From the IMG/VR virus record IMGVR_UViG_3300010367_000012, positions 20,856 through 84,855 of that record: a stretch of DNA of 64,000 bases; one strand, given 5' to 3'. The notes beneath the pieces were generated by a model. The model ran no database searches. It was not told where the DNA came from and was given only the letters and a program-made list of their open reading frames with translations. Source of the stretch: a virus. How positions within the stretch are numbered: the first letter of the stretch is position 1; each line of letters opens with the position of its first letter. Both the position numbers and the translations under genes were made by a program. Positions 1 to 64,000 of this stretch are shown one piece after another.

Positions 1-2
1 CC

Positions 3-245
3 AATCCACAGTTCAGTAGTGGTACTGCCCCAAAAGCTAATGGCGCATATCCTCAGCACACACATCCTGAAGGATCATCAACTGCGCCATTGCCTAATCT
101 GACAGCATCTCAGCCAAAGCCGAATACATTTACTACTGGCTCCAGAAATGCTAAGCCTGGTGGAATCGCAGCACGTGGATCACAACTAGAGGCTTGGGCA
201 ATTGGACGTACTCAGCAGATCAGACAGCAAAGACAGGGAGAATAG
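3..245 (+). CDS. 3' end of a gene truncated by the window edge (hypothetical)
   Basis: Open frame from position 3 (NPQFSSGTAPK...RQQRQGE) ending at TAG 243-245; not in the ORF track because the start is outside the window. Confidence 0.7.
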   Translation, partial: NPQFSSGTAPKANGAYPQHTHPEGSSTAPLPNLTASQPKPNTFTTGSRNAKPGGIAARGSQLEAWAIGRTQQIRQQRQGE

Positions 246-247
246 CC

Positions 248-1753
248 ATTAAGCTATATTTTCAGGGAGCCCATCTTCCTACTTACCGTAACCTTATTAA
301 GGAAACGGGAGTAGGAAGTAGCTCCCTGTCCTATTTGGGATTAAGAAATCGTACTAACTTCAGTAAGCCCTGGAAGGTTTCCAAGTACTTTCCAGAAGGA
401 CACGCACTATTCGTAGATTCTGGTTGTCAGACACTGAATACTGCTAAGGAACAGAAATATACAAATGAAGAATTGAGAGAAATTGCTGATCACTATTATG
501 AGTGGGTCGCTAGTAATATCAACGAAATCGAAATCTACACAGAATTTGATGCTCTACAACTCGGTAATAGCTACATTGAAGAGCGTAGGGATTCCGCTAG
601 AGAACTCCTCTTCGACAAATTCGTCCCAGTTTGGCACCCTACCGGGAATTCCCAAAGCGATGGAATGGCTGATCTCAATTCCCTGGCAGAAAGATTCGGC
701 AGGGTTGGAATTGCTCAGACTCATCTCAACGGAAGAGATCTTGTCCTTGTGCTCAATAGAATGGCATCCAGAGGTATTGAGCTTCATGGTTTAGCCATGA
801 CTAAACAAGACGTCATGCAGTCAGTCAACTGGACATCTGTTTCCTCAACCTCTTGGGTCTCTCCACAGAAGTACGGAGCTACTTTCGTCTGGTCCCACAA
901 TCAGCTAAAGAGCTATTCCAAGGATCAGAAGGAACAGGCTAGACGTAAGGAAAGATTCGTTATCGAGTCTGCTGGATTCGATGTAGATAAGATTTTAAAG
1001 GATGATCCCAAGGAACTTCTTAGACTTTCTTTGTGGTCCTGGTCACAATTCGTTGACTCAATTAACGCTAAGAAAGCAAGAGGAGTAACTACATCTATGA
1101 TTTCGCCTACTGACGACTTCTCGGAAAATGATGACGATGCAGTTGGTGGTGTTCTTGAGCCAGTACGGAACAGAGTATCAACTCCGGTAGCAAGAAATGC
1201 TGATGAAAAGAAGATAATTCCACTCATCGGATTCGAGTTCATTACACAGAAGAAGCGTAACCCTGTAACAGGACAAATGGAGGACGTAGATCTTCCTACT
1301 GTACGCAGTCGTAGTGATTCAATGCGTATTTGTGATACCTGTTTCCTTGCAGCCAAGTGCCCCATGTTTGAAGAAAACGCAACTTGCGCGTATGATATCC
1401 CCATCACAATCCGTACCAAGGAGCAGGCTCAAGCTCTGATGGATACTATGGTGGAGATGCAGGCGCAGCGAGTTCTGTTCATGAAAATGGCGGAAGATGC
1501 TGAAGGTGGACATGCTGACCCTATCCTTTCTGGTGAAATGGATCGTCTGGTTAAGATGATGAAGACTAACCACGATCTTCAGCAAGAGGGATTCTCCCTT
1601 ACTGTCACTGCTAAGCAGAACGGACAGGTAGGAATCGTAGACAAGATCTTCGGTGAAATGGGAAACACTCAAAAACTGAGAGAATTAGAAGCTCCACAAC
1701 AGGCTGATGATGTGATCAGAAGCTACGATTTTATTGATGTAGAGACCGATTAA
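248..1753 (+). CDS. TGT/DpdA-like (tRNA-guanine transglycosylase fold) protein with a C-terminal Cys4 + helical domain; probable ATT start
   Basis: LFVDSG motif, EFD, VPVWH, HGL, SVSSTSW..KYG pattern typical of phage TGT/DpdA-like barrels; C-terminal CDTC-x5-C-x8-C. The ORF track starts at TTG 194, but GGAG-N7-ATT at 248 follows the upstream stop and gives an MKLYFQG N-terminus. Confidence 0.6.
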   Translation: MKLYFQGAHLPTYRNLIKETGVGSSSLSYLGLRNRTNFSKPWKVSKYFPEGHALFVDSGCQTLNTAKEQKYTNEELREIADHYYEWVASNINEIEIYTEFDALQLGNSYIEERRDSARELLFDKFVPVWHPTGNSQSDGMADLNSLAERFGRVGIAQTHLNGRDLVLVLNRMASRGIELHGLAMTKQDVMQSVNWTSVSSTSWVSPQKYGATFVWSHNQLKSYSKDQKEQARRKERFVIESAGFDVDKILKDDPKELLRLSLWSWSQFVDSINAKKARGVTTSMISPTDDFSENDDDAVGGVLEPVRNRVSTPVARNADEKKIIPLIGFEFITQKKRNPVTGQMEDVDLPTVRSRSDSMRICDTCFLAAKCPMFEENATCAYDIPITIRTKEQAQALMDTMVEMQAQRVLFMKMAEDAEGGHADPILSGEMDRLVKMMKTNHDLQQEGFSLTVTAKQNGQVGIVDKIFGEMGNTQKLRELEAPQQADDVIRSYDFIDVETD

Positions 1754-1759
1754 TTAGAA

Positions 1760-1951
1760 ATGGACAAGAGTAACTACGTGACAGCGCAAATCGAAGAATA
1801 TGACACGGACGAATACTTTGAAGTAGAGTCCGAGTTTTTGGAAAACTATGAGTTTGAAGAGACTCAGCCGTGTCCAGCTTGTTTTGGTTCAGGATTGGAT
1901 AGAGAGCTAGATTCTGATTGTCTAAATTGTTGGGGTGATGGAGTTGTCTGA
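1760..1951 (+). CDS. small acidic protein with CxxC..CxxC (DnaJ-like Zn finger)
   Basis: CPACFGSG...CLNCWGDG; abuts the previous gene. Confidence 0.75.
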   Translation: MDKSNYVTAQIEEYDTDEYFEVESEFLENYEFEETQPCPACFGSGLDRELDSDCLNCWGDGVV

Positions 1952-2210
1952 AGAAGCTAAGATTTTTGACGATATGGTAGATGGTCTGTTAGCTGGGGAA
2001 GGTCTCGTTGCTGAGTTTGACTCAGGACTAACACTTTCTGCCTACGACATTGACCGAATTGGTATTACTCTAGATGAACCAGGGCATACTATTGATATCG
2101 TAATCACAGGAGAAGAGTTAGATTATCTCCATCTGTTCCTGGAAGCATTGCATGCTGCACGAGGTCAAGTTGAAAACGTTAATTGGGACGAATTGCTGAC
2201 CGGAAATTAA
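1935..2210 (+). CDS. hypothetical acidic protein
   Basis: 91-aa ORF overlapping the previous stop, followed by a terminator. Confidence 0.7.
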   Translation: MMELSEEAKIFDDMVDGLLAGEGLVAEFDSGLTLSAYDIDRIGITLDEPGHTIDIVITGEELDYLHLFLEALHAARGQVENVNWDELLTGN

Positions 2211-2236
2211 AAACTTAATTAGCTGAAAAACCAAAC

Positions 2237-2278
2237 AGAAATACCCCCGAAATCTAAACAGAAATCGGGGGTATTTCT
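2237..2278. terminator. bidirectional intrinsic terminator
   Basis: agaaatacccccga...tcgggggtatttct inverted repeat between convergent genes. Confidence 0.8.
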
Positions 2279-2286
2279 ATGCCTAT

Positions 2287-2523
2287 TTAATCTTCAGTCT
2301 TCCAGCGCATAACGTAGCGACCGCGCTCTGTGTCAAACCTGTCATCCCACAGATTGTATTCTTCCCACTCGTTATTCACCAAATCCAGATCTACCAGGAT
2401 GTCTGCTACTAGATCCTGCTGAATCGGTGAGAAGAAGTCGATGTACTGCTCTACTGACATCTTCTCCTTCATCTGCTTCGATGTCACGATAACTGACGCT
2501 ACATACTCAATGTCATAGCCCAT
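2287..2523 (-). CDS. hypothetical protein
   Basis: 78-aa ORF, ATG with upstream AGGAG on the minus strand. Confidence 0.75.
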   Translation of the reverse strand: MGYDIEYVASVIVTSKQMKEKMSVEQYIDFFSPIQQDLVADILVDLDLVNNEWEEYNLWDDRFDTERGRYVMRWKTED

Positions 2524-2657
2524 TATGCTATGTCTCCTATTTCCGACTTGTCCTGAATGTCCGATTCGGGTAAAAGGGCAGCTCTGGTACGAATCCGTAG
2601 GGTGACAACTGGTCTGTCACGTGACCCTTAGAGCGCAAGCGCTCCGTTCGATGTCTC

Positions 2658-2687
2658 TATCTAATCATGCGCGCCACTCCCTGTCAA
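2658..2687 (-). promoter_or_regulatory. sigma70/HrdB-like promoter (leftward)
   Basis: TTGACA-N18-TAGATA on the minus strand. Confidence 0.55.
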
Positions 2688-2820
2688 GCGCTCCGTTTCC
2701 CTTTCTTGCGAGTCTCTGAGTGCCCGTGTGGCGCGTTGTTGGGACAACCCTAGCACGTGCCCCCACCTTGCCCCTGTACGCGCGTGAGGGAGGCACACAG
2801 ACACGCTCTGACGTGCAGAG

Positions 2821-2848
2821 TTGACACCCTGCCCGATGCGCGTATGGT
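2821..2848 (+). promoter_or_regulatory. sigma70/HrdB-like promoter (rightward early)
   Basis: TTGACA-N16-TATGGT; ATG at 2856 lies 7 nt downstream (leaderless geometry). Confidence 0.55.
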
Positions 2849-2855
2849 TCTCCCC

Positions 2856-3086
2856 ATGACAACGAAACGCAGCAAGGCATTTCAGGCACCCGCACGTGAG
2901 CCGCTTAAGCCTCTCAAGGCTGGTCAACGACGTTGCCCGATGTGTTCCCGTGGCATCAAGCCTACGCCTAACGGGCTGTTCTACCCTCACAACGTCATCA
3001 AGGGCGTACCGTGCGACTCCCGTACGGTTCGGGCCGGATACGTCTACAGAGGAACGGGTGTTGACACGCTCGCACAGAGCGCGTAA
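2856..3086 (+). CDS. small basic Zn-ribbon-like protein, probably leaderless
   Basis: MTTKRSK...CPMC...H...C; no SD, ATG at the predicted transcription start. Confidence 0.6.
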   Translation: MTTKRSKAFQAPAREPLKPLKAGQRRCPMCSRGIKPTPNGLFYPHNVIKGVPCDSRTVRAGYVYRGTGVDTLAQSA

Positions 3087-3132
3087 CGTTCTCTCTGTCG
3101 CCACAACGGCGCACAGTACGGAGGTAGACAGC

Positions 3133-3390
3133 ATGGCAACGGTTCGCGTAACGTCTGAGCTTGTGGAGTCGGACGGAACGGAGCACGAAGAGTTTTACGC
3201 CGAAGCTGATAGCGTGGCTAAGGCTACCGCGCTTCTCCTTGAGAATGAGGAGAAGGTGAGCGAACAGGATTGGATGGCATGGGTTGCCTACCAGTCAGGT
3301 TTTAACTACGATGACGAAGGGTACTCCTTCACTGTCACGGACAACGGTTCTCGACAGTCGATTGTGTACCGTTACGTAGTCTCTGTGTAG
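3133..3390 (+). CDS. hypothetical early protein
   Basis: GAGG SD before ATG 3133 (MATVRVTSE...); the ORF-track start at 2896 is an over-extension. Confidence 0.75.
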   Translation: MATVRVTSELVESDGTEHEEFYAEADSVAKATALLLENEEKVSEQDWMAWVAYQSGFNYDDEGYSFTVTDNGSRQSIVYRYVVSV

Positions 3391-3467
3391 TGAGCTTGCG
3401 TCACCCTAGGACTTGTGCCTAGGATGGCGTTAGCTTCCTAAACGGGAAGCGAGAAAGGGGTAAAGCA

Positions 3468-3797
3468 ATGGAGCGGGCAAAGAGTGCTGTTCATTCTCTC
3501 CGTATGGTTGACGTTGTTACCGATCGGGGAGTACCTTTCCGAGTGACTTTCGGTAACAGGGAATACCGGGATGGGACGCATTCACCTTATGAGGTAGTGT
3601 CGTTCTATGACGCACGGTACGACTTTACCGAGCATGGACAGTTTGTGTCGGATTACAACCCTGAAACGCTTTTGGAGCGTCAGAGGGGTTACGCATTGTC
3701 GCTCAATGGCGATTATGCCGATTGGACGATTGACGGAAGTACGATGAACCTTGTACTTACGTGGCTCGTTCATCACGTGATCGCTGGGAAGTTCTAG
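3468..3797 (+). CDS. hypothetical early protein
   Basis: 109-aa ORF with GAAAGG SD. Confidence 0.75.
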   Translation: MERAKSAVHSLRMVDVVTDRGVPFRVTFGNREYRDGTHSPYEVVSFYDARYDFTEHGQFVSDYNPETLLERQRGYALSLNGDYADWTIDGSTMNLVLTWLVHHVIAGKF

Positions 3798-3890
3798 CCT
3801 CCACTATCGTCTAGGGACTTGACAGACCCTAGGCGGTAGGGTTCACTAGAACCAACAAACCGCAGTAATAACGGCTGAAAGGCTTTCATC

Positions 3891-4133
3891 ATGGCTGCTG
3901 TCTCCTTCACTCAGTCCTGTGACGTTCACTTTGCGCACTCGCACACTGAGCCTGTGAACTGTTTCGGTGAGGCTTCGGCAATGGCGCTCATGTTCATCTG
4001 TGAGTTTGCGATTGTTGACGAGATCCCCAGCATTGCGCTTGAGTGGAGCAAGAACGACGGTACCGAGACGTTTGAGATCTCCTTTGAGGATGATCTCTCG
4101 GGTGCGGAAACTGTTCTGACTTTCACTGTCTGA
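3891..4133 (+). CDS. hypothetical acidic early protein
   Basis: 80-aa ORF with GAAAGG SD. Confidence 0.75.
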   Translation: MAAVSFTQSCDVHFAHSHTEPVNCFGEASAMALMFICEFAIVDEIPSIALEWSKNDGTETFEISFEDDLSGAETVLTFTV

Positions 4134-4220
4134 GTTAGTGAGATTGCCTTTATCCTCTCTCTTATTAGAGGGGATAAGGGTTGTCTTCCTAAAACAGGGA
4201 AGCTAAAGAAAGGCCATATC

Positions 4221-4772
4221 ATGGCTATTGGTGAGACGTTCTCGCACCTTGAGCTTTCTTTCTCTGCCTATGTGGGCATTGAGGGAGTTAACCGACGCGT
4301 TATCTTCCGTGACGTTGAGTTTGACGACACGCACGATTGTGGTTCGGTCGACAACATCATCAAGGGTATGGAGCGTGCGGGGTGGGAGATTCACACTGCC
4401 CTGATTCACACTGAGAATGACTCGGCATACATCGATAACAAGGATGCCGCTACGGTTTCCGCTGTCTTTGATGCACTGTTTGAGTCTCCCGAAGAGGCTG
4501 GTAAGATCATCGCGTATGGTGAGCTTTTCGGCTGGACTGAAAGCCACTTTGAGCGTAACCGTTACGGTCGTTCTTATGAAGATGGTTTTTACGGTGTGTA
4601 TGACAATGCCGAGGAATTCGCGCAAGAGTTTGTCGAGAATGACGAAGAGACTTCGGGAATTCTCACGTCTCCTTATATCTCTGTGGATTGGGAGCAGACA
4701 GCGGATAACCTCATGAATGACTTTGCGTCGCATGAGTACGGTTATGAGCTGTACGTGTTCGCCAATCACTAA
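4221..4772 (+). CDS. ardA: ArdA-like antirestriction (DNA-mimic) protein
   Basis: Highly acidic; C-terminal YGVYDNAEEFAQEF...YISVDWEQTADNL...YVF matches the ArdA C-terminal pattern as recalled. Confidence 0.65.
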   Translation: MAIGETFSHLELSFSAYVGIEGVNRRVIFRDVEFDDTHDCGSVDNIIKGMERAGWEIHTALIHTENDSAYIDNKDAATVSAVFDALFESPEEAGKIIAYGELFGWTESHFERNRYGRSYEDGFYGVYDNAEEFAQEFVENDEETSGILTSPYISVDWEQTADNLMNDFASHEYGYELYVFANH

Positions 4773-4842
4773 CCATTCGCTTTAGTCGCTATCCCTCGCT
4801 TACATAGGAGGGATAACGGCTATGGTCAATGGAGGTGAAATA

Positions 4843-5058
4843 GTGTTTGCTAAAATCCTTACCCGTAGTGGTAACGATGATGACCCGAACCCTGTTGGTG
4901 TAGGCTTTTACTACATTGACGACGATAACGAGCGACAGAAGAAATTGCGTGTTGCTCGTTGTTATACCACCATGATTGAAAACAGCAAGTTCAAACGTCG
5001 CACCGTTTTCTATGACAGAGACGGTAAGGCTGTTTGTACTGGTTGGATGATGTGGTAA
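4843..5058 (+). CDS. hypothetical early protein
   Basis: GGAGG SD before in-frame GTG 4843; the ORF-track ATG 4822 lies inside a hairpin repeat. Confidence 0.65.
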   Translation: MFAKILTRSGNDDDPNPVGVGFYYIDDDNERQKKLRVARCYTTMIENSKFKRRTVFYDRDGKAVCTGWMMW

Positions 5059-5147
5059 TCGACAGCTTTAGTCATATCCGATAGAGATATCGGATTTGGC
5101 TATGGCTAGCGGTCGCTAGTCGTTTGTTACAGAAAGGCACAACCATA

Positions 5148-5381
5148 ATGGTTACTTACGAGCGTCAGTCTCCCTCTGAGATTCGTACGGGTGACAAGGT
5201 TACGGATGCACTCGGTAGGGTGTTCGTCGCGTACTCCGATGCTGAGTTGTCCATGGGTGACTATTGCGTTAACGGTGTCCTTATGGATGGCGGAGACGTG
5301 AAGTCATTTATCCTTGACGCTGATTCTCTCGTGACTATCTCTTATGACGAGTCCGTTTGGAACGAAGACACCTACGTCTAA
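5148..5381 (+). CDS. hypothetical early protein
   Basis: GAAAGG SD, ATG 5148 (MVTYERQSPSEIRTGDKV...). Confidence 0.7.
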   Translation: MVTYERQSPSEIRTGDKVTDALGRVFVAYSDAELSMGDYCVNGVLMDGGDVKSFILDADSLVTISYDESVWNEDTYV

Positions 5382-5400
5382 AACTGAATAGCTTTACCAC

Positions 5401-5448
5401 TTAGCCTACGGCTCTAGTTCTTCGATAGAATTAGAGCCGTAGGCTTTT
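5401..5448 (+). terminator. intrinsic terminator
   Basis: agcctacggctctagttct...agaattagagccgtaggct followed by a T-run. Confidence 0.8.
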
Positions 5449-5476
5449 TGTGTTTCTATTCAGGAGAATTCAATTC

Positions 5477-5662
5477 ATGAGTAATCAAACAGAACCAAAG
5501 TTATGGGAAAAGAAGACATTCGCTAGTGCTGCTTTCTCTGCCTTATTGGCTGCGCTTGCTGCTGTCTCTGTGTGCGCCGTACGCGGAGAGACCTTAGCTC
5601 TTCCCCCTATGACGCACGTTAGCGGCTCACAGAGTCACCTAGACAGCTCAGAAGGGAAGTAA
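5477..5662 (+). CDS. small membrane/secreted hypothetical protein
   Basis: AGGAG SD; one hydrophobic helix. Confidence 0.55.
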   Translation: MSNQTEPKLWEKKTFASAAFSALLAALAAVSVCAVRGETLALPPMTHVSGSQSHLDSSEGK

Positions 5663-5666
5663 CGCC

Positions 5667-5834
5667 ATGCCTTATGAAGTGAGAAAGGTCAAGGGTGGAT
5701 ACAAGGCAGCACACAAGGGAACGAGCAAGACCTTTAGCAAGCATCCACAGAGCAAGGAGACAGCACGCAAGCAGATTCAAGCTATCGCCATCCATACACA
5801 CGAGTTCAGCCACGGAGCACAGAGCAGCCGTTAA
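5667..5834 (+). CDS. small basic protein (55 aa, missed by the ORF track)
   Basis: MPYEVRKVKGGYKAAHKGTSKTFSKHPQSKETARKQIQAIAIH...; GAAGGGAAG SD. Confidence 0.7.
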   Translation: MPYEVRKVKGGYKAAHKGTSKTFSKHPQSKETARKQIQAIAIHTHEFSHGAQSSR

Positions 5835-5999
5835 GATACCTGTGTGCCCCTGTGACGTCCTCCCGTACGACAGTTGACCACAGAGACCCACTCCTCAAAG
5901 GATCTTGCTACAGGAGCGTACAGAGCTTCTATGTAGCACACTTTGTTTGCCCCGTGTCGGCAAGCCTGCTGAGTACATGTCAAGTCATGACACACGAAA

Positions 6000-6040
6000 A
6001 ACCCCTAGCCATTCCCGTTAAGGATTGACTAGGGGTTTTC
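6000..6040. terminator. bidirectional terminator between convergent early operons
   Basis: aaaacccctag...ctagggggtttt. Confidence 0.75.
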
Positions 6041-6045
6041 GCTAT

Positions 6046-6243
6046 TTACTGGTGAAACAGGATCTTGCCATCCTTCACACAGATATTATCTGCGCTCTTA
6101 TCCACGGTGCCGTGTGCCATTGAGACACAATCCTTTTTGAATTGCCCCGCTTCCTTATACGGAATAGCTACAAGACCCCAAAGAATTGCACTAATCATAA
6201 CTCCGATTAGCATTCCAGCAAAAGCCGCTAGTGGTTCCATCAT
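6046..6243 (-). CDS. small membrane protein
   Basis: N-terminal TM helix, 65 aa. Confidence 0.7.
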   Translation of the reverse strand: MMEPLAAFAGMLIGVMISAILWGLVAIPYKEAGQFKKDCVSMAHGTVDKSADNICVKDGKILFHQ

Positions 6244-6255
6244 TCCCCTTAGAGG

Positions 6256-6465
6256 TTACTTGCCCAGGATGCGCGAAATAACATCCTTGCCACTCAGCAA
6301 GAGCGATCCCCAACCAAGAGCGGAAGCAATAGCCAGGATCACCAGCGCGGTAACGAATGCGCCGATAGCGTGAGCGACCATCACAATAAGCAAGATCACA
6401 CCCCATACAGCCATGCCAAGAGAGGCAACAGCAAGAGCGAGCGCAACCCAATTGCGAGCGTTCAT
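6256..6465 (-). CDS. small two-TM membrane protein
   Basis: 69 aa, strongly hydrophobic. Confidence 0.7.
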   Translation of the reverse strand: MNARNWVALALAVASLGMAVWGVILLIVMVAHAIGAFVTALVILAIASALGWGSLLLSGKDVISRILGK

Positions 6466-6547
6466 TATCCGATATCCATTCTGTGAGTCGATTAGTCGGA
6501 CATAGAGACTCTGGGAATTGCTTCCCAGAATCCCTAAACCCTGCTAA

Positions 6548-7435
6548 TCAGGCAGCGTCAACCGTGTGTGCGTCTTCCTGCGCCTTTGCCACCTTAAGCC
6601 AGTAATCCCGCGCGCTCTGAGTAATAGCAGTGTGCGCCATGTCCCACGTGTTCGCGTTGACACCCTCGGGACGCTCCGGGATCTCGTTAGGCTCATCAAG
6701 CGCAAGTCCGCTCTTGACAATGCGAGACTCATAAACCATATCGCCAGTCTCAGCGTCAATGAACTGATCCAGTCCATCAATTTCCGGCAGTCGTACAGGC
6801 GTAAGAGTCTTCAGCTTTTCGGCCAAAGCCTCTACAGCGTCCGCAGTCTTGGGAGCATCCTTGCGAATGGCGTTGATGATATCGGAAACCTTCTCTTCAG
6901 AGATCAGCCGCTCACCCTTTGCAGCGTCCAGTTCCCTACGCGCTCCCTTGGGGTCGTTCTCAGGGTCAACAGGAACCGTAACGTTCGTGCCGTCCGCAGC
7001 CTGTACAGGCTCCACAGCGGGCAGAACATCAGAGGCAATGAAACCCTGTGCGCGCTCATCTGCATACGCGTTATACGCCGTACGCTCCTTGTAATCCTGC
7101 TCCTTCTGAGTGAGCTTACGCGGCTCATCCTTGACGACAGGAGTAGCGTTCGAAAGAGCCTCACGCGCAATTGCAAGCGCGTTGTCTTCCGACACATCCG
7201 GAACATCAATCCACCACTCAGCAGCCAAGCCACGGCCGGACGCGTCCACCAGCTCAAGATCAGCGAGAGCGTCAAGCGCGTTGAATGCCTCGCTAGGCGT
7301 AATGCCCATCTCAGCCGCGAAATCCTCGGTAGAAACCGCGTCATCCTGCGTCACGTCGAATGAGGCAAGAACCTTGAAAACCTCCGCAAGATCGAGCGAA
7401 CCGGTTTCCTGCGTCTTGCTCGGACGAGTAGCCAT
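6548..7435 (-). CDS. acidic protein with an N-terminal winged-HTH-like region
   Basis: STEDFAAEMGITPSEAFNALDALADLELV pattern; GAAGGA SD; upstream TTGACA promoter near 7500-7525. Confidence 0.7.
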   Translation of the reverse strand: MATRPSKTQETGSLDLAEVFKVLASFDVTQDDAVSTEDFAAEMGITPSEAFNALDALADLELVDASGRGLAAEWWIDVPDVSEDNALAIAREALSNATPVVKDEPRKLTQKEQDYKERTAYNAYADERAQGFIASDVLPAVEPVQAADGTNVTVPVDPENDPKGARRELDAAKGERLISEEKVSDIINAIRKDAPKTADAVEALAEKLKTLTPVRLPEIDGLDQFIDAETGDMVYESRIVKSGLALDEPNEIPERPEGVNANTWDMAHTAITQSARDYWLKVAKAQEDAHTVDAA

Positions 7436-7536
7436 TTTCTTGTGTCCTTCCGTCTCGGTTCCTTGTGTTAGGAACCTGATAGGACAGACGTTAGTCTCCC
7501 AACGTCCATCCTGTCAAGCCACTAGCTCAAGATCTT

Positions 7537-7965
7537 TTACAGCTCACACGGACCCTGGCACGTTTCGCAGTAGTCTTCCGCGTAGTCGTACCATGACTCT
7601 GCATCTTCCTGCCCGAACACCCCTGCATACCACGCTGTGACGCTGTAAGCGGTCTGTTCGTCCCTTTCCTCATCCTGCCACTCAGAAAGCCACAGAGCGC
7701 GTTCCTTGCGCTTGATCTCCCTACGGTGAGCCTGCCCCTTCTCCCCTTCGTCCGCGTAGTGGTGAGACAGTACGCGAGAGTTAGCGGAGACACCCGCACC
7801 GTTCTTGTACTTGCGACGGTTACGGTTAGCAGTGCCCGGAACGGGAATGCCCTTGTCTTCCGGAAGAGCATGGTAACGACGCTTAGCGATCTTGGCCAGT
7901 TCAGCCCAGAAAGCGTAATAAGCCTCGCGGTTTTCCATGAACGGGCCGGTAGGACGCTCCAACAT
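7537..7965 (-). CDS. hypothetical basic/acidic protein with C-terminal CxxC..C
   Basis: 142 aa, GAAGGAA SD; upstream TTGACA-N18-TAAGTT promoter near 8002-8031. Confidence 0.7.
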   Translation of the reverse strand: MLERPTGPFMENREAYYAFWAELAKIAKRRYHALPEDKGIPVPGTANRNRRKYKNGAGVSANSRVLSHHYADEGEKGQAHRREIKRKERALWLSEWQDEERDEQTAYSVTAWYAGVFGQEDAESWYDYAEDYCETCQGPCEL

Positions 7966-8062
7966 ACTGTGTTCCTTCCTGCTGTCTTACTGTTGAGTCC
8001 AACTTAGTGGACACAGCCACCCCCTGTCAACACCCAGGGAGCGACTGAATCAACTAGGTTGA

Positions 8063-8542
8063 TTAGTCCCAAAGGTCCGATTCGTACGCTCCCGACTCAT
8101 AGGCGTATTCATCATCGCCGTATTCGTCATAAAGCGGCTCATCATCTGCGAATTCGTCGTAAGCCTCTACAGTGCTATTCCATGCCCTTTCGAGCATTTC
8201 GTCACTGTCATAAAACATCGCACGAACTGAGCCGTCAGAATCTGAAACCAGAATCGCACGATAATCCGAGAACAGATCGAAGAAACCGAACGTCGATTGA
8301 TCCCCTACGGAATCACTTGCGTAACCCTCCATTGCGAGGCAATCGAGAATTTCCGTGTCAAGGTTTGCATACTTACCGAGACTGTTGTAATTCTCCTCAA
8401 TTACCGCAGAATGCACGTGATAACGGAATCCGTCACCTTCAGCAGTAAGCGAGAACGAATGTCCGTCAATGTCTCGCCACATGTCCGCCTTATTCTCGAT
8501 AAGCTCAAGGCAGACAGAGCAGATACCGTAATTCGCAATCAT
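8063..8542 (-). CDS. acidic hypothetical protein with N-terminal CxxC
   Basis: MIANYGICSVC...; Asp/Glu/Tyr-rich tail; start chosen at ATG 8542 after a GGAAACGGG SD. Confidence 0.65.
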   Translation of the reverse strand: MIANYGICSVCLELIENKADMWRDIDGHSFSLTAEGDGFRYHVHSAVIEENYNSLGKYANLDTEILDCLAMEGYASDSVGDQSTFGFFDLFSDYRAILVSDSDGSVRAMFYDSDEMLERAWNSTVEAYDEFADDEPLYDEYGDDEYAYESGAYESDLWD

Positions 8543-8610
8543 AATCCCGTTTCCTTCCGAGTAAGGGACCATAGCCACGCACCTATTTCTAGATGAATGA
8601 CTAAAGCCTA

Positions 8611-8811
8611 TTACACGAAGTGCCAGATAATCCAGGCAACGAGAGCAAGAGGACCGATAGTAATTGCTCCAAGACATCCGAAGCAACCACCAATAGCCAA
8701 GACCTTAGCTAGTGGTCCCTCATCCCCATAACCGTTTTCAAGTGCGCTAGCCATACGATCCCGCAAAGGCTGATCTTTGCGAGTGCTAGGAAGTCGCGCC
8801 CAATTAGGCAT
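8611..8811 (-). CDS. small membrane protein
   Basis: MPNWARL...C-terminal TM helix; AAGGA SD. Confidence 0.65.
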   Translation of the reverse strand: MPNWARLPSTRKDQPLRDRMASALENGYGDEGPLAKVLAIGGCFGCLGAITIGPLALVAWIIWHFV

Positions 8812-8885
8812 TTCCTTTTCCCTTCTAGTGTCCAGCACCACGAACCTACAGCACGTAGGCTCATGATGCAAGAGGCTAGCTAGGA

Positions 8886-9332
8886 TTACTTGACAGGCTT
8901 CACCGTGAGGATATTCGGGTACCAAGAGAGAACATGGTTACGAATACCGCGCACGTGGAATGTGTACGTCTGGCCCTTCTTAATCTGACTGTACATGTCC
9001 GAAGAATTCCACTTGCCATTTACCATGGAATCGGAATCCTCAAAGACTCCCTTATCGGTGAAGATAAGGTAAGTGGAAGAATTGTTGTCATTCTTCACCA
9101 ACTTATCCGTAACCGTAGCGGTAACGTCCTTAGTGGGGTGCAGTGCCTCATACAGGCCAACACCACCAAACGTCACCAGACCAAGAGCACCCGCAAGGAG
9201 GATGCCGGAACCGATGTTACGGGACTTGTGAGAACGGTATTGCGGACGCGAGTTATACCGTGTGGTCGGGACACTACGCGCAATGTCGGAAAGCGATTCC
9301 TTGCGCATGCTCGGCTTGCTGTCCTGAACCAT
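8886..9332 (-). CDS. membrane-anchored OB-like secreted protein (DUF1523-like)
   Basis: TM helix followed by VTDK...YLIFTDKGVFEDSDS...G.R...LSWYPNI. Confidence 0.65.
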   Translation of the reverse strand: MVQDSKPSMRKESLSDIARSVPTTRYNSRPQYRSHKSRNIGSGILLAGALGLVTFGGVGLYEALHPTKDVTATVTDKLVKNDNNSSTYLIFTDKGVFEDSDSMVNGKWNSSDMYSQIKKGQTYTFHVRGIRNHVLSWYPNILTVKPVK

Positions 9333-9422
9333 TGATCTATTCTCCTGTTTTCGACGGATTGAATACCTGACTAGATATCCATAGCCAATTTCCCTAATGA
9401 AAGGGAAAGTGACTAAAGCGAC

Positions 9423-9635
9423 CTAGACAGCGAAATTCAGGATTCCCGCACGCTTGGCAGTCTTACGCATAATCACGCGAGACTCACCCTTGATGTGCTT
9501 TGCAGCGTACTGCATTGCTGCTTTCTTCGAAAGGGGAAGGAATGCGCCGAACTCCACGCGCTCACCCTTGCCATTCGGCACAACCACCACGTAGTGATTG
9601 GGGCGAACAAGGTTCATGGGCTGAATCATAAGCAT
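9423..9635 (-). CDS. hypothetical protein
   Basis: 70-aa ORF in the leftward early operon. Confidence 0.65.
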   Translation of the reverse strand: MLMIQPMNLVRPNHYVVVVPNGKGERVEFGAFLPLSKKAAMQYAAKHIKGESRVIMRKTAKRAGILNFAV

Positions 9636-9650
9636 TTCTGTATTTCCTTT

Positions 9651-9842
9651 TCAGATTTTGGTGGCGCTAATGAAAACGACGTGTTCCATACCGATAGTCA
9701 GCGTGTCCCCATGCGCATCGGTTTCGTAGAATACCTCGTTACGACCCTTTGCGAAATTGAGTCGTTCTACAAAGTGTTCATTCATGCGGGGAAGCTTGAG
9801 AGTTCCCGCAAGCGAGATAATCTCAATGTCGTACAGTTCCAT
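9651..9842 (-). CDS. hypothetical protein
   Basis: 63-aa ORF with GAAAGG SD. Confidence 0.65.
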   Translation of the reverse strand: MELYDIEIISLAGTLKLPRMNEHFVERLNFAKGRNEVFYETDAHGDTLTIGMEHVVFISATKI

Positions 9843-9898
9843 TTGGAGCCTTTCATGAAGGGGGAGAGACTGTCAATCCCTCCCCCGTTCAGAGAGTG

Positions 9899-10183
9899 TC
9901 AGGAAGCGCTGTAAGCGCTCTTGAGAGCGGCACGAGCGGCACGCGCACGGTTCTCAAGGGCGAACCACTCGTTACGCTGCTGAGGAGTCCAGAAGTGGAC
10001 ACCCTGAAAACGGGGAGACTTGCGACCGTTCGCAAAAACCAGGTTCGGGAGGTCACGCGAACCCATCATGAAGTTGTCTCCGTAGTCGCGCACCATCTTA
10101 CGGCGCATGATCTCCTGCTGAGTGCGAAGCTTGATCATGACAGGGTGAGCAGCAACCTTGGCAGCGAGCTGAAGAGCGTTCAT
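9899..10183 (-). CDS. basic hypothetical protein
   Basis: MNALQLAAK..., AAGGAG SD; upstream TTGACG promoter near 10230-10260. Confidence 0.7.
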   Translation of the reverse strand: MNALQLAAKVAAHPVMIKLRTQQEIMRRKMVRDYGDNFMMGSRDLPNLVFANGRKSPRFQGVHFWTPQQRNEWFALENRARAARAALKSAYSAS

Positions 10184-10289
10184 TTTTTCTGTCTCCTTGT
10201 GTCTTGCGTCGTTCCCTGCTGACAGATCTAAGACTGTCATACCCTCGCTTGAGCGTCAAGCCCCAACGTTCAAGCAAGAGTAAAACCTC

Positions 10290-10784
10290 TTAGATGCCTG
10301 CTACGTGATCATGGTTGATGTAGTCAGTGACTGTACCGTCACGATGCGTCACGCTGTAGCATGAACCATTATTTGCGTGGAATGCCGAAGAAATAAGCCC
10401 GTACTTGATAACGGGATTCTTTTCTTCATCCTTTGTCAGAATGGCAACACTTGCACCAATCGACCGAGAATTGTGAATCTGATTTCCCCGGAGCATAGAG
10501 AAATGCTCAATAGTGAGGTAATTCTCATGTGCCGTGTCTTCCTCAGTGACAGGAACATACTTGCGCACGTCGGAGCTGTCAACGCTCCATTCCTGCCCGC
10601 TCGTGTCGAGAACGTACCTTCCCGCGTCGCTCCGATACCGCACAACGATACCGGTAATGAGCTTGTACCCACGAGGAGCCTTCACAAGGGCAGTGACGCT
10701 ATCCCCAACGTCACCACGTGCGCTAGTCTTCTTCCGAAGGTCCTGGAATTCCCGAACAGCCCTGAAGGATTCGGAGACGGACAT
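10290..10784 (-). CDS. hypothetical protein with SH3/KOW-like repeats
   Basis: 164 aa, GAGAGG SD. Confidence 0.7.
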   Translation of the reverse strand: MSVSESFRAVREFQDLRKKTSARGDVGDSVTALVKAPRGYKLITGIVVRYRSDAGRYVLDTSGQEWSVDSSDVRKYVPVTEEDTAHENYLTIEHFSMLRGNQIHNSRSIGASVAILTKDEEKNPVIKYGLISSAFHANNGSCYSVTHRDGTVTDYINHDHVAGI

Positions 10785-10863
10785 ATCTAATTCCTCTCGT
10801 ATTGCTGGCAGGATTAGCCAGACTTACCCAATCCCCCATTTCTGGGGGAATGAGTAGGCTTGT

Positions 10864-11160
10864 CTAAGCCTCTTCAAACAGTGTCATTGCGTGCCGCTCA
10901 CCGTGGAGCCACGATCCACAACTATCACAGTCCGAAGTACTGTACGAGCGTTCCTCACAATCGCAGAAACCCTCTCCGTCACAGTCTTCCGCATGGTCAC
11001 CCAAACGCATGCCCATAGCTACCGTGAAAGGCCACACAATGAGGCACAAAGGCTCTTCATCGTGCCCATGGTCTGAATGACAGTCTCCACACTCACCATT
11101 TGCATGATGGTGCAGACAATTGCCACAAACCCAAATGGTCCCGTAATCCTTAAGTGCCAT
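10864..11160 (-). CDS. Cys/His-rich Zn-binding protein
   Basis: CGNCLHHHANGECGDC...CDCE...CDSCGSWLHGERH. Confidence 0.75.
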   Translation of the reverse strand: MALKDYGTIWVCGNCLHHHANGECGDCHSDHGHDEEPLCLIVWPFTVAMGMRLGDHAEDCDGEGFCDCEERSYSTSDCDSCGSWLHGERHAMTLFEEA

Positions 11161-11354
11161 TAATTCTTTCCCCTCTCCTGCTTATCCCAGATGATAAACA
11201 GAACATAGGTCATTGGCCAAATTACAGCCATACCCAGCGCTGTACCGAATCGCTCTATTTCTGAAACTTCCTCATCACCCATAGAAAGGGCGAGAATTAG
11301 AAGGAAGAACCAGAACGTCACGAAACCATATGCGGCGAGAAAAGTAAACATCAC
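11160..11354 (-). CDS. small membrane protein
   Basis: Two hydrophobic segments with a WP motif. Confidence 0.7.
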   Translation of the reverse strand: MMFTFLAAYGFVTFWFFLLILALSMGDEEVSEIERFGTALGMAVIWPMTYVLFIIWDKQERGKN

Positions 11355-11485
11355 TCGCCAACAAGTGCGGTGAACTCAACAGCCGTGAACCACTCGAACG
11401 TGTCGTCACTCCAGAGGACACAACGCGCGCCGTTGTCACGCACACCACAGGTGAAACCGTCGACGTCGTTACGCTGAACAGCCAT
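11351..11485 (-). CDS. small protein (44 aa, missed by the ORF track)
   Basis: MAVQRNDVDGFTCGVRDNGARCVLWSDDTFEWFTAVEFTALVGE; GAGAGG SD; stop overlaps the next start. Confidence 0.6.
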   Translation of the reverse strand: MAVQRNDVDGFTCGVRDNGARCVLWSDDTFEWFTAVEFTALVGE

Positions 11486-11564
11486 TGTTTTAGCCTCTCG
11501 TCTGTCACCCTGTCTAGGTGGACAGTGCAGAGCTTAGCGCTTGTCTAAGCCCCACACAACCCCT

Positions 11565-11711
11565 CTAGCGCGTCAGCAAGTCCAAGTAATGCCAGTACAT
11601 CGCTTCTGCTTTCTTACGCCAGTACTCCCGATACTGGGAGCGTGACAAACCCTCACCCGTCATGCGCGTCTCATAGAACTTCAAACGCCGTTCCATCTCT
11701 TCGCGTGACAT
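11565..11711 (-). CDS. small helical protein
   Basis: MSREEMERR..., GGAGG SD. Confidence 0.65.
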   Translation of the reverse strand: MSREEMERRLKFYETRMTGEGLSRSQYREYWRKKAEAMYWHYLDLLTR

Positions 11712-11800
11712 GTGCTTACCTCCTGGTCTAGGTGAACAACACCCATCTAAGCACATGCGCTAACGCGAGTCAACACATGTCTTAGAGGGATGCAAGACAT

Positions 11801-11998
11801 CTAGAACAGTCCGCCAAACAGCAGGAATACCGCAGCGATGAGAAGGACGTAACCAATCATGATCGGCCACGCAAACAGCAGACCAAGAGTGATCTTGAGC
11901 TTATACCGCTTGCCTTTATCGCTTTCCAGCATTCCGTAATTGCCGATGAGTGCAAAAGCTACACCCATAAGCAGATATGCAATTATCCAATTGATCAC
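11801..11998 (-). CDS. small membrane protein
   Basis: Two TM segments with a WP motif, similar in pattern to 11160-11354. Confidence 0.7.
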   Translation of the reverse strand: MINWIIAYLLMGVAFALIGNYGMLESDKGKRYKLKITLGLLFAWPIMIGYVLLIAAVFLLFGGLF

Positions 11999-12183
11999 AG
12001 CGTGCCCTCTCCCATTTCAGTGACACGAACCAAAGTGTCACGCTGAACATAAATCTTGTGGATTCCTTGACCGATGTATTCCCGGTCAATTACTCCAGTG
12101 TCGTACTTATTAGGGTTTTCCTCGCTGTCAATGAGCTGCAAGAGAACACCCGCGATTTCTTCGGCAGAGTAAATCTTCTGCAT
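11995..12183 (-). CDS. hypothetical protein
   Basis: 62 aa, GGGAG SD, 4-nt overlap with the next gene. Confidence 0.7.
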   Translation of the reverse strand: MQKIYSAEEIAGVLLQLIDSEENPNKYDTGVIDREYIGQGIHKIYVQRDTLVRVTEMGEGTL

Positions 12184-12263
12184 TTCTCGCTCCCTAATTG
12201 GTGGAGTAATCCACTCGGACTATAGGGACACAATCCCTACGTATTTCCGAGTAGAAAGCACCA

Positions 12264-12494
12264 TCAATTACAGCGGTAAACAGCCTTCATGAACAGTTCA
12301 CGATTGAAACTCGGATTATCGTCCGCGAACCAATCCGCAAACTCATCTGCGAGTGAGTCAAGCTGAGCATATTCGCCCGCCATTTCAGGCAGGATCAGCC
12401 CAGGAATTGACACACCATCCACACTCGCAAGACACGTACGAATACGTGCATTGAGAATGTCGGCAGTCTTCTGAAAGTGCGTACGAGTCATCAT
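12264..12494 (-). CDS. hypothetical protein
   Basis: MMTRTHFQKTADIL...LADEFADWFADDNPSFNRELFMKA, a common small phage protein pattern. Confidence 0.7.
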   Translation of the reverse strand: MMTRTHFQKTADILNARIRTCLASVDGVSIPGLILPEMAGEYAQLDSLADEFADWFADDNPSFNRELFMKAVYRCN

Positions 12495-12495
12495 G

Positions 12496-12798
12496 TCAGT
12501 TTCTGACTTTCTGTCGGTCGGCAATATACGCCTTGAGGGCATCGAGTTCCTGTTGATTTGTCCTATTCGCATTGTCGTATTCACTCTGACTTGCGAAGTC
12601 GGAAATACCCATGTCATCCGTTACCGCTCCCATTGTGCTGAGAGTGGTTGAATTCGGAGAACCAGGAGAATGCCACCATGACGCAATTGTCTGTGCGCAT
12701 GCATCGGAAATCATCGTTCCGAATCGGAAGAATTCCCATACTTCGAACTCTACTTCATCATTGGAAAGGTGAAACTCCCAATTTCTGTACACAATCAT
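12496..12798 (-). CDS. hypothetical protein
   Basis: 100 aa, GGAAAGG SD; ISDACAQTIASWWHSPG. Confidence 0.7.
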   Translation of the reverse strand: MIVYRNWEFHLSNDEVEFEVWEFFRFGTMISDACAQTIASWWHSPGSPNSTTLSTMGAVTDDMGISDFASQSEYDNANRTNQQELDALKAYIADRQKVRN

Positions 12799-12992
12799 TG
12801 GACTTTCCTTTCCCTAGACAGTCCTAGAATCGCTGGGATCTAGTAATTATTACGCCTTGCGTTGCTTACGCTTATTGCACACTGTGCAACGCTTTATTTG
12901 CCAGAGTTCTTGCCACGTTCCGGCCCAAGGAAATAGGGGAGAGTCAAACGTTCTCACCTGATCCTGCCACGGTCCGTATTTATGAATGTGGA

Positions 12993-13364
12993 TCACTTGC
13001 TCAGCCTCGCAAGCTTGGACAGATTGTCAGCCTTACGGCCGACAGAAATCTTTTCTGTCTTTGACACATAGGTTCGAGCTTGACGCTTAACCTCATTGAG
13101 GTCATTTGTCCAGGCCAAACCATACTCATCCCAACCCTTTTCATATGCCCCATTGCAGGAACATCCCGAGTCGGAATAGATAGCGTATTCACCATTTGAA
13201 TTGAGAACGATGGCAGTCATCCACCAATCGTAGTCAGCATAAGAACTGACATCCCAAACGATGATTACAGGATTTTCACCCTTAGAATCATTCCACGTGT
13301 AGCCAATCACTGAATTTCTCCAGTTTCTGACCCCAGCGATTTTAGCGCTGTCTAGAGAGGGCAC
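12993..13364 (-). CDS. hypothetical protein
   Basis: 123 aa with DSGCSC motif. Confidence 0.7.
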   Translation of the reverse strand: MPSLDSAKIAGVRNWRNSVIGYTWNDSKGENPVIIVWDVSSYADYDWWMTAIVLNSNGEYAIYSDSGCSCNGAYEKGWDEYGLAWTNDLNEVKRQARTYVSKTEKISVGRKADNLSKLARLSK

Positions 13365-13731
13365 GCTGTTTAGTTCTCAAAGAGCAGTGAAGCACGGGCA
13401 CACTATGTGTCGTTTAATCTCTATGATTTACATTCAAGAGACCCGCTGTGTTGCTGTCTTGCTGGTCACTATCCTTGCACTTGCTGTCTTGCCTGTCAAC
13501 TCCCCTTGTGAGCGTCCCTCGCGTCGTTTTAGGCCCGTAGGCTGTCCCGCTTGGGCTGTGCTCTGTGGTGCCAACAGGGAGGACACTACGCACCATGGGG
13601 GAGCGTGTCAAGCCCTACCCGAAACGCTCTGTGTGCCTGTCTAAGAGCCTCACACCCCCTAGTGAGTCTCTGTGGTCACCAGACATGCCAAAGGGCCCTA
13701 GAGACGTCTCTAGGGCCCTACAGGGGTACAG

Positions 13732-13857
13732 CTAGGGAGTCTGAACCGTGACTAGGTTCTGTCCGTCCCTCACTCCAGCATCCCAACCCATGATCACACC
13801 CGCGCTGTATGCAATTACAACCAATAGAGCTACAGAGAAAGTCAGAATGAATTTCAT
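13732..13857 (-). CDS. small membrane protein (41 aa, missed by the ORF track)
   Basis: MKFILTFSVALLVVIAYSAGVIMGWDAGVRDGQNLVTVQTP; AGGA SD. Confidence 0.5.
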   Translation of the reverse strand: MKFILTFSVALLVVIAYSAGVIMGWDAGVRDGQNLVTVQTP

Positions 13858-13959
13858 TATCTCTATTCCTAATGAGAGAGGTATTTATGGAGAAATATAA
13901 ATAGGTAGATACCTAGAAATAGATTCTAAATATCTACCTATTTATATATGTATTTATGT

Positions 13960-14163
13960 TTAGAGGGTAGCGATCACATCAGAAGTTGTCAACCCCTGAT
14001 TTAGATTGCCAATTGCGCTATCAATCATGAACAGAGTTTCAGGGAGATTAGTACCGAATGCCGTACGGTAAATCTTGGTTGCCTGAAGTCGTGTTGTGTC
14101 TCCGCGCTTAATCATTTCTGCGAGGAGCATAGCCAGACTTACAGCGCGCTGAATTTCATTCAT
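13960..14163 (-). CDS. hypothetical protein
   Basis: 67 aa, GGAGAA SD. Confidence 0.65.
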   Translation of the reverse strand: MNEIQRAVSLAMLLAEMIKRGDTTRLQATKIYRTAFGTNLPETLFMIDSAIGNLNQGLTTSDVIATL

Positions 14164-14166
14164 TGC

Positions 14167-14376
14167 TCATTCTCCTTGCTCAGTCTTGGTGATCATTACG
14201 TCAAGAGCATCACGCCACTTGCGCGCATCGTCAAGCGTGAGGTATATGGACACATCACGCGTAGGCTCACGCTCTAGGACAATCCGGACATGAGTTCTTA
14301 TGCCCTCCCCAGGGATGAGCGCGCGTCCAATGCTCCGCACCGTTGCTAGCCACGTTGCTTTAGGTCTACCGGCCAT
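14167..14376 (-). CDS. hypothetical protein
   Basis: 69-aa ORF. Confidence 0.6.
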   Translation of the reverse strand: MAGRPKATWLATVRSIGRALIPGEGIRTHVRIVLEREPTRDVSIYLTLDDARKWRDALDVMITKTEQGE

Positions 14377-14487
14377 AGTCTCTCAGTGCCTCTCTAACAA
14401 GATCGTTTAGGTGGGTTGGGGGAAGTGCCCAGGGTGCCCCTTTGATCTTGCTAGAGGCACCCTGTAGCACGTTCTAGGGGGTGTTGC

Positions 14488-16281
14488 TCACTCACCCCAG
14501 GGAAGCGCGTGAGTGTGAGCGCATGTCTCGCCATATCCGACAGTCACGGAACGGTCATCCGTGAGTGCCTTAGTGCAGAACACGCAACGCGAGTGAGTGT
14601 GGCCGAACCGTGCCGCATCCTCAGCGCTTACCGCGTCGCTTGCCTTAATCACGTGAATGGATTTCGGGGAGTACTCCCAACCATTGTCAGTGAACTTAAC
14701 GGCGTACGCCGTTCCCTTTACCGTGCGAATCTTGAAATACGAGTTGTTGAAGAAATAGACACCGTTCATATCCACGGTGACATTCTCCGCGCGCATTTCA
14801 TCCTTTGCCTTAATAGGCGCGTCCTTAACCTTTGCATTCTCGGTAATGCCATCCGTGAGAGTGCAACGGGTGAGCGCGGTTTCAGCCGCACCCTTCCAAT
14901 CCTTGTGAGCCTTGATACCGGCCGTAAGGCTCACACGCTCCCCAATCATCCCGTCAAGCTTAGGGGAGGATGCAAACCAGGAATACACGTTACCGGATGC
15001 GTCAGACAGCTTGTAAAGCGTTGACGAACCGTATTGCGTCTCAATGTGCCGCTCACTCTCCACAGTGAGGGACAGTGCCCAACGCTCCCCAATTTCGCCC
15101 ACATGAACGGACGTGCTTTCCTGCTTTTCGACTTTCTGAATAAAAGTCTTTTCCAGGAATCGCGCCCAAGCTTGGGGAGCGCTAGCGAGAATTCCCATAT
15201 TGCGGAATGAAACCTTATCGGCACCCGCAACGCTTTTCATGTTGAGCACGTATTCAGAGTTTCCGCTGAATTCATCCGAGAGAATCCACGCGCGCAATTC
15301 CTCAGCGCGCCCGTACATTTCCTCAGAATACTTAGCGAGCCGCTTAAGGTCCGCGAGATATTCCGCATTCCACTTGTCAGGCTTAGGAGGGTCGATTACA
15401 TCCAATACCATTCCCTTTGTTGCCCCCGGCTCATTCGTGCGAATGAAACCGTATTCCGTGACGCATGCCCACGAAATGGCAAGCGCGGTAAGCGTGGAAA
15501 CGTCAGAACGTCCACCACCAAAACCGCCGGACATTTCCTCAACGTCCTTTGCCATGCGGTCGAATGTGTAAGGCAATGCAGCCCAACCCGTAAAGTCCTT
15601 AATGCAAGAACTTCCGACCTGAATTTGTTCGCCCGTTTCCGTATTCCGCATCACATAGGTGTTTTTGCGGTAACGGTCCGTCTGGCAATGGTCGCACCAT
15701 CCCTCACGCAATTCGGAACGGTCAATCGACTTTACGCCCGGATACGTGCGCACAATCAATCCCGCGTGCTGGTCATAATCCAGAGTCGCAATGAATTCCC
15801 AGTTAGGGAGTTTCGGCGCAATTCCAGTAATGCGCGTCATGTACACAATGGTTTCGACCTTTACGCCGAAAACATTCTCTGTCTTTTTGGTTTCCTCGCG
15901 GTATTCGACATTCAAACCGCCCGGAATTCCACGCTTAGCGCAACGCGCATTGATCTTTTCGATCTTTTCGCGCGTCATTTCCAGTTCAAAGGAATTCAAC
16001 TCGAATTCCCACGTAATGAATTCCTCCGTGATTTCCGAGGAATTCTCTACCGACTCACGCATACGCATTTCCCTTTCTGCCTTACGCGCACGGTCGTTGA
16101 TACGGCGCGCATCCGGATTGATACGGACACACGTACGGCACATGCGCCGCTCACTGCCCTTACCGGGCATGACCACACGTCCACATGCGCTCACGTCATG
16201 CGCCATGCCCTTAGTGATCACGTGCATTACCGCGCCGTGCAACCGTGCACCCGTTGCGACAGTCTGAGCGTTCATGATCAT
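14488..16281 (-). CDS. large early protein with a Zn-binding motif, OB-fold-like region and C-terminal DUF6011-like Zn ribbon
   Basis: 597 aa; CDHC-x25-C; C-terminal CVFCTKALTDDRSVTVGYGETCA; AGGAGAG SD. Confidence 0.75.
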   Translation of the reverse strand: MIMNAQTVATGARLHGAVMHVITKGMAHDVSACGRVVMPGKGSERRMCRTCVRINPDARRINDRARKAEREMRMRESVENSSEITEEFITWEFELNSFELEMTREKIEKINARCAKRGIPGGLNVEYREETKKTENVFGVKVETIVYMTRITGIAPKLPNWEFIATLDYDQHAGLIVRTYPGVKSIDRSELREGWCDHCQTDRYRKNTYVMRNTETGEQIQVGSSCIKDFTGWAALPYTFDRMAKDVEEMSGGFGGGRSDVSTLTALAISWACVTEYGFIRTNEPGATKGMVLDVIDPPKPDKWNAEYLADLKRLAKYSEEMYGRAEELRAWILSDEFSGNSEYVLNMKSVAGADKVSFRNMGILASAPQAWARFLEKTFIQKVEKQESTSVHVGEIGERWALSLTVESERHIETQYGSSTLYKLSDASGNVYSWFASSPKLDGMIGERVSLTAGIKAHKDWKGAAETALTRCTLTDGITENAKVKDAPIKAKDEMRAENVTVDMNGVYFFNNSYFKIRTVKGTAYAVKFTDNGWEYSPKSIHVIKASDAVSAEDAARFGHTHSRCVFCTKALTDDRSVTVGYGETCAHTHALPWGE

Positions 16282-16399
16282 CTCTCCTGTGAGTCTCTGT
16301 GTGGCTGTCTAGCGTGATCGTTTAGGTGGGGTGAGGGAAACGGGCCTAGATGCATCCCTAGACGTTCCTAGGCCCGTTTCTGTGGCTTACAGCGTGTCT

Positions 16400-17905
16400 C
16401 TAGATGTCTGCCACGTCGTGAACCGTGATGATGCTTGCCCAACCATGGCGGGGGGTGCCCGTTCCGTGTGTCCGGCCGTACTCATCTGCCACACGGTCCC
16501 AATCCATGCACTGAGCGGCATTCATGGTGAGCGTGACCCAACCAAGGGAAATACGCGTTCCGGTCGTTTCGTCAACGATCACGGACAGCTCATATTCCTT
16601 GGTAACCAGGGTCTCAACGAAACCAGCGTCGGAATCGTCATCCTGCGATTCCTGCGCCTTACGCTGTGTTTCCTGCGCCATTTCAACGGCTGCACTCATG
16701 TTGTCCGGAGTGATGAGATCCATAAGCGTGAGCTTAGGAGCGTCATCCTTGAATGCGTTGTGAATAGGCGACTCATCACCTTCACACACGAACTCTGCAA
16801 AGTGCGCGCGATTGTCAATGCTCCGGCAATTCGTGCACTCATACTTGATACCCGCGCGCTCAGTCTCTCCGAAGAACACAAGAGAGTGAGTGTCGAGAGT
16901 GGCGAACGAACGGCCGTTGTCGACGCAATACCCGCACACGTGCTTACCGTCAACGTCCGTGGAATTCTCCGCAACGTTGCCGAATACCTCACACACAGTG
17001 CAACGCTCAGAATCGAGCGGAGCATTACCGAGCATCCATCGGCCACCCGTAAACAGAACGGGCATTCCCTGAATTGCTCCCATGGGAATTGACAGACAAC
17101 CCATGATCTTAATTCCGTCGTAATCGTCGTTTGCGTGATTGATCATGTCGTGAGCGTCGCCATTCTCAACGTCCGCGTACTCAAATTCGATGATCTCTGC
17201 CACGGATGCAAAGGGGAACTCATACATACCGAGACCCTTACGCGCGTTGTGACGCTTCATTTCGCGCACAATGTCACGGCAACCGGGGGCGTGATAGTGA
17301 TTCATGCCGTTCATGCCCATGTGAGCCTGCACGACGTTGACAGTGTCGACGTTGTCACCCTTGCCACCCCACACAGAAGGGTCAACGGGGGCAATGGTGA
17401 TGTGATCACCCAACTTGTCACGGTCGAAATCGCACACACCCTCAGTTTTGCCCACATAGTCACTGAACATGCCCGTTACGGGACGTCCACACCCGAAGTA
17501 GCACTCACCGGTCAAAGCGGACATTTCGGGGATCATGTCGAAACCCTCTGCGCCGTTCACAGTGACCGTAGGCACGTCGTTGGACTCATCCCCCATGGGA
17601 GCGTCTACAGGCTCCACAACGGCCGATTCCGGGGCGGGAAGGGTGAACAGTGCGAGTGAGTCAACGTCATCACTTACGGACGTCCGGTAACCCTTGCTAG
17701 CGATCACGTCAACGTTCCGGACACTGTGAAGGATGCTCACACCCTGGACAGTGAGGGAGCGCGTACCGTCCACCACCACACCCGCACGGATAAGGGCATT
17801 GATCGTCTGTCCCTTTGCCGTAGTCAGTTCGTATGAGCCGTTGTCGCGCATGGTTGCTTCCCGCATGGCGATGATCTGAGCAGTGGTGATGTTGATCTTG
17901 CGCAT
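16400..17905 (-). CDS. large acidic early protein with multiple CxxC motifs
   Basis: About 500 aa from ATG 17905 (GAGGGAG SD); CYFGC, CTVC..CGYC, CTNC. Confidence 0.75.
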   Translation of the reverse strand: MRKINITTAQIIAMREATMRDNGSYELTTAKGQTINALIRAGVVVDGTRSLTVQGVSILHSVRNVDVIASKGYRTSVSDDVDSLALFTLPAPESAVVEPVDAPMGDESNDVPTVTVNGAEGFDMIPEMSALTGECYFGCGRPVTGMFSDYVGKTEGVCDFDRDKLGDHITIAPVDPSVWGGKGDNVDTVNVVQAHMGMNGMNHYHAPGCRDIVREMKRHNARKGLGMYEFPFASVAEIIEFEYADVENGDAHDMINHANDDYDGIKIMGCLSIPMGAIQGMPVLFTGGRWMLGNAPLDSERCTVCEVFGNVAENSTDVDGKHVCGYCVDNGRSFATLDTHSLVFFGETERAGIKYECTNCRSIDNRAHFAEFVCEGDESPIHNAFKDDAPKLTLMDLITPDNMSAAVEMAQETQRKAQESQDDDSDAGFVETLVTKEYELSVIVDETTGTRISLGWVTLTMNAAQCMDWDRVADEYGRTHGTGTPRHGWASIITVHDVADI

Positions 17906-18874
17906 CCTGATCACTCCCTCTGTGGTGTGCCCGTTGTTGAGCACTCCCCCATTACATGCCCTTACAGGGAGAGCAGACACCCAAGACCTACGATGTTGAC
18001 CAAAGCTTTGCCATAGCCTTGACTGTCCATGGGGGAATAACGGACATACCAGACATGACAGATCGTCAGTTGATCATGACCAACCAAGATCATCCGTGCG
18101 AAAAAAGCGGCGCGGCACACATAATCTCTCTGGTCAATACTACTCACACGTATACCCTAGAAACCTCTGTACGCCCCTCTAAGAGCTTTTGATCATGCTC
18201 TAGGTCTCTCCTATCCACCCCACATGAGATAGGCCCGTAGAGAGCGATACTCCATAGGGTGACATCTGACGATCACTCAGCATCCCATGACACACCATCA
18301 GATATGCCCTCTGACCTGCGATGCTTGACAACACCCCAACTGACGTACTCTCAGACAGTCCCCTATGTCCCATATGCCTGCACACCCTCCGTGATAACAG
18401 GAGCAACTACCCATAGGGCCTATACCCTCCCATACCAGGAATATGCGACATATCACCCATAAGCCCCCTAATACCCCGTATCCCCCATACCGCTCTTATA
18501 TGGTCAAATCGGACATCAGGGACAATGCTAATCAATGCCATTTTATACGCAGAGTGACATTTATACGGTTTTTTCCCTAGTAAAACTATCGAATATGGTC
18601 ACACTGTGTGATAATTGCCCAAGAATGGCATATCGGACATAATACGCAATGCTGCTCTATGCCTCATTGGTGCTCATACATGGGCATACAGGGGCGTAGC
18701 AGGCATCTTGCATATAGGGAGCATAGAAGGCAAAATGGACATATGAGACCCCCCTACCCTTAACGGACAAATACGGACAAAAGGGGCGGCCTAGTTTGAT
18801 TTACGATTTTCGAATTGATTTGTAATACAGTATCCGAATAGGGCCCTATTAAAATTTAAATTCTATTTGGGGAT

Positions 18875-18903
18875 TGACAGATCAGTATCTCTGTAGTACG
18901 ATC
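18875..18903 (+). promoter_or_regulatory. sigma70/HrdB-like promoter
   Basis: TTGACA-N17-TACGAT, with ATG 18909 just downstream (leaderless geometry). Confidence 0.55.
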
Positions 18904-18908
18904 TTCCT

Positions 18909-19115
18909 ATGAGTAGACAGAAGGTGTATACGGACCATGTATTCAAGACTGAAGATGAGGCGTGGAAGTATGTCACGGATCATTACTCAGTAGAGAAGAA
19001 TTACATTATGAAGAATGCTAAGAAGGCCGGTAAGAAGGTATCAGTCGGCGTAGAAAAGCGAGGGCGCGGAGCTAGTAGCAATGTCTCATTCATCATCGTA
19101 ATTTATGTAGGCTAA
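18909..19115 (+). CDS. small basic protein
   Basis: 68-aa ORF directly after the promoter. Confidence 0.65.
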   Translation: MSRQKVYTDHVFKTEDEAWKYVTDHYSVEKNYIMKNAKKAGKKVSVGVEKRGRGASSNVSFIIVIYVG

Positions 19116-19116
19116 A

Positions 19117-19160
19117 GAGAAAGACCCCTTTCCGTTATGGATTGGGGTCTTTCTTTGTTT
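19117..19160. terminator. bidirectional terminator
   Basis: agaaagacccc...ggggtctttct between convergent genes. Confidence 0.75.
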
Positions 19161-19179
19161 ACTCCATACATTTACGGAT

Positions 19180-19281
19180 CTACTCCATTTTTCCGTCACA
19201 ACGCTTATCAGGACAGCGTCTTGGATTGGTACTGAGTGATCCACACTTATTGCAGCGATATTGTCTGTAAGCCATTCTCAT
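19180..19281 (-). CDS. tiny Zn-ribbon protein (33 aa)
   Basis: MRMAYRQYRCNKCGSLSTNPRRCPDKRCDGKME; ATGA overlap with the upstream gene. Confidence 0.6.
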   Translation of the reverse strand: MRMAYRQYRCNKCGSLSTNPRRCPDKRCDGKME

Positions 19282-19427
19282 GCGATATGTCCTTCATCTG
19301 GAATGATTACTGTCTTCTTTCCATTGCATTGAGTAGATGGACATCTTTGGAGTGATGTTCTCAGTCCGCAGGATGTACATTTCCTCAAGGGCCGTCTTGG
19401 TTTGAAGATTGCTGCTACTTTAGCCAT
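19278..19427 (-). CDS. tiny Zn-ribbon protein (49 aa)
   Basis: MAKVAAIFKPRRPLRKCTSCGLRTSLQRCPSTQCNGKKTVIIPDEGHIA; AGGAGAA SD. Confidence 0.65.
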   Translation of the reverse strand: MAKVAAIFKPRRPLRKCTSCGLRTSLQRCPSTQCNGKKTVIIPDEGHIA

Positions 19428-19445
19428 TAGTTCTCCTGACATTCC

Positions 19446-20027
19446 TTAGTCTCGCAATCCTGCATCAAAACTGTCCTGAAGGGCCTGTGTGGCTCTGTGA
19501 GGCTTTACTGTGCGCTCTAGGTACTCGTAGGTCTCCTTGTTCCAGAGAGCGTCCATATAGGCGTTGTGAGCCCCTGTAGCCTGCTCTGGGACTCTTGGGT
19601 TGCCCAGTCTCATGATCTCGGACTTCAGATCGTTCGTATACATGGGGAAACCAGAAGGAAGATCGATCATGCGCCCGAAAAGCTGACATAGGGCTACATG
19701 GTCATAGGCTGAGTAATAGGCCCACAGTTCTGGATTAGGAGTATCGAGCACGAAATGCTTTACGTCTTCCGCAATTTCATCCTTGTGCTTGACAGAGTCA
19801 TAATCCAGATGTCCGTGAGTAAGTGCAACACCATCTTCGGTCATCGTATAAGGAAGAGAAGGCACTACATTCTGTCTTAGCCACGGATGGAGGAAAATAT
19901 CCTTCATAAGAGAGTAATCGAAATTGACTCTGTAGAGTCCCTTTCCGTCTTCTCTTACCATTCCGATACTGATGAGGCGGATTGTAGAGCCATTCTCAAG
20001 GAATTCTGTATCGTAGTAGATTTTCAT
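19446..20027 (-). CDS. DEDDh 3'-5' exoribonuclease (Rv2179c/RNase AS-like)
   Basis: YYDTEF...LISIGMV...WAYYSAYDHVALCQLFG.MIDLP..FP...HNAYMDA. Confidence 0.85.
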   Translation of the reverse strand: MKIYYDTEFLENGSTIRLISIGMVREDGKGLYRVNFDYSLMKDIFLHPWLRQNVVPSLPYTMTEDGVALTHGHLDYDSVKHKDEIAEDVKHFVLDTPNPELWAYYSAYDHVALCQLFGRMIDLPSGFPMYTNDLKSEIMRLGNPRVPEQATGAHNAYMDALWNKETYEYLERTVKPHRATQALQDSFDAGLRD

Positions 20028-20188
20028 TACTCAGGATTCTTCCAGTTCTTCAGAGTTTCCTTATTACGATTGGATGTAACGAGTGCTCCACGCTTGTTGT
20101 AGAGGTACCAGCGCTTTGTTTTCTTGTTGAAGCGGAGATACATACCCTTCTGGGTTTCTTCGCGCTCTCCCCAGTCTTCATCTGCCAT
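20027..20188 (-). CDS. small protein (53 aa, missed by the ORF track)
   Basis: MADEDWGEREETQKGMYLRFNKKTKRWYLYNKRGALVTSNRNKETLKNWKNPE; overlaps both neighbours. Confidence 0.65.
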   Translation of the reverse strand: MADEDWGEREETQKGMYLRFNKKTKRWYLYNKRGALVTSNRNKETLKNWKNPE

Positions 20189-20702
20189 TGAGATTAGCCT
20201 TCCATTCTTCGATTTCTTCGAGATGGTCTCTTGTAATACCTGTTTGAGGGGAAATTATGCGGATTCCACTGTGTGGAGCGCAGTTTTCCTCAATCCAGTC
20301 TCTGTCTTTGCGTCCAACTTCGTCATCTAGCCACAAAAATGGGATTCCAGGACGATTTTCGTTCATCCATTCGGCCACACGCTTGGTTTTCCAGTACAAA
20401 CCTTCCTTATTCCAGTGATCTCTGTCAATCCAGTCGATAACTGGGAGCTTAGGAAGACCAATATGGCAGCCAACCCATTCATCTGCTTCGAATTCCCATG
20501 TAGTTGCCCAGATAAGTTCCCCGCCAAGTGCCAGCAGATCAGGCCCGTGAGTGGGGTTCAGCCACAATCTGAAGCCCTTTGTGCTGGGGGAGCTAGCTGG
20601 GAACGCTCTATGGGTTTCGTAGCCTTCTGGACGCCTTGTAGCCTTTGCCGCGTAGGGGTTCAAGGGTCCGTCAACGTCCAGAAGGATAGCGAATTCATTC
20701 AT
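20178..20702 (-). CDS. HAD-family phosphatase (Swiss-army-knife RNA-repair type)
   Basis: LLDVDGPLN (DxD motif I), WATTW, YWK, FLWLDDE. Confidence 0.8.
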   Translation of the reverse strand: MNEFAILLDVDGPLNPYAAKATRRPEGYETHRAFPASSPSTKGFRLWLNPTHGPDLLALGGELIWATTWEFEADEWVGCHIGLPKLPVIDWIDRDHWNKEGLYWKTKRVAEWMNENRPGIPFLWLDDEVGRKDRDWIEENCAPHSGIRIISPQTGITRDHLEEIEEWKANLNGR

Positions 20703-21112
20703 TAAAACTTACCTCCGTATTTCAGTCTGTCCTCATTGCACCAGGAATGCAGTGCCAGGAGCTTACCCTTGTGGATAATCTTGGATACATACTGGTTCTT
20801 CTTGTGAAATTGAGTAATTTCCGTTGAACAGTAACGGCAGTGATAACCATGAGGTATGACCATCTCCCGCTTAAGCTGTTCTTGCCAGTTCGAAGGGTAG
20901 ACTATGTCTCCCTTCAGGTTGTTGCATTGCTTATGTGTTAACTGAATATTGTCTCGACCATTTCCCCCGCCTGCTGCACGGGGGATAATATGGTCACGAG
21001 ACGCATCGTCAAGTTCTACATACTCTCCACACAAGGCACAGATACCCTTGAAGTCTGCATGTATCCGCGCCAATGGTTTAGAGTAGTAGGAACTTTGATT
21101 CCTACGACTCAT
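20702..21112 (-). CDS. HNH endonuclease
   Basis: CALCG...DHIIPRAAGG.N...NIQLTHKQCNNLKGD. Confidence 0.9.
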   Translation of the reverse strand: MSRRNQSSYYSKPLARIHADFKGICALCGEYVELDDASRDHIIPRAAGGGNGRDNIQLTHKQCNNLKGDIVYPSNWQEQLKREMVIPHGYHCRYCSTEITQFHKKNQYVSKIIHKGKLLALHSWCNEDRLKYGGKF

Positions 21113-21114
21113 CT

Positions 21115-21387
21115 CTAACCCTTTCTTTTAACTTCTTCCAGGAATTGCTCGAATGAATGATCGAAGAGATATCTTCTCATTTCAGACCAGCACTTCAACT
21201 CAAGTTTGTGTTCTTTAGGGTGTCCTGGTACCATACAAGGTCCAGACTTACCGATGTCCATCTTCTTAAAGTCCATGATGTAGAACTTTCTTACTAGTAG
21301 TACCCCCACCAATCCCCATGTCTTTACTCTAGCAGTTCTGGTTACAGAGCACAAGGACTTGACAAGTACCACGCCATCCCTGTACAC
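21115..21387 (-). CDS. hypothetical protein
   Basis: 90-aa ORF, GTG start; true start uncertain. Confidence 0.5.
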   Translation of the reverse strand: MYRDGVVLVKSLCSVTRTARVKTWGLVGVLLVRKFYIMDFKKMDIGKSGPCMVPGHPKEHKLELKCWSEMRRYLFDHSFEQFLEEVKRKG

Positions 21388-21457
21388 TCTTCTTTATAAT
21401 AAATACTTAGTTCTTATAAGTATGTGTACTTAGTTATTTTCGTTAGGAGATGAATGT

Positions 21458-21628
21458 ATGACTAATAGTGAAGCTATGGTTTCTCGTAGTCTTAGATTAC
21501 GTAAAGATACTCTTCAAGTTCTTCATAGAGAAGCTGAAAAGAAGAATCTAGGGATTACTGTTTACATCAGAACTGTTCTTGAATCTCTTGTTGAGAATCT
21601 TTCTAATGAGAACCAGGAGAACAACTAA
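21458..21628 (+). CDS. ribbon-helix-helix (CopG/Arc-like) DNA-binding protein (56 aa, missed by the ORF track)
   Basis: MVSRSLRLRKDTLQVLHREAEKKNLGITVYIRTVLE: beta strand + two helices; AGGAGA SD. Confidence 0.7.
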   Translation: MTNSEAMVSRSLRLRKDTLQVLHREAEKKNLGITVYIRTVLESLVENLSNENQENN

Positions 21629-21831
21629 TGATTGAAGATCACCTGGAACTCTATGAAATGATTAGAGAGGCGCTGGAAAAGAAGTTCCCCTCTGAAACCC
21701 CTGAATTGGCATTGACCTTTGATAGAGTGGCAGAAGTGGCTACTCTTGGTGCTCTGGAATATGTAAATGAACTTGAAGAGGCTGTTGCTAATCTTCGTGG
21801 AACGATTAAGCGTATGACCAAGGAGCACTAA
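21628..21831 (+). CDS. hypothetical coiled-coil protein
   Basis: 67 aa, TAATG coupling. Confidence 0.7.
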   Translation: MIEDHLELYEMIREALEKKFPSETPELALTFDRVAEVATLGALEYVNELEEAVANLRGTIKRMTKEH

Positions 21832-21835
21832 GACC

Positions 21836-22057
21836 TTGACACAACCAGAAGAACTTGCTAGATTCCTGGCATACGCAGTCAAGCATCTTGGTGGATCACT
21901 GAAGATCTCCAAGAAAGAGCTTGACAACATGCTCCCTACTCGGTTAGTATGGGATGCAACTTCCGAGGAAGAGTTTGTTACTGTGGCAACGATAAGCAAC
22001 GACGTTATCATGCTTACAGTAGAGCCGTCCACAGTAGTTGCCACCCCTACAGATTAG
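21836..22057 (+). CDS. hypothetical protein
   Basis: 73 aa, AAGGAG SD. Confidence 0.7.
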   Translation: MTQPEELARFLAYAVKHLGGSLKISKKELDNMLPTRLVWDATSEEEFVTVATISNDVIMLTVEPSTVVATPTD

Positions 22058-22121
22058 TGTTATACTGATCAAGCCTCCTTTCGAAAGCCCTAAGAGGTAG
22101 GTTCGTCCCTCTTAGGGTCCT

Positions 22122-22193
22122 CGGGTACGAGGAAGATGGTAATCCGCCTGTTTTGGGAACAGGATAAACGGGGTTCGATTCCCCGGTACCCGA
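22122..22193 (+). tRNA. tRNA-Pro(TGG)
   Basis: cgggtac/gtacccg acceptor; cctgt-tt TGG ga-acagg; TTCGATT T-loop. Confidence 0.9.
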
Positions 22194-22328
22194 CTAGTCA
22201 GCTTGAACTGTAAGGATGTAAATCCGAATCAGCGCCTGCTGACTTTAAACTTGAGTAAACACACATATGAAAACACCCTCAACAAATACTAATGGTGCTC
22301 ATCATATCGTTTTACTCATTTCTGTAAT

Positions 22329-22400
22329 GGCCCTTTAGCTCAATTGGCAGAGCATCCGGTTGAAGCCCGGAGTATATCGGTTCGAGTCCGGTGGGGGCCA
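22329..22400 (+). tRNA. tRNA-Phe(GAA)
   Basis: tccgg-tt GAA gc-ccgga; canonical D and T arms. Confidence 0.92.
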
Positions 22401-22476
22401 CTCACCCGTAAACCTTTATCTGATCAATTCTGGTGTTGGGTCTGCGCACAAAGACCAGGGTGAACGATTTCTTTAT

Positions 22477-22548
22477 GGCTTAGTAGCTCAGTGGAAGAGC
22501 GGCCGTCTCATACGCGGCTTGTCGGGAGTTCGATTCTCTCCTAAGCCA
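22477..22548 (+). tRNA. tRNA-Met(CAT), elongator (or Ile2)
   Basis: gccgt-ct CAT ac-gcggc; paired 1:72. Confidence 0.88.
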
Positions 22549-22549
22549 C

Positions 22550-22626
22550 TGCACGGATAGAGAAACGGTGTCTCACGAGCCTCATAAGCTCGCAAGTAGA
22601 GGGTTCGACTCCCTCCTGTGCCCCCA
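22550..22626 (+). tRNA. tRNA-Met(CAT), possibly initiator-like
   Basis: cgagc-ct CAT aa-gctcg; T1:C72 mismatch; encoded CCA; lacks the three G-C pairs typical of fMet. Confidence 0.8.
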
Positions 22627-22685
22627 CTTCTTTACATGCCCTATCTTATGTAGTACACTCCAGTTATCAACGACTAGGAGGAACT

Positions 22686-23039
22686 GTGGGAGATAGGGCA
22701 AACGTTTATATTCATGAGAATGGTCGTCCGGGCGTATACCTGTACACGCACTGGGATGGTACGTATTTACCCCGTCTGATTAAGGACGCGTTACAGACGG
22801 ATCGTGCACAAAACCGCTTGACTGATTCTGCGTATTTGACAAGAATCCTGTTCGAAGAGATGATTAAGAACACTCTCGGGGAAGAGACAGGATATGGAAT
22901 CTCAGCGGAAGTACAGGACGGTTCCGACCGTATCGTAGATATAGACACATACAACTGCATAATAACTTTAAAGGGCTATCCTTATGACTGGGATGGCGTG
23001 CCAATCGATCCTTATGCCTATGAGGATGAGATCTGGTAA
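22686..23039 (+). CDS. conserved phage hypothetical protein
   Basis: 117 aa, AGGAGG SD; GVYLYTHWDG motif. Confidence 0.85.
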   Translation: MGDRANVYIHENGRPGVYLYTHWDGTYLPRLIKDALQTDRAQNRLTDSAYLTRILFEEMIKNTLGEETGYGISAEVQDGSDRIVDIDTYNCIITLKGYPYDWDGVPIDPYAYEDEIW

Positions 23040-23076
23040 GTTAGGGGTCCTGAGCATGACGAGAAACTGCTCCCAA

Positions 23077-23152
23077 TCGGTATTAGTGTTTAACGGCAGC
23101 ACATCAGTCTTCCAAACTGAGAGAGGGAGTTCGAATCTCCTATACCGGACCA
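23077..23152 (+). tRNA. tRNA-Gly(TCC)
   Basis: tcagt-ct TCC aa-actga; encoded CCA. Confidence 0.9.
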
Positions 23153-23153
23153 T

Positions 23154-23227
23154 TCCCCATTCGTATAATGGCAATACATGCGCCTCTGGAGCGTAGAATC
23201 GAAGTTCGAATCTTTGATGGGGAGCCA
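23154..23227 (+). tRNA. tRNA-Gln(CTG)
   Basis: tgcgc-ct CTG ga-gcgta; tccccat/atgggga; CCA. Confidence 0.9.
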
Positions 23228-23358
23228 CACGTACAGAAACTGGAAGAATAACGGATCTGGAACGCACATAATAACCATGGTAAAGGTGCGGAAAGGTGAA
23301 GGGAAGCAACTGGGAAGTTCGTATCCGCTTGTAAACGGCTCTGCGGCACGTGAGACCA

Positions 23359-23429
23359 TGGGGATTCGTCTAATGGCAGGACGGGGGTTTTTGGTGCCCT
23401 CTGTGGAGGTTCGAATCCTTCATCCCCAG
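23359..23429 (+). tRNA. tRNA-Gln(TTG)
   Basis: tggggat/atcccca; ggggt-tt TTG gt-gccct. Confidence 0.88.
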
Positions 23430-23496
23430 CAAGATGCTATATTAACTTGGCCAGTGTTGTAATAGGCTGTGTCCTGCCTTAAAGGACACCCCCACT

Positions 23497-23570
23497 GCCC
23501 CGTGGGACTGCTGGAGTGGTCACAGGCTTGTCACGCCTGTATCAGGCGGGTTCGATTCCCGTACGGGGCG
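23497..23570 (+). tRNA. tRNA-Asp(GTC)
   Basis: caggc-tt GTC ac-gcctg. Confidence 0.9.
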
Positions 23571-23574
23571 CTTT

Positions 23575-23645
23575 GCTCCTATTGTGTAATGGAAGCACGC
23601 TACCCTCTCAAGGTAGGGGTCGGAGTTCAATTCTCCGTAGGAGTA
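23575..23645 (+). tRNA. tRNA-Glu(CTC)
   Basis: ctacc-ct CTC aa-ggtag. Confidence 0.9.
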
Positions 23646-23814
23646 CAATCGGCATCCTTGTAGGTTCCAAAGATAGGACCATGCCCCTGTCGGGGGTTCG
23701 AGTGGATATCGCTAGCGGAAATTGGAATACGCTGCCTACAATAGATTTCAAAGTAAGTGACGTCATAGGATGCCTGACAGTCACATAAGCCTAGGGGTCG
23801 CTCCTCTAGGTTCT

Positions 23815-23886
23815 GCTCCCATCGTATATTGGTTAGTATCGCGGTTTTTCACACCGCAGGACGGGGTTCAATTCCCCGTGGGAGTA
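23815..23886 (+). tRNA. tRNA-Glu(TTC)
   Basis: gcggt-tt TTC ac-accgc. Confidence 0.9.
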
Positions 23887-24131
23887 CGTTTGGAACCAGT
23901 CATAGCTTACGCCCCACGTATACTCAAACAGACTGGATAGGGTATACCAGCATAGAAGAGGCGCAGACAAGGGAAGGGCCTCCAGGTGGGAGAACCGCTA
24001 TTCTTTGGCAAGAATAGTAGGCACAAGGGATGAGACCACCAGCCACAGTACTACTTACCTTTCTAGAAATGCTATACAATAGAAGAGCTATAGCGATCAC
24101 TTAGTGATTCTTTCTAGAAAGGTTTAATAAT

Positions 24132-24443
24132 ATGGCTTTTGGTGCTAATACCGTAGTTAGAGTAAACGCTCTAACTGTAGGACAGCAGGTTGTAGCCGCC
24201 GTTGCAGCAGATGGACATGCATATGTGTATCCAACCCCTACAACAGGTGGTGCTACATACCCAACTGTTCGTAAGTTGATCCCAGCAGACGTTCCCGCAG
24301 GAACTGATAGTGCTGGAAACCCTGTAACTAGTGCAGCAGTTCTTTGGACAGTACAGTTGAGTGGAAGTGCTTTCTCTCTTCCTATCGATTTTACTCTTAA
24401 CGCAATTACTGACTACGTTATTGTTACAACTGGTTCAGCGTAA
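24132..24443 (+). CDS. hypothetical beta-rich protein (possibly virion)
   Basis: 103 aa, GAAAGG SD, Thr/Val/Ala-rich. Confidence 0.75.
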   Translation: MAFGANTVVRVNALTVGQQVVAAVAADGHAYVYPTPTTGGATYPTVRKLIPADVPAGTDSAGNPVTSAAVLWTVQLSGSAFSLPIDFTLNAITDYVIVTTGSA

Positions 24444-24464
24444 GATTCTTAGAGAAAGAGTTAT

Positions 24465-24860
24465 ATGGCTACATATACTAAAAAGGCTATCGATCTAGCA
24501 ATAGGCGATTACCTTGTACATATTCCTGCAAGTGTGGATAATTCTGAAGTGACTAAGGTTGCTCCATATCCACAGGTCACAGGTATTAGCTATGGTGGAT
24601 TTTCAGACGGACAACTTGGTGTTAACTACGGTCTTGATGGCGGACACATTGACTTCAATATGTTAGCTAGTATCACGATTACAGTATCCAATATGGCTTC
24701 GGATGACGGAAAAACCATTGTTACTTTACCTGCGGACAGACTTGTAGCAGGAAATCAGATTAATGGCGTTGCTATTACTGATGTAAAGATTGTGGCTACA
24801 ACCTCAGACTCTGTACAACATCAATATGCACTTACTGATGTTGTTCAAGTAGCACAGTAA
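24465..24860 (+). CDS. hypothetical beta-rich protein with two A-x-D/R-L-x-x-G repeats
   Basis: 131 aa; AIDLAIGD and ADRLVAGN. Confidence 0.75.
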   Translation: MATYTKKAIDLAIGDYLVHIPASVDNSEVTKVAPYPQVTGISYGGFSDGQLGVNYGLDGGHIDFNMLASITITVSNMASDDGKTIVTLPADRLVAGNQINGVAITDVKIVATTSDSVQHQYALTDVVQVAQ

Positions 24861-24913
24861 GATTTAGAGTGGGCTATGGGTAAGAAATTCATAGCCCACT
24901 CATAACTTTATAT

Positions 24914-25777
24914 TTGTTGATACCATGTGAGAGTACTAGCCCTACTCTTGTATTGGATAATAAATTGGCTACCTATTACCGTAGTATTTCTGAGTCTGCA
25001 TCTGAAACTAATGGCGGAAGACTGGGACGTCATGTAAAGCATGATTCCCGCTCTCTTGACTACAAGTTTGATGGTTCAGGTATTGCTACTGCTTCAATTC
25101 GTCATACTCGTTATATTCCTGTACTAGATCAGGGTGACTTAGGTTCTTGTACAGGAAATGCGGCTACTGGTAACCTTGGTACTGGAGCCTTCTACGCCAC
25201 TATCCCATCTAGCCTAACGCTAGACGAGACTGAGGCTGTAAAGCTCTACAGCGCTGCTACAGCGCTTGACAGCTACCAGGGTACGTATCCTCCCACCGAT
25301 ACTGGTTCAGACGGTCTGAGCGTCGCTAAGGCGGCACAGAAGGCTGGTCTGATCTCTGGTTACCAGCACATCACTTCTTTGGCTGATGCTATCGCTGCTC
25401 TACAGCTAGGTCCGATCATCACTGGAGTCAACTGGTACAGCTCATTTGACAATCCCAGCAAGACAGGTAAGGTGTCTATCACCAAGTCTGCTTATGTCCG
25501 TGGAGGGCATGAGTTCGTTCTTGATGAGGTTGATGCGACAAATAAGCTTATCGGTGCAACTAACTCCTGGGGAGAGTCTTGGGGTCTTAAGGGACGCTTC
25601 TACTTCTCCTTCGCAGATTATGAGCGCTTGCTAGCTGAGCAAGGAGATGCTACAGTGTTCGTAAAGCTAGTAACTCCAGAGCCAACCCCAACACCTACTC
25701 CGGTAAGTGTTGATCCTGATACTCTTGCTGCCTACCAGTCCCTAAAGGCTTGGGCAATCAAGAACAACGTTCAGTAG
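24914..25777 (+). CDS. papain-like (C1 family) cysteine peptidase
   Basis: VLDQGDLGSCTGNA (Q/C), GGHEF (H), NSWGESWG (N); true start may be TTG 24965. Confidence 0.88.
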   Translation: MLIPCESTSPTLVLDNKLATYYRSISESASETNGGRLGRHVKHDSRSLDYKFDGSGIATASIRHTRYIPVLDQGDLGSCTGNAATGNLGTGAFYATIPSSLTLDETEAVKLYSAATALDSYQGTYPPTDTGSDGLSVAKAAQKAGLISGYQHITSLADAIAALQLGPIITGVNWYSSFDNPSKTGKVSITKSAYVRGGHEFVLDEVDATNKLIGATNSWGESWGLKGRFYFSFADYERLLAEQGDATVFVKLVTPEPTPTPTPVSVDPDTLAAYQSLKAWAIKNNVQ

Positions 25778-25778
25778 A

Positions 25779-25807
25779 CTTGACGCCTGCCATTGGGCAT
25801 AGTACAA
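25779..25807 (+). promoter_or_regulatory. sigma70/HrdB-like promoter for the tRNA block
   Basis: TTGACG-N17-TACAAT upstream of tRNA-Thr. Confidence 0.6.
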
Positions 25808-25815
25808 TGGCTAAT

Positions 25816-25887
25816 GCCGCTATAGCTTATCTGGCAAAGCACCTGTCTTGTAAACAGGAGTGCTCGGTTCGAGTCCGGGTAGCGGCT
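25816..25887 (+). tRNA. tRNA-Thr(TGT)
   Basis: cctgt-ct TGT aa-acagg. Confidence 0.92.
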
Positions 25888-25899
25888 CTCCACTTTAAT

Positions 25900-25971
25900 G
25901 CCTCTGAAGTTCATTGGTTGAATTTCCCCTTGGTACGGGGAAGGTACAGGGTTCAATTCCCTGCTGAGGCT
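25900..25971 (+). tRNA. tRNA-Thr(GGT)
   Basis: tcccc-tt GGT ac-gggga. Confidence 0.88.
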
Positions 25972-25975
25972 CTTC

Positions 25976-26048
25976 GGCGGTGTAGCATAAGGGAAATGCG
26001 CCTATCCTGAACCGATAGGAGATCTCAGTGTAACTCTGAGCACCAATG
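25976..26048 (+). pseudogene. degenerate tRNA-like element
   Basis: D arm (gcat..atgc), 6-bp anticodon stem cctatc/gatagg around ctgaacc, T stem ctcag/ctgag with non-canonical TGTAACT loop; acceptor positions 2-3 unpaired and 1:72 only G.U. Confidence 0.55.
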
Positions 26049-26052
26049 ACAT

Positions 26053-26126
26053 GCTCCGGTATCCCAAAGGCAGAGGACATAGTCTCAAAAACTATGCTAG
26101 TGTCGGTTCGAGTCCGACTCGGAGTA
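26053..26126 (+). tRNA. tRNA-Leu(CAA), short variable region
   Basis: atagt-ct CAA aa-actat. Confidence 0.88.
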
Positions 26127-26132
26127 CTTTAT

Positions 26133-26205
26133 GGTCCCTTAGCCCAATGGCAGAGGCAACAGATTTAAACCCTGTTTAGTATCGGTTCGAGTCCGATAGG
26201 GACTA
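26133..26205 (+). tRNA. tRNA-Leu(TAA), bldA-like specificity, short variable region
   Basis: acaga-tt TAA ac-cctgt (A31:C39 mismatch); A73 discriminator; GG in D loop. Confidence 0.82.
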
Positions 26206-26218
26206 CTTTACACATCAT

Positions 26219-26299
26219 GCCGGTGTGGCGGAATGGCAGACGCGATGGTCTTAGGAACCATTGTCTTCGGGCGTGCAGGTTCGACTCCTGTCACCGGTA
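26219..26299 (+). tRNA. tRNA-Leu(TAG)
   Basis: atggt-ct TAG ga-accat; long variable arm. Confidence 0.92.
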
Positions 26300-26357
26300 C
26301 TCGCTTGACATCTACTAGCTTCAGTAGTACGCTGTTACTAACGAAGGGAGCAAGCAG

Positions 26358-26567
26358 ATGGATATTGTTACAGGAATTCTTGCTTTTCTGGGAACGGCTG
26401 GTCTTTTCGGTCTGTTCATCTTCTTCATGATCCAGAAGCAAGGCTGGAGGTTGGCACAGATTGTCGCAGGTGCTATCATGGGCATCCTGCTTGTGTCTAA
26501 CTTTCCAGGACTTCCAAATGCAGTAAATGACGGACTGACAGGTATTGTCAATTCGTTTAAGAAGTAG
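26358..26567 (+). CDS. small two-TM membrane protein
   Basis: 69 aa, AAGGGAG SD; upstream TTGACA-N17-TACGCT promoter near 26305. Confidence 0.8.
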   Translation: MDIVTGILAFLGTAGLFGLFIFFMIQKQGWRLAQIVAGAIMGILLVSNFPGLPNAVNDGLTGIVNSFKK

Positions 26568-26588
26568 TAAGATGGGCTTCGGCCCTAT

Positions 26589-26659
26589 ATGCCACTGGTG
26601 TACCGGAAGCATAACTGGCTCCAACCCAGCGGGACAAGGTTCGACTCCTTGGTGGCGTG
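26589..26659 (+). tRNA. tRNA-Trp(CCA)
   Basis: actgg-ct CCA ac-ccagc; atgccac/gtggcgt acceptor; short D arm. Confidence 0.8.
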
Positions 26660-26707
26660 CGTATAATTTGATAAATTAACAAACAGCTCTTCTTTGAAGA
26701 GCCTTAT

Positions 26708-26779
26708 TCCCCTGTAGCTCAACGGCAGAGCAGTCGACTGTTAATCGACCGGTTGTTGGTTCGAATCCAGCCGGGGGAG
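26708..26779 (+). tRNA. tRNA-Asn(GTT)
   Basis: gtcga-ct GTT aa-tcgac. Confidence 0.93.
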
Positions 26780-26804
26780 CTTGTGCCGTAAGGCACACGA
26801 GCAT

Positions 26805-26956
26805 TGACAGCGATGCGTAGTTGAGAGATACTTCATACAAGGGAAACCGCATGTGAAGGTTCAAATCCTTCCGGCCCGACTCTTCGGGACGTAGCTCAAC
26901 TGGATAGAGCAGTGGTAAATATAAAAGCACTTTCAACGCCCTTTTCTAGCTGTCAA
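26805..26956 (+). ncRNA. Y RNA 1 (YrlA-like, with permuted tRNA module)
   Basis: Terminal stem ttgacagc/gctgtcaa with CGATGCGTAG ... CGCCCTTTTCTAG; internal T arm (gaagg TTCAAAT ccttc), loop-closed acceptor-like stem, then D arm (gctc aactggata gagc). Confidence 0.85.
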
Positions 26957-26966
26957 AACAACTTAA

Positions 26967-27078
26967 TAGCCGATGCGTAGACTTGGGTTACTTCGCAACC
27001 AAATTATATGCGGCCCTTCGGTTCGATTCCAGGGTCAATGGGCTGGTGCCCTTTCCTAAGTCGCCTCTTTCTAGGCTA
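26967..27078 (+). ncRNA. Y RNA 2
   Basis: tagcCGATGCGTAG gacttggg TTACTTC ... cctaagtc GCCTCTTTCTAG gcta; internal T-arm-like GGTTCGATTCC. Confidence 0.8.
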
Positions 27079-27094
27079 ACAATTTAACAAGCTT

Positions 27095-27169
27095 TACCCG
27101 ATGTGCAGGCAACAGTTACTTCTTCAATTATGGTGAAAACAAAGCACTGTAGCCGTTTTTTCTAGGGTA
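27095..27169 (+). ncRNA. Y RNA 3 (minimal, no tRNA module)
   Basis: taccCGATGTGCAG gcaacag TTACTTC ... AAGCA ctgtagc CGTTTTTTCTAG ggta. Confidence 0.75.
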
Positions 27170-27180
27170 TTTATTTTTAC

Positions 27181-27328
27181 GAGTTCCGATGCGTAGTTGG
27201 GGAGTTACTTCTAATTTCCTGCTAAGAAAAAGTTACGGGTTCGAATCCCGTTGCGTCCACTCCTGGGCGTATGGTGTAATTGGCAACACTAAAGAAACCA
27301 CGCTTCACGACGCCTTTTCTAGGAACTC
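27181..27328 (+). ncRNA. Y RNA 4 (YrlA-like, with permuted tRNA module)
   Basis: gagttcCGATGCGTAG ... CGCCTTTTCTAG gaactc; anticodon-like hairpin, T arm acggg TTCGAAT cccgt, closed acceptor-like stem, D arm gtg taattggcaa cac. Confidence 0.85.
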
Positions 27329-27338
27329 AATTTTTGAT

Positions 27339-27372
27339 ACCCTCCGTATTCCGATACTGGAGGGTTTTATTT
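27339..27372 (+). terminator. intrinsic terminator between the Y RNA array and the TROVE gene
   Basis: accctcc-gtattccgatac-tggagggt followed by tttatttt. Confidence 0.6.
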
Positions 27373-27405
27373 TAACTAATGGCGTACCACAACAAGGAGG
27401 ATGGA

Positions 27406-28986
27406 ATGGCTAAGTTCAACAAGACTGTAAAGACTGGTGTTACTTCCCCAGTAAAGTCCGCTAAGACTGCTCTCAATGAGTCTTTCAAGATGGGCTATGA
27501 GCGTGAGAAGAAGAGTGAGCTGTTCCTTCTTGCCGTTTCTAACTTCGTGGGTCAGGACACTTTCTATGAGAGTGCCCAGAAGCGTGATGACCGATTCGCT
27601 AGCCTTGTTCGTGAGGTTGCGGTTCAGGATCAGGCTTGGATCACCGGTTTCGTCAAGTGGCTTCGTAATGATGCCTTCATGCGCTCTGCGTCCATCGTAG
27701 CGGCTGCTGAGGGTGCCAAGGCACTTCTTGACGCAGGAACCATGAACGGCTCTCCTAGGGGCCTTGTAGCGGCTTCTCTAGCCCGTGCTGACGAGCCTGG
27801 TGAGTTCCTGGCGTACTGGACCAACAAGTTTGGCAAGAGTATCCCTGCTTCTGTAAAGAAGGGTGTTGCTGACGGAGCAAAGCGTCTCTACAACGAGTAT
27901 GGTTTGCTTAAGTACGACACCGATTCCAAGGGATTCCGCTTTGCTGACGTCATTCAGTTGACTCACGCTAAGGCTGGAAATGCTACTCAGAACTCTTTGT
28001 TCAAGTATGCTCTTGACCGCCGTTACGGAAATGACGCTGTTCCTGCTGAGTTGAACATGGTGAGCACTCGTGCTAACCTGATGTCTGCTCCTGTAGAGAA
28101 GCGTAAGGCTCTCATTGGTACTGCTGTTGGTCGAGACACGCTCAAGACTGCTGGTATTACCTGGGAAGCTCTTTCCGGATGGCTTCAGGGTCCGATGGAT
28201 AAGCAGGCTTGGGAAGCTGTTATTCCTAACATGGGTTACATGGCATTGCTGCGTAATCTCCGCAACTTCGTAGAGGCTGGTGTATCCAATGAGGTTCTTA
28301 AGGGCGTACTGGCAACACTGTCTGACGCTGGGCAGGTTTCTCGAAGCAAGCAGTTCCCATTCCGATTCCTTGCGGCCTATCAGGCTAACAAGGGAAATCT
28401 GAAGATTGCTGCTGCTCTTGAGGAAGCACTTGAGCACTCCCTTAGCAATGTTCCGTCTCTGACTGGACGTACGCTAATCCTGGTTGACCGCTCAGGTTCT
28501 ATGTTTCAGACTCACCAGAATGACCGTGAGTTGACCATGGCTGATAAGGCTGCTATCTTCGGTTCTGCGCTTGCGCTTCGTGCTGAGGATGCTGACTTGG
28601 TTCAGTTCGGTTCTGCATGGGGTGGACGTAAGCCTTACGAGGCTGTAAACTTCCGTCAGGGAGATTCACTGCTTCCTATGCTTGACAAGTTCCGTGACAT
28701 GGGTGGAACTGACACTCAGGGTGCCGTTCGCGGTAGCTTCAAGGGTCATGACCGCGTTATCATCATCACTGATGAGCAGTACAACGGTTACGGTGGCGAT
28801 CCTCTTTCTGCTGTTCCTGTGAACACTCCGGTGTACACCTGGAACTTGGAAGGGTATCGTGTCGGTCAGAGTCAGTCTGGTTCTAAGAAGCGTCACACCT
28901 TCGGTGGACTTACTGACAAGGGATTCGAGATGATTCCTCTCATCGAGATGGGTCAGTCTCAGAAGTGGCCTTGGGAGAAGAAGTGA
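27406..28986 (+). CDS. rsr: Ro60/Rsr TROVE-domain + vWA ribonucleoprotein
   Basis: ELFLLAVSNF..QDTFYES, LRNDAFMRS, LLKYD, DVIQLTHAK, TWEALSG, MGYMALLRNLRN, SKQFPFRFLAAY, LILVDRSGSM (MIDAS), IIITDEQ, WNLEGY; AAGGAGG SD before ATG 27406. Confidence 0.93.
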   Translation: MAKFNKTVKTGVTSPVKSAKTALNESFKMGYEREKKSELFLLAVSNFVGQDTFYESAQKRDDRFASLVREVAVQDQAWITGFVKWLRNDAFMRSASIVAAAEGAKALLDAGTMNGSPRGLVAASLARADEPGEFLAYWTNKFGKSIPASVKKGVADGAKRLYNEYGLLKYDTDSKGFRFADVIQLTHAKAGNATQNSLFKYALDRRYGNDAVPAELNMVSTRANLMSAPVEKRKALIGTAVGRDTLKTAGITWEALSGWLQGPMDKQAWEAVIPNMGYMALLRNLRNFVEAGVSNEVLKGVLATLSDAGQVSRSKQFPFRFLAAYQANKGNLKIAAALEEALEHSLSNVPSLTGRTLILVDRSGSMFQTHQNDRELTMADKAAIFGSALALRAEDADLVQFGSAWGGRKPYEAVNFRQGDSLLPMLDKFRDMGGTDTQGAVRGSFKGHDRVIIITDEQYNGYGGDPLSAVPVNTPVYTWNLEGYRVGQSQSGSKKRHTFGGLTDKGFEMIPLIEMGQSQKWPWEKK

Positions 28987-29128
28987 GTTGGTTTTGTATC
29001 TGGTGTAGAAACTGGGTTCCTTTCCCAAGGAACACCTGTCATCTATGCGGTAGACCAAAACCCATCAGTTGATTGGCAGAGTAAAATCTGCTAAGCTAGT
29101 AGTTCTACGGGGTAACTCGTAGAACAAT

Positions 29129-29199
29129 GGGGCCATCGTTCAATGGTAGGACACCTGTTTTGCAAGCAGGTAATCGGGGTTCGACTCCCCGTGGCTCCA
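29129..29199 (+). tRNA. tRNA-Ala(TGC)
   Basis: cctgt-tt TGC aa-gcagg; G3:U70. Confidence 0.92.
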
Positions 29200-29294
29200 C
29201 ATCGCAAATCCTGAGAGCGGGCTAAACCGGTTACGCCCTTAAGGGATGATTCCAGAGATGGTGACTACACTGGATTAACAAAGTAGTCACACCT

Positions 29295-29367
29295 GCTCCG
29301 GTAGCTCAGTTGGCAGAGCAGCGGACTCTTAATCCGCGTGTCCTCGGTTCAAGTCCGAGTCGGAGTA
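29295..29367 (+). tRNA. tRNA-Lys(CTT)
   Basis: gcgga-ct CTT aa-tccgc. Confidence 0.93.
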
Positions 29368-29503
29368 CAGTGTAGCTAGGAAGGGCTCTACAGCTTTGTA
29401 CTGCATTCCCCCTACCAGGCAGCGTGCGCACCTGTCCTGGCCATAGCAGTCCTCTATGCGGTTCTTGGAGAAGGCACAATGGTGCAACCTCATGGACTTT
29501 TTT

Positions 29504-29576
29504 GATTCATTAGCTCAGTTGGCAGAGCAGCAGACTTTTAATCTGAAGCGCCTCGGTTCGAGTCCGAGATGAATCA
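29504..29576 (+). tRNA. tRNA-Lys(TTT)
   Basis: gcaga-ct TTT aa-tctga. Confidence 0.9.
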
Positions 29577-29596
29577 CTTTACAATTAGGAGGAAAG

Positions 29597-30187
29597 ATGG
29601 CAGTACAACCAGGAGACTTTGGTCTAGTATCCATTAAGGGCGGAGTCGGATTATTAATCCGAATCGGTCAGTTTTTGAATGGAGATGGCTTCCGTGATTA
29701 CGAACACGCCTTTATTTATATGGGTGATGGTAAGATCGTTGAAGCTGAGCCTGGTGGTGCCCTTATTTCCGACTTGTCTGAGTATGATGGTCGTCCAATT
29801 ATCTGGTCTAGTGGACTTGTTCCCTTGACAGATGAGCAGCGCAACCTTATTGTTCAGTCAGCACTGGCGCAGGAAGGAACGCCTTACAGCTTCCTTGACT
29901 ACCTAGCCATTGCGTTGTATCGTCTCGGTATCAAGCATCCGGGTGTGGCACAGCGTGTTGAGAGTTCGAAGCACTTGATTTGCTCTCAGCTAGTTGCGCT
30001 AGACTATGAACATGCTGGTATACCGTTGACAGACTTACCACCGTATCTTGTGACTCCTGGCAAACTGACCAACTACTTGCTAAGACTCAAGGGATACGCT
30101 AAGCTAGCCAAGCAAGTACAGCACAGCGGAAGAAACAGTGTAAACATTCAAGCCGCAGGAGATATAAGCATTGGCAGTATTCGCTAA
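29597..30187 (+). CDS. permuted papain-like amidase (YaeF/YiiX, NlpC/P60 superfamily)
   Basis: QPGD, HAFIY (His before Cys), EAE, GTPYSF, ICSQLV, VTPG. Confidence 0.85.
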   Translation: MAVQPGDFGLVSIKGGVGLLIRIGQFLNGDGFRDYEHAFIYMGDGKIVEAEPGGALISDLSEYDGRPIIWSSGLVPLTDEQRNLIVQSALAQEGTPYSFLDYLAIALYRLGIKHPGVAQRVESSKHLICSQLVALDYEHAGIPLTDLPPYLVTPGKLTNYLLRLKGYAKLAKQVQHSGRNSVNIQAAGDISIGSIR

Positions 30188-30317
30188 CATAGATAACATT
30201 CGATGGTTCTTTCTCTGTAAGAAATGCAAGCCACAACTAACGTCAGATAACTATCCGACAAAAGATAGGGCTGAAGCAGCAGAGCAAAAGCACATTAGAA
30301 TAAAGCACGCAAAGTAA
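30171..30317 (+). CDS. small C2H2-type Zn-finger protein (48 aa, missed by the ORF track)
   Basis: TTG start after GGAG; ...CKKCK...KHIRIKH. Confidence 0.55.
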   Translation: MAVFANIDNIRWFFLCKKCKPQLTSDNYPTKDRAEAAEQKHIRIKHAK

Positions 30318-30320
30318 CAT

Positions 30321-30393
30321 GCGTCTGTAGCTCAATGGATAGAGCATCTGACTACGGATCAGAAGGTTGGGGGTTCGAATCCCTCCAGGCGCA
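30321..30393 (+). tRNA. tRNA-Arg(ACG)
   Basis: tctga-ct ACG ga-tcaga. Confidence 0.94.
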
Positions 30394-30503
30394 CAGGGAA
30401 ATCTAAACCATGTTGAAACACACCCTATAAAGTCTTAACACATGGGAGATCCGCCAGAGTCTCTGATATCTGGCATTTTCATACCTAAAACACGGAGGCA
30501 ACC

Positions 30504-31286
30504 ATGTTTGGTCGTAAGAAGAAGACGAACGATTCGCTTACGGTTCTCAAGAGCATTACTCTTCAGAATCAGGCTAACTTTCAGCAGGTTTCGCTTGATA
30601 AGTCTCACGTTTCTCTTGTGAAGACTCAGGAGGCTGCTAAGGTTTCGCTTACTAAGCGAGGAATGGCAGGAAAGAAGTTTGCAGTCGGCATTATCGTGGA
30701 TAACTCTGGTTCTATGGGTCCGTGGGGATTCAATTTCTACAACAAGGGTTATGTGCAGACGCTGACTGAGTTTGCTCTGGGCTATGCCTTTGAGGTGGAC
30801 ACGGATGGTCTGATCCCGGTTGGTGTCTTTGGAGATGGCTTCCAGTGGGCTTCTGAGGACCTTACACAGGACAACTACAAGGGTTTCGTAGCCTCTCAGG
30901 GCTGGAACGGCAACGGTGGCGGTACGAACACTGGTGGCGCTCTGGAGAAGGTTCAGGAGCTGTTTGACCACTCTGAGGATCTTAACCTCATTATCGTTGT
31001 TACTGACGGTATGCCGAATAGCAAGTCGCACGTTATTCAGCAGCTTGAGCTTATGTCTCGTAAGCCTTATGTTGTCAAGTGGCTTATTGTTGGTGATGAC
31101 GCTGAGGCACTGAAGTTCGGTAAGCACATTGACGATAACCTTGCTGGTCTTGTTGACAATGTTGACACCAAGAACTACACTGGTAAGGACCTTGCAAAGC
31201 TGACTCCTGAGAAGTTTGCTGAGGACATGTCCGACGAGCTTGACACGTATGAGGTTGCAGCAAGGGACAAGGGTATTCTTAAGTAA
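30504..31286 (+). CDS. vWA-domain protein (Ter stress-cluster type)
   Basis: IIVDNSGSM MIDAS, DTDG.IPV..F, GGGTN, IVVTDG; GGAGG SD. Confidence 0.85.
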   Translation: MFGRKKKTNDSLTVLKSITLQNQANFQQVSLDKSHVSLVKTQEAAKVSLTKRGMAGKKFAVGIIVDNSGSMGPWGFNFYNKGYVQTLTEFALGYAFEVDTDGLIPVGVFGDGFQWASEDLTQDNYKGFVASQGWNGNGGGTNTGGALEKVQELFDHSEDLNLIIVVTDGMPNSKSHVIQQLELMSRKPYVVKWLIVGDDAEALKFGKHIDDNLAGLVDNVDTKNYTGKDLAKLTPEKFAEDMSDELDTYEVAARDKGILK

Positions 31287-31295
31287 GGAGTATTT

Positions 31296-31808
31296 ATGTC
31301 ACGTACTCGTAAAGATCGTCCATACTGGGTTATGAAGAATGATCCTGAGATGGACCGATATGCACGACACGATCATTTGGTTACTCTTCGAGAGCAAGTC
31401 GGAGAAGAGCCTGTTTACCGCAATGTCCTGGATAAGGATGGCTGGCACTGGAAAGAAGAAGTCTTGTACATGAGACCTATCTTCCGTACCTGGACAGAGA
31501 CTGTCGATTGCACTCTTGACATCCCTGAAGAGCCTGTGTCAGTATGGAGACGTAAGACCCTCAAGGGTAAGACCAACGAAGATCGACTTGCTGAGAAGAA
31601 TTGCTTCCACTGGTTGGAATACTATCCAAATACCAGAAGCAGCAAGGACTTCAAGCAGTTGACAAACGGGGCCGTACGCTCTAAGGTTAGACAACAGCTA
31701 CACAGCGCGGTACGTGATTACGGTACTTATTGGGAAGACGACGACTGGTACGATGTTGATGTCTTCGTAGACAGCAAGCACGCTAGTAACGGATGGTGGG
31801 ATTGGTAA
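31296..31808 (+). CDS. hypothetical protein
   Basis: 170 aa, AAGGAG SD; MSRTRKDRP N-terminus. Confidence 0.8.
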   Translation: MSRTRKDRPYWVMKNDPEMDRYARHDHLVTLREQVGEEPVYRNVLDKDGWHWKEEVLYMRPIFRTWTETVDCTLDIPEEPVSVWRRKTLKGKTNEDRLAEKNCFHWLEYYPNTRSSKDFKQLTNGAVRSKVRQQLHSAVRDYGTYWEDDDWYDVDVFVDSKHASNGWWDW

Positions 31809-31957
31809 TGGCAGCAAAGGTGAACACTAAGGTCACTTTGCCCAGCGGTAAAAAGGGAGTTGTAACTACTCCTCCTACTGGAACACCTGGTAAGGAAACT
31901 CAGGAAGTCTGGGTTAAGCCTGGAGAGTCTTACCGAGTCCCTGCGAAGGACTTGTAG
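31808..31957 (+). CDS. small SH3-like protein (49 aa, missed by the ORF track)
   Basis: MAAKVNTKVTLPSGKKGVVTTPPTGTPGKETQEVWVKPGESYRVPAKDL; TAATG coupling. Confidence 0.65.
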   Translation: MAAKVNTKVTLPSGKKGVVTTPPTGTPGKETQEVWVKPGESYRVPAKDL

Positions 31958-32023
31958 TAAAATTGGGGGATACGGGTAGACGCAGCCGCCGTATCTTAAA
32001 TGAAGCAGGGACTCGCCCCACTT

Positions 32024-32096
32024 GCTCCAGTAGCTCAGCGGATAGAGCAATCGCCTTCTAAGCGATAGGTCGCAGGTTCGAATCCTGCCTGGAGCA
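32024..32096 (+). tRNA. tRNA-Arg(TCT)
   Basis: atcgc-ct TCT aa-gcgat. Confidence 0.94.
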
Positions 32097-32120
32097 CGCC
32101 GTATCTTACAAGGAGGAATA

Positions 32121-32321
32121 ATGGCTGATAGTAAGAAGCTCAAGCGTGGAGATCGCGTCAAGACGGCTGTTGGTGAGGGTACTGTCACCTGGACAGAAAG
32201 CTCAACTGGTCGGTTTGTCGTTGATAACTATCCTCACGCATTGTCTTCTGGGGATCTGCGAGAAGTTGTCAAAGAGCCTGAATCTGGAAAGAAGAAGGGT
32301 TTGTTCGGCCGTAAGAAGTAA
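32121..32321 (+). CDS. small SH3/KOW-like protein
   Basis: LKRGDRVKTAVGEGTVTW; GGAGG SD. Confidence 0.75.
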   Translation: MADSKKLKRGDRVKTAVGEGTVTWTESSTGRFVVDNYPHALSSGDLREVVKEPESGKKKGLFGRKK

Positions 32322-32353
32322 GCTATACTTGTACAACGCCCTTCGGGGCACTT

Positions 32354-32424
32354 GCCCGATTAGGTTAATGGGAGACCAGTAGTTTTACACACTACATGCG
32401 GGGGTTCGATTCCCTCATCGGGTA
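32354..32424 (+). tRNA. tRNA-Val(TAC)
   Basis: gtagt-tt TAC ac-actac. Confidence 0.88.
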
Positions 32425-32515
32425 CGTGAAACCAAAAACACCAAAGCCCTATCCAGGGCCTAATAATCCGAAACCACCGAGTGGTCCTAGACCACCTTAT
32501 AGAACTTAATACAAT

Positions 32516-32593
32516 GGGGCTGGAAGGTTTCGACGTTGGCGAAAGCCGCACGCGGAGCACCAGCGGACCTGGGTTCGATTCCCAGCAGCTCCA
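32516..32593 (+). ncRNA. mini-tmRNA: tRNA-like domain only, no tag reading frame
   Basis: 5' GGGGCTG-GAAGGTTTCGAC and 3' GGAC-CTGGG-TTCGATT-CCCAG-CAGCTCC-A are tmRNA end signatures; G3:U70; P2 cgttgg/ccagcg closes only about 20 nt. Confidence 0.8.
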
Positions 32594-32595
32594 CT

Positions 32596-32672
32596 GGTGC
32601 CGGACCTAGATCACATGGCGTGGTAGCGCTCTGCAAAAGCGTTGGTTCGGGGTTCGATTCCCCTCGGTACCT
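32596..32672 (+). tRNA. tRNA-Cys(GCA)
   Basis: gcgct-ct GCA aa-agcgt; U73; atypical D arm. Confidence 0.8.
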
Positions 32673-32676
32673 CTTT

Positions 32677-32762
32677 GGAAACTTGGCTGAGATGGCTTAA
32701 GGTGCTCGACTGCTAATCGAGTGAAGGTAACACTTCCACGGGTTCGAATCCCGTAGTTTCCG
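32677..32762 (+). tRNA. tRNA-Ser(GCT)
   Basis: ctcga-ct GCT aa-tcgag; long variable arm; G73. Confidence 0.92.
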
Positions 32763-32767
32763 CGCAT

Positions 32768-32851
32768 GGAAGGGAAGCAAATGGTTAGCGGCTACGCTGG
32801 AAACGTAGTGAGGGTTTACCGCCCGAGCGGGTTCGATTCCCGTCCCTTCCG
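32768..32851 (+). tRNA. tRNA-Ser(GGA)
   Basis: ctacg-ct GGA aa-cgtag; long variable arm. Confidence 0.9.
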
Positions 32852-32949
32852 CAGCACTTGGCAGTGCAACCCTATGTGGTCTGCCTTTTATCGCGGTCTG
32901 GCCTAACGCCAGGGGCTCCGGTACTAAAACAAAATCAGTAGGGCACAAT

Positions 32950-33033
32950 GGAGGAACTAACATCGGTGGCGTGGCACGGTCTTGAAAACCGTACGGTGTA
33001 AAAGCCGTGGGGGTTCGAATCCCTCTTCCTCCG
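32950..33033 (+). tRNA. tRNA-Ser(TGA)
   Basis: acggt-ct TGA aa-accgt; long variable arm. Confidence 0.88.
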
Positions 33034-33037
33034 CTTT

Positions 33038-33112
33038 GCTCCTGTGGCCAAGTTTGGTGAAGGCAGCACTCTTATAAGGTGAAGATCGTCAGTTCAAATC
33101 TGACCAGGAGTA
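33038..33112 (+). tRNA. tRNA-Ile(TAT)
   Basis: gcact-ct TAT aa-ggtga; A73; canonical D and T arms. Confidence 0.82.
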
Positions 33113-33125
33113 CGTTAGGGAGACA

Positions 33126-33434
33126 ATGCGAAACATTACTATGGAGAACTTCAATGAGGTTCTTGAATCTAGCAAGCCTGTTCTTGTTGATTTCTGGGCT
33201 GAATGGTGTGGTCCTTGTAAGATGATGACACCCGTGCTAGAGTCTGTAGACAAGGAGAACGAGTGGCTAGACGTAGTGAAGATCAATGCAGATGAACAAG
33301 CTGATCTGGCTAAGCGTTATGACGTATCCTCTATTCCAACTCTTATGCTTTTCAAGAATGGCAAGATCGTTGAGTATCATGTAGGAGCCTTGCCAAAGTT
33401 CAAGATCCTTGGTATCATTAACGAACACAAGTAA
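33126..33434 (+). CDS. trxA: thioredoxin
   Basis: VLVDFWAEWCGPCK, SIPTL. Confidence 0.95.
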   Translation: MRNITMENFNEVLESSKPVLVDFWAEWCGPCKMMTPVLESVDKENEWLDVVKINADEQADLAKRYDVSSIPTLMLFKNGKIVEYHVGALPKFKILGIINEHK

Positions 33435-33441
33435 GCAACAA

Positions 33442-33513
33442 TCGGGCGTAGTTCAATGGTTAGAACGGCTCTCTGATAAGGAGCAGACGGAGGTTCAATT
33501 CCTCTCGCCCGGA
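33442..33513 (+). tRNA. tRNA-Ile(GAT)
   Basis: gctct-ct GAT aa-ggagc. Confidence 0.9.
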
Positions 33514-33515
33514 CT

Positions 33516-33587
33516 GTGACTGTAGCATAATGGCAATGCGCCACGTTGTGGTCGTGGTTTATGCGGGTTCAATTCCCGTCAGTCACC
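33516..33587 (+). tRNA. tRNA-His(GTG)
   Basis: ccacg-tt GTG gt-cgtgg; C73; the -1 base is T, not G. Confidence 0.88.
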
Positions 33588-33589
33588 CC

Positions 33590-33671
33590 GGATGTGTAAC
33601 CCGTAATTGGTAGCGGTGCGGCCTGTAAAGCCGTTGTTTCGACTCTGGGGGTTCAAGTCCCTCCGCATCCA
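33590..33671 (+). tRNA. tRNA-Tyr(GTA)
   Basis: gcggc-ct GTA aa-gccgt; long variable arm. Confidence 0.9.
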
Positions 33672-33685
33672 CGTAAGACCAAAAG

Positions 33686-33725
33686 AAGCCCCTAGCAGAT
33701 GTAATGTCTCTGCTAGGGGTTTTTC
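33686..33725 (+). terminator. terminator closing the tRNA island
   Basis: cccctagcaga-tgtaatgtc-tctgctagggg followed by ttttt. Confidence 0.8.
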
Positions 33726-33846
33726 AATACCACAAAGCTGTGGTATTTCTGTGACTTGTGTTACGAATGCATAACAATGTGGAATATGTGATTCTAGTAT
33801 ACTTATAAGCGAAATGTTCCAACCACATCCCCCCACAGGAGCATAA

Positions 33847-34983
33847 ATGGCAGAGTCATGGCCAGATGACGGATTGATGGACCTTCAACAGGAGCACCTA
33901 ATCCTAGCTAATCAACTTGCTGATAACACTCTTCAGCTTGAGCAGGGACAGCGAGTAACTGATACTCGTGTATCTCAGGCTCACGGAGATCTAGCTAATG
34001 GACAACGTGCAATTGTTGGTGACATCCACAATGCCGCTCACAATGTAATTAGAGAAGTATCCACAGACACACAGTTCCTGGACACAGGACAGAAGCTGCT
34101 TGAGATGGGCCAGCGTGGCATCGTAGAGGACCTAGGAAGAGGTTTCCTGGGTGTAGAGCGTGGCCAGGCTGCATCCGACCGCAACGTAGACGGGGCCGCA
34201 AGACACCTAGATACTGGTCAGCGCTTTATTGATAACAACCTATATCGTGGATTCCATCAGACTGAGCATGGACAGCGCGAAACCGACAGAAATGTAGATC
34301 ACAATTTCCGTTGGAACGATCTAATTCTTAGAGAGCTTCAGCGTGAAGTTGATCGTGATACTCGTGAGCTAGAGCGCGGACAGCGTTGGAGTGACGAGAA
34401 GAATAGCGATAACTTCTACCGCACAGGACGTGCACTTTCTCACAACGCAGAAGAGAATGCAGAAGCTTTTGGTGACACTAACCAGCACCTAAGCGATGTA
34501 GAGCGTCGTGTAGAAAACCGTATGAGCGACCTAGACCGTAGAGTTGAAGTTGGACAACTGCGTAATCACGATGAGATTCGCTACCAGTCTGAGCTAACTC
34601 GTGAGAAGGCTGTAAAGAATGAGCTAGAGACTCGTCTGTACTTGCGTGACCGTGAGGACAGAACTGAAGATCTAGTACGTACAATGGCTGATCGCAACCT
34701 TGATGAGATGCGTGGATTCGAGCGTCGTTCTCGTGACGATGAGGGACGTACCCGTGACCTTATTCGCCACATTGAGGAAGAGGCTAATGAGCGTGCATTC
34801 CTAAAGGCACAGCTAGCAAACCAGGAACTACGCACAGAGCTAGCAATTGAGCGTGCTCTACGTCGTCGTCACTGGGATAATGAGCCAGTTAGATTTGACC
34901 CAAGAATCAATATCGTAATTGATGATGACGATGACGACAGACATCATCGTCGTGAGCGTCGTGAGTCTTCTCAGACAGTCTAA
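33847..34983 (+). CDS. 18-residue-repeat coiled-coil protein of unknown function
   Basis: G-Q-(R/A) motif at residues 34, 52, 88, 106, 124, 142, 178; charged C-terminus; AGGAG SD. Confidence 0.85.
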   Translation: MAESWPDDGLMDLQQEHLILANQLADNTLQLEQGQRVTDTRVSQAHGDLANGQRAIVGDIHNAAHNVIREVSTDTQFLDTGQKLLEMGQRGIVEDLGRGFLGVERGQAASDRNVDGAARHLDTGQRFIDNNLYRGFHQTEHGQRETDRNVDHNFRWNDLILRELQREVDRDTRELERGQRWSDEKNSDNFYRTGRALSHNAEENAEAFGDTNQHLSDVERRVENRMSDLDRRVEVGQLRNHDEIRYQSELTREKAVKNELETRLYLRDREDRTEDLVRTMADRNLDEMRGFERRSRDDEGRTRDLIRHIEEEANERAFLKAQLANQELRTELAIERALRRRHWDNEPVRFDPRINIVIDDDDDDRHHRRERRESSQTV

Positions 34984-34994
34984 GGAGTAATGTT

Positions 34995-35369
34995 ATGCCT
35001 TTAGACATTGGTTTCGCTTATCAGAATACTTCCACACAAACAGTAGTAGACGATGCTTGGACCTCCCTTATTGGTGGCCCAACTCAGCTACTGGGCTTGA
35101 CAGTTGGTCCAATTGCTACACTCGTAGAACTAAAGGGATACGTTCTTAATTTGTCTAAGGACGAAGCAAGAATTCGTATCGTTGTAGACGGGGTAGAAGT
35201 AGCTCAAGGATCTCCAGAGAACCCACTAATGTATGTGGCAGCATTCCCAAGCACAACAATTGGTTTCCATACCATTGATTTCCAGGCCATCGCACTTGAG
35301 TGCGCGGAACTAGCTTTCGCTGGACCTGTAGGCTTTACCGCAATTGACTTCGTGACAATTACGGCGTAG
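34995..35369 (+). CDS. hypothetical beta-sandwich-like protein
   Basis: 124 aa, AAGGAG SD, followed by a terminator hairpin. Confidence 0.75.
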   Translation: MPLDIGFAYQNTSTQTVVDDAWTSLIGGPTQLLGLTVGPIATLVELKGYVLNLSKDEARIRIVVDGVEVAQGSPENPLMYVAAFPSTTIGFHTIDFQAIALECAELAFAGPVGFTAIDFVTITA

Positions 35370-35373
35370 TGAG

Positions 35374-35410
35374 CAAACCCCCCCTGTGACTGGGCTTGAC
35401 AGGGGGGTTT
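35374..35410 (+). terminator. terminator hairpin overlapping a TTGACA promoter
   Basis: aaacccccctgt...acaggggggttt; TTGACA(35396)-N18-TAGGCT. Confidence 0.65.
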
Positions 35411-35432
35411 GTCATGTCGTAGGCTGTACCAC

Positions 35433-35798
35433 ATGACAAACTTCACTACGAAAGATTCTGGATACAGAGAACAATATTCTACGGGTATGCAGCGGGATAC
35501 ACAGGATGGGAAAGCACGGTTTGACTTGCTGTTCCCTTTGGATGTACCCTACTCAGACCAGTTCTTCACACGGATTGCTGAATTGATGACCCGTGGTGCT
35601 GAGAAGTACTATGAGCGTAACTGGGAGAAGGCTATAACTAAGGAAGAAATATCGCGCTTTCGTTCATCGGCTGCACGACATTTCTTTCAATGGATGTCTG
35701 GTGATACTGAAGAAGACCATGCTTCCGCTGTGGTATTTAATCTGCTAGCTTATGAGACCACAGTTTACAAGATAAGCCAACAGGAGGAAGAACAATGA
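35433..35798 (+). CDS. dATP/dGTP diphosphohydrolase N-terminal-domain (DUF5664-like) protein
   Basis: TGMQRD..GKARFDLL, GAEKY..RNWEK, S.ARH, EDHASAVVFN; ATG 35433 in leaderless geometry. Confidence 0.8.
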   Translation: MTNFTTKDSGYREQYSTGMQRDTQDGKARFDLLFPLDVPYSDQFFTRIAELMTRGAEKYYERNWEKAITKEEISRFRSSAARHFFQWMSGDTEEDHASAVVFNLLAYETTVYKISQQEEEQ

Positions 35799-36832
35799 AG
35801 CTGTACGATTTGTTCGGTTATCGAGACTATATGCAGATGCTTGACGAAGGGTATGTGCGAGAGAACTTCCACCCTGAGCTTGATCTGCGTATCATCAACT
35901 ACACGGAGAAGGCACAGTACGACAACGAGTGGAACAAGGTAACTGCTAGGTGCCGTGGCCTTATTATCAGTTCTGATGGCACGATCATTGCACGGCCTTT
36001 CGATAAGTTCCTGAACTACGGGCAGAACCAGGCTGACGTACTTCTTATGGATGAGCCTGTAGTAGTAACCGATAAGATGGATGGTTCACTTGGTATCCTG
36101 TGGAGTTACAAGGGTCAGCAGGGTATTGCGACGCGCGGTTCCTTTACGTCGGAGCAGGCTATTCACGCTACTGCGCTCTGGAAGGAGAAGTACAACTTCC
36201 AGGTAGCTCCGATGTGGACTTATATGTTTGAGATCGTCTATCCTCAGAATCGTATTGTGCTCAACTATGGTGACATGGATGAGCTGGTATTGCTCGGTGT
36301 ACGAGACATTGAGGAAGGCGATGTGTTGCTTCCTAACGAGGTTGTAACGTGGCGTGGTCCTAGGACTCAGACCTTCTCCTACGGGACGCTCAGAGAGGCC
36401 CTAGCGGCTCCTCAGCGGCCTAATGCAGAGGGCTTCGTCGTCTACTTCCCGAACCTTGACTACCGAATCAAGGTGAAGCAGGAGGATTACGTAGCGCTAC
36501 ACAAGATCGTTACAGGCTTGACAAAGCGTCGTGTCTGGGAGAACCTTGTTGAAGGTCAGACTCTAGTAGATCTTATAGAGCTTGTTCCTGATGAGTGGCA
36601 CGCGTGGCTGAAGCGGACATACAATGAGCTGATGTTTGAGTTTGCAGGTATCAAGCAGAAGGTGGCCGTTTCCTACCTTGCCGTGGAACAGGATCTCCCT
36701 ATTGGATTTACTCGTAAAGAGTTCGCAGAAAGAGTAAAGGATATGCCTTATCGGAGTATGCTGTTCGGTATCCTGGACGGTAAGGACATCAATCCTGCGG
36801 TCTGGAAGCTGATTAAACCTAGCGCAGAGTAA
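35795..36832 (+). CDS. ATP-dependent RNA ligase (T4 Rnl1-like)
   Basis: Motif I KMDGSLG; CRGLI..ARPFDKFLNY; FEIVYP.NRIV..Y; EGFVV; RIKVK..DY. Confidence 0.92.
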   Translation: MKLYDLFGYRDYMQMLDEGYVRENFHPELDLRIINYTEKAQYDNEWNKVTARCRGLIISSDGTIIARPFDKFLNYGQNQADVLLMDEPVVVTDKMDGSLGILWSYKGQQGIATRGSFTSEQAIHATALWKEKYNFQVAPMWTYMFEIVYPQNRIVLNYGDMDELVLLGVRDIEEGDVLLPNEVVTWRGPRTQTFSYGTLREALAAPQRPNAEGFVVYFPNLDYRIKVKQEDYVALHKIVTGLTKRRVWENLVEGQTLVDLIELVPDEWHAWLKRTYNELMFEFAGIKQKVAVSYLAVEQDLPIGFTRKEFAERVKDMPYRSMLFGILDGKDINPAVWKLIKPSAE

Positions 36833-37005
36833 TTACGTTCCGTATACATAAAAGGTACTGGTCTAATGCTATCCTTATGGGGAAAACAGCATTAGACCAG
36901 TCCATATACAACCAACTTGGGGCAGGAAATCTGGAGAAATGAATCGGGTGACATGGATCTCATTGCTGTTGTCCCCTTTTCAATCTAGCCCCAAGCGAGT
37001 TGCTA

Positions 37006-37437
37006 ATGACACAAGAACAGACTCCCACATGGTCAGGGGCGGTACAGAGAGAATTAGACGGTTTGCAGAGAAACGTTGAAACTCGATTTACGGATTTTTC
37101 CAGCCGCCTGGACAAACTATTAACACTAACTGAATATTACGCAGATAAGCATTCAACTGATATCCGTTTCGAAAATCTAAGTGAGAAAGTAGAAGATACA
37201 GAGCAGGACGTTACAGATCTAAAGAGAGAACTTAGAGATTCTTTCGAGTCGTTAAGACGTGATATCTTAGCTGAACGCCAGAGATACGAAGCAGCTATTA
37301 GCAATGAATCAACAACACGACAGACACAGCACACGGGGTACATAAAGGCAAGACAAGAGCAATTTAGATGGTTGATGTCCGTGGTTATGATCCCTCTAGC
37401 AATAGCGATCGTAGATCTGCTGGCAACAAAGAAGTAG
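37006..37437 (+). CDS. coiled-coil protein with a C-terminal membrane anchor
   Basis: Long heptads followed by the hydrophobic segment WLMSVVMIPLAIAIVDLL. Confidence 0.7.
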   Translation: MTQEQTPTWSGAVQRELDGLQRNVETRFTDFSSRLDKLLTLTEYYADKHSTDIRFENLSEKVEDTEQDVTDLKRELRDSFESLRRDILAERQRYEAAISNESTTRQTQHTGYIKARQEQFRWLMSVVMIPLAIAIVDLLATKK

Positions 37438-37505
37438 TAGACACGTTGATCTGCATAGTGTAGGATGTACTGCACTATGCAGATCTTTTCTATGAAGGAG
37501 GCAAG

Positions 37506-38480
37506 TTGCATTCCGTAACGAACATTGCAGAGCTGGAAATTCTGGCTAAGGTTGATCAGGGTATCTATGACGTTCTGGCTAACCGATCTATTGGAAGAGC
37601 AGCAGCGGCTACCACCCTAGGTGAACAGAAGAATATCTCAGTATCTGAAAAGCTCGTTCGTACATGGCGAGAGAAGCACATTCCCATTGTTAAGCCTGTC
37701 ACCAACCTTGGTGGCTATTCAGCAAAGACTATTGTGGTTATGCCTGACGTTCAGGTTCCTTTCCATGATGTCGATCTAGTCAACAAGTTCATTCGATTCC
37801 TTGGAGACTTCCAGCCGGACGAGCTTGCTCAGGTAGGAGACTTCACGGACTCTCAGGAAGTTGGCCGATGGGTTCGTGGACAGAAGCAGGAATTCGCGGG
37901 AGACCTTCAGGCAGGATTCGATTCTGCTAGAGAGATCCTTGGCGATATCCGAGATGTCTTTGATGGTCCAGCTTATGTTGTTCGATCCAATCACGATGAC
38001 AGGCTTGAGAAGTATCTTGAGATGTGCGGTCCTGGTCTTGCTACCTTGCGCGACTTGACTATTGAGAAGCAAGTCTTTGACGATTACGATGTGAAGTTCA
38101 TTCGTGATGCTGTCGTAGAGATTGCTCCTGGTTGGGTTATGTGTCATGGTGATGAAGGCTCGCTGAGTCCCGCTGCTGGTAAGACAGCTTTCGGTCTGGC
38201 TAAGAACAAGTTCGGTGTTTCTACCGTTTGTGGTCATACTCACCGTGCCGGTAAGACAACTGAATCCACTGGTTACAACGGAAAGATCCGTAACACTCTT
38301 ACTGGTCTTGAGGTTGGACACTTCATGGATATCACTAAGGCAGACTACCTTAAGAAGAAGGGTGTAGCCGCTAACTGGCAGCAGGCATTCGGTATCCTTG
38401 AGGTTTATGGAGAGACAGTGTTCTCTCATCTTGTAGAGATTCAGAACGGTCAGTTCTCGGTGAATGGAGTGCTTTACTGA
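37506..38480 (+). CDS. calcineurin-like metallophosphoesterase
   Basis: MPDVQVPFHD, VGDFTD, SNHD, CHGD, GHTHR. Confidence 0.9.
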   Translation: MHSVTNIAELEILAKVDQGIYDVLANRSIGRAAAATTLGEQKNISVSEKLVRTWREKHIPIVKPVTNLGGYSAKTIVVMPDVQVPFHDVDLVNKFIRFLGDFQPDELAQVGDFTDSQEVGRWVRGQKQEFAGDLQAGFDSAREILGDIRDVFDGPAYVVRSNHDDRLEKYLEMCGPGLATLRDLTIEKQVFDDYDVKFIRDAVVEIAPGWVMCHGDEGSLSPAAGKTAFGLAKNKFGVSTVCGHTHRAGKTTESTGYNGKIRNTLTGLEVGHFMDITKADYLKKKGVAANWQQAFGILEVYGETVFSHLVEIQNGQFSVNGVLY

Positions 38481-38899
38481 TGTACACCCCTATGAAGGAT
38501 CTCAAGGAGTTCCATGACACCTTTGCTCCACAGCAGAGGGAAGAGGAGTTCCTGAGTAAGACAGAGCGTCGTATCAATCTTATCTATGAGGAGTATGAGG
38601 AAGTCTCTCAGGCTATCATTCACCTGGAAGATACTCGACTGAATCTTACTTCTAGTTCTATGCACGAGGCTAAGGAAGAAGTCGCCAAGGAATTGGCTGA
38701 TCTTCTCTATGTAGTCTATGGAACTGCTGAAGAGCTTGGTATCCCTCTTGAGGATGTCTTTGATGTAGTGCACGAATCGAACATGTCTAAGGTCTGGCCA
38801 GATGGAGAAGTCCACTACAATGAGTTTGGTAAGGTGTTGAAGCCAAACACGTACGTCAAGCCAGATTTGAGTTTCATCCATGACAATCGAGTTCTATAG
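38480..38899 (+). CDS. MazG/HisE-like NTP pyrophosphohydrolase
   Basis: LIYEEYEE, AKELADLLYVVYG, VHESNMSK, GKVLKP. Confidence 0.9.
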   Translation: MYTPMKDLKEFHDTFAPQQREEEFLSKTERRINLIYEEYEEVSQAIIHLEDTRLNLTSSSMHEAKEEVAKELADLLYVVYGTAEELGIPLEDVFDVVHESNMSKVWPDGEVHYNEFGKVLKPNTYVKPDLSFIHDNRVL

Positions 38900-39118
38900 A
38901 CCAGTACATGATGAAGGTGATATCTGGAGAGAAGAGAGCTGGACTTTCCATTCTGCTCCAGAGGTTCCGTATGATGTGACTGCACTTGTACATGTTTCCT
39001 GTACGTATGTGGATCTCATTCATTACGCTGGACCTAATTGCCCTCACGTAAAGCAATAAGCATCTAGCCTACCCTGTAAGATAGGGGTAGGCTATTTGTC
39101 ATTTATAAAGGAGATCCT

Positions 39119-39577
39119 ATGCCACGAAGAAAGGCGGCCAGTCGAGTTCCGCCATTACATCCTAATCGTCCTCGCGCTGGTTCCGCATGGGATAGAACAT
39201 TCCTGGGAACTGTGCCTGAATCCAATGAGGTCATTCCTCCGAGACAGAATAGCGATCTGAATGCTATTAGAGCCAGAGCAGCCAAGCTGACAGATCCGTA
39301 TCTGGCTACTGAGATCACTCTAGCTATCAACGGTAATGACGCTGCTCTTCTTCCATACCAGCCAACCCCCACTATCAATCCTGGTAGACCGCGTACACTT
39401 GCTGCTGGTTATGATGAAAGAAGTCAGTCACTTCGTATAAAATTCAGAAACGGGGAATACTATACTTACTACAATGTTCCACAGTCAGTATGGTGGAAAT
39501 TCCAACGAGCACAATCCCCAGGACGCTTTATCAATACCACCCTTAACTCATATCCATATTCGAGAGGTTTGACTTGA
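39119..39577 (+). CDS. KTSC-domain protein
   Basis: GYDERSQSLRIKFRNGEYYTYYNVP...AQSPGRFIN. Confidence 0.85.
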   Translation: MPRRKAASRVPPLHPNRPRAGSAWDRTFLGTVPESNEVIPPRQNSDLNAIRARAAKLTDPYLATEITLAINGNDAALLPYQPTPTINPGRPRTLAAGYDERSQSLRIKFRNGEYYTYYNVPQSVWWKFQRAQSPGRFINTTLNSYPYSRGLT

Positions 39578-39924
39578 TCCACAATAAGAAGCATGATTTA
39601 GGACCACTATTCGTACACGGCATCAAACTACAGAAGAAGTCTCCACTCTTCCATCGGTATCCTTCCCATGAGGTAGAGGAACCATACCGATGGTCCAACT
39701 CACTCATCATCCGTATCCCGTGGTGCCGTCAGGGCATTGTGTTGGGCCTGTGGCGCTCTACCAAGAGGTCAGAGGAGCAGATGCTTCTAGATGCTCTGGA
39801 AGGCCGTCAGATCAGCGATGAGGAGTTTTCGGATAGTGAGAAGGCGCATATTCGTCGCACTATGATTAAGAAGCAATTTACGGCAGAACAACAAGAACTA
39901 CTAGTAGAGGCACTGGATATCTAA
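39574..39924 (+). CDS. hypothetical protein
   Basis: 116 aa, 4-nt overlap with the previous gene. Confidence 0.75.
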   Translation: MIHNKKHDLGPLFVHGIKLQKKSPLFHRYPSHEVEEPYRWSNSLIIRIPWCRQGIVLGLWRSTKRSEEQMLLDALEGRQISDEEFSDSEKAHIRRTMIKKQFTAEQQELLVEALDI

Positions 39925-40190
39925 TGAGATTTCTGAAGAGAAGAACTGGTGTTAACGACACCATCAAGAACAAACTATTAAAGAGACTCCGTTCCACAAC
40001 AGATGGAGAACTGATCCGTTGGGTAGACAACATCCATACTGGTATCGGTAGAAACATTTCTGAAATGCGAAAGAGCCTCACCCGAGAAGATCCAAGTGAG
40101 GCTCTAGCATATATAGACGACACGCGTACTGGCGCAGTATCTTTGTTGGCGGCAATGCAGGTATTGGAAGAAAGAATTACCAGACCTTAA
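39924..40190 (+). CDS. hypothetical protein
   Basis: 88 aa, TAATG coupling. Confidence 0.75.
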   Translation: MRFLKRRTGVNDTIKNKLLKRLRSTTDGELIRWVDNIHTGIGRNISEMRKSLTREDPSEALAYIDDTRTGAVSLLAAMQVLEERITRP

Positions 40191-40422
40191 TGACAAAGTA
40201 AACATACAAACCAATCGCTGACAGAACAGCAACCTTGAGCATCTTGCCAAGGAAGCCGATGAACTTACTGGTGTTAAACCAACGACCGAATCTTGTGTGG
40301 TCCAGCATGGAACCGAGTATGGCTCCTCCAAAGGCAAAAGCAAAGCCCTTAACGAATTCCATACCATGCGAAGGCTGCGGCTGAAAATCAAAGATTCCAT
40401 CGTCTCCCAAGTGTGGGTTCAT
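40177..40422 (-). CDS. small membrane protein
   Basis: 81 aa with two hydrophobic segments; AGGAG SD. Confidence 0.6.
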   Translation of the reverse strand: MNPHLGDDGIFDFQPQPSHGMEFVKGFAFAFGGAILGSMLDHTRFGRWFNTSKFIGFLGKMLKVAVLSAIGLYVYFVIKVW

Positions 40423-40528
40423 GGTGTACTCCTGAGTAGTAGTGATGTTAGTACCACTGTAAAGGTAGTACCCTGTTATGTCAACTCAGGTACAATATAT
40501 TTGTTGAGAAATTAATCTGGAGAATTAG

Positions 40529-42103
40529 ATGGCCACTGATATTGATTTAGATGAGCTAACAGCGGAAGAGCTGGAAGCCTATAAAAGTACGACTATTGAT
40601 CTAGACCCTCGTTCTCAAGCATGGGTTGACTCTCTTGTAGAGAAGCTATTGCTATTCGCGGATGAATTATCTGGGCACCCTCTCTATGGATATCAGCGTC
40701 CATTTGCTGCTCGATTCATGGAGTCAGTCATCATTAACGATGGCGCTACAGTTACTGCTCTCTTCTCTCGTCAGTCAGGAAAGACTGAGACGGTAGCTGC
40801 TTCCGTAGCCACCATGATGATTATGCTTCCTCGCCTTGCCAAGGTTGAGCCGTTCAATGAGTGGCTAGAAGACTTCAAGGAAGGCGTATGGGTTGGAGCG
40901 TTCGCACCAGTAGATGACATGGCTAAGACTCTTTACTCTCGAATCATCTCTATGTTCGAATCTGAAAGAGCAAAGGAGATCCTAGCTGATCCTTCTATTG
41001 ATGAGAAGGTACGTGGTCGTGGAGCCGAGATGAAGCTAGAGAAGTGTGGCTCTCTCGTACGCAGACAGACTGCTCACCCTCGCGCGAACATTGAAGGTAA
41101 GACCTATCACATTGCTCTCCTGGACGAGTCTCAGGTAGCTGACCAGAAGGTAGTAGACAAGTCTATCCGCCCTATGTTGGCGTCCACTAATGGAACCTTC
41201 GTTATGACAGGAACTCCTACATACGAAAAGGGAGTCTTCTACCGAGAGATTCAGCACAACAAGCGCAACGCTACTAAGCGCGGAGCGCGTACCAACCACT
41301 TCCAGGCTGACTATCGAGAAGTATCCAAGTGGAACAAGAGATACGAAAAGGCTGTCAATGGTGACATGCTTCGTATGGGATATGACTCTGACGAATTCAA
41401 GCTTTCCTACCGTCTGCTCTGGCTTCTGGAACAGGGAATGTTCACCACCTCTGAGCGTCTTGAAGAGCTTGGAGATAAGACAATGCAGATCGTAAAGAAC
41501 TACAACACTTCTCCTATCATCATTGGTATCGATCCTGCCAGAAAGATTGACAGCACGATTGTCACTGCTCTATTCGTAGACTGGGATCATCAGGATGAGT
41601 ACGGATACTATAACGTACGTATTCTAAATTGGCTTGACCTACAAGGACAAGACTGGGAAAGCCAGTATCATAGAATCGTAGAGTTCGTGTCCAAGTATAA
41701 TGTCTGGGCTATTGGAGTAGACGTAGGCGGAATGGGAGATATCTTTATCTCTCGCTTGCGTGTACTACTACCGCATATTGAAATCGTAGATGTATCCTCA
41801 CAACGTCCCCAGCAGTCTGAGCGCTGGAAGTATCTAAGAGAGATGCTGGACAGAGGAAAGCTAGGATGGCCTGCACATGCCAAGACAAGAAACTTGCGCA
41901 CATACAGAAACTTCGTTCAGCAGATGTCGGATCTTCAGGTTAAGTTTGAAGGGCCGTACATGCTGGCAGAAGCGCCAAAGGAAGTCAATGCGCACGATGA
42001 CTACTGTGACTCCTTGGCTATCGCACTAAGTATCATTCCCGAGAATATTCACGAGGAAGTAGAGATCTCTAATAATCCCTTTTATGACAGACGTAGATCT
42101 TAA
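40529..42103 (+). CDS. terL: terminase large subunit
   Basis: Walker A SRQSGKT, Walker B ALLDESQ, TGTP, nuclease GIDPAR and HDDYCDSLA. Confidence 0.95.
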   Translation: MATDIDLDELTAEELEAYKSTTIDLDPRSQAWVDSLVEKLLLFADELSGHPLYGYQRPFAARFMESVIINDGATVTALFSRQSGKTETVAASVATMMIMLPRLAKVEPFNEWLEDFKEGVWVGAFAPVDDMAKTLYSRIISMFESERAKEILADPSIDEKVRGRGAEMKLEKCGSLVRRQTAHPRANIEGKTYHIALLDESQVADQKVVDKSIRPMLASTNGTFVMTGTPTYEKGVFYREIQHNKRNATKRGARTNHFQADYREVSKWNKRYEKAVNGDMLRMGYDSDEFKLSYRLLWLLEQGMFTTSERLEELGDKTMQIVKNYNTSPIIIGIDPARKIDSTIVTALFVDWDHQDEYGYYNVRILNWLDLQGQDWESQYHRIVEFVSKYNVWAIGVDVGGMGDIFISRLRVLLPHIEIVDVSSQRPQQSERWKYLREMLDRGKLGWPAHAKTRNLRTYRNFVQQMSDLQVKFEGPYMLAEAPKEVNAHDDYCDSLAIALSIIPENIHEEVEISNNPFYDRRRS

Positions 42104-42161
42104 AGGGTATTTAATGCGCTATCATATAAACAACACTAGTGTTTTAACTTAAGGAACTAAT

Positions 42162-42599
42162 ATGGCAGAAATGTATCAGGAGGCAGGACGTGCTAGTCAG
42201 CTAGCCCCTGCGCCTAGATTCCCTGAAAGAGATCGCGGTGCGGTTAACTACGAAGCCAAGGGTGCCGCAAATCCTGAGCGTCGTGGACCACTTCGCTTTG
42301 AAGAAGGAATTGCAACAGACACTGACGTACCTAATGACTTTCAGCTAGGTGCAATGCAGGGCTACAGAACCGCTCCTGGAAGTCCTAACCACAACATGAA
42401 CGTATTTATCAAGCCAGCCGCTGAGACTATGCGTGAGCGTGCTCACGTAGGTTCCGCAGCATGGATTGACTCCGCTGGTATGACTGGTGAGTTCATGCAC
42501 GGTGTAAATGTAGATGCCAACGCAGCTCGTAGATTTGAAGAGGTTAACCGTAGTGGTGGCCGTTACGAGCGCCTACACGGAGCAGTTATCACCGACTAA
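42162..42599 (+). CDS. hypothetical (probable virion-associated) protein
   Basis: 145 aa, AAGGA SD. Confidence 0.8.
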   Translation: MAEMYQEAGRASQLAPAPRFPERDRGAVNYEAKGAANPERRGPLRFEEGIATDTDVPNDFQLGAMQGYRTAPGSPNHNMNVFIKPAAETMRERAHVGSAAWIDSAGMTGEFMHGVNVDANAARRFEEVNRSGGRYERLHGAVITD

Positions 42600-42802
42600 T
42601 GAATAGCGACATTAAGAACAGATTCACATTCCATCCATCCACACCCAATACAGCAGCCCTTTATGAATCCATGAGAACAAAGGCTCTTGAATTGGCAGCG
42701 TGGATGGATGAGAGTGCTCCAGAAAGCCGAGAGCTTTCTCTTGCCCTGACCAATCTAGACCAAGCGGTTATGTGGTTCAATGCCGCAGTCGCTAGAAATT
42801 AA
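42599..42802 (+). CDS. Acb2/Tad1-like helical-hairpin protein (candidate cyclic-nucleotide sponge)
   Basis: RFTFHP...YESMR...ESRELSLALTNLDQAVMWFNAAVAR matches the recalled Acb2/Tad1 hairpin-domain pattern. Confidence 0.6.
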   Translation: MNSDIKNRFTFHPSTPNTAALYESMRTKALELAAWMDESAPESRELSLALTNLDQAVMWFNAAVARN

Positions 42803-42811
42803 AGGATCGAT

Positions 42812-43138
42812 ATGACTTTTGTACAAGATCTAGAGGCTAAGTTCTCTCATTTAAAGAACGTAGCAGAAGACGATGTTCACGCTCTTATCCTAAAGCTTGA
42901 GGCTATCTTTAACCGCGTACACGTTGCGCAGGTATCTGACGTTCTTAAGCAAGCTGTGTCTTCTGACATTCACGCTGCCCTAGGACACATTGAGGCGGTT
43001 GCTGATGGTGTTCGTGCTAAGGCAGATTTAGCTGACGAAGTTATCGACGTTGTTACTACCAAGGTTGACGAAGAAGTCGAAGCTGCTGAGGCAGACATTG
43101 AGGAGCCAACTCGTTCTAGAAGCTCCCGTCGTAGATAA
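42812..43138 (+). CDS. hypothetical helical protein
   Basis: 108 aa, AAGGA SD. Confidence 0.75.
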   Translation: MTFVQDLEAKFSHLKNVAEDDVHALILKLEAIFNRVHVAQVSDVLKQAVSSDIHAALGHIEAVADGVRAKADLADEVIDVVTTKVDEEVEAAEADIEEPTRSRSSRRR

Positions 43139-43167
43139 TTAACCCCTTACACGAATAGGACATAACT

Positions 43168-43557
43168 ATGGCCGTACACGGATCTGGTGGAACTCTTGTT
43201 GCTTCCACAGCCACTACCACTACTTATACAGGATGGGAGAAGTACGTAATCATTACTGCCTCCGCTCCTAGCACCGTTGCTGGAACTCTATCTGTAACTA
43301 CTGATGGAACAACAGCTACTGTAAATGGTGCAGACAATGCTTCCGTTAGAATTCCAGCTTCTGGTTCTGTGACTGTTGCCGTGAAGAATAACTTCCCACG
43401 TCCAATGATTTCTACCACAACTCCACTAGCTACTGACCCATCTGCTGTTCCCGCATACACAGCTTACGGTTCAAAGGTTTCTATCATCTCTGATCTAGCT
43501 GCTCCTTACAGCATTGACCTAGCTGAGGACCCTGGAACTCTGCCAGTTTATAGCTAA
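43168..43557 (+). CDS. Thr-rich beta-strand protein, probable virion component
   Basis: 129 aa, AGGA SD. Confidence 0.75.
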   Translation: MAVHGSGGTLVASTATTTTYTGWEKYVIITASAPSTVAGTLSVTTDGTTATVNGADNASVRIPASGSVTVAVKNNFPRPMISTTTPLATDPSAVPAYTAYGSKVSIISDLAAPYSIDLAEDPGTLPVYS

Positions 43558-43567
43558 GGAGTAAGCA

Positions 43568-43762
43568 GTGACAGTCTTTCATGATAGACGGAACGCTGCT
43601 TATACTGAATTGTCCGGAGAGCCAGTCGAATACATAACTGGTATCTCCGGACAAAACAATGCAGAGACCTTTGGCTACAGTGGTGGAGAGATGCCACCTT
43701 TAAGTGCCACTAAATCAAAGTATCCAGTAGACCAAACCACCTCTGTGGTAGATATGAGATAG
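43568..43762 (+). CDS. hypothetical protein
   Basis: 64 aa, GTG after AAGGAG. Confidence 0.7.
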   Translation: MTVFHDRRNAAYTELSGEPVEYITGISGQNNAETFGYSGGEMPPLSATKSKYPVDQTTSVVDMR

Positions 43763-43769
43763 GAATACT

Positions 43770-44072
43770 ATGGCAGCAGTCAGAGCAAAGTCTGGTACGT
43801 TAACGATTAATACCGTAGCTGCCGTTAATTTCCCTCAGTACTTTGCAAATATAACGATCGTTCATCGCGGAACAACAGGAACTATCTGGCTTCGTACAGA
43901 TGGTGTAGAGCCTGTCATCCTAGCCGATGATAATTTCCCTGTCCTACCTGGGCAGGCTGTAACATTCCCGAATGGGATATTGACTCAAGAACCAATTACT
44001 CGTGTGATCAGTGGAACTAGTGTTCAGTTGCTTTCTGACACAGCGGTTCCTTACACAGTTTATTGTTCTTAA
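43770..44072 (+). CDS. small beta-rich protein, paralog of 44118-44417
   Basis: VNFPQYFANITIVHRGTTGTIWLRTDG.EP. Confidence 0.75.
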   Translation: MAAVRAKSGTLTINTVAAVNFPQYFANITIVHRGTTGTIWLRTDGVEPVILADDNFPVLPGQAVTFPNGILTQEPITRVISGTSVQLLSDTAVPYTVYCS

Positions 44073-44117
44073 CGGGGAACTACTCGGGCACTTCCAACTA
44101 TTAACTATGGTGCTCTT

Positions 44118-44417
44118 ATGGCAACACACATCACTAGTGGAACTACTGTGGCAGCCACAGTAACCACTGTCACTTTTGCTTCCTGGTATCACAATGTCGA
44201 AGTAATCAATAGAAGTTCCGGCGACATGTGGGCGCGTATCGATGGTATTGACCCCACCATCGGTGGAGACGAATGCTTTTTCGTTGCTCCACTAGGATTT
44301 ATTGATGTAATCAATCCTAAACTTCCACCCGAGCCAGCACTAGGAACAACATCTAATACTGTAGTAAAGATCATTTCAGCAGCCAACGCGACTTACACTA
44401 TTCAAGCAGGTGTGTAA
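44118..44417 (+). CDS. small beta-rich protein, paralog of 43770-44072
   Basis: VTFASWYHNVEVINRSSGDMWARIDG.DP; the start may be ATG 44139. Confidence 0.75.
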   Translation: MATHITSGTTVAATVTTVTFASWYHNVEVINRSSGDMWARIDGIDPTIGGDECFFVAPLGFIDVINPKLPPEPALGTTSNTVVKIISAANATYTIQAGV

Positions 44418-45949
44418 TGGCGACTAGAGGCAGCTTCGGAGTAGGGCCACAAGGCGTTCCAGGGCTGTCTACAGGCCCTGCTGGTGGTGACTTGGGCGGC
44501 GTATACCCCAACCCTACTTTGCTGCCCACAGCGAACGTTCTGACGGTTGTAGGAGCCCTTACGCTAGACGCCCTAGCAGCTCCTCTTACCAACGTTAATT
44601 TGAATAGCCATAAGATTGTCGGGCTATCAAACGGCACAGCAACTAATGACGCTGCTGCCTTCGGACAAATTCCTACTACTCTTCCACCTTCAGGCAGTGC
44701 TGGTGGAGATCTAACAGGTACGTATCCTAATCCCACATTGTCTGGGACTGCCAATGTCAATACAGTTGTACGAGCTAACCGTCTAGATCAAATGGCTGTC
44801 ACTCAAGCTAACATCTCTATGAACAGCAAGAAGATTATTGATCTTCAGAACGGTACGGTTTCTACCGATGCAGCAAACTTCGGACAGATCCCAACCACTC
44901 TGCCACCTAATGGTGCGGCTACAGGTGATCTGTCTGGTACGTATCCAGCTCCTACCGTGGCTAAGGTAAACGGTGTAACGATTTCTGGTACACCTTCTGC
45001 TGGAACACAACTAACTGCTACGTCTGCTACTACAGCCTCTTGGCAACCAGGTGTAGCGAGATCAACCGGAATTCTAAATGGTGTTCTACTTACTATCAAC
45101 AGTTCAACGTCTATTCATATCACCGCAGGTAAAGCACAAGTCGTTGACTATACAACAACACCTGGCTCTCCAACAGTAACGCTAGTTACTATTGCCGATC
45201 AGGTTATTACTCTGAATGGTACTGAACTAGCTAGACCTATCAACTGGTGGGTAGCAGATATCAATGGAACAATAACAAGTCTTGCTACTCAGCCTACTGC
45301 TGATCAACGCCGCTCATTGATTCAAATTGGTATCACTGCGGAAAACGCAGGAAGTATTGTCGTATTCGATACAGCTCCTATCTACGTCGCAGATGTTACG
45401 TCACAGCTATATGATCTGATCTTCGCACTAGGAACCTTTGTATCCTCTGGAGCAAATATTACGTCTAACGGTGCAAACCTTCAGATGAATCTAAGCGCCG
45501 GAACTATCTTTGTTGGTGGTAGAAACTACAAGAACGACATCTCTAATCCACACAACATTACGGTGCCTGCTGAGACACCTCTTACATTTAGACATATCCT
45601 TAGAGCTGGTTCAGGCTTGGCTCTTACATCGACACTAGATGTTACACACTTTGACAGCAGTGGAACATTGACACTAGTCGGTGGTGGAGCTAACTCCTCA
45701 ACAGTTATGCGCGTCTATCTGTTTGGTACAGGGGCAGCCACTAACCAGGTAATTGTTCAATACGGAGATACTGTCTTTTCAACTCTTGATAATGCTGCTG
45801 CATCAATTAACACTATTGCATTCGCAGAAAATCCAAGTCTAGCCAGCGGTGCTCTATTGGGTTGGATGTGTGTATCTAAGTCTTGTACTAGTTTGCTAGA
45901 TGCTTCTACTGCACGATTTATTCCGGCACATAGATTCGATCGTGATTAA
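44417..45949 (+). CDS. repeat-containing fibre/minor structural protein
   Basis: Three G-x-A-x-GDL-x-G-x-YP-x-PT repeats with AAxFGQIPTTLPP linkers. Confidence 0.8.
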   Translation: MATRGSFGVGPQGVPGLSTGPAGGDLGGVYPNPTLLPTANVLTVVGALTLDALAAPLTNVNLNSHKIVGLSNGTATNDAAAFGQIPTTLPPSGSAGGDLTGTYPNPTLSGTANVNTVVRANRLDQMAVTQANISMNSKKIIDLQNGTVSTDAANFGQIPTTLPPNGAATGDLSGTYPAPTVAKVNGVTISGTPSAGTQLTATSATTASWQPGVARSTGILNGVLLTINSSTSIHITAGKAQVVDYTTTPGSPTVTLVTIADQVITLNGTELARPINWWVADINGTITSLATQPTADQRRSLIQIGITAENAGSIVVFDTAPIYVADVTSQLYDLIFALGTFVSSGANITSNGANLQMNLSAGTIFVGGRNYKNDISNPHNITVPAETPLTFRHILRAGSGLALTSTLDVTHFDSSGTLTLVGGGANSSTVMRVYLFGTGAATNQVIVQYGDTVFSTLDNAAASINTIAFAENPSLASGALLGWMCVSKSCTSLLDASTARFIPAHRFDRD

Positions 45950-46002
45950 TTTATGGTAAGCTATACCCCAAGAGACACTAATTCGAAGAACAAGGTATTT
46001 AA

Positions 46003-47715
46003 ATGTCAATGACTTTCTACTCTCCATCAATGAGAGCCGCAGCATCAGACCTAGCAATTGCAGTTTCGCCGCTAGGTCTAGTTGAGTTGTCCGATGAAGA
46101 GTTTGAAATGCATGGTCCACGTCTTAATAGATATGCAGAATATTGGGCTTGGTACCTTGGACACCACTGGGGAACTCGTCGTGAGTTTGGTGACCCACAA
46201 CTTACCTTCAATTATGTACAGGCATTTGCCGACTATATCAATAGCTTCTGTTTCTCCAGAGGTATTTCCTTTGACACCGTTAAGCAGTATGACCACATCG
46301 TGCCTGCATTGCTAAAGCGTATTTGGCAGCAGGATAACAACATGAAGGCAGTCACCTGGGAAATGGGTCAGCAAGGAGGTATCTCTGGAGATGCTTTCGT
46401 TAAGGTGGCTTATGAGTCTCCTTGGACTGACGAAGCTGATAACTACCATGCGGGAAGAGTACGTATCCTTCCCCTTAACTCCGCCTATTGTTTTCCTACC
46501 TGGCACCCACACGATAGAGATAGACTCCTAGAGTTCAAGCTTAAGTATCGTTTTTGGGGAACTAACACAGAGGGTACAAGAAGCGTATATACTTACACTG
46601 AGTTAATTCGCTCAGATGTTATTCGTGAATACGTAAATGATGAACTGATTGATGAGCGTCCCAATGCTCTAGGTGTTATCCCAATCGTTCACATCGCTAA
46701 CCACCCTGCTTCCGGATCTCCTTGGGGACTATCCGATGTGCAGAATCTGATCAGCCTTAACCGTCAGTACAACGAAACAGCTACTGACATCGCTGATATT
46801 GTGAATTATCATGCAGCTCCCATTACCGTAGTTATCGGTGCCAAGCCTTCTCAGCTTGAAAAGGGAACTAACCGTGTCTGGTCTATTGGTAACAAGGACG
46901 TAGACATTCACAACCTTGAGAACGGTGTAGAACTAGAGGGACCTCTAGACGCACTGAACATGCTTAAGGTCGCAATGCATGAGATGACTGGTGTTCCAGA
47001 GACTGCTCTAGGACAGAGTCAGGCTATTTCAAATACTTCTGGAGTTGCATTGGCTATGCAATTCCTGCCCCTTATGCAAAAGTTTGAACTAAAGAAGATA
47101 CAATATGGTAAGGGACTACAAAAGATAAATGAGTTAGCACTAAAGACACTCTTTATTTTTGAACCAGAAGCTACTCTGTATAATCCGGATACAGAGGGAA
47201 TTATCCAAGATGGTCAGCCACTGGCTATCGACCCGAGAGATCCACTAGTATACTTTAGTGATATAGACTGGCCTTCACCACTTCCTGTTGATCGCCTAGT
47301 TAAGTTGAATGAAATCGGCGCAATGATGAATATGGATCTCGAATCTCGTAGAGGTGCACTTAAGGATCTCGGTGAGCAGTTCCCAGATGAGAAGCTACAA
47401 GAAATCTTTGATGAGCTTCATGAGGACGCTATCCGTGATGGTGCTCTACGTATGCTAAGAACCCAGATCGATTCTGTAATTCAAGAATTGACCGGAATGG
47501 TTCCAATGCCTGACGGTACTTCAGAGCCAGTACAGCCAGGAGAAGACGCCCTAGGCAACCCTGTACCGCCTTCTGGTGGACCAGGAACTATCAACAAGAT
47601 AGATCTACAGGACCTTGATGGGGCAGGCTCTATGGATGCTCTACGCGAGACAGTTGTCAAGGCATACGGAACCAAGCTAGGTTCACGTCAACTTCCTACC
47701 GATGACAACAACTAA
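46003..47715 (+). CDS. portal protein (SPP1 gp6-like)
   Basis: 570 aa; GDAFVKVAY, LGVIPIVHIAN, WGLSDV, SNTSGVAL; position between terminase and scaffold. Confidence 0.9.
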   Translation: MSMTFYSPSMRAAASDLAIAVSPLGLVELSDEEFEMHGPRLNRYAEYWAWYLGHHWGTRREFGDPQLTFNYVQAFADYINSFCFSRGISFDTVKQYDHIVPALLKRIWQQDNNMKAVTWEMGQQGGISGDAFVKVAYESPWTDEADNYHAGRVRILPLNSAYCFPTWHPHDRDRLLEFKLKYRFWGTNTEGTRSVYTYTELIRSDVIREYVNDELIDERPNALGVIPIVHIANHPASGSPWGLSDVQNLISLNRQYNETATDIADIVNYHAAPITVVIGAKPSQLEKGTNRVWSIGNKDVDIHNLENGVELEGPLDALNMLKVAMHEMTGVPETALGQSQAISNTSGVALAMQFLPLMQKFELKKIQYGKGLQKINELALKTLFIFEPEATLYNPDTEGIIQDGQPLAIDPRDPLVYFSDIDWPSPLPVDRLVKLNEIGAMMNMDLESRRGALKDLGEQFPDEKLQEIFDELHEDAIRDGALRMLRTQIDSVIQELTGMVPMPDGTSEPVQPGEDALGNPVPPSGGPGTINKIDLQDLDGAGSMDALRETVVKAYGTKLGSRQLPTDDNN

Positions 47716-47789
47716 CACGTAAGATTGTAAGTAAATTCATTCGGGACATATTCGGAAAACACACAGTTAAATTCTAGGAGATATTAGAA

Positions 47790-48608
47790 ATGACAGTTCC
47801 AGCACAGCCAGGTTTGGCGGCAGCAATTGAGTCTCCAAATCCACAGGATAATGGTGCTCAGAGCCCAGCTCCTTCCCCAGCAGCTTTCCAGCATGGCGCT
47901 ACAGGTGAACGTACATTCACTGAGGCGGACATTGCGGCGGCACGTAAGCAGGAGAAGGACAAGCTATATGGAGAGATCACTTCTCTGAAGGATCAATTCA
48001 CAGCGGCTCAGAAGACCCTGCAAGAAATTCAGGATCAGAAGGCACAGGAACTAGCAGAAGCTCAGCGTAAGCAGCAGGAAAAGGAAGCAGCAGCACAGGC
48101 TAAGCGCGAAGAGGAGATGTCCGCTAAGACTCTCCTTGAGACTAAGCTAAAGGAGACAAACGATACTTGGGAGTCTCGCTTTACTCAGCTTCAGCAGGAG
48201 CGTGAGCAAGAGCGTGCACTACTTGCCAAGGAAAGAGAATATAATGATCTTGTAGATTATCGTACTTCTCAGCTACAGGCTAATGCTAATGACATCGCTC
48301 CACAGTTCCACGAGTTTGTTGTGGGCAATGACAAGGAGCAAATTGATAACGCTATAGCAAGAGCTAAGGCTGCCACGCAATCTATCGCAGAAGAAATTGC
48401 ACAGGCAGCACGTCAGCAGCAGCCACAGCAAAGAGGTGTATCCCCTACAGGCTACACAGCCCTAGGTCCCCTAGAAGGTTCCGTGGGTCAGAAGACATAC
48501 TCACCAGATGACATCAATAACATGTCTATGGCTGAATACGCAAAGTTCCGTCAGGATTCGGGACTTGCCGGAAATGACGCTGCGAGATCTCGCGGCCTAT
48601 TCGGCTAA
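47790..48608 (+). CDS. capsid scaffolding protein
   Basis: Coiled coil, FTEADIAAARKQEKDKLY, C-terminal MSMAEYAKFR; immediately upstream of the capsid gene. Confidence 0.85.
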   Translation: MTVPAQPGLAAAIESPNPQDNGAQSPAPSPAAFQHGATGERTFTEADIAAARKQEKDKLYGEITSLKDQFTAAQKTLQEIQDQKAQELAEAQRKQQEKEAAAQAKREEEMSAKTLLETKLKETNDTWESRFTQLQQEREQERALLAKEREYNDLVDYRTSQLQANANDIAPQFHEFVVGNDKEQIDNAIARAKAATQSIAEEIAQAARQQQPQQRGVSPTGYTALGPLEGSVGQKTYSPDDINNMSMAEYAKFRQDSGLAGNDAARSRGLFG

Positions 48609-48670
48609 CGTTTTTAAACACCATGGGTACGGCTTTGTACCCGAACCCAGATAATAGATAAGGATCGAAT

Positions 48671-49708
48671 ATGGCCGGTAGTGCTATTACGGGTACACCG
48701 AATATCTCTGGTGCCCCAACCGCTTATCCAGGTGGTTCCTCAGCTCTTTCTCCTGCAATTCAAACTATTTGGAGCAAAGAAATTTTGTTCCAGGCAATGC
48801 CGATTTTGAGATTTGAACAATTCGCAGTAAAGAAGACAGAGCTTGGTGTAACACCTGGTCTTACAATTAACTTTATGCGTTACAACAACCTAGGCAATGC
48901 TTCACAGCTTGTTGAAGGTATCCGCATGCAGACTGCTCCACTTACAGCTAGCCAGTTCAGCATTACCGTTGCTGAGCAGGGATTCGCTGTAGCCGTGTCT
49001 GAGCTTCTATTGAACGCATCCTTCGATGACGTAATGGCATCTGCCTCTCGTCTTCTAGGTCGTAACATGGCTACTTACCTTGACGTAAGTGCCCGTAACA
49101 CATTGCTCCAGGCTTCTTCACAGCTATTCGGTTACCAGAAGGACACCGGAGCTATCAACAACCAGGTCTTCTACAACGTGGGAACTGTTGGAACATCCAA
49201 CGCTTCTATGACTGGAGACTTCAACCTAACATCTCAGACTGTATATGACGCAGTCGAGACTCTAGCAACAAAGAACGTGCCACGTCTAGGTGAGACATAT
49301 GTCTGTTTTGTCCACCCTCACCAGTCACGTTGGCTACGTAACGACCCTCAGTTCATCGAGATGACTAAGTATGCGGCCCCTGGTAACTTTATGCTAGGAG
49401 AAATCGGACGTTTGAACGATGTCGTATTTATCGAGACAACTCAGGTTCGTAACGTTGTAGGTGGAGCTGGAGCCGGTTGGACAACTGACACCACTACTGG
49501 TGGAGTTACAACAGGTAACGGTGCCGCAAATAGATATGACTCTATCTTCATTGGAGACAATGCATTCGGTCACGCTATTTCTCTTCCTGTAGAATTGCGC
49601 GATGGTGGTATTCTCGACTTTGGACGTGAGCATGCCCTAGCTTGGTATGCTATTTGGGGACTTGGTCTGATTACTGACATTTCTGTAGTTATCGCCTCTA
49701 CCAACTAA
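48671..49708 (+). CDS. major capsid protein (N4-gp56-like HK97 fold)
   Basis: 345 aa; YVCFVHPHQ, GEIGRLNDVVFIET, DFGREHALAWY. Confidence 0.92.
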   Translation: MAGSAITGTPNISGAPTAYPGGSSALSPAIQTIWSKEILFQAMPILRFEQFAVKKTELGVTPGLTINFMRYNNLGNASQLVEGIRMQTAPLTASQFSITVAEQGFAVAVSELLLNASFDDVMASASRLLGRNMATYLDVSARNTLLQASSQLFGYQKDTGAINNQVFYNVGTVGTSNASMTGDFNLTSQTVYDAVETLATKNVPRLGETYVCFVHPHQSRWLRNDPQFIEMTKYAAPGNFMLGEIGRLNDVVFIETTQVRNVVGGAGAGWTTDTTTGGVTTGNGAANRYDSIFIGDNAFGHAISLPVELRDGGILDFGREHALAWYAIWGLGLITDISVVIASTN

Positions 49709-49735
49709 TTTGTACCTTCTGTCCGATTCGGACGT

Positions 49736-49775
49736 ACCCCTCCTCAGTGATCCCCATACTGGGGAGGGGTTTCTT
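49736..49775 (+). terminator. terminator after the capsid gene
   Basis: acccctcctcag...ctggggaggggt followed by ttcttt. Confidence 0.8.
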
Positions 49776-49810
49776 TAATAACATACGAGACATTTAATCT
49801 GGAGAATAGA

Positions 49811-50182
49811 ATGCCACCACGTAAGCGCCCCGGTGATATGACCGGTATTGAAACTGAGCGTCTTCAGAAGGAAAACCAGGAAGCACTCAAGGAACGTGCC
49901 AAGGAAATCTCTATGATGGCTGAGGTTCAGGCAGAAGCCGACTCAAAGCCAGTTGACTACTCTAATGGTCCTATTACTTCTGTAGTAGAGCTAGACGTAG
50001 ATGCAGAGATTCAGCTTGAGGAACCTACAAAGACAATTATTCCGCTGACCACTCTTGAACAAGTAACCTTCGGTGCCGGGAAGCATTATGACTTTGAAGA
50101 GGGACGTAAGTACGTCGTTCCTGTAGAATTAGCTCGACACCTATCAAGTAAGGGCCTTCTTTGGGAAGGCGGCTACCGCTAA
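49811..50182 (+). CDS. head-associated/connector hypothetical protein
   Basis: 123 aa, GGAGAA SD; FGAGKHYDFEEGRKYVVP. Confidence 0.8.
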   Translation: MPPRKRPGDMTGIETERLQKENQEALKERAKEISMMAEVQAEADSKPVDYSNGPITSVVELDVDAEIQLEEPTKTIIPLTTLEQVTFGAGKHYDFEEGRKYVVPVELARHLSSKGLLWEGGYR

Positions 50183-50195
50183 GGGAGAATAACAA

Positions 50196-50648
50196 ATGTC
50201 AGGTAATCTAACTGATACGACAGATCGTGCCATTCTGAATTGGGTTACAGGTACGACACTGGGTGGATGGGCTCCACCAACCACAGCGTATATCGCATTG
50301 CTTACTGTGGACCCTGCTACAACAGCTATTACTCCAACTGACCCACAGTTATCAGAGCTGACTGAATTGGCAGCTACAGGTTATACACGACAAGTTGTTA
50401 CCTTTACAGCAGCCACTTCCCCTAGTCAGGGAACAAGTCAGATTCAAAACAGCAATCTTGTTACCTTCGGACCGTTTACGGATGCCTCTGGTTCTGGAAC
50501 TCCTACTACTTATGGGGCGCTAGTCAACGTGGCATCAGGTACAGCCGGTGAAGTAATCTGTGTATGGCAATGGGATACACCTATTACAGCTCCACAGAAT
50601 CAATCTATTACTATTCCGATTGCTAACCTTACCTTCACACAACAGTAG
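50196..50648 (+). CDS. minor structural protein
   Basis: 150 aa; YIALLT.DP, TGYTRQ.VTF pattern seen in actinophage virion proteins. Confidence 0.8.
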   Translation: MSGNLTDTTDRAILNWVTGTTLGGWAPPTTAYIALLTVDPATTAITPTDPQLSELTELAATGYTRQVVTFTAATSPSQGTSQIQNSNLVTFGPFTDASGSGTPTTYGALVNVASGTAGEVICVWQWDTPITAPQNQSITIPIANLTFTQQ

Positions 50649-50654
50649 GTCTCC

Positions 50655-51479
50655 ATGCCATTTACAACACAGGACATGATTAGTCGCGTTCGTGTGGAGT
50701 TGGGCGATACAGGAGCACCTTTTTCTGATACGTTTCTGGGGACTGGGATGGTATCCACTTACGATCTCACAGACTTCAACATCTGGAATGAGACCGTAAC
50801 GTGGATTCGTAACCAGTCCCCAGTAGTATTGGTAAAGGGAACGGACTATGCAATGAATTACCAGGAAGGAAGAATCTTCCTGACCGGAGCACCCGCGCCA
50901 CTTCCACAAGGTGATACCCTAGTAGTATCAGGATATTCAGGCGGAATGTTCTCAGATGATGAGCTATCCTCCTTTATCCAAGATGCAGTTCTTCAGCATA
51001 CAAATGGAAGAACAGCCAAGACAAGATTCAAGGATGCCAACGGTTTCGTCAAGTACGTAACTATCCCTATGGATCTGTCCAACCTCCCAGAGGTGGAAGG
51101 TACCTTGGTAGCCCTCAGAGCCACCATAGACGCCCTCTGGGCACTCGCTACCGATGCGAGTACCGACATTGATATTTCGTCCGCAGACGGGACCACAGTG
51201 CCTCGTAGCCAGCGATACCAGCAGCTACGTGAACAGATCGATGGAATGACTGCGCGATATAATCAACTATGTGCAATGCTTAATGTCGGTCTTAACCGCA
51301 TTGAGATGTCTAAGATCCGTAGAGTATCCAGAACTACTAACCGTCTGGTACCTATCTTTGAAGACAGAGAGTACGACGATTACGACTTGCCACGTCGTCA
51401 GTTGCCACCAATTGATGCACGCGACGAAGATTCAAGCAACCTGCAATCACCTATCTTCGGTGGTATGTGGGGGCTATAA
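50655..51479 (+). CDS. head-to-tail adaptor
   Basis: ISRVRVELGD, FSDDEL, DISSADGTTVPRSQRYQQL. Confidence 0.8.
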   Translation: MPFTTQDMISRVRVELGDTGAPFSDTFLGTGMVSTYDLTDFNIWNETVTWIRNQSPVVLVKGTDYAMNYQEGRIFLTGAPAPLPQGDTLVVSGYSGGMFSDDELSSFIQDAVLQHTNGRTAKTRFKDANGFVKYVTIPMDLSNLPEVEGTLVALRATIDALWALATDASTDIDISSADGTTVPRSQRYQQLREQIDGMTARYNQLCAMLNVGLNRIEMSKIRRVSRTTNRLVPIFEDREYDDYDLPRRQLPPIDARDEDSSNLQSPIFGGMWGL

Positions 51480-51505
51480 ACTAATGAAGGCCCTTATAGA
51501 TAAGG

Positions 51506-52258
51506 ATGTATTCAATGGGAAGAATAGGGTGGAAAGGCGGCCGATTCTCCGTTGATTTCGAAACATCTGAAATCTATAGGGGCCTTCGTGATTGGCAGCG
51601 TTGGACCGGTGACCAGATCTACTATTACCGTTTCGCATATGATCAGTCCACAGTAGATCCTGTATACGGAGAAGCAGCAGGACCATTAGGCCGTGTTTAC
51701 TTCGGTCCTAACAATGTTCCTGCTCTGCACGTTATCCACGTTGAAGGCGATAACGATAACACTGAGAATGGTTTCTACTACAACGACAGAGCCCACGTAA
51801 CGCTGTCCTTTGATCAGCTAAAGCGTATGGGTATGGACAAGATGGATCTGAATACTCAGAACTATCTCAAGGATCGCTTTGTATATGACACCAAGGTATT
51901 CCGAGTAACCAGTGTTCAGGTTCTAGGACAGATTCAGCAGAAGGACATCATCCTTTCTATTGACGCTACTCAGGTAAAGCCTGATGAGATGGTCAACGAT
52001 GTTCAATTCGCTCAGTACGCCTCACCAAATGACAGACAGTTCTCTCAGAGACTAAGTCTGAATGATTCTAACTATGATCCATATGTCAGTGGTCAGGGTG
52101 TATACCCACTTAACTACAAGGTAGACAATGGAACAAGCAATCTAACCAAGCTAGTAAATCAGGTAACACCTACACTGCGTTCCCCTGCCTACAACCCACC
52201 TCCTTCCCCTGGAGGATACGGAGAAGGTCAGTACGGATCAGGACCATACGGAGGATAA
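51506..52258 (+). CDS. head-to-tail stopper/neck protein
   Basis: 250 aa; position in the neck module; the start may be ATG 51515. Confidence 0.75.
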   Translation: MYSMGRIGWKGGRFSVDFETSEIYRGLRDWQRWTGDQIYYYRFAYDQSTVDPVYGEAAGPLGRVYFGPNNVPALHVIHVEGDNDNTENGFYYNDRAHVTLSFDQLKRMGMDKMDLNTQNYLKDRFVYDTKVFRVTSVQVLGQIQQKDIILSIDATQVKPDEMVNDVQFAQYASPNDRQFSQRLSLNDSNYDPYVSGQGVYPLNYKVDNGTSNLTKLVNQVTPTLRSPAYNPPPSPGGYGEGQYGSGPYGG

Positions 52259-52260
52259 GA

Positions 52261-52920
52261 ATGACTATTACCGTTCCTGTCAAGGGACAGACAGACTGGG
52301 ATCTTACGCTAAACAATGCTCTCAATGAATTAGAAGAAGAGATAAGCAACAAGACTACTGGACCAGTTTCATCTACAGACAAAGCTATAGTAAGATTTAG
52401 TGGAACATCCGGATCAGTAATCCAGAATTCTAATGTCGTAGTAGACAACGCAGGAAATCTGAGTACTCCTGGAACTGTTACATCTACTGGCGTAGCAACT
52501 GTAGGCGGACTAGCTTCTCTAGCCAATGCGTCTGTTACTGGTGACCTATCAGTCATGGGTACAGCCAAGGGATACAGATTCCGTACTGGTGGAAGCAACC
52601 TAGATCTAGAAGCAACTGGAACAGACCTCATTGTCTCTAACTGGTCTGGTACTGCTTTTGACGGTAATCAGAGATCTTATCTGCGTCTGTCTGCTGATGC
52701 ACAGAACATTCAGGCTGCGGGTAAGATTGAATTTGTTGATGCCCTCTATGGTGCTACTAAGCACACCCTTGACGGAGCAGCTAATCAAGTAGGTTTCTAC
52801 GGAGCATCCCCAGCAAGCAAGCCATCTGTAACAGGTTCTCGTGGAGGCAATGCGGCACTAGCAAGTTTGATTACAGCACTGGCTACATTGGGTCTGGTTA
52901 CTGATAACACAACAGCTTAA
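52261..52920 (+). CDS. minor tail/fibre protein
   Basis: N-terminal P.KG.TDWD..LN.AL anchor shared with the next two genes. Confidence 0.8.
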   Translation: MTITVPVKGQTDWDLTLNNALNELEEEISNKTTGPVSSTDKAIVRFSGTSGSVIQNSNVVVDNAGNLSTPGTVTSTGVATVGGLASLANASVTGDLSVMGTAKGYRFRTGGSNLDLEATGTDLIVSNWSGTAFDGNQRSYLRLSADAQNIQAAGKIEFVDALYGATKHTLDGAANQVGFYGASPASKPSVTGSRGGNAALASLITALATLGLVTDNTTA

Positions 52921-52933
52921 GACGGAGCACTAA

Positions 52934-54616
52934 ATGACTTATTCGCCTATTGCTAAGGGCACAACTAATTGGGATGTGCCCCTTAACTCTGCACTAGCTA
53001 GCTTGGATGCAAACATTACATCCTCTGCTAGTGGCGCACTTCAAAAGGCAAACAACCTTTCAGATCTAACTAATGCTGCACAGGCCCGTGTCAATATCGG
53101 TATGGCTGCCAGTGCAGCCGCAGACGTGTCCGTATATAACGTAAAAGATCATGGGGCAGTCGGTAATGGCGTAGCAGACGATACCTCTGCTCTCCAGTAC
53201 ACTCTAAGCCTTGCATCAGGAAATGGCGGAGGAGTCGTTTACCTTCCGCCTGGCAACTATAAGATCTCTACAGCCTTGACTACCTACAGCAAGGTAACCA
53301 TGTTAGGTGCTGGACCAAACGCTACGACTATTACTCAAGCCAGCACAACCGCTCATGGAATTGTGGGAACGGATCTAACCTTCCCTGCCATCAAGGAACT
53401 TACTCTTACTGGTCCTGGTTCAGGATCAGGTGCGGGAATCAGATTCATTCTGTCTTCCAGTGCAGCTACAGTCTTTCCTACTATTGAGAATGCAATGGTT
53501 CAATCCTTTGGATCTCATGGACTTTCTATTCAGAACTCCATCGTAGGTACCTACTCAAAGGTAATCTCTCAGAACAATGGTGGAGATGGTTTCCATATTG
53601 TCGGACAGACATTCCCTTCCGCTGCTGGAACATCTAGCAACTTCAATGCTTGCTACGCAAACAACAATACGTCTAGTGGTTTTTACCTGTACAACATGGT
53701 TTACTGTGCACTAAGTGCCTGTGCTGCTGATGCTAATGGAACCAACGCTTATCTGTTTGATACCTGTCAGAGTATTTCAGCCCATGGTTGTGGTGCTGAG
53801 TCTCAGGACACTAACTCATTCAAGATCACTGGTGGCTTCGGCATCGGACTTTACAACAACTGGATTTACCAGAACAACGGTATTGGTATTTACGTAACTG
53901 GTAATGCTGGAAGCGTTGTGCTTTCTGGTAACACCGACAACACTCCTGCTGGTGGAGCTACAAACTTCATCAAGGTAGATGCGGGATGTCACGTTGCTCA
54001 AACAATGAATCACAACACCACAGCAAATAGCTTTGCGTCTGGCACAACTAATACTCTTGATGACACTGCTGGTGGAACATCTATTCAGGGATATGCCTTC
54101 TTCAATAATCAGATTGAAGCTGTAGGAAATATCACTTCTGATACTGGAAATCTACAGGCAGCTAATTTCCCTTCTGGTGCATGGACATCGTGGACTCCTA
54201 CATGGACTACAAGCAGCGGTAGCAATACTCCATCATTTGGTAATGCTGTAGTAAGCTGTGCATATACAAAGATTGGTCGCACAGTCTTTTATCGCATGAG
54301 CATTACATTTGGAACTACCACTAACTTTGGTGCTGCTCCTACAACTGGAGATAACTGGTGGTTCTCACTACCATTCACAGCCGCTGTAAACGGTGCTCCT
54401 ATTGGTACATGGTCGGGTCGTCCTGCAAGCTCCACATCTGTCAGAGGTAGCTTAACAGCCGCTTCCAGCGGTACAGTAATGCAGCTAAACATTGATACTG
54501 GTGCGCCTAACGCTGTAGCCATTACTAACGTTGGTGTTGCTGACTCCTTGTCTCCATTCACTTGGGCGAACACTAACGTATTTTCAGCCACTGGTTTCTA
54601 CGAAGCTACTTCTTAA
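52934..54616 (+). CDS. tail spike with a pectate-lyase-like beta helix
   Basis: NVKDHGAVGNGVADDT.AL, GGVVYLPPGNY; repeated beta-helix rungs. Confidence 0.88.
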   Translation: MTYSPIAKGTTNWDVPLNSALASLDANITSSASGALQKANNLSDLTNAAQARVNIGMAASAAADVSVYNVKDHGAVGNGVADDTSALQYTLSLASGNGGGVVYLPPGNYKISTALTTYSKVTMLGAGPNATTITQASTTAHGIVGTDLTFPAIKELTLTGPGSGSGAGIRFILSSSAATVFPTIENAMVQSFGSHGLSIQNSIVGTYSKVISQNNGGDGFHIVGQTFPSAAGTSSNFNACYANNNTSSGFYLYNMVYCALSACAADANGTNAYLFDTCQSISAHGCGAESQDTNSFKITGGFGIGLYNNWIYQNNGIGIYVTGNAGSVVLSGNTDNTPAGGATNFIKVDAGCHVAQTMNHNTTANSFASGTTNTLDDTAGGTSIQGYAFFNNQIEAVGNITSDTGNLQAANFPSGAWTSWTPTWTTSSGSNTPSFGNAVVSCAYTKIGRTVFYRMSITFGTTTNFGAAPTTGDNWWFSLPFTAAVNGAPIGTWSGRPASSTSVRGSLTAASSGTVMQLNIDTGAPNAVAITNVGVADSLSPFTWANTNVFSATGFYEATS

Positions 54617-54626
54617 GGAACACTAA

Positions 54627-56801
54627 ATGACTTATTCTCCAATCGCTAAAGGTACTACCAACTGGGACGTACCGCTTAACGCTGCTCTAGCACAAATCGA
54701 TTCCACCGTTACTGGTAATAACAGCAATGCTCTTCAGAGAGCCAATAACCTAAATGATCTAACTAACTTAATTCAGGCCAGAAACAATCTAGGCATCAGC
54801 GCTGGTGTTGTTCAGGGAGTTAACCAGTTCAACGTAAAGGATTATGGAGCTGTAGGAAATAACGTAGCTGATGACACTGCTGCTATAGCTAGCGCAGTTT
54901 CCGCAGCTAATGCCACAGGTGGAATCGTATACTTCCCACCAGGTAAATATCTAATCAATAGTGGAACCGGTTTTTCTGCTGGTACTTCTGGCGTAGTTAT
55001 TATGGGATCAGGACCAGAGATCAGTTCAATCGTTATCGGTTCTGGCTTTACTGGAACCAGCCTATTCAGCTTTACCAAGGACAACTCTGGTGTCCGAGAC
55101 ATCAGCATTGACGGAGCCAACCAATCCAGCACTACGTCTAACCCTGTCGCTCATGCGGTAACTGTTACAGGTGCTGGAGCATTCAAGGTAGCCAACACAA
55201 CCTTCACTCGTATCAACGGTTACTGTATTCGCGCTATTGGTACAGCAGCTAACACCTTGCACGGTGGAATGATCTACAACGTGAAGATGCAGAGTTCTGC
55301 TGGTGGAGTTTATATCATCTCCGATAACACAGCCACAGCAGCTAACTTCCTAATCTCGAATCTATTCACTCGATTCATGGGTGTTGCTTCTGGTGGTAGT
55401 GCAAACCTTGACTGTATTCACATTGAAGACTCCTGGGATGTTCTACTTCAGAACTGCTTTACTTGGATGCAGGCTACCCTAGGTGGAACTGGTGCTTCTC
55501 TTCGTGTTAAGGGAAACTGTGCCGCTACCTTTATCCAGAACCTTGACGCTCTAGGTCCACAGACTGGAAATAACGTAGTTATTGAAGATGGTCCTAACGG
55601 ATCTCCTCAGAACGTACAGATCACTGGTGGAGTTATCCAGCAGGGTAACGTAGGTCTTCTGATCACTGGTGGAGCTACACAGATTCGTGTTAGCACAATG
55701 CGTATTATCAGCAACCAGACACATGGTGTTTCTATAACTGGAACTGGTGTTGCGATTAACATTGAGCGTAGCTTCTTCTCGCTTAATGGTAATGGTGCAA
55801 CTGGAACTAACTATGATGTGAACTGGTCAGGTACAGCTACTGGTTGGATTACTTCTACTCGTTTCGCTTCACCTATCGTGTCCACAGGTACCGCAGGAGT
55901 TCAGTTCTCTGTCAACGTAGCCGCTGGACAGGCCGTGAAGATCCGTGATGCTGAATTCGCTGGCTCTGGTGCTGCTCAGGCTAACTGGGTTACAGCCTTC
56001 CCCTCAGTCTTTTCACATGCTGAGAGCGGTAACTATGAATCCTTTGGAAACGTAAACTTCAGCTTCTCTGGTGCAGGACGTGTACAGCTTGCTCCATCAG
56101 TTACAACAAACTCTGTTCTATCTACTAACACAAATGGAACAGATGCATTCGACCGCTTCCGTCTAACTGGAGATGGCGCGATTGCAATTGGTCCTGGTAC
56201 AGCTACCAGAGATACCAACTTGTATAGAGAATCTGCGGGAGTACTGAAGACAGATAACAATCTATCCGTTGCAGGTAATGCCCTCGGTATTATCAAGCCG
56301 TCTAATCATGGCTTAGTAGCCTGGACCTTTGATCCTGCAAACGTATCAACAGGTAAAGCTGGAACTGCTGGAACTGTTTATCTAGCTGCTGTACAAGTCA
56401 ACCAGGCAATGACCGCTACTAAGATTCTCTGGGGAATCAATACTCAGGGTGCAACTATCACATCCGGACAGAACTTTGTCGGGCTATACAACTCCGCAGG
56501 ATCACGTCTGGCAACTGTAGGAGTAGACGCACGAGTAACAACCACTGGTATGTTCACTGAAACTATCAGCGTTGCGGTAACACCAGGACTCTACTGGGTA
56601 GCCTTTGTATTCAATGCAACAACAATGCCGCAGGTTTATAGAGGGCAGGATTTGAATGCTACTCTTATGAATGCTGGTATTTCTAGCAATGCTCTATTGC
56701 GCTATGCCACAAATGGTACGAGCCAGACGTCTCTACCATCGTCCATTACCCCCTCTAGCAATGCTTCAGCTCAGTTCGCATACTGGGCAGCGATTGGATA
56801 A
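54627..56801 (+). CDS. second tail spike with a pectate-lyase-like beta helix
   Basis: NVKDYGAVGNNVADDTAAI, GIVYFPPGKY; same N-terminal anchor. Confidence 0.88.
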   Translation: MTYSPIAKGTTNWDVPLNAALAQIDSTVTGNNSNALQRANNLNDLTNLIQARNNLGISAGVVQGVNQFNVKDYGAVGNNVADDTAAIASAVSAANATGGIVYFPPGKYLINSGTGFSAGTSGVVIMGSGPEISSIVIGSGFTGTSLFSFTKDNSGVRDISIDGANQSSTTSNPVAHAVTVTGAGAFKVANTTFTRINGYCIRAIGTAANTLHGGMIYNVKMQSSAGGVYIISDNTATAANFLISNLFTRFMGVASGGSANLDCIHIEDSWDVLLQNCFTWMQATLGGTGASLRVKGNCAATFIQNLDALGPQTGNNVVIEDGPNGSPQNVQITGGVIQQGNVGLLITGGATQIRVSTMRIISNQTHGVSITGTGVAINIERSFFSLNGNGATGTNYDVNWSGTATGWITSTRFASPIVSTGTAGVQFSVNVAAGQAVKIRDAEFAGSGAAQANWVTAFPSVFSHAESGNYESFGNVNFSFSGAGRVQLAPSVTTNSVLSTNTNGTDAFDRFRLTGDGAIAIGPGTATRDTNLYRESAGVLKTDNNLSVAGNALGIIKPSNHGLVAWTFDPANVSTGKAGTAGTVYLAAVQVNQAMTATKILWGINTQGATITSGQNFVGLYNSAGSRLATVGVDARVTTTGMFTETISVAVTPGLYWVAFVFNATTMPQVYRGQDLNATLMNAGISSNALLRYATNGTSQTSLPSSITPSSNASAQFAYWAAIG

Positions 56802-56803
56802 AT

Positions 56804-57424
56804 ATGTGGTTATTCAATGAGGACAAAGCCATGAAGGAGAAGTTCTCTAACCTGGTGGTCACTGATGTAAATGCTCCCGACCAAGGTAGACCTGTACAGG
56901 TTATCTGGCTTGACGCTGATGTTGAATTGACCAACCTTACTTATCCTTCAGTAATTATTGCGAATACTGGAATTTCTTTTGATGCGGAGCGTGCTCATGC
57001 GGGATGGGCACAGCTTCCATATACACCAGAGAATTTCCCTGACTGGATCTCAGATGACAATGAGGATGTAACAACTTCTCCTTACTGGGCTTTCACTCCT
57101 ATCCCGTATAATATTGATTATCAAATAGAAGTGTTATCTAGAAATAATCAGCATTCAACATTTCTCACAGCAGTTCTCGCAGGACCAGACTACTTAAGTA
57201 CTCGTCATGGATATCTAACAATTCCAGAAGACGGTACTATTAGAAGGCTGGACCTTATGGGTGGTCCTGAAAGACAGAACACTCATGACACAGATGGCAA
57301 AAGAATTTTCCATACTGTCTATACCGCGAGAGTTTCAACCGAACTACTTCCTGTCGAAATCAGTACCTACTCTAAGGTTACAAAGGTAGTGGACACTATC
57401 ACTGTTCTACCGCCACAGGTCTAA
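56804..57424 (+). CDS. tail terminator/completion protein
   Basis: 206 aa immediately before the sheath; YPSVII, PYNIDYQIEV. Confidence 0.75.
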   Translation: MWLFNEDKAMKEKFSNLVVTDVNAPDQGRPVQVIWLDADVELTNLTYPSVIIANTGISFDAERAHAGWAQLPYTPENFPDWISDDNEDVTTSPYWAFTPIPYNIDYQIEVLSRNNQHSTFLTAVLAGPDYLSTRHGYLTIPEDGTIRRLDLMGGPERQNTHDTDGKRIFHTVYTARVSTELLPVEISTYSKVTKVVDTITVLPPQV

Positions 57425-57471
57425 TCTATATACTGATAGTAGCCACTACTTTCAATTAGCTAGGAGATCAA

Positions 57472-59373
57472 ATGACTTATCAGCGTCCTGGGGTATACGT
57501 TAATACCTCACTAACTCCATTGTCTACGGGAACAACTTCCCCTGGGCAATCTACGGCTGCCTTTGTAGGAGTTCATACACAGGGACCTACACAGCCCACC
57601 CTTATTACAAACTGGAATGACTTCCTAAACATCTTCGGTGGCTTTGGTAACGGTACTTCTTACTTGCCTTTCGCTGTATGGCAGTACTTCGCTAACAACG
57701 GAAACCAGTGCTACGTAACTCGTGCGGCTGCCTCTGACGCTGTAACAGCCGTTGAGACACTGAATGACCGTGAGGATGGTGTAGGAGCTGTACAGCCTCC
57801 TGCCAACGTAATCGCTACTCCAGCGGGAACTACTACTCCTTCTTACACTTACGAGTACACCGTTACCACAACCACTTCTAGTGGAGAGACTGATGGTGGA
57901 ACTCCGGTAACTGCTGTAGCTAATCAGGTATTGACTTCCACAAATAAGGTAACTCTTTCTTGGACTGCCGCAACTGGAACCATTACTGGATACAAGGTTT
58001 ACCGTAGAAACTTGACTCTTGATGGTCCTACTTCTACACCGCTATTCCTTTCTGCTGTAGCATCACCAACCGTTACCTTTACTGACGATGGTTCTTATAC
58101 TCCTGCTGGAGCTATCCCAACCTTCAACAGCACTGGAACTGCTGTACCTATCCTTAAGCTTTCCTGTGTTGCCGTTGGTGCATGGGGAAACAACATCTAT
58201 GTAGATATCACTAACAGCTCAACTGGAGCTGGACGATTCAACCTACTTGTTCGTTACGGTGGAACTGCTGATTCAAATATCGTTGAGAGATTCCTTGACG
58301 TAACTATGAATCGCACAGACGCTCGTTACGCTGTAGCTATGATCAACTCCACTCTACTGGGATCTAAGTACATTCAGGCTTCTGATCTAGGTACTTACAC
58401 CACATGGAATACAGACATCACTCCACGTCTACAGAGCGCAACCGCTTTGTCTGGTGGATCTGATGGTGTAGCAACTCCTAGCCTTCTAACAGCAACACAG
58501 AGACTAGCAACAATTCAGGGAAACATTGACCTGAATCTTCCAGGTGTAACAGATACCTTGACTCTGAATCCTGTTCTTGCATGGACAGACGCTCAGCCAA
58601 ATATCTTTACCGTTGTAGACGCTCCACAGGCAATCATCGGTTCTGATGGTGTTACTCCTTCTGAGGCAGCAACAGTAAACAATTACCTAGCAATGGTAGT
58701 AGGAAATGCTGAGATCGTTCCTTCTCCACAGGTAGCTGTATACGCTCCTTGGCTACAGGTTCCAGACCCTATCTCTTCTACTCCTGGTGCAACCAGAAAG
58801 CTTCCCCCTGGTGGAGCTGTCCTAGGTCTTTACTCTCAGACTGACGCTCAGTACGGAGTACAGAAGTCTCCTGCTGGAGTAACCATTCCAGTTCAGAGAG
58901 TTGCTGGAGTAGAGCTGCCATTCCAGAATTCAAATCTAGATACACTAAATACAAATGGTGTTAACATTATTCGTAACGTATCTAGCTATGGTTTCTGTGT
59001 AATGGGTGCAAGAACACTTCTACCTAATCAGCCTAACCGCTATGTCGCTATCCAGCGTACCTTGATGAGCATTACCGAAACGCTGCAAGACATTACTCAG
59101 GTAGCTATTTTCGAGAACAACAATTCAGCCCTTTGGTCAAAGCTAGGAGCTATTGTTACTCAGTACCTACAGGGAATTTGGCAGCAAGGTGTTCTTCAGG
59201 GTGACACTGCTGACGCAGCCTACTTCGTACAGTGTGACGCTGGAAACAATACGCCTACATCAATTGCTTCTGGTGAAGTTCACGTTCAGGTTGGATTGGC
59301 TTTGAATAGTCCTGCTGAGTTCATCGTTATCGATATCAACCAGATGGCCTCTTCATCAACCACTTCATCATAA
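57472..59373 (+). CDS. tail sheath protein
   Basis: MTYQRPGVYV, AFVG...GP, AVYAPWL, PPGGAVLG, SPAG, GARTL, IFENNN..LW, VGLALNSPAEFIVI. Confidence 0.95.
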   Translation: MTYQRPGVYVNTSLTPLSTGTTSPGQSTAAFVGVHTQGPTQPTLITNWNDFLNIFGGFGNGTSYLPFAVWQYFANNGNQCYVTRAAASDAVTAVETLNDREDGVGAVQPPANVIATPAGTTTPSYTYEYTVTTTTSSGETDGGTPVTAVANQVLTSTNKVTLSWTAATGTITGYKVYRRNLTLDGPTSTPLFLSAVASPTVTFTDDGSYTPAGAIPTFNSTGTAVPILKLSCVAVGAWGNNIYVDITNSSTGAGRFNLLVRYGGTADSNIVERFLDVTMNRTDARYAVAMINSTLLGSKYIQASDLGTYTTWNTDITPRLQSATALSGGSDGVATPSLLTATQRLATIQGNIDLNLPGVTDTLTLNPVLAWTDAQPNIFTVVDAPQAIIGSDGVTPSEAATVNNYLAMVVGNAEIVPSPQVAVYAPWLQVPDPISSTPGATRKLPPGGAVLGLYSQTDAQYGVQKSPAGVTIPVQRVAGVELPFQNSNLDTLNTNGVNIIRNVSSYGFCVMGARTLLPNQPNRYVAIQRTLMSITETLQDITQVAIFENNNSALWSKLGAIVTQYLQGIWQQGVLQGDTADAAYFVQCDAGNNTPTSIASGEVHVQVGLALNSPAEFIVIDINQMASSSTTSS

Positions 59374-59384
59374 GGAGTAACTAA

Positions 59385-59963
59385 ATGGCTACGTCTCACG
59401 CGTCTCCGCTAGCCAAGGCAACGCCCTCTATTGCCCACTTGGCTACAGACCCACTAAGAAATTTCAAGTTTAATGTAAATATCATGCACCCCCGCCTTAC
59501 TGGATTTGCTACTCTGGGATTCATGACCGTTTCCGGTTTGAATATCACCACTGAAGTAATTCCATATCGTGAGGGTGGAATGAATACCACTACACAGAAG
59601 ATGCCCGGACAGTCCGATTTCGCACCTATCACCCTATCTCAGGGGGTTGCTGTCGGTTCGGGTCCTATGTGGAAGTGGATGAAGGAACTCTTTACAGTTC
59701 AACAGGGAACTGGTACAGGTGATCCTGGTAAGGACTTCCGCGCAACTGTAGACATCATGGTGCTTGACCACCCTGTAACTACTTCTACTGTTCCTGTTAA
59801 GGCTATCTATCGCGTCTATAACGCATGGCCAACAAGCATTGCATTCTCTGACCTAGACGCTGGAGCCAATGCGGTTCTTATGCAGCAGCTTTCCCTAGCT
59901 CATGAGGGCTTTGACTTTAAGCTTGCTACAAGCACAGGTCTAAACGGAGTTACCTTTAACTAG
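59385..59963 (+). CDS. tail tube protein (T4 gp19-like)
   Basis: DPLRNFKF, GF.TVSGL, YREGG, ITLSQG, NAWPTS, L.HEG. Confidence 0.93.
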   Translation: MATSHASPLAKATPSIAHLATDPLRNFKFNVNIMHPRLTGFATLGFMTVSGLNITTEVIPYREGGMNTTTQKMPGQSDFAPITLSQGVAVGSGPMWKWMKELFTVQQGTGTGDPGKDFRATVDIMVLDHPVTTSTVPVKAIYRVYNAWPTSIAFSDLDAGANAVLMQQLSLAHEGFDFKLATSTGLNGVTFN

Positions 59964-60007
59964 GATAGAATGAGTACTAATCTTTCGTGACAATATTTGG
60001 AGAACGT

Positions 60008-60868
60008 ATGGAACACCAGATGCCTCAGTATTCAATGTCCTTCGATGACGATCAGGGGCAGGTAGTAAATGACAGCACAGATATCAATTCGTTAACGAAG
60101 AAGGTATTGCAGTCAATGAACTCTGCTCCTGTCATTGACGAACTTCCTGATACCTACGTAACACTTCCTGCTGGAATTGTCGTAGATGGAAGAGTGGATA
60201 ACAGTGCTGAAGTTCGTGAATTAACTGGTGAGCACGAGGAGAAGTTGGCTAAGGCTCGTCTGTCTAATAACGCAGCCAAGTATGTCAATACTCTTCTACA
60301 GTGTGGAACAGTTTCTATTGGTGGACAAGAAGCCACCCCAGCACTTCTAGACTCTCTGCTTCAGGGAGATCTGGATATGCTTATGCTCGCTATTCGCAGA
60401 GCAACCTTCGGTGAGGAATTTGAAGTCTATGAAGTAGAGTGTCCTCACTGCCAGGAACTAAATGATCTAGAGCTTAACCTTAAGGACATTCCCGTACAAA
60501 AGTTAGAGGACCCCGAGACTCGGGAGTTTCTTATAGATCTTCGTAAGGGTAGACAAGCTAAGATCAAGTTCCCGACAGGTGCAGTTCAGAATGAGATCTT
60601 CAAGAACAACCTAACCATTCCAGAGATGAACTCTCTTACTCTTGCCGAGTGTGTTATTTCCTTTATCGAAAAGGATGGCACTGAGCTGAAGTCAACTGGT
60701 CTGGCAGATGTAAAGAAGCTAGGTCTAGCTGACAGAAAGACTCTTCAGGAATACATCTATGATAATCAGCCCGGACCACGATACGATCAGGTTACTGCCC
60801 TGTGTGCATCGTGCGAAGGAGAGGTTCCTGTCCCGCTAAATGTGGGTATCCTATTTCGTGAACTCTGA
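60008..60868 (+). CDS. tail assembly chaperone / baseplate hub (T4 gp26-like)
   Basis: VRELTGEHEE, GDLDMLMLAIRRATFG, CPHC, CASC; ATG 60008 after GGAG. Confidence 0.8.
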   Translation: MEHQMPQYSMSFDDDQGQVVNDSTDINSLTKKVLQSMNSAPVIDELPDTYVTLPAGIVVDGRVDNSAEVRELTGEHEEKLAKARLSNNAAKYVNTLLQCGTVSIGGQEATPALLDSLLQGDLDMLMLAIRRATFGEEFEVYEVECPHCQELNDLELNLKDIPVQKLEDPETREFLIDLRKGRQAKIKFPTGAVQNEIFKNNLTIPEMNSLTLAECVISFIEKDGTELKSTGLADVKKLGLADRKTLQEYIYDNQPGPRYDQVTALCASCEGEVPVPLNVGILFREL

Positions 60869-61094
60869 TTACAAAATACTGTATAAAGAATATGAGCAGT
60901 TAACAGACGCATTCCATTGGCCTGTTTCAGAATCTCGTCAATTGACTTATAGGGAAAGAAAGCATTGGATTAAGAGATACTTGTATAAGCTGGAGCAGGA
61001 ATACGAGCGAATGCACCAAGCTAATAACTCAACACAAGTCACCATGAGATCCGTAGGACAAGGTGTTACTTTCGGTGGAATGCCTTATAGGTAA
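60840..61094 (+). CDS. small tail assembly chaperone partner
   Basis: LYKEYEQL...HW..SE...L...ERKHW; overlaps the previous gene by 29 nt. Confidence 0.7.
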   Translation: MWVSYFVNSDYKILYKEYEQLTDAFHWPVSESRQLTYRERKHWIKRYLYKLEQEYERMHQANNSTQVTMRSVGQGVTFGGMPYR

Positions 61095-61132
61095 TATAAT
61101 GAAAGTAACAACTTGACATTAGGAGACCTCAA

Positions 61133-64000
61133 GTGGCTACACCTACTCCGCCCAATACAGGGCCAAATATCGGAGCCAGCCGCTTGTTGGGGACCAATGG
61201 TCTTCAGCAGGCGGTTGATTCGTTAACGCAACAAGTTAATAGACTTTCACAGAGCGTCGGGAATTTGCAATCAGGATTCCAAGGCGCTGGTAATGCTGCA
61301 CGAAATTCTGGTTCCGGAAGTAACGGAAGCATCTGGAATAGTGGTTCCAACCGTACCTCTTATGGTTCAAATGGTGGAGGCGGTAGATTCACTGTAGGTT
61401 CTCTTGGTGGTAATTCCTCCAATGGTGGAGGCGGAAACTTCGGTAACCTTATGGGCATGTCTCGCATGTCTGCAACCGTAGGAGCCATTGCAGGTATTGG
61501 TTCTTCCCTAGTCAACTATGCAAACAAGAACATGGCTACCAATTTCCAGTTGGATTACTTTGGTACAGCCTCTTCTGTTGCTGGTGGTGGAGGAAGAGCG
61601 GGAAACAATCTTGCTCGTGCTCTAGCAGTAAACAACAACATGGTTGGACTGAATGCTACTGACGTTACTAAAGCTGGATATGTAAATCAGTACACCTTCG
61701 GTAACGCTCAGTTCAATGGACAGGCCAATCCAGCATTCCAGTCAGGGATGCGTCAGGCTAATGCCTTCGCTTATGCCAACCCAACTCAGGGTGCATATGG
61801 TGGAGCGCTTGCAGCTCAGCAGACTTACTCAGCGCGTGCGGCTTTCGTAGCCCCAGCTCTAGGTCTTGCTAGTCCTTATCTACAAGGTGGAGTCAAGAAC
61901 TCCATGCAGAATATCGCTGGTTCTATTTATCAGAGAACCTTCGGTAATCAGAATGTTACTAATAAGCAATTAAACGCCGCTCTGAGACAGGGTGGCTCTC
62001 TTGACGTTAACCTTCAGTACTTCGGTGCACAGATGGGTTGGAGTCAGGGAACTGTTCAGGAATACCGCAATGTTATTCAGGGACAGGTTGCAGCACAGAA
62101 CAAGGGAATGTCTGAGACTAAGTACTACAACCTACTTGGTCAGGCTGCTGGTGGAAATCGTTCTGCGATTAATCAGCTAGCCAAGACAACGAACATGGGA
62201 ACTTCTATGTTCGAGAACCAGAGAAATCTGAATGCCACTCGTCTTACTCGACAGAATGACATCCTGGATTCACTGGCTCCTGCATTCGATGCAGCAACAA
62301 AGGCAGTAGACAAGTTCAGTCAGGCTTTGACTCACTTCCTACAGGCTACACATCTTGATACTGCAATCGGTGCTTCCTCTGGATTCCTAGCACCCTTCTC
62401 TAACGCCCTGGGTGGCCTTGGTGGAGGCTTGGGAGCCGGTCTAGGACTCATGGGTGCCCGTGGTCTTATGAGGGGCGGAGGAGGGCTTCTAGGGCGTTTG
62501 GGAGGACTCTTCGGAAGAGGTGGTGCAGGAGCAGCCGCAGCGGGTGAAGGTGGTCTGATTGACGCTGGAGTAGCTGGAGCTGGTGCCGGATCAGGTGGAG
62601 CAAGTGTTATCACTTCCCTTGGTGCTGGTGGTGCTGCTACAGGAATCGGTGAAGGATTACTAGCCGGATCTGGATTTGGTGCTGCTGCTCTTGGTGTAGG
62701 AATTGGTGGGCATATGCTTACCAAGCATTTCATCAAGGATAAGAAAAAGCGTAAGTGGGCTAACGTCGGTGTTGACGCTGGAGCTGGTGCCCTTACTGGT
62801 GCTGCTATTGGTTCCGTTGTTCCTGTTCTTGGAACAGGTGTTGGTGCTGCCGTTGGTGGTGTTATCGGTGCTGGTATCGGTCTATTCGGTGGAGCAAGTG
62901 GTGAAGGTGGAGTAACTGGAACTACTGGTAACTCTGCTAGAAACTCTTCTGTACAGGGAGCTACTACAGCTTCTGCTGCACAGATCATTAAGAATGCTGA
63001 GACACAGCTTGGTGTTAAGTACCAGTGGGGTGCCGAATCTCCTGGAAAGGCATTCGACTGTTCTGGACTTACACAGTGGGCATACGGAAAGGCTGGAGTA
63101 AAGATTCCGCGTGTCGCTGCTGACCAGCAGAAGATTGGAACTAAGGTTCCAACAAACAAGACACAGCCTGGTGACCTTCTATTCGTAGGTTCTCCTGCTC
63201 ACCACGTAGTAATGTCTATCGGTAATGGAAAGATCATTGAGGCTCCTCACCCTGGAGCTAACGTAACCATCCGTGCACTGAACCCAAGTGAATTCACTAG
63301 CGCTACTCGTATTGTTGGTTCTATCGGAAACATGAACTCATTGCTGAATGGTAATGAGGATAACTCTGGTGGAACTCTGAACAATCAGCAGAACACTTTG
63401 GGTGGAGACCTAGGAAACCTATCAGGTACCAGCGAGGCTCAGGCTATTGCTTCTGCTCTCGCAGGATCAGCAGCCGGAATTCCTATGGTGGCTGAAGCTA
63501 AGAACACAAGCAGCACAACATCAGCCGGAACAGGATCTAATCCAAAGGCAACAGGAAGTAATGCACAAGGACATTTGAAGTCTTACGCCAAGGCTCTATT
63601 GAATAAGTACGGCTGGGGAAATCAGTGGGATGACTTCAATGCTCTTGAAATGTCTGAGGCTGGTTGGAACGTACACGCTACTAACCCAAGCTCAGGTGCT
63701 TATGGTCTAGCTCAGGCTCTTCCTGCTTCTAAGTACAGCAGCGCTGGTAAGGACTGGAAGACTTCTGGTGAGACTCAGCTTAATTGGATGATGAGTTATA
63801 TCAAGGGTCGCTATGGATCTCCTAGTGCAGCCTGGTCATTCCACCAGAAGAATAATTGGTATGATAAGGGCGCTTGGAGTATTGATAAGGATCAGCCAGC
63901 GACAGTTCACAAGGGTGAAATGATTATCCCTGCACAGCAGGCTGAGACTATTCGTCAGACACTTCTGAACAATACCTTCAATCCAAATCTTCAGAGAGCT
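61133..64000 (+). CDS. tape measure protein (5' part, runs off the window) with NlpC/P60 and transglycosylase-like domains
   Basis: GTG after AGGAG; Gly/Ala-rich; in-frame YQWGAESPGKAFDCSGL (about 63020) and SEAGWNVHATNPSSGAYGLAQALP (about 63650); absent from the ORF track because there is no stop in the window. Confidence 0.9.
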   Translation, partial: MATPTPPNTGPNIGASRLLGTNGLQQAVDSLTQQVNRLSQSVGNLQSGFQGAGNAARNSGSGSNGSIWNSGSNRTSYGSNGGGGRFTVGSLGGNSSNGGGGNFGNLMGMSRMSATVGAIAGIGSSLVNYANKNMATNFQLDYFGTASSVAGGGGRAGNNLARALAVNNNMVGLNATDVTKAGYVNQYTFGNAQFNGQANPAFQSGMRQANAFAYANPTQGAYGGALAAQQTYSARAAFVAPALGLASPYLQGGVKNSMQNIAGSIYQRTFGNQNVTNKQLNAALRQGGSLDVNLQYFGAQMGWSQGTVQEYRNVIQGQVAAQNKGMSETKYYNLLGQAAGGNRSAINQLAKTTNMGTSMFENQRNLNATRLTRQNDILDSLAPAFDAATKAVDKFSQALTHFLQATHLDTAIGASSGFLAPFSNALGGLGGGLGAGLGLMGARGLMRGGGGLLGRLGGLFGRGGAGAAAAGEGGLIDAGVAGAGAGSGGASVITSLGAGGAATGIGEGLLAGSGFGAAALGVGIGGHMLTKHFIKDKKKRKWANVGVDAGAGALTGAAIGSVVPVLGTGVGAAVGGVIGAGIGLFGGASGEGGVTGTTGNSARNSSVQGATTASAAQIIKNAETQLGVKYQWGAESPGKAFDCSGLTQWAYGKAGVKIPRVAADQQKIGTKVPTNKTQPGDLLFVGSPAHHVVMSIGNGKIIEAPHPGANVTIRALNPSEFTSATRIVGSIGNMNSLLNGNEDNSGGTLNNQQNTLGGDLGNLSGTSEAQAIASALAGSAAGIPMVAEAKNTSSTTSAGTGSNPKATGSNAQGHLKSYAKALLNKYGWGNQWDDFNALEMSEAGWNVHATNPSSGAYGLAQALPASKYSSAGKDWKTSGETQLNWMMSYIKGRYGSPSAAWSFHQKNNWYDKGAWSIDKDQPATVHKGEMIIPAQQAETIRQTLLNNTFNPNLQRA

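Follow-up and report, generated by a model that had tools for sequence, protein, structure and literature searches.

A short-arm tRNA-Leu(UAA) gene and TTA codon use in a BRock-like phage

Decoding of UUA in Streptomyces and its phages

The rare leucine codon UUA, of which the whole Streptomyces coelicolor genome holds 145, is read in Streptomyces by the developmentally controlled tRNA bldA, whose functional form depends on MiaA and MiaB, expressed late (Antonov et al. 2023, PMC10732093). We retrieved bldA from 29 genomes, nearly all of Streptomyces, by searching with its variable arm as given in Fan et al. 2019 (PMC6614811); the tRNA is of type II, measures 85 to 87 nt, has a long variable arm that is paired, and carries a single G in its D loop. 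The statement in the initial annotation of the locus described here that UUA is read by this single tRNA holds in six Streptomyces genomes, where bldA is the sole tRNA gene able to read the codon. Streptomyces phages usually lack UUA codons (PMC10732093). Like the phage described here, phiHau3 links phages to the UUA/bldA system, but with the opposite strategy: its UUA in the terminase has been proposed to sense the state of the host via translational bypassing (Smith 2013; Antonov 2023, PMC10732093), whereas the present phage brings its own decoder.

The second relevant host system is the short-arm (type I) tRNA-Leu(CAA) of Streptomyces. The LeuRS of S. coelicolor charges tRNA-Leu of both types, I and II (Fan et al. 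2019, PMC6614811), and apart from the Streptomyces enzyme no prokaryotic LeuRS is known to charge type I tRNA-Leu; the E. coli enzyme is unable to do so (PMC6614811). What counts for charging by the S. coelicolor enzyme is the U8-A14 pair, C74 and a variable loop no shorter than 5 nt and including position 48, whereas A73 does not matter (PMC6614811). As relayed in PMC6614811, the short-arm tRNA-Leu(CAA) with its anticodon changed to UAA was reportedly the sole isoacceptor that replaced bldA (Pettersson and Kirsebom 2011). A strict search pattern for the host short-arm tRNA-Leu(CAA), with its variable loop as printed in Fan et al. 2019, gave no matches, but a pattern of geometry only found it in two Streptomyces genomes (L036:1469-1543 and L035:1488-1562), with a D arm, variable loop and T arm nearly as in the viral scaffold described below. 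Geometry combined with a T-arm signature placed a short-arm tRNA(CAA) in about 28 of 41 sampled Streptomyces species, and the exact D-arm string occurred in 4 of 121.

Among phages, MindFlayer and Genie2 of the BE cluster carry a short-arm UAA tRNA of 74 to 75 nt (74 nt in Genie2) and share with the present phage a low GC content, richness in tRNA genes, a tRNA-Ile(UAU) and TTA in conserved genes, but they belong to another family (Stanwilliamsviridae) and have the UAA tRNA placed differently. GenBank records of BE-cluster phages already list this gene as tRNA-Leu, and low-GC Streptomyces phages with large tRNA sets and matched codon use have already been published. The best full-length database match of our tRNA (about 80%) is the FelixO1 tRNA-Leu for UUA; in both cases, a phage tRNA serves an A-ending codon which the phage uses more often than its host does. 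Codon-compensating sets of the FelixO1 and T4 type (model cited in PMC10690885) differ from the present case, in which the host's one reader of the codon is dispensable and developmentally regulated, and in which the codon is almost completely avoided by phages that bring no tRNA for it themselves. In the literature that we found, there is no mention of a phage UUA tRNA in relation to bldA, nor of short-arm tRNA-Leu in phages. We also observed that FelixO1-like coliphages carry type I tRNA-Leu (L004:299-377) although E. coli LeuRS cannot charge type I (PMC6614811).

The tRNA-Leu(UAA) gene and its genomic setting

The window, i.e., the whole stretch of 64,000 nt that was analysed, comes from a 112,476-bp virus record that is rated complete and has 47.7% GC. 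Its only relatives at the nucleotide level are the Streptomyces phages GiJojo, LuckySocke, Alone3, pSt2308 and BRock, with protein identities of 87% to 89% for the major capsid, 79% to 81% for the terminase and around 77% for the portal. BRock has been described as a virulent myovirus, and BRock-type phages are without lysogeny genes. All five cultured relatives were isolated on Streptomyces, and this kinship, the sole basis of our host assignment, makes Streptomyces or a very close genus the likely host, in agreement with the streptomycete host that the initial annotation had itself inferred.

The TAA-anticodon tRNA which that annotation had picked out is a well-formed gene (Table 1): ARAGORN calls it at 26133-26206 of the window, RF00005 of Rfam matches 26133-26205 with 54.2 bits (gathering score 29), and the sequence folds into a cloverleaf. 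The acceptor stem has 7 bp including G1.U72, the D arm consists of a 3-bp stem and a 10-nt loop, and the five positions of the anticodon stem end in an A31.C39 mismatch; the molecule is completed by a variable loop of 5 nt, a T stem of 5 bp and discriminator A73, and its pair 3:70 is U-A. The core residues U8, A14, G18G19, U33, T54-T55-C56, A58 and C61 are all present and are invariant in an alignment of 63 sequences. C74 is encoded at 26206, but the full CCA end is absent from the DNA and would have to be completed by a host enzyme; neither a CCA-adding enzyme nor MiaA was found in this phage.

The tRNA shares with bldA the anticodon UAA, the codon and the 3' half of the anticodon loop, AAAC (A36 A37 C38). 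In contrast to the chromosomal, long-arm type II bldA, it is a type I tRNA of 73 nt that lies in a phage tRNA array outside the developmental control of the host; it has no long variable arm, and its gapped identity to bldA, at about 61%, does not amount to sequence homology. The phage tRNA is an analogue of bldA, not a homologue.

Table 1. Features of the window, with coordinates, strand and supporting observations.
Feature	Coordinates	Strand	Observations
Queuine tRNA-ribosyltransferase-like gene	194..1753	+	In-frame TTA codons 50, 200, 268, 498; none in orthologues
tRNA island	22122..33672	+	30 ARAGORN tRNAs plus Ser(GGA) by Rfam only
Sigma-70-like promoter match, 10/12	25780..25808	+	Consensus match only; just upstream of Thr-Thr-Leu-Leu-Leu tRNA cluster
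Short-arm tRNA-Leu(CAA)	26053..26126	+	ARAGORN, cloverleaf; ends 5 nt before tRNA-Leu(UAA)
tRNA-Leu(UAA), short-arm (type I)	26133..26205	+	73 nt to discriminator A73; ARAGORN, Rfam, cloverleaf, covarying scaffold family
Anticodon TAA in loop UUUAAAC	26166..26168	+	Cloverleaf
tRNA-Leu(UAG), 82 nt, intermediate variable arm	26219..26299	+	ARAGORN, Rfam; 12 nt after tRNA-Leu(UAA)
Long-arm tRNA-Ser(GGA)	32768..32851	+	Rfam 37.8 bits; not called by ARAGORN; equivalent annotated in relatives
tRNA-Ile(UAU)	33038..33112	+	Other tRNA here missing from five BRock-group relatives
Large terminase	40529..42103	+	In-frame TTA codons 7, 47; none in five relatives' orthologues
Portal protein	46003..47715	+	In-frame TTA codons 201, 378; none in orthologues
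Baseplate hub	59987..60868	+	In-frame TTA codons 36, 79, 173; none in orthologues

The gene belongs to a phage tRNA set that is nearly complete, an island of about 31 tRNAs that cover 19 amino acids (no tRNA for Cys was found in it) and are accompanied by RNA-repair-type genes, among them an RNA ligase and Ro60 with Y RNAs. The relatives keep around 29 tRNAs, and in all five of them Leu(CAA) and Leu(UAG) occupy the corresponding site without a UAA gene in between; within the BRock-like group, the UAA tRNA is found in this genome and in none of the five cultured members. The neighbouring Leu(UAG) is a short-arm tRNA of 75 nt in LuckySocke and Alone3 (L052-L057, L064-L069) and a longer-arm one in GiJojo, pSt2308, BRock and the present phage, so that a single scaffold serves several Leu anticodons in this one phage group. 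A weak tRNA-like match without an ARAGORN call lies at 25976-26048 on the plus strand, between Thr(GGU) and Leu(CAA); it scores 29.0 bits, equal to the gathering score, and may be a decayed tRNA.

Probable leucine identity, viral scaffold and origin

When viral contigs were scanned for this D arm together with a UAA anticodon, at least 120 loci matched, of which at least 119 hold a tRNA(UAA) of 73 to 77 nt, comprising at least 87 distinct sequences. Among the 119 matches listed for the D arm and short geometry with the anticodon left free, 117 had one or other of the six Leu anticodons, the remaining two being one Asn(GUU) with G73 and one false hit. This near-restriction of a Leu-type D arm and scaffold to Leu anticodons is what an anticodon-blind LeuRS predicts and thus argues for leucine identity. 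The fold itself covaries: across 63 members, 98.3% of cells are paired, 18 of 20 pairs have changed on both sides, and the covariation score of 0.92 compares with 0.22 in shuffles (none of 500 reached 0.92) and 0.10 to 0.16 in slid controls. The scaffold is very common in viral contigs (L070-L234), where it occurs with all six Leu anticodons and a median locus GC of 41% among the matches listed. Two other tRNAs of these contigs are of separate interest, the Asn(GUU), G73 member on a Leu scaffold (L232:813-884), which possibly reflects a change of identity on a Leu body, and an ARAGORN-called tRNA with the amber-reading anticodon CUA (L212:5152-5223, minus strand) on a 167-kb viral contig with four Leu tRNAs in a row.

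Among the features that matter to the S. coelicolor enzyme in Fan et al. 2019, U8-A14 and a 5-nt variable loop are present in the phage tRNA. A 3-bp D stem is common to the UAA and UAG tRNAs of the phage, the host short-arm tRNA-Leu(CAA) and bldA, with D loops of 10 nt in the phage UAA tRNA, 11 nt in the host short-arm tRNA and 9 nt in bldA. The S. coelicolor type I tRNA-Leu(CAA) further resembles the phage tRNA in its D loop, its variable loop of 5 nt as given in PMC6614811 and its T arm, though identity to the host tRNA is about 65% to 69% and the phage one has G1.U72, U32 and the A31.C39 mismatch. By this analogy, the phage gene resembles a naturally occurring counterpart of the CAA-to-UAA construct. 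The orthologue alignments bear on the meaning of the codon: TTA positions of the phage align to Leu in 63.7% of cases and its other Leu codons in 59.3% (p=0.27), compared with 6% for Phe codons and 2% for Lys codons. These alignments indicate, indirectly, that TTA means leucine in this phage.

As to where the gene came from, U32 and the A31.C39 mismatch are common to the phage tRNA-Leu(UAA) and the Leu(CAA) genes of all five relatives but rare in the viral UAA family (2 of 119 and 3 of 119, respectively, among the matches listed), which favours, as a possible route, that the neighbouring Leu(CAA) was duplicated locally and one copy then changed C34 to U. The duplication is not settled, since the D and anticodon arms of the phage tRNA recur almost unaltered in L192, an unrelated viral contig rich in tRNAs, and since the highest overall identity, 84%, is to the UAA tRNA of Rhodococcus phage Trina; the exact anticodon arm of the phage tRNA had no match in viral contigs. 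In any case, the scaffold is widespread in viruses of many environments, and the gene is not a device invented for Streptomyces.

The 5' acceptor strand of the phage tRNA-Leu(CAA) is identical to that of the host short-arm tRNA-Leu(CAA) and of the relatives' CAA genes, i.e., the Streptomyces type I tRNA has the acceptor strand of the BRock-group CAA tRNAs, and common ancestry or phage-host exchange of short-arm tRNA-Leu is possible. We consider quite unlikely a far-reaching joint version of this idea, by which the Streptomyces short-arm tRNA-Leu(CAA) and the dual specificity of LeuRS would stem from tRNA exchange with phages and, at the same time, the phage tRNA would act as a bldA surrogate that licenses TTA in essential phage genes and in host TTA genes (adpA) in infected young hyphae, altering development near plaques.

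TTA codon use and what the tRNA may do

Possession of the UAA tRNA goes along with a marked difference in codon use. In 40 core genes (about 12,000 aligned codons), the phage has 40 TTA codons spread over 18 genes and each of the five tRNA-less relatives has none (Fisher 4e-31). The genes concerned include terminase, portal and baseplate hub, and TTA is also found in a tail-spike-like gene; in the queuine tRNA-ribosyltransferase-like and portal ORFs, the initial annotation had named TTA codons at 341-343 and 47134-47136, and both are indeed in frame. Counted over conserved ORFs, the phage holds 68 TTA (in 22,617 codons, GC3 0.45), BRock 1 and the other four relatives 9 to 14. Further afield, MindFlayer, with its own UAA tRNA, has 42 in conserved ORFs, whereas BillNye and Francob, low-GC Streptomyces phages without one, have 0 in 21,094 and 1 in 21,946 codons, respectively. 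Since Francob, at a GC3 of 0.44, is about the same as the present phage in this respect and yet holds a single TTA, avoidance of the codon goes with absence of the tRNA rather than with GC content. Presence of the tRNA thus tracks TTA use among related phages, with the Streptomyces phage StarPlatinum (45 TTA in conserved ORFs) as the sole exception, explained by a recent deletion of its UAA tRNA; the lineages behind the association that are independent are few, namely two that have the tRNA and three or four that lack it, and the association would fit either order of events, tRNA first or AT drift first. Higher counts from longest ORFs, which had suggested that the relatives tolerate 33 to 50 TTA and that BillNye and Francob use the codon at 1.4 to 1.8 per 1000, were withdrawn; restriction to conserved aligned regions leaves 0 to 14 in the relatives, and BillNye and Francob have 0 to 1 in conserved ORFs.

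When the shares of all synonymous codons are set against those in the relatives, TTA has gone up most (3.2-fold), ahead of CTA (1.9-fold), ATA (1.8-fold) and other A/T-ending codons (about 1.5-fold). ATA accounts for 6.8% of Ile codons in core genes compared with 0% to 0.7% in the relatives, alongside the gain of tRNA-Ile(UAU). With 68 to 109 TTA codons, or 3.0 to 3.4 per 1000, UUA is much commoner in the phage than in its host, as expected of codon compensation. Even so, TTA still occurs less often than expected (observed/expected 0.43), and the major capsid and scaffold genes have none; UUA has thus not become a free codon through the tRNA. A count by gene class, as proposed with the initial annotation, gave no significant difference in TTA share between the structural block and the rest of the genome (p=0.27). 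We also observed that TTA is enriched near gene starts, with 28 of 69 codons (conserved aligned regions) in the first fifth compared with 20% of other Leu codons (p ~1e-4).

We think it probable that a functional short-arm tRNA-Leu(UAA) supplies UUA decoding and permits the use of TTA independently of the scarce bldA. The tRNA would probably be transcribed with its neighbours in the island, processed by host enzymes that also complete its CCA end, and charged with leucine by a Streptomyces LeuRS that naturally accepts short-arm tRNA-Leu. It would then supply UUA decoding during infection and remove the dependence on the single, scarce and developmentally controlled bldA, and TTA could thereby have spread into phage genes, essential virion genes included, as the genome drifted to 47.7% GC. 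The tRNA, a member of a common viral scaffold, would raise fitness and permit TTA but not be absolutely needed on a bldA-positive host. Of this chain, the analysis shows the gene, its structure and scaffold family, the coupling to codon use and, through alignments, leucine as the meaning of TTA, while we infer the expression of the tRNA, its leucylation and the benefit during infection of young hyphae.

A different reading would make the UAA tRNA merely one unit of a near-complete set that sustains translation if host tRNAs run low, are broken down or are cleaved by anticodon nucleases, with no special link to bldA or to the use of TTA. The size of the set and the RNA-repair-type genes at its side fit this, the relatives maintain their sets without the UAA tRNA, large sets of phage tRNAs have been explained in the literature by defences that target tRNAs and by shut-off of the host, and short UAA tRNAs of the same scaffold occur in FelixO1 and Trina, phages of hosts without bldA-type control. 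What it leaves unexplained is that TTA is absent from conserved genes in exactly those Streptomyces phages that lack the tRNA and occurs in those that carry it, independent of GC, and bldA, being non-essential and scarce, is an unlikely target whose loss would need replacing; we therefore regard this account as unlikely. It is very unlikely that the tRNA serves to manipulate the host through early translation of its TTA genes (adpA, pathway regulators), changing development or antibiotics to the benefit of the phage. Any leucine-charged UAA tRNA would in principle read host UUA, and a short-arm UAA tRNA-Leu reportedly suppresses the bldA phenotype (as relayed in PMC6614811), but the sequence offers no evidence for such a role, the 68 to 109 TTA codons of the phage are reason enough, the virulence of BRock-type phages and their lack of lysogeny genes leave little time for developmental effects, and phages whose hosts are unrelated commonly carry this scaffold too.

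Whether the tRNA carries leucine at all has to be argued from structure and codon use, since its best and only full-length BLAST match in each of five Streptomyces genomes is not bldA but tRNA-Lys(UUU), at 74% to 78% identity and with a similar acceptor stem (an assignment confirmed by sequence in two of the five). Together with A35 and A36, which it has in common with tRNA-Phe, and the A31.C39 mismatch, this match could speak for a remoulded Lys-type tRNA, a Phe-misacylated or Ala-type one or an inactive relic. The D arm, however, is of Leu and not of Lys build (by reading of the sequence, C13-G22 of the host tRNA-Lys(UUU) can form a fourth D-stem pair), and U35, the main lysine determinant for LysRS, is absent; these points and the meaning of TTA in the alignments led us to reject the lysine origin or identity that BLAST had suggested. 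Against an Ala-type tRNA, pair 3:70 is U-A and not G.U, and a charge other than leucine would also be at odds with the Leu anticodons of 117 of the 119 matches listed and with TTA aligning to Leu as other Leu codons do. Against a relic speak the same mismatch being kept in Leu(CAA) of all five relatives and the presence of TTA in essential genes. The chance that the tRNA is inactive or not charged with leucine thus appears slim.

Taken as a supplier of UUA decoding, the tRNA need not give complete independence from the host. The claim of the initial annotation that the phage frees its translation from bldA fits the 40 TTA in core genes compared with 0 in the relatives, and the 0 to 1 in BillNye and Francob, but is incomplete: the tRNA relies on its host for LeuRS and for a CCA-adding enzyme, and probably for MiaA and MiaB too. 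As A36-A37-C38 is the same as in bldA and the phage is without MiaA, the phage tRNA may even be gated like bldA, if developmental control acts through MiaA/MiaB. Moreover, a clean deletion of about 87 bp, which takes out precisely tRNA-Leu(UAA), sets StarPlatinum apart from MindFlayer (L242:838-1737 vs L240:1262-2067), but StarPlatinum was isolated as a plaque former and keeps its 45 TTA in conserved genes; host bldA can therefore suffice, and the tRNA is dispensable on a bldA-positive host. MindFlayer and StarPlatinum hence form a natural knockout pair for the UAA tRNA.

Very probably, the phage decodes UUA with its own leucine tRNA and avoidance of TTA has relaxed as a result, an effect that is unusually clean for a phage tRNA of an already known kind. 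This genome and its relatives allow a natural comparison: where the tRNA is lacking, conserved genes are free of TTA even with a GC content of 47%, and where it is present, the codon is found in the terminase, portal and baseplate. The old idea that the rarity of UUA shields Streptomyces from phages thus becomes testable with existing phages, and the short-arm tRNA-Leu that had been described as an oddity of Streptomyces belongs to a very common viral scaffold.

What the first reader, a model, noticed from the sequence alone, without database searches (positions are those of the whole stretch)
26805..28986. Tandem array of four Y-RNA-like genes directly upstream of a phage Ro60/TROVE gene
Seen: four adjacent elements (26805-26956, 26967-27078, 27095-27169, 27181-27328) share the frame [stem]-CGATG(C/T)G(T/C)AG-[stem2]-(G/T)(A/T)TACTTC ... 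[stem2']-CG(C/T)YYYTTCTAG-[stem']. Both stems differ in sequence between copies yet stay paired (compensatory changes). Their interiors differ: a complete permuted T+acceptor+D tRNA mimic (1 and 4), T-arm only (2) or none (3). They sit in the tRNA transcript and are separated from rsr by a terminator. Established: bacterial Rsr binds Y RNAs, and YrlA RNAs mimic tRNA with this permuted topology. Inference: one phage Ro60 with four interchangeable RNA adaptors forms a modular RNP system, recruiting different partners or acting as decoys for tRNA-targeting defences. I know of no described phage locus with four diversified Y RNAs, but could not search.
Basis: partly seen in the sequence, partly recalled or inferred. 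Interest (0 to 1): 0.9.

Follow-up and report, generated by a model that had tools for sequence, protein, structure and literature searches.

The report
Four Y RNAs beside phage Ro60
A soil phage of the Streptomyces-phage BRock type carries four small structured RNA genes, two of them scrambled tRNA look-alikes, directly in front of its Ro60 RNA-binding protein gene. They are very probably the protein's partner "Y RNAs", a known kind of particle, here as a large, conserved set that relatives leave unannotated or label as tRNA.

Summary
Four adjacent elements (26804-26956, 26967-27078, 27095-27169, 27181-27328, + strand) share one "handle": closing stem, CGAUG(C/U)G(U/C)AG, second stem, (A/U)UACUUC, then the second stem's 3' strand, CG..UUUCUAG and the closing stem's 3' strand. 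The motif occurs four times in the 112-kb phage genome, all here.

- **Stems:** both differ between copies yet pair, and both covary across relatives.
- **Interiors:** elements 1 and 4 carry T arm, closed 7-bp acceptor-like stem and D arm. Element 2 has a T-arm-like hairpin. Element 3 has only a mini-hairpin.
- **Neighbours:** an intrinsic terminator and a TROVE+vWA Ro60 gene (27406-28986) follow.
- **Conservation:** 13 other phage genomes or viral contigs keep the same ordered array of three to five classes. This window keeps only a hairpin remnant of a fifth.
- **Wider spread:** more distant Ro60-encoding actinophage-like phages and contigs mostly show one to five such RNAs.

These are Y RNAs of the YrlA/YrlB type, but divergent: Rfam YrlA scores 26.6 and 22.7 bits against a threshold of 69. 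Phage Ro60 with Y RNAs is already published (mycobacteriophages 2014; Thermus phage phiLo 2025), so the novelty lies in number, class conservation and module variety. Ro60 binding, expression and function are untested. This scan noted similar arrays in other phages before.

The parts
26708..26780 (+). tRNA-Asn(GUU), the last genuine tRNA before the array. It ends 23 nt before element 1.
   Evidence: ARAGORN; Rfam tRNA 65.3 bits.
26781..26802 (+). Remnant of a fifth Y-like element (class E0). Only its closing stem is left (UGUGCC/GGCACA), capped by a GUAA loop.
   Evidence: The alignment with GiJojo, Alone3 and pSt2308 shows a full E0 element at this position. The hairpin folds at -13.2 kcal/mol, z = -3.9. 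The close relative L115 has no trace of it.
26804..26956 (+). Y RNA 1 (class E1, YrlA-like). Handle 26804-26834 and 26930-26956; closing helix; T arm 26855-26871; acceptor-like 7-bp stem 26872-26878/26885-26891 with loop ACUCUU; D arm 26894-26910.
   Evidence: Rfam YrlA 26.6 bits, full model length, below the threshold of 69. In 14 orthologs, 38 pairs are predicted, 21 with compensatory change and 98.6% of cells paired; 0 of 500 shuffles reach this.
26967..27078 (+). Y RNA 2 (class E2, YrlB-like). Handle plus a T-arm-like hairpin (GGUUCGAUUCC) and a second hairpin.
   Evidence: Consensus fold of 6 orthologs gives 25 pairs, 9 with compensatory change. The element-1 model matches at 28.7 bits, E 1.4e-4, full length.
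27095..27169 (+). Y RNA 3 (class E3, minimal). Handle plus a 4-bp mini-hairpin.
   Evidence: In 14 orthologs the consensus fold recovers the closing stem, the GA/UC pairs and the second stem, with 5 compensatory pairs. The element-1 model matches at 32.8 bits, E 1.4e-5. The mini-hairpin is read by eye from the alignment.
27181..27328 (+). Y RNA 4 (class E4). Handle, anticodon-arm-like hairpin (27215-27229), T arm 27235-27251, acceptor-like stem 27252-27258/27265-27271, D arm. All tRNA arms are present in permuted order.
   Evidence: Rfam YrlA 22.7 bits, partial. Consensus fold of 6 orthologs gives 38 pairs, 18 with compensatory change. The element-1 model matches at 60.3 bits, E 2.7e-12.
27187..27260 (+). 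False tRNA-Ser(GCU) call inside Y RNA 4.
   Evidence: Called by ARAGORN and by Rfam tRNA at 30.8 bits against a threshold of 29. The supposed acceptor pairing with the invariant GAUGCG drops to 4 of 7 in the pSt2308 and BRock orthologs, while the internal acceptor hairpin covaries (read from the alignment). It has no long variable arm, unlike the phage's real tRNA-Ser at 32677-32763.
27335..27375 (+). Intrinsic terminator (hairpin plus U tract) between the array and the Ro60 gene.
   Evidence: Folds at -15.5 kcal/mol, z = -3.3. Hairpins of different sequence followed by U tracts sit at the same place in GiJojo and L115.
27394..27400 (+). Shine-Dalgarno AAGGAGG of the Ro60 gene.
   Evidence: Read directly from the sequence. 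It lies 5 nt before the ATG at 27406.
27406..28986 (+). Ro60/Rsr ortholog (526 aa): TROVE plus vWA with MIDAS D-R-S-G-S.
   Evidence: Pfam TROVE 57.4 bits, E 1.9e-15. PHROG 850 'RNA-binding protein', E 2.2e-51, full length. PDB 9KOP/9L5Y (Thermus phage phiLo Ro60) E 9e-24, and 2NVO (Deinococcus Rsr) E 1e-3. Relatives annotate it as 'Ro-like RNA binding protein'.

Best explanation
The region is a tandem array of four Y-RNA genes: two YrlA-like (elements 1 and 4) and two YrlB-like or minimal (elements 2 and 3). They serve the phage's own Ro60 protein, which is encoded immediately downstream.

**Architecture (shown here).** Each RNA has the same docking handle. It consists of a closing stem, a GA/UC step with a bulged UA, an internal loop carrying CGAUGCGUAG on the 5' side and CG..UUU on the 3' side, a second stem, and a single-stranded (A/U)UACUUC. 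Each RNA carries a different inner module.

**Mechanism (inferred).**
1. The RNAs are transcribed with the preceding tRNAs as one precursor that ends at the terminator at 27335-27375.
2. They are cut out at the short A/U-rich spacers.
3. Ro60 binds the handle, as Ro60 binds the 5' strand of the bulged helix of known Y RNAs.
4. The tRNA-like modules of elements 1 and 4 fold like the T, acceptor and D parts of tRNA. With their 7-bp acceptor stems followed by A-C, they may be cut by RNase P and receive CCA, as shown for Mycobacterium smegmatis YrlA.
5. The RNPs most likely couple Ro60 to host exoribonucleases such as PNPase or to tRNA-handling enzymes. This would serve quality control, decay or repair of structured RNA, above all tRNA, during infection.
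6. Five ancient, separately conserved classes suggest that the RNAs are not redundant.
For: **Link to Ro60.** The same ordered array (E0 to E4, then terminator, then Ro60) occurs in 13 other related phage genomes or viral contigs. Every locus from the IMG/VR pattern scan with two or more motif copies also holds a Ro60 gene.

**Structure.**
- Element-1 orthologs: 21 of 38 pairs show compensatory change, 98.6% of cells are paired and no shuffle reaches this. Slid controls give 41-52% paired.
- Across 84 model matches, the closing stem is 96.2% paired and the second stem 93.9% paired, with every pair covarying. This alignment was fitted to the model.
- A model trained on element-1 orthologs finds elements 4, 3 and 2 full-length at E 3e-12 to 1e-4. 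Its next-best window matches are partial tRNA hits at E 0.17 or worse.

**Family resemblance.**
- Rfam YrlA matches elements 1 and 4 in the right order of T, acceptor and D.
- Sister lineages carry CGAAG, the core of the published GNCGAAN0-1G motif, in the place of CGAUG (motif from PMC4201824).
- In M. smegmatis, YrlA and YrlB lie upstream of rsr, come from one precursor and bind Rsr. YrlA is cut by RNase P and gets CCA (PMC4201824).
- Thermus phage Ro60 binds two upstream Yrl RNAs and forms complexes with host PNPase (PMC12135203).

**Non-redundancy.** The variable helix strands are 65% identical within a class across genomes, but 32% identical between classes within a genome.

**Context.** An Rnl1-type RNA ligase, a HAD_SAK_2 repair phosphatase and an Rv2179c-like 3'-5' exoribonuclease flank the tRNA island.
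Against: - No direct evidence that the RNAs accumulate as discrete species or bind Ro60.
- The public RNA-library contigs that touch the locus are sparse, cover the CDS and the array alike, and could be DNA carry-over.
- Rfam YrlA scores are far below the gathering threshold (26.6 and 22.7 against 69). The strict GNCGAAN0-1G motif is not met in this window, because U replaces the second A.
- Rfam's metazoan Y_RNA model gives no match at E up to 10.
- The terminator leaves about 30 nt before the Ro60 start. How Ro60 itself is transcribed is therefore unclear, and a cis-regulatory role cannot be excluded.
- All functional statements rest on analogy.
Confidence: 0.85

Rival explanations
1. The array is mainly a cis-acting leader of the Ro60 mRNA. 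Repeated Ro60-binding sites would let the protein feed back on terminator read-through or on stability of its own transcript. The elements would then not be stable trans-acting RNAs.
For: The array lies directly upstream of Ro60 on the same strand. The terminator ends about 30 nt before the start codon, which leaves no room for a separate promoter, so Ro60 expression seems to need read-through. A conserved CGUACCAC..AAG(G/U)AGG leader precedes Ro60 in all relatives.
Against: In Arthrobacter phage Atuin the matching elements lie mainly downstream of Ro60, interleaved with a tRNA. In M. smegmatis and Thermus phage phiLo, RNAs at the same position bind Ro60: immunoprecipitated processed RNAs in M. 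smegmatis, in-vitro transcripts in phiLo. Full tRNA-like modules with covarying arms are not needed for a leader. The two roles do not exclude each other.
Confidence: 0.07
2. The elements are structured RNAs of the tRNA operon that work without Ro60. Examples would be processing or stability punctuation, decoys for tRNA-binding host factors, or partners of another phage protein. Their adjacency to Ro60 would be inherited synteny.
For: They sit inside a 30-tRNA island and contain tRNA parts. No binding data exist.
Against: The handle motif co-occurs with Ro60 across lineages whose Ro60 proteins are only 37-50% identical and whose gene neighbourhoods differ. No copy occurs elsewhere in this genome. 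The handle resembles the published Ro60-contact motif.
Confidence: 0.05
3. The elements are decaying tRNA genes or tRNA dimers, and element 4 is a real tRNA-Ser(GCU), as ARAGORN and the GenBank annotations of relatives say.
For: ARAGORN calls tRNA-Ser at 27187-27260 and Rfam tRNA scores 30.8 bits against a threshold of 29. GiJojo and Alone3 annotate a tRNA at this position.
Against: The non-tRNA handle is the most conserved part and covaries. Element 3 has no tRNA part at all. The supposed acceptor pairing of the 'tRNA-Ser' is lost in the pSt2308 and BRock orthologs, while the permuted acceptor hairpin covaries. The anticodon-like loop varies among orthologs: GCU here, GUU in L115, an 8-nt loop in GiJojo. 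A bacterial tRNA-Ser needs a long variable arm, which is absent.
Confidence: 0.03

Closest known systems
Mycobacterium smegmatis YrlA and YrlB with Rsr (Chen et al. 2014, RNA 20:1715, PMC4201824)
   Same: - The host clade is actinobacterial.
- Several Y RNAs lie upstream of the Ro60 ortholog on the same strand and come from one precursor.
- One RNA has T arm, 7-bp closed acceptor stem and D arm in that order (as elements 1 and 4 here).
- One RNA has only a T-arm-like hairpin (as element 2 here).
- A 5' CGA-containing motif sits in the Ro60-binding stem.
   Different: - Four RNAs here (five in relatives), against two.
- The handle reads CGAUG with a bulged UA on the 3' strand and has an extra invariant UACUUC.
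- Element 4 also includes an anticodon-arm-like hairpin, so the break in the tRNA circle lies between the D and anticodon arms, not in the anticodon loop.
- The locus is phage-encoded and embedded in a tRNA island.
- Rfam YrlA threshold is not reached.
Thermus phage phiLo Ro60 with Yrl1 and Yrl2 (NAR 2025, PMC12135203; PDB 9KOP, 9L5Y)
   Same: A phage Ro60 with Y-like RNAs encoded just upstream. This Ro60 is the best solved-structure match of the window's protein (E 9e-24). The published model is recruitment of host PNPase.
   Different: - Two RNAs, identified there through a CGAA motif. The passages I read do not mention a tRNA-like domain.
- The host and the phage lineage are different.
- Binding is shown there and not here.
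Mycobacteriophage YrlA-like RNAs (22 phages in Chen et al. 2014)
   Same: Actinobacteriophages that encode Ro60 and a tRNA-mimicking Y RNA within 4 kb on the same strand.
   Different: That search reported only YrlA-model matches, 355 RNAs for 276 genomes. Handle-only and T-arm-only paralogs, ordered multi-class arrays and Streptomyces phages are not described. I could not read their supplementary table.
Deinococcus radiodurans Yrn1/Yrn2 and Salmonella YrlA/YrlB in the rsr-rtcBA RNA repair operon
   Same: Several small RNAs lie next to rsr. The Y RNA tethers Rsr to PNPase (RYPER). There is a genomic link to RNA repair enzymes.
   Different: - These are cellular, stress-induced loci.
- Yrn1 has a different arm order.
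- Here an Rnl1 ligase, not RtcB, is in the neighbourhood, and it lies about 7 kb away.

Membership tests
YrlA-type bacterial/phage Y RNA (Rfam RF02553; Chen et al. 2014) | Encoded within 4 kb of a Ro60 ortholog on the same strand | tested here: met
   All four elements lie 78-602 nt upstream of the Ro60 start at 27406, on the + strand.
YrlA-type bacterial/phage Y RNA (Rfam RF02553; Chen et al. 2014) | T arm, closed acceptor-like stem and D arm in this order inside the Y stem | tested here: met
   Elements 1 and 4 meet this, with covariation in all arms except the invariant D stem of element 1. Elements 2 and 3 do not, so they are YrlB-like or minimal.
YrlA-type bacterial/phage Y RNA (Rfam RF02553; Chen et al. 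2014) | 5' motif GNCGAAN0-1G | tested here: not met
   The window has NCGAUG, with U in place of the second A. The core CGA is invariant. Sister phage lineages carry CGAAG at the same position in the same frame, so this is a one-base variant.
YrlA-type bacterial/phage Y RNA (Rfam RF02553; Chen et al. 2014) | Rfam gathering score (69 bits) | tested here: not met
   26.6 bits for element 1 and 22.7 bits for element 4. Relatives in other Ro60 phages score 29-47.5 bits.
YrlA-type bacterial/phage Y RNA (Rfam RF02553; Chen et al. 2014) | [quoted passage not shown] | not testable with these tools
   Needs RIP, EMSA, and modification and cleavage assays.
Ro60/Rsr protein (TROVE + vWA) | TROVE domain above the Pfam cut-off | tested here: met
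   PF05731 at 57.4 bits against a cut-off of 23.
Ro60/Rsr protein (TROVE + vWA) | C-terminal vWA domain with MIDAS DxSxS | tested here: met
   D-R-S-G-S is read in the alignment to 9L5Y at residues about 359-363. Pfam VWA_2 scores only 21.3 bits, below its cut-off of 27.
Ro60/Rsr protein (TROVE + vWA) | Sequence homology to Ro60 proteins of solved ring structure | tested here: met
   9KOP/9L5Y at E 9e-24 over residues 29-517; 2NVO at E 1e-3. The ring fold itself was not modelled.
Genuine tRNA-Ser(GCU) (for 27187-27260) | Conserved 7-bp acceptor pairing and the long variable arm of bacterial tRNA-Ser | tested here: not met
   Acceptor pairing falls to 4 of 7 in the pSt2308 and BRock orthologs, read from the alignment. 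There is no long variable arm. The anticodon-like loop is not conserved.
Metazoan Y RNA (Rfam RF00019) | Match to the covariance model | tested here: not met
   No match at E up to 10 in 26700-27420. The resemblance of CGAUGCGUAG..UUACUUC to the 5' strand of human Y RNAs is recalled from memory only.

The most novel reading that the evidence does not exclude
The five conserved classes would form a programmable adaptor set. One phage Ro60 ring would be loaded with different Y RNAs whose modules (full tRNA mimic, T arm only, bare handle) each recruit a different host or phage partner. Candidate partners are PNPase, RNase P or the CCA enzyme, and RNA repair enzymes. Alternatively the modules would soak up tRNA-targeting defence nucleases. 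The RNP would then protect or police the phage's 30-tRNA island during infection. Arrays of one to five such RNAs would be the rule for Ro60-encoding actinophages.
Probability: 0.25. Interest if true: 0.75.

Novelty: new variant of a known kind. Interest (0 to 1): 0.5.

Why it matters
What Y RNAs do for bacterial and phage Ro60 is still largely open. This phage clade offers, in isolated and culturable phages (BRock, Alone3, GiJojo) with tractable Streptomyces hosts, a natural series of four or five Y RNAs. They share one handle but differ in their modules, and each is conserved as its own class. That makes "what does each module recruit?" directly testable by deletion, pull-down and binding assays.

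There is also a practical point for annotation. Element 4 is labelled tRNA-Ser or tRNA-Arg in GenBank records of relatives, and a similar tRNA call in another Ro60 phage looks suspect. The other elements are unannotated, and Rfam's YrlA model misses all of them at its threshold.

The kind of system itself is already known, so the surprise for a specialist is moderate.

Tried and rejected
- **Model from element-3 orthologs (R1).** It found only element 3 in the window, at 89.8 bits. It was too class-specific to define the family, so I replaced it with the element-1 model R2.
- **One MAFFT alignment of all 27 elements.** The ends aligned, but the 3' strand of the second stem was out of register between classes. 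I therefore tested pairing with duplex energies and with class-wise alignments.
- **Public RNA runs.** Only a few low-depth contigs of 150-300 nt touch the Ro60 CDS and elements 1 to 3. This is not evidence for discrete RNAs.
- **Promoter scan.** TTGACA-17-GATACT at 26804-26832 overlaps the handle of element 1. A start there would remove the Ro60-binding strand, so I treat it as coincidental, though the two Ts before the stem are invariant.
- **Terminator scan.** It missed the terminator at 27335-27375. Folding confirmed it.
- **Literature gaps.** The supplementary tables of Chen et al. 2014 are not held, and the 2020 Annual Review (PMC10870794) is not held. I could not see how many Y RNAs per phage were reported.
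- **Single-copy hits of the IMG/VR pattern scan.** About 100 loci have no Ro60 gene in the fetched flank. They are in the number expected by chance and were ignored.
- **Not attempted.** I did not model the Ro60 structure or search for bacterial donors of the array.
Full report
**What is there.** The window is part of a complete 112,476-bp virus record from IMG/VR. Public soil and rhizosphere metagenome runs hold the same sequence. Its nearest named relatives are the Streptomyces phages GiJojo, Alone3, LuckySocke, pSt2308 and BRock, at 69-77% nucleotide identity over the locus. Their Ro60 proteins are 62-66% identical to the window's.

Positions 22.1-33.7 kb hold a same-strand island of about 30 tRNA genes and a miniature tmRNA-like gene. 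An intrinsic terminator at 27335-27375 follows, then a Shine-Dalgarno sequence and a 526-codon gene at 27406-28986. That gene has these matches:
- Pfam TROVE, 57.4 bits.
- PHROG 850, E 2e-51.
- The crystallised Ro60 of Thermus phage phiLo, E 9e-24, and Deinococcus Rsr, E 1e-3.
- A vWA MIDAS motif D-R-S-G-S, read in the alignment.

**Is the repeat real?** Yes. A strict search for the 5' motif, the 3' ..CTAG motif and flanking complementarity finds exactly four sites in the window. The 5' pattern occurs four times in the whole genome, all here and all on one strand, with none in the reversed-pattern control.

The shared frame, read 5' to 3', is:
1. A closing stem S1 of 5-8 bp that ends in an invariant C:G.
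2. GA, which pairs with UC of the 3' UUUCUAG and leaves UA bulged.
3. An internal loop, UGCG(U/C)A on the 5' side and G..UUU on the 3' side.
4. A second stem S2 of 8-9 bp. It opens with the G of (U/C)AG paired to the first C of the 3' CG.. segment.
5. A single-stranded (A/U)UACUUC.

On 27 elements from six genomes, S1 forms 5.7 of 7 pairs with its own partner and 2.9 of 7 with the strand of another class. S2 duplexes average -10.7 kcal/mol cognate and -4.2 non-cognate.

**Relatives and covariation.** Aligning the tRNA-Asn-to-Ro60 interval with four named phages shows the same elements in the same order. GiJojo, Alone3 and pSt2308 have a fifth element (E0) in front. The window keeps only E0's closing stem, capped by GUAA, at 26781-26802.

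A pattern scan of IMG/VR brought in more genomes. Arrays of three to five frames precede Ro60 in 13 genomes or contigs other than the window's. Every locus with two or more motif copies also holds a Ro60 gene.

| Set tested | Result |
|---|---|
| Element-1 orthologs, 14 genomes | 38 pairs, 21 with compensatory change; 98.6% of cells paired against 85.6% in shuffles; 0 of 500 shuffles as high; slid controls 41-52% |
| Element-4 orthologs, 6 genomes | 18 of 38 pairs with compensatory change |
| Element-2 orthologs, 6 genomes | 9 of 25 pairs with compensatory change |
| Element-3 orthologs, 14 genomes | 5 of 13 pairs with compensatory change |

A covariance model built from the element-1 orthologs gave these window matches:
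- Element 4: 60.3 bits, E 3e-12, full length.
- Element 3: 32.8 bits, E 1e-5, full length.
- Element 2: 28.7 bits, E 1e-4, full length.
- The next window matches are partial tRNA hits at E 0.17 or worse.

On the 84 matches aligned to that model, S1 is 96.2% paired and S2 93.9% paired, and every pair covaries. That alignment was fitted to the model, which favours pairing.

**The modules.**
- **Element 1** has a closing helix, T arm, a 7-bp acceptor-like stem closed by the loop ACUCUU, and a D arm. This is the YrlA arrangement. Rfam YrlA aligns to it over its full length, but at only 26.6 bits against a threshold of 69.
- **Element 4** has an anticodon-arm-like hairpin, a variable stretch, T arm, acceptor-like stem and D arm. 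All tRNA arms are present, but the break in the circle lies between the D and anticodon arms. ARAGORN and Rfam's tRNA model therefore call a tRNA-Ser(GCU) at 27187-27260, and GenBank relatives annotate a tRNA-Ser or tRNA-Arg there. This call is false. The supposed acceptor uses the invariant GAUGCG and loses pairing in the pSt2308 and BRock orthologs, while the internal acceptor hairpin covaries. The anticodon-like loop varies among orthologs. A tRNA-Ser long arm is missing.
- **Element 2** has a T-arm-like hairpin and a second hairpin. In the GiJojo group the same class has only a hairpin.
- **Element 3** has a 4-bp mini-hairpin, which I read from the alignment.

Modules vary over evolutionary time while the handles persist. 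Element 4 is full-length in six genomes and reduced to a T arm in most of the others.

The classes are old and separately conserved. Their variable helix strands are 65% identical within a class across genomes, but 32% identical between classes within a genome.

**Beyond this clade.** The handle also occurs in tandem next to Ro60 genes that are only 37-50% identical, often as CGAAG in place of CGAUG:
- Five 5' signatures in L088, four in L024, and three each in L034 and L072.
- With the element-1 model: several matches mainly downstream of Ro60 in Arthrobacter phage Atuin, five in L068, and three each in L114, L048 and L072 (L088 also has three).
- One or two in the Gordonia phages and in the large Streptomyces phages Satis and Kela. 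L006 gave none.

CGAAG is the core of the GNCGAAN0-1G motif that Chen et al. 2014 proposed as the Rsr contact. The window's CGAUG is therefore a one-base variant of a known Ro60-binding element.

**What is known.**
- Chen et al. 2014 (PMC4201824) reported 355 YrlA-like RNAs near Ro60 in 254 bacteria and 22 phages.
- The same paper showed that M. smegmatis YrlA and YrlB lie upstream of rsr, come from one precursor and bind Rsr. YrlA has a 7-bp acceptor stem, is cut by RNase P and receives CCA.
- A 2025 paper (PMC12135203) showed that Thermus phage phiLo Ro60 binds two upstream Y-like RNAs and forms complexes with host PNPase.
- I found no paper on Y RNAs in Streptomyces phages, or on arrays of this size in phages.
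- Earlier notes of this scan describe arrays of four to nine handle-sharing RNAs beside Ro60-like genes in other phages. I did not check them.

**How it probably works.**

Shown:
- The handle and the modules are conserved, covarying structures.
- They are tied to Ro60 across lineages.

Inferred by analogy:
- The RNAs are co-transcribed with the tRNAs, released from the precursor, and bound by Ro60 at the handle.
- Elements 1 and 4 may be processed like tRNAs.
- The RNPs may couple Ro60 to exoribonucleases or tRNA-handling enzymes.

The surroundings fit an RNA repair or quality-control role. An Rnl1-type ligase, a HAD_SAK_2 phosphatase and an Rv2179c-like exoribonuclease flank the island. In phage Kela an RNA ligase gene sits directly before Ro60.

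Expression evidence is lacking. The public RNA-library contigs that touch the locus are too sparse to interpret.

**Verdict.** The functional reading is untested. This is a divergent, multi-paralog variant of a published kind of system, which makes it of moderate interest. It is also useful for annotation and as an experimental entry point.

Noticed in passing
window 27187-27260; L001 3372-3446; L002 3356-3429; L010 2108-2179: tRNA finders call a tRNA inside Y RNA 4, and GenBank records of relatives carry it as tRNA-Arg(cct) in GiJojo and tRNA-Ser(gct) in Alone3. In Gordonia phage VanLee the annotated tRNA-Arg(tct) lies inside a full-length match of the element-1 model (2107-2244, 54.3 bits), so it may be a similar mis-call.
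   Followed up: partly
window 26781-26802: A hairpin UGUGCC-GUAA-GGCACA is the leftover closing stem of a fifth Y-like element. That element is intact in GiJojo, Alone3, pSt2308, L005, L051, L119 and L125, and is wholly absent in L115.
   Followed up: yes
window 32516-32596: Rfam tmRNA matches at 65.5 bits over only 81 nt, with about 300 model positions skipped. This is a tRNA-like tmRNA end pair without a tag-coding domain.
   Followed up: no
window 26804-26832: TTGACA-17 nt-GATACT, a promoter-like site, coincides with the closing stem and the AUACUUC of element 1. The two Ts before the predicted stem are invariant in 14 genomes. Only class E1 has GAUACU where the other classes mostly have GUUACU.
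   Followed up: partly
window 27381-27405 and the same place in L001-L005, L115: A conserved leader, CGUACCAC..AAG(G/U)AGG, lies between the terminator and the Ro60 start. There is no room for a promoter, so how Ro60 is transcribed is unclear.
   Followed up: no
L009 (Arthrobacter phage Atuin) 4246-4832: Here the Y-like elements lie mainly downstream of Ro60. Four model matches (24-124 bits) are interleaved with tRNA-Thr, and one more lies upstream at 1944-2017.
   Followed up: partly
window 19449-20027(-), 20181-20702(-), 35795-36829(+); L012 1729-2481: RNA-handling genes flank the tRNA island: an Rv2179c-like 3'-5' exoribonuclease, a HAD_SAK_2 repair phosphatase and an Rnl1-type RNA ligase. 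In phage Kela an RNA ligase gene directly precedes Ro60.
   Followed up: partly
window 30504-31283: A second vWA protein (vWA-TerF-like, E 7.5e-16) is encoded within the tRNA island, 1.5 kb after Ro60.
   Followed up: no
L001 3005-3560: In the GiJojo group the pentamer CUUGA precedes elements 1, 2 and 4 and the terminator hairpin. It could be a processing signal. It is not conserved in the window.
   Followed up: no

What the first reader, a model, noticed from the sequence alone, without database searches (positions are those of the whole stretch)
27211..27295. Y RNA 4 contains every tRNA arm in circularly permuted order, including a Ser-like anticodon loop
Seen: tttc-[CT GCT AA]-gaaa (27215-27229), short variable segment, T arm (27235-27251), 3' acceptor strand, ctcc loop, 5' acceptor strand (27252-27271), then D arm. 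The 7-nt loop CUGCUAA is identical to the anticodon loop of the phage's own tRNA-Ser(GCT). Inference: it arose from a tandem tRNA junction. It cannot be charged but could present an anticodon loop as bait for anticodon nucleases, or be re-processed into a tRNA.
Basis: partly seen in the sequence, partly recalled or inferred. Interest (0 to 1): 0.7.

Follow-up and report, generated by a model that had tools for sequence, protein, structure and literature searches.

The report
Phage Y RNA with anticodon-arm mimic
This is one of four small RNAs that partner the phage's Ro60 protein: it is a tRNA look-alike written in rotated order, a known design (YrlA), and its extra hairpin is a general, apparently unremarked anticodon-arm imitation whose "serine" triplet is a coincidence.

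Summary
In detail: every element is at the stated coordinates, and the loop CTGCTAA equals the anticodon loop of the phage's tRNA-Ser(GCU).

Y RNA 4 (27181-27328) is a YrlA-class Y RNA 78 nt upstream of a TROVE/Ro60 gene. The order T arm, sealed acceptor stem, D arm, the "circularly permuted tRNA" description and the tandem-tRNA origin are already published (Chen 2014; Wang 2018).

The hairpin is the published "V" stem-loop. It is not stable by itself here. Across 154 phage and bacterial YrlA modules, however, it is mostly a 5-bp stem with a 7-nt loop, U33, R37 and A38. A 4-5 nt variable-loop-like spacer follows, and its last base covaries with D-loop position 15. By tRNA numbering it therefore sits at 27-43, the anticodon arm.

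The triplet varies freely (GCU, GUU, GAU, GUG, UGG). Ser identity is therefore chance: about half of family loops match one of this phage's tRNA loops.

GenBank annotates orthologues as tRNA-Ser or tRNA-Arg; covariation rejects that fold.

Unexpectedly, this lineage keeps G1-C72, G2-C71, G3·U70 and A73, the alanine identity set, in its sealed acceptor stem.

The scan has reported similar tRNA-shaped Y RNAs on other DNA.

The parts
27181..27187 (+). Outer (terminal) stem, 5' strand GAGUUCC. It overlaps the Ro60-binding-type motif GUUCCGAUG at 27183-27191.
   Evidence: RNAalifold on 5 orthologues gives 7-8 bp with 27322-27328, with two compensatory changes. The motif resembles GNCGAAN0-1G of Chen 2014.
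27196..27205 (+). Inner closing stem, 5' strand (GUUG.GGAGU). This is the helix that the YrlA literature calls the 'anticodon stem'.
   Evidence: It pairs with 27302-27311. Compensatory changes occur at three pairs.
27205..27211 (+). Conserved YUAC-UUC motif (UUACUUC), shared by all four Y RNAs of the array.
   Evidence: Read. The motif is invariant or nearly so in alignment A4. Chen 2014 describes YUAY as the start of the V loop.
27215..27229 (+). Anticodon-arm look-alike (the published 'V' stem-loop): UUUC / CUGCUAA / GAAA, flanked by an A27214.A27230 mismatch.
   Evidence: Sequence. Family geometry and covariation. The hairpin is weak on its own.
27230..27234 (+). Variable-loop-like spacer (A)AGUU. 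U27234 is the position-48 partner of D-loop A27279 (position 15).
   Evidence: The Levitt-type pair 15:48 is G:C or A:U in 149 of 154 modules.
27235..27251 (+). T arm ACGGG-UUCGAAU-CCCGU.
   Evidence: Seen. Compensatory changes appear.
27252..27271 (+). Sealed acceptor stem UGCGUCC-A-CUCC-U-GGGCGUA. In tRNA numbering it reads G1-C72, G2-C71, G3.U70, A73.
   Evidence: 8 bp. Positions 5:68 to 7:66 covary, while 1-4 and 69-73 are invariant in the lineage.
27272..27289 (+). U8/G9-like UG plus the D arm GUGU-AAUUGGCA-ACAC.
   Evidence: Seen. The D stem covaries.
27290..27301 (+). 3' linker UAAAGAAACCAC between the D arm and the closing stem.
   Evidence: Unpaired in the consensus fold. Predicted family linkers are mostly 5-10 nt (prediction only).
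27302..27311 (+). Inner closing stem, 3' strand.
27322..27328 (+). Outer stem, 3' strand GGAACUC, preceded by the conserved CUUUUCUA.
27340..27373 (+). Imperfect GC hairpin followed by UUUUAUUUU: a terminator-like end of the Y RNA array, before the Ro60 gene.
   Evidence: Read from the sequence. The simple scan missed it because of a bulge.
27406..28986 (+). Ro60/TROVE protein gene (526 aa).
   Evidence: Pfam TROVE scores 57.4 bits against a cut-off of 23. Orthologues are annotated 'Ro-like RNA binding protein'.
32677..32763 (+). Genuine class II tRNA-Ser(GCU), the comparison partner. It is not part of the Y RNA.

Best explanation
Y RNA 4 is a YrlA-class Y RNA, the last of four encoded just upstream of the phage Ro60 gene.

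Its two ends pair into a handle that carries the Ro60-binding-type motif. The middle folds as a five-helix junction:
- closing stem;
- anticodon-arm look-alike;
- T arm;
- sealed acceptor stem;
- D arm.

In tRNA numbering, the chain enters at position 27 and leaves after position 26. The RNA is therefore a whole tRNA body, rotated, with the Ro60 handle attached at the D/anticodon hinge.

It imitates the frame of an anticodon loop (Y32, U33, R37, A38), while the triplet itself is free to drift. The serine look is therefore accidental, and the RNA does not decode.

Shown here: the anatomy, its conservation, its covariation, and the neighbourhood with Ro60.

Inferred by analogy with Yrn1/PNPase and published YrlA work: Ro60 binds the handle, and the tRNA-shaped body recruits or competes for tRNA-recognising proteins such as modification, processing or repair enzymes.
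For: Location and partner: the RNA lies 78 nt upstream of a TROVE gene. The same arrangement is seen in Alone3, GiJojo, pSt2308, BRock and cluster-BE Streptomyces phages.

YrlA core: there is a partial Rfam YrlA hit. The T arm, acceptor stem, D arm and both closing stems keep pairing through compensatory changes.

Family evidence for the hairpin:
- Of 96 non-redundant phage modules, 66 have at least 4 of 5 pairs and 38 have 5 of 5 pairs in the geometry 5-bp stem / 7-nt loop / 4-5 nt spacer. Shuffles give 19% and 2.5%. Other loop lengths almost never give 5 of 5.
- Of 58 bacterial modules, 37 have at least 4 of 5 pairs.
- In a sample chosen only by the 5' TTC, the helix is 83.5% paired. Two pairs change on both sides in 17 and 19 sequences. 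The covariation score for the tested structure (this helix plus the T stem) is 0.489 against 0.169 in shuffles, and 0 of 500 shuffles reach it.
- Loop frame: U33 in 63 of 66, R37 in 63 of 66, A38 in 59 of 66. G36 is followed by G37 in 15 of 21, and U36 by A37 in 33 of 35, as in real tRNAs.
- The spacer's last base pairs Levitt-style with D-loop position 15 in 149 of 154 modules. This places the hairpin at positions 27-43.
- The triplet is free: 22 different triplets occur in the phage set. Positions 34-36 are, with the acceptor loop, the most variable columns in ten orthologues, whereas 32, 33 and 38 are invariant.
Against: - In this phage the hairpin is only 4 A/U-rich pairs and is not predicted to form alone.
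- Within its closest sublineage (window, Alone3, GiJojo, L296) the stem is merely conserved and does not covary.
- GiJojo has an 8-nt loop.
- The solved S. Typhimurium YrlA has no such hairpin and uses the closing stem as its anticodon stem (Wang 2018). Which helix stacks under the D stem here is therefore unknown.
- The Rfam YrlA score is far below the gathering threshold (22.7 against 69 bits).
- There are no expression, binding or modification data.
- The family sample was drawn with a pattern that contains TACTTC and GGTTCGANTCC, so it covers only YrlAs with those motifs.
Confidence: 0.75

Rival explanations
1. The RNA is opened and charged. RNase P would cut the sealed acceptor loop before G27265, the 3' side would be trimmed to A73-C74 and completed to CCA, and AlaRS would charge the resulting two-piece, five-armed tRNA mimic with alanine. 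The result would be an aminoacylated Y RNA.
For: - M. smegmatis YrlA is cut by RNase P and receives CCA in vivo (Chen 2014).
- In the Y4 lineage, G1-C72, G2-C71, G3.U70 and A73 are invariant across two phage clusters, while pairs 5:68 to 7:66 covary.
- In a scan that fixed U70 but not its partner, all 10 true modules had G3 and none had A3.
- Outside the lineage, G3.U70 occurs in only 9 of 141 modules.
- Some relatives encode A73-CCA in the loop, for example L282, L271 and L268.
- N73-CCA occurs in 10 of 154 modules against about 2.4 expected.
Against: - The stem is 8 bp here because A73 pairs with U-1, and the loop reads CUCC, not CCA.
- No cleavage data exist.
- Chen 2014 saw no cleavage of the Salmonella or Deinococcus RNAs.
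- Conservation of GUCCACUCUUGGGC could instead serve another protein.
- The sequences are phylogenetically related, so 10 of 10 is few independent events.
Confidence: 0.12
2. The hairpin is bait or a sensor for host anticodon nucleases. It would present an anticodon loop so that a host tRNA-cutting defence wastes itself on the Y RNA, or so that its cleavage signals damage to the Ro60 and repair machinery.
For: - The loop frame is that of real anticodon loops.
- The phage carries 30 tRNAs, a T4 Rnl1-type RNA ligase (56.4 bits) and, in relatives, phosphoesterases next to the tRNA island.
- In Salmonella, rsr and yrlA share an operon with RtcB/RtcA that responds to cut tRNAs (abstracts of PMC7790460 and PMC10159003).
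- A fast-changing triplet could reflect an arms race.
Against: - A specific decoy should keep its triplet, yet it differs between near-identical orthologues (GCU against GUU).
- The same variable pattern occurs in chromosomal YrlAs of Streptomyces and other bacteria, which are not under phage-defence pressure.
- The stem here is weak.
- No nuclease is known for GCU.
Confidence: 0.07
3. In this phage the hairpin is a decayed relic that no longer forms. Positions 27206-27234 would then be a floppy single-stranded V loop, and only the T, acceptor and D core matters.
For: - The hairpin has MFE 0 kcal/mol alone.
- The MFE of the whole RNA pairs 27199-27207 with 27212-27220 instead.
- There is a 6-nt insertion relative to pSt2308 and BRock, which build the stem from the conserved UUC.
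- The sister RNA Y1 has no hairpin at all.
Against: - After the insertion, a new 4-bp / 7-nt hairpin with the correct loop frame and spacer was retained in window, Alone3 and L296.
- Cluster-BE orthologues keep CUUA/UGAG with a 7-nt loop.
- The competing MFE helix is not conserved in Alone3 or pSt2308.
Confidence: 0.15
4. It is an ordinary tRNA-Ser(GCU) gene at 27187-27260, as ARAGORN and Rfam call it and as GenBank annotates the orthologues.
For: - ARAGORN calls it.
- Rfam tRNA scores 30.8 bits against a gathering score of 29.
- It is annotated tRNA-Ser(gct) in Alone3 and LuckySocke and tRNA-Arg(cct) in GiJojo.
- CGAUGCG can pair with UGCGUCC at 6 of 7 positions.
Against: - The 3' acceptor strand covaries with the downstream strand, not with the 5' motif. 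In pSt2308 UCAGUCC pairs with GGGCUGG and breaks the canonical stem.
- There is no D arm in canonical position.
- There is no long variable arm, which bacterial tRNA-Ser needs.
- The 5' strand is the motif shared by all four Y RNAs.
- ARAGORN of 66 family modules as tRNAs of assorted identities.
Confidence: 0.01

Closest known systems
YrlA (Y RNA-like A; Rfam RF02553; Chen et al. 2014 PMC4201824; Wang et al. 2018 bioRxiv 10.1101/312249, structure 6CU1)
   Same: - It is encoded next to Ro60.
- It has a terminal handle with a Ro-binding-type 5' motif.
- The order is T arm, then closed acceptor stem, then D arm, with tRNA-invariant bases and the 15:48 Levitt covariation.
- It has a conserved YUAY motif.
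[quoted passage not shown]
- YrlA is already described as resembling circularly permuted tRNAs and as probably derived from dimeric tRNA transcripts.
   Different: - The literature equates V with the variable arm and states that (Salmonella) YrlA lacks an anticodon loop. The spacing, stem and loop sizes and loop frame found here place V at tRNA positions 27-43.
- This lineage has an alanine-type acceptor stem (G3.U70, A73).
- The Rfam score is far below the family threshold.
- There are four Y RNAs in tandem in a phage tRNA island.
M. smegmatis YrlA, the RNase P-cleaved, CCA-tailed form (Chen et al. 2014)
   Same: - It is an actinobacterial-type YrlA with a V hairpin.
- It has a 7-bp acceptor stem.
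- A C is encoded after the discriminator.
- It is processed from a precursor with a second Y RNA.
   Different: - Cleavage and CCA addition are shown there and only inferred here.
- Judging from the authors' primer, the V hairpin there looks shorter.
tmRNA tRNA-like domain and tRNA-Ala (AlaRS substrates)
   Same: G1-C72, G2-C71, G3.U70 and A73 in the acceptor helix stacked on a T arm. The phage also carries a tag-less mini-tmRNA at 32516-32596.
   Different: - The acceptor end is sealed by a loop in the primary transcript.
- There is no encoded CCA.
- It has a Ro60 handle and an anticodon-arm look-alike.
Circularly permuted tRNA genes of Cyanidioschyzon merolae and some archaea (cited in Wang 2018)
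   Same: The 3' half comes before the 5' half, and the acceptor stem is initially closed.
   Different: Those are spliced and ligated into decoding tRNAs through a bulge-helix-bulge junction. Here no such motif or enzymes are evident, the break is at 26/27, and the triplet is unconstrained.

Membership tests
YrlA-class Y RNA | Encoded within a few kb of a Ro60/TROVE gene, on the same strand. | tested here: met
   It ends 78 nt before the TROVE gene at 27406-28986. The same holds in all orthologous loci examined.
YrlA-class Y RNA | T arm, then a stem-loop in place of the acceptor stem, then D arm, with tRNA-invariant nucleotides. | tested here: met
   Seen. All three helices covary.
YrlA-class Y RNA | 5' and 3' ends pair into a handle carrying a GNCGAAN0-1G-type Ro-binding motif. 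| tested here: inconclusive
   Two nested stems with compensatory changes are present. The motif is a variant, (U)UCCGAUG, shared by all four Y RNAs. Binding was not tested.
YrlA-class Y RNA | Levitt-type covariation between D-loop position 15 and the last nucleotide before the T stem. | tested here: met
   A27279 with U27234. In the family, 149 of 154 modules have G:C or A:U.
YrlA-class Y RNA | Reaches the Rfam RF02553 gathering score. | tested here: not met
   22.7 bits for model positions 26-82 only, against a threshold of 69. The model is built on V-less, enterobacterial-type handles.
YrlA-class Y RNA | Bound by Ro60, and carries pseudouridine 55 and dihydrouridine. | not testable with these tools
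   Needs immunoprecipitation and modification mapping.
Canonical tRNA-Ser(GCU) | Acceptor stem formed by the 5' and 3' ends and kept by covariation. | tested here: not met
   The 3' strand covaries with the downstream strand. The canonical pairing breaks in pSt2308 and BRock.
Canonical tRNA-Ser(GCU) | D arm between the acceptor and anticodon arms, and the long variable arm of class II tRNAs. | tested here: not met
   No D helix at 27194-27213. The variable region is 4-5 nt. The real tRNA-Ser at 32677-32763 has the long arm.
Canonical tRNA-Ser(GCU) | Covariance-model score above the Rfam tRNA threshold. | tested here: met
   30.8 against 29 bits, the weakest of all tRNA hits in the window. The score is driven by the T arm and the anticodon-like hairpin.
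Anticodon stem-loop (as a structural mimic) | 5-bp stem, 7-nt loop, Y32, U33, R37, followed by a 4-5 nt variable loop and the T stem. | tested here: met
   Family level. In Y4 itself there are 4 bp plus an A.A mismatch, the loop is C-U-GCU-A-A and the spacer is AGUU.
AlaRS substrate (tRNA-Ala / tmRNA type acceptor) | G3.U70 with A73 (and G2-C71) in the acceptor helix. | tested here: met
   G27267.U27256, A27259, G27266-C27257. These are invariant in the lineage.
AlaRS substrate (tRNA-Ala / tmRNA type acceptor) | Free single-stranded NCCA 3' end. | tested here: not met
   The stem is closed by the loop CUCC in the gene. [quoted passage not shown]

The most novel reading that the evidence does not exclude
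Y RNAs of this lineage are complete five-armed tRNA mimics. RNase P would open them, CCA would be added, and AlaRS would charge them with alanine through the conserved G3.U70/A73, while they stay clamped to Ro60 by a handle attached at the D/anticodon hinge. The result would be an aminoacylated Y RNA carrying an anticodon-arm mimic with a free triplet.
Probability: 0.12. Interest if true: 0.8.

Novelty: new member of a known kind. Interest (0 to 1): 0.5.

Why it matters
For this window the result is mostly a clarification. Y RNA 4 is a YrlA-type partner RNA of a phage Ro60, not a tRNA, and its rotated-tRNA layout and proposed tandem-tRNA origin are already in print.

Three points go beyond the papers I could read.

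1. The family's 'V' stem-loop is, by position and shape, an anticodon stem-loop. Its loop frame is under selection and its triplet is free. Many YrlAs are therefore whole rotated tRNAs, not anticodon-less ones. This widens the list of candidate effectors to proteins that read the anticodon arm. It also gives direct sequence support for the dimeric-tRNA origin model.

2. One phage lineage keeps the alanine identity set in its sealed acceptor stem. This makes the old question 'are Y RNAs ever aminoacylated?' testable with a defined RNA.

3. Genome annotators are recording these RNAs as tRNA-Ser or tRNA-Arg genes, which inflates phage tRNA inventories.

Tried and rejected
- **Single-sequence folding.** The MFE of the whole RNA, of the hairpin alone and of 66 family members (exact hairpin in 11) is not decisive for short A/U stems in multi-helix junctions.
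- **Longest-contiguous-stem search.** It picked spurious G.U-rich alternatives. I replaced it with a fixed-geometry test with shuffles.
- **MAFFT alignment A2.** It mis-registered sequences with 4-nt and 5-nt spacers and was not used for counting. The gapless alignment A4 was used instead.
- **Rotating the modules into canonical tRNA order and running ARAGORN.** 81 of 96 were called, but so were 73 of 96 with a shuffled arm, so the test does not discriminate.
- **Linker lengths from constrained folding.** They are suggestive: a 5-10 nt 3' linker where a tRNA has 1 nt. The contrast with hairpin-less modules was noisy, so I treat this as weak.
- **Recent copying from a resident tRNA.** Same-locus tRNAs with the same triplet share only the loop and not the stems, so this was rejected.
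- **Gene conversion with tRNA-Ser(GCU).** The T arm is identical in the window and the T stem is identical in pSt2308, but both differ in Alone3, GiJojo and BRock. That is 2 of 5, and it remains unexplained.
- **The search for related loci with the Ro60 protein.** It gave only 4 loci.
- **Sim and Wolin 2018.** The review could not be fetched, so I cannot exclude that it already likens V to an anticodon arm. No text held in Chen 2014, Wang 2018 or later papers that mention YrlA does so.

Full report
**What is in the sequence**

The window is from a Streptomyces-phage-type genome. It has 30 ARAGORN tRNA calls and a tag-less mini-tmRNA.

A TROVE/Ro60 gene lies at 27406-28986 (Pfam TROVE 57.4 bits). 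Upstream of it lie four units. Each begins with a motif like CCGAUGCGUAG...UUACUUC and ends with CUUUUCUAGG.

The fourth unit, 27181-27328, is the finding.
- hairpin UUUC/CUGCUAA/GAAA at 27215-27229;
- spacer to 27234;
- T arm at 27235-27251;
- sealed acceptor hairpin at 27252-27271;
- UG plus the D arm at 27272-27289.

The genuine tRNA-Ser(GCU) at 32677-32763 has the same 7-nt loop. It also has the same 17-nt T arm.

**What tools call it**

ARAGORN and Rfam call 27187-27260 a canonical tRNA-Ser(GCU). The Rfam score is 30.8 bits against a threshold of 29. GenBank annotates the orthologue as tRNA-Ser(gct) in Alone3 and LuckySocke and as tRNA-Arg(cct) in GiJojo.

That fold uses the shared 5' Y RNA motif as an acceptor strand, and it is wrong for three reasons:
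- In pSt2308 and BRock the 3' strand changes together with the downstream strand, and the canonical pairing breaks.
- There is no D arm in canonical position.
- There is no long variable arm.

Rfam YrlA (RF02553) gives sub-threshold hits to unit 1 (26.6 bits) and to 27230-27290 of unit 4 (22.7 bits).

RNAalifold on five orthologues gives an outer stem 27181-27187/27322-27328 and an inner stem 27196-27205/27302-27311. It also gives the T arm, an 8-bp acceptor hairpin and the D arm. 16 of the 36 pairs are kept through changes on both sides.

**What is already known**

Chen et al. 2014 described YrlA RNAs next to Ro60 in more than 250 bacteria and phages. They reported T, AS (acceptor-like) and D stem-loops. 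[quoted passage not shown]

Wang et al. 2018 solved the Salmonella YrlA. They say that most YrlAs 'likely resemble circularly permuted tRNAs', that YrlA 'lacks the anticodon loop', and that the RNAs may derive from dimeric tRNA transcripts.

The permuted order and the tandem-tRNA origin are therefore not new. The flagged hairpin is the V stem-loop.

**Is the hairpin real, and what is it?**

Alone it is not convincing. It has four A/U-rich pairs and MFE 0 kcal/mol, and it is absent from the full-length MFE.

Orthologues keep a hairpin of the same size at the same place with other sequences:
- UUCU/AUGAUGC/AGAA in pSt2308;
- UUCA/AUGAUAA/UGAA in BRock;
- CUUA/CUGUGAA/UGAG and relatives in cluster-BE phages;
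- UUCA/CUGGAAA/UGAA in an IMG/VR contig.

To widen the sample I scanned IMG/VR and one genome per prokaryote species for TACTTC-N15-30-GGTTCGANTCC. I kept only hits followed by a closed hairpin, U[AG] and a D arm. This gave 96 phage and 58 bacterial non-redundant modules.

Geometry:
- With a fixed geometry of 5-bp stem, 7-nt loop and 4-5 nt spacer, 66 of 96 phage modules have at least 4 of 5 pairs. 38 have 5 of 5. Shuffles give 19% and 2.5%.
- Loops of 4, 5, 6, 8, 9 or 10 nt give 5 of 5 in at most 3 modules.
- 37 of 58 bacterial modules behave likewise. They include Streptomyces, Kitasatospora, Amycolatopsis, Nocardia, Rhodococcus, Lachnospiraceae and Acidobacteria.

Covariation:
- In a sample chosen only by the 5' TTC at a fixed distance (57 sequences, gapless alignment A4), the helix is 83.5% paired.
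- Its two variable pairs change on both sides in 17 and 19 sequences.
- The covariation score for the tested structure (this helix plus the T stem) is 0.489. Shuffles give 0.169 (0 of 500 reach the observed value), and slid partners give at most 0.146.

Loop frame:
- It is that of an anticodon loop: U33 in 63 of 66, Y32 in 54 of 66, R37 in 63 of 66, A38 in 59 of 66.
- The 36-37 coupling matches real tRNAs. G36 is followed by G37 in 15 of 21, and U36 by A37 in 33 of 35.

Position in tRNA numbering:
- The spacer resembles variable loops (AGGUC, UGGUC, AGUU).
- Its last base forms the Levitt-type pair with D-loop position 15 in 149 of 154 modules.
- By tRNA numbering the spacer is therefore 44-48 and the hairpin is 27-43, which is the anticodon arm.
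- A class II variable arm would sit inside 44-48, with only one or two nucleotides before the T stem.

I found no statement of this in the papers I could read. One review (Sim and Wolin 2018) was not available.

**The serine look**

The triplet is not conserved:
- GUU in the close IMG/VR orthologue L296;
- an 8-nt loop in GiJojo;
- GAU, GUG, UGG or AUG in others;
- 22 different triplets in the phage set.

In ten actinobacterial orthologues, positions 34-36 are, with the acceptor loop, the most variable columns of the whole RNA. Positions 32, 33 and 38 are invariant.

Because the loops look like anticodon loops, 28 of 63 phage-set and 20 of 37 bacterial-set family loops from other genomes are identical to one of this phage's 29 tRNA loops. 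Identity with tRNA-Ser therefore carries no extra meaning.

GCU in a short-variable-loop context also cannot be a copy of a class II tRNA-Ser. Same-locus tRNAs with the same triplet share only the loop, not the stems. A Ser-specific decoy is thus not supported.

**Topology and mechanism**

The RNA is best drawn as a five-helix junction. The Ro60 handle leaves the tRNA body between position 26 (after the D stem) and position 27 (the start of the hairpin).

Constrained folding predicts a 3' linker of mostly 5-10 nt, where a tRNA and the Salmonella YrlA have 1 nt. The control comparison was noisy, so this is weak evidence.

Which helix stacks on the D stem cannot be decided here.

By analogy with Yrn1/PNPase and the published YrlA work, I infer that Ro60 binds the handle and that the tRNA-shaped body recruits or competes for tRNA-recognising proteins. 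None of this is shown for this RNA.

**An unexpected feature**

In tRNA numbering the sealed acceptor stem reads G1-C72, G2-C71, G3.U70, C4-G69 and A73. The first C of the loop follows.
- These positions are invariant in all 13 members of the lineage from two phage clusters, whereas 5:68 to 7:66 covary.
- In a scan that fixed U70 but left its partner free, all 10 true modules had G3 and none had A3.
- Outside the lineage, G3.U70 occurs in 9 of 141 modules.

G3.U70 with A73 is the established alanine identity set of tRNA-Ala and tmRNA.

M. smegmatis YrlA is cut by RNase P and gains CCA in vivo (Chen 2014). Some relatives encode A73-CCA in the loop. N73-CCA occurs in 10 of 154 modules against about 2.4 expected.

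The statement that the RNA 'cannot be charged' is therefore not safe. Opening and alanylation is a minority hypothesis (about 0.12) but a testable one.

**Context**

A terminator-like hairpin with a U run (27340-27373) separates the array from the Ro60 gene. A T4 Rnl1-type RNA ligase lies at 35795-36832.

Earlier notes of this scan on the same window list the four-unit array, an RNA-repair toolkit and the mini-tmRNA. Notes on other genomes describe similar tRNA-shaped Y RNAs, one with an 'almost freely variable' anticodon.

**Verdict**

Y RNA 4 is a new member of the known YrlA kind.

Its 'anticodon arm' is real at family level and better named so than 'variable arm'. The Ser identity and the bait idea are not supported.

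The alanine-type acceptor stem and the annotation errors are the most useful by-products.

Noticed in passing
L001:1507-1580 (Alone3 gene 36), L002:1507-1581 (GiJojo gene 29), L011:962-1023 (Sham gene 97): GenBank records annotate the Y RNA 4 orthologue as tRNA-Ser(gct), tRNA-Arg(cct) and tRNA-Ser(cga). ARAGORN of 66 family modules as tRNAs of assorted identities. Phage tRNA inventories are therefore inflated by Y RNAs.
   Followed up: yes
window 27252-27271 and orthologues (L001-L010, L019, L264, L276, L302, L306, L406): The sealed acceptor stem keeps G1-C72, G2-C71, G3.U70, C4-G69 and A73 (the alanine identity set), plus the loop ACUCYU. The lower three pairs covary.
   Followed up: partly
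L187, L188, L152, L092, L255, L257 and others; L282, L271, L268: 10 of 154 YrlA modules encode N73-CCA right after the seventh acceptor pair, inside the closing loop. That is about four times the chance expectation and includes chromosomal Streptomyces YrlAs. It hints that opening by RNase P is commoner than the single published case.
   Followed up: partly
window 27235-27251 vs 32738-32754; L014 (pSt2308): The Y4 T arm is identical to the tRNA-Ser(GCU) T arm in the window. In pSt2308 both carry the different stem CAGGG/CCCTG. They do not match in Alone3, GiJojo or BRock. Chance or occasional exchange; unexplained.
   Followed up: partly
window 26811-26950 (Y1), 26970-27068 (Y2), 27099-27168 (Y3): Y1 is a second YrlA-type RNA without the anticodon-like hairpin (Rfam YrlA 26.6 bits). 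Y2 keeps only a T-loop-like GGUUCGAUUCC. Y3 has no tRNA part. All four share CGAUGYGYAG and UUACUUC, so UUACUUC is a handle motif rather than a tRNA relic.
   Followed up: partly
window 32768-32851: Rfam finds a tRNA (37.8 bits) that ARAGORN missed. Its loop CTGGAAA indicates tRNA-Ser(GGA), as annotated at the same place in Alone3 and GiJojo.
   Followed up: no
L015:1310-1420: In one IMG/VR relative (Ro60 71% identical) the Y4 orthologue keeps the anticodon-like hairpin, the T arm and a closed hairpin, but has lost the D arm.
   Followed up: no
window 26708-26780: In every phage of this group, tRNA-Asn(GUU) immediately precedes the Y RNA array. The commonest Y RNA hairpin in the family (UUCGA-CUGUUAA-UCGAG) differs from an actinobacterial-type tRNA-Asn anticodon arm only at the outermost pair.
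   Followed up: no
window 35795-36832; L012 19832-23323: A T4 Rnl1-type RNA ligase (Pfam 56.4 bits) and, in relatives, a phosphoesterase lie at the far end of the tRNA island. This is a heal-and-seal context for the Ro60/Y RNA set.
   Followed up: partly
window 26804-26832: A promoter-like TTGACA-17-GATACT overlaps the start of Y1. The word CTTGAC recurs before or after Y RNAs in the related phages.
   Followed up: no
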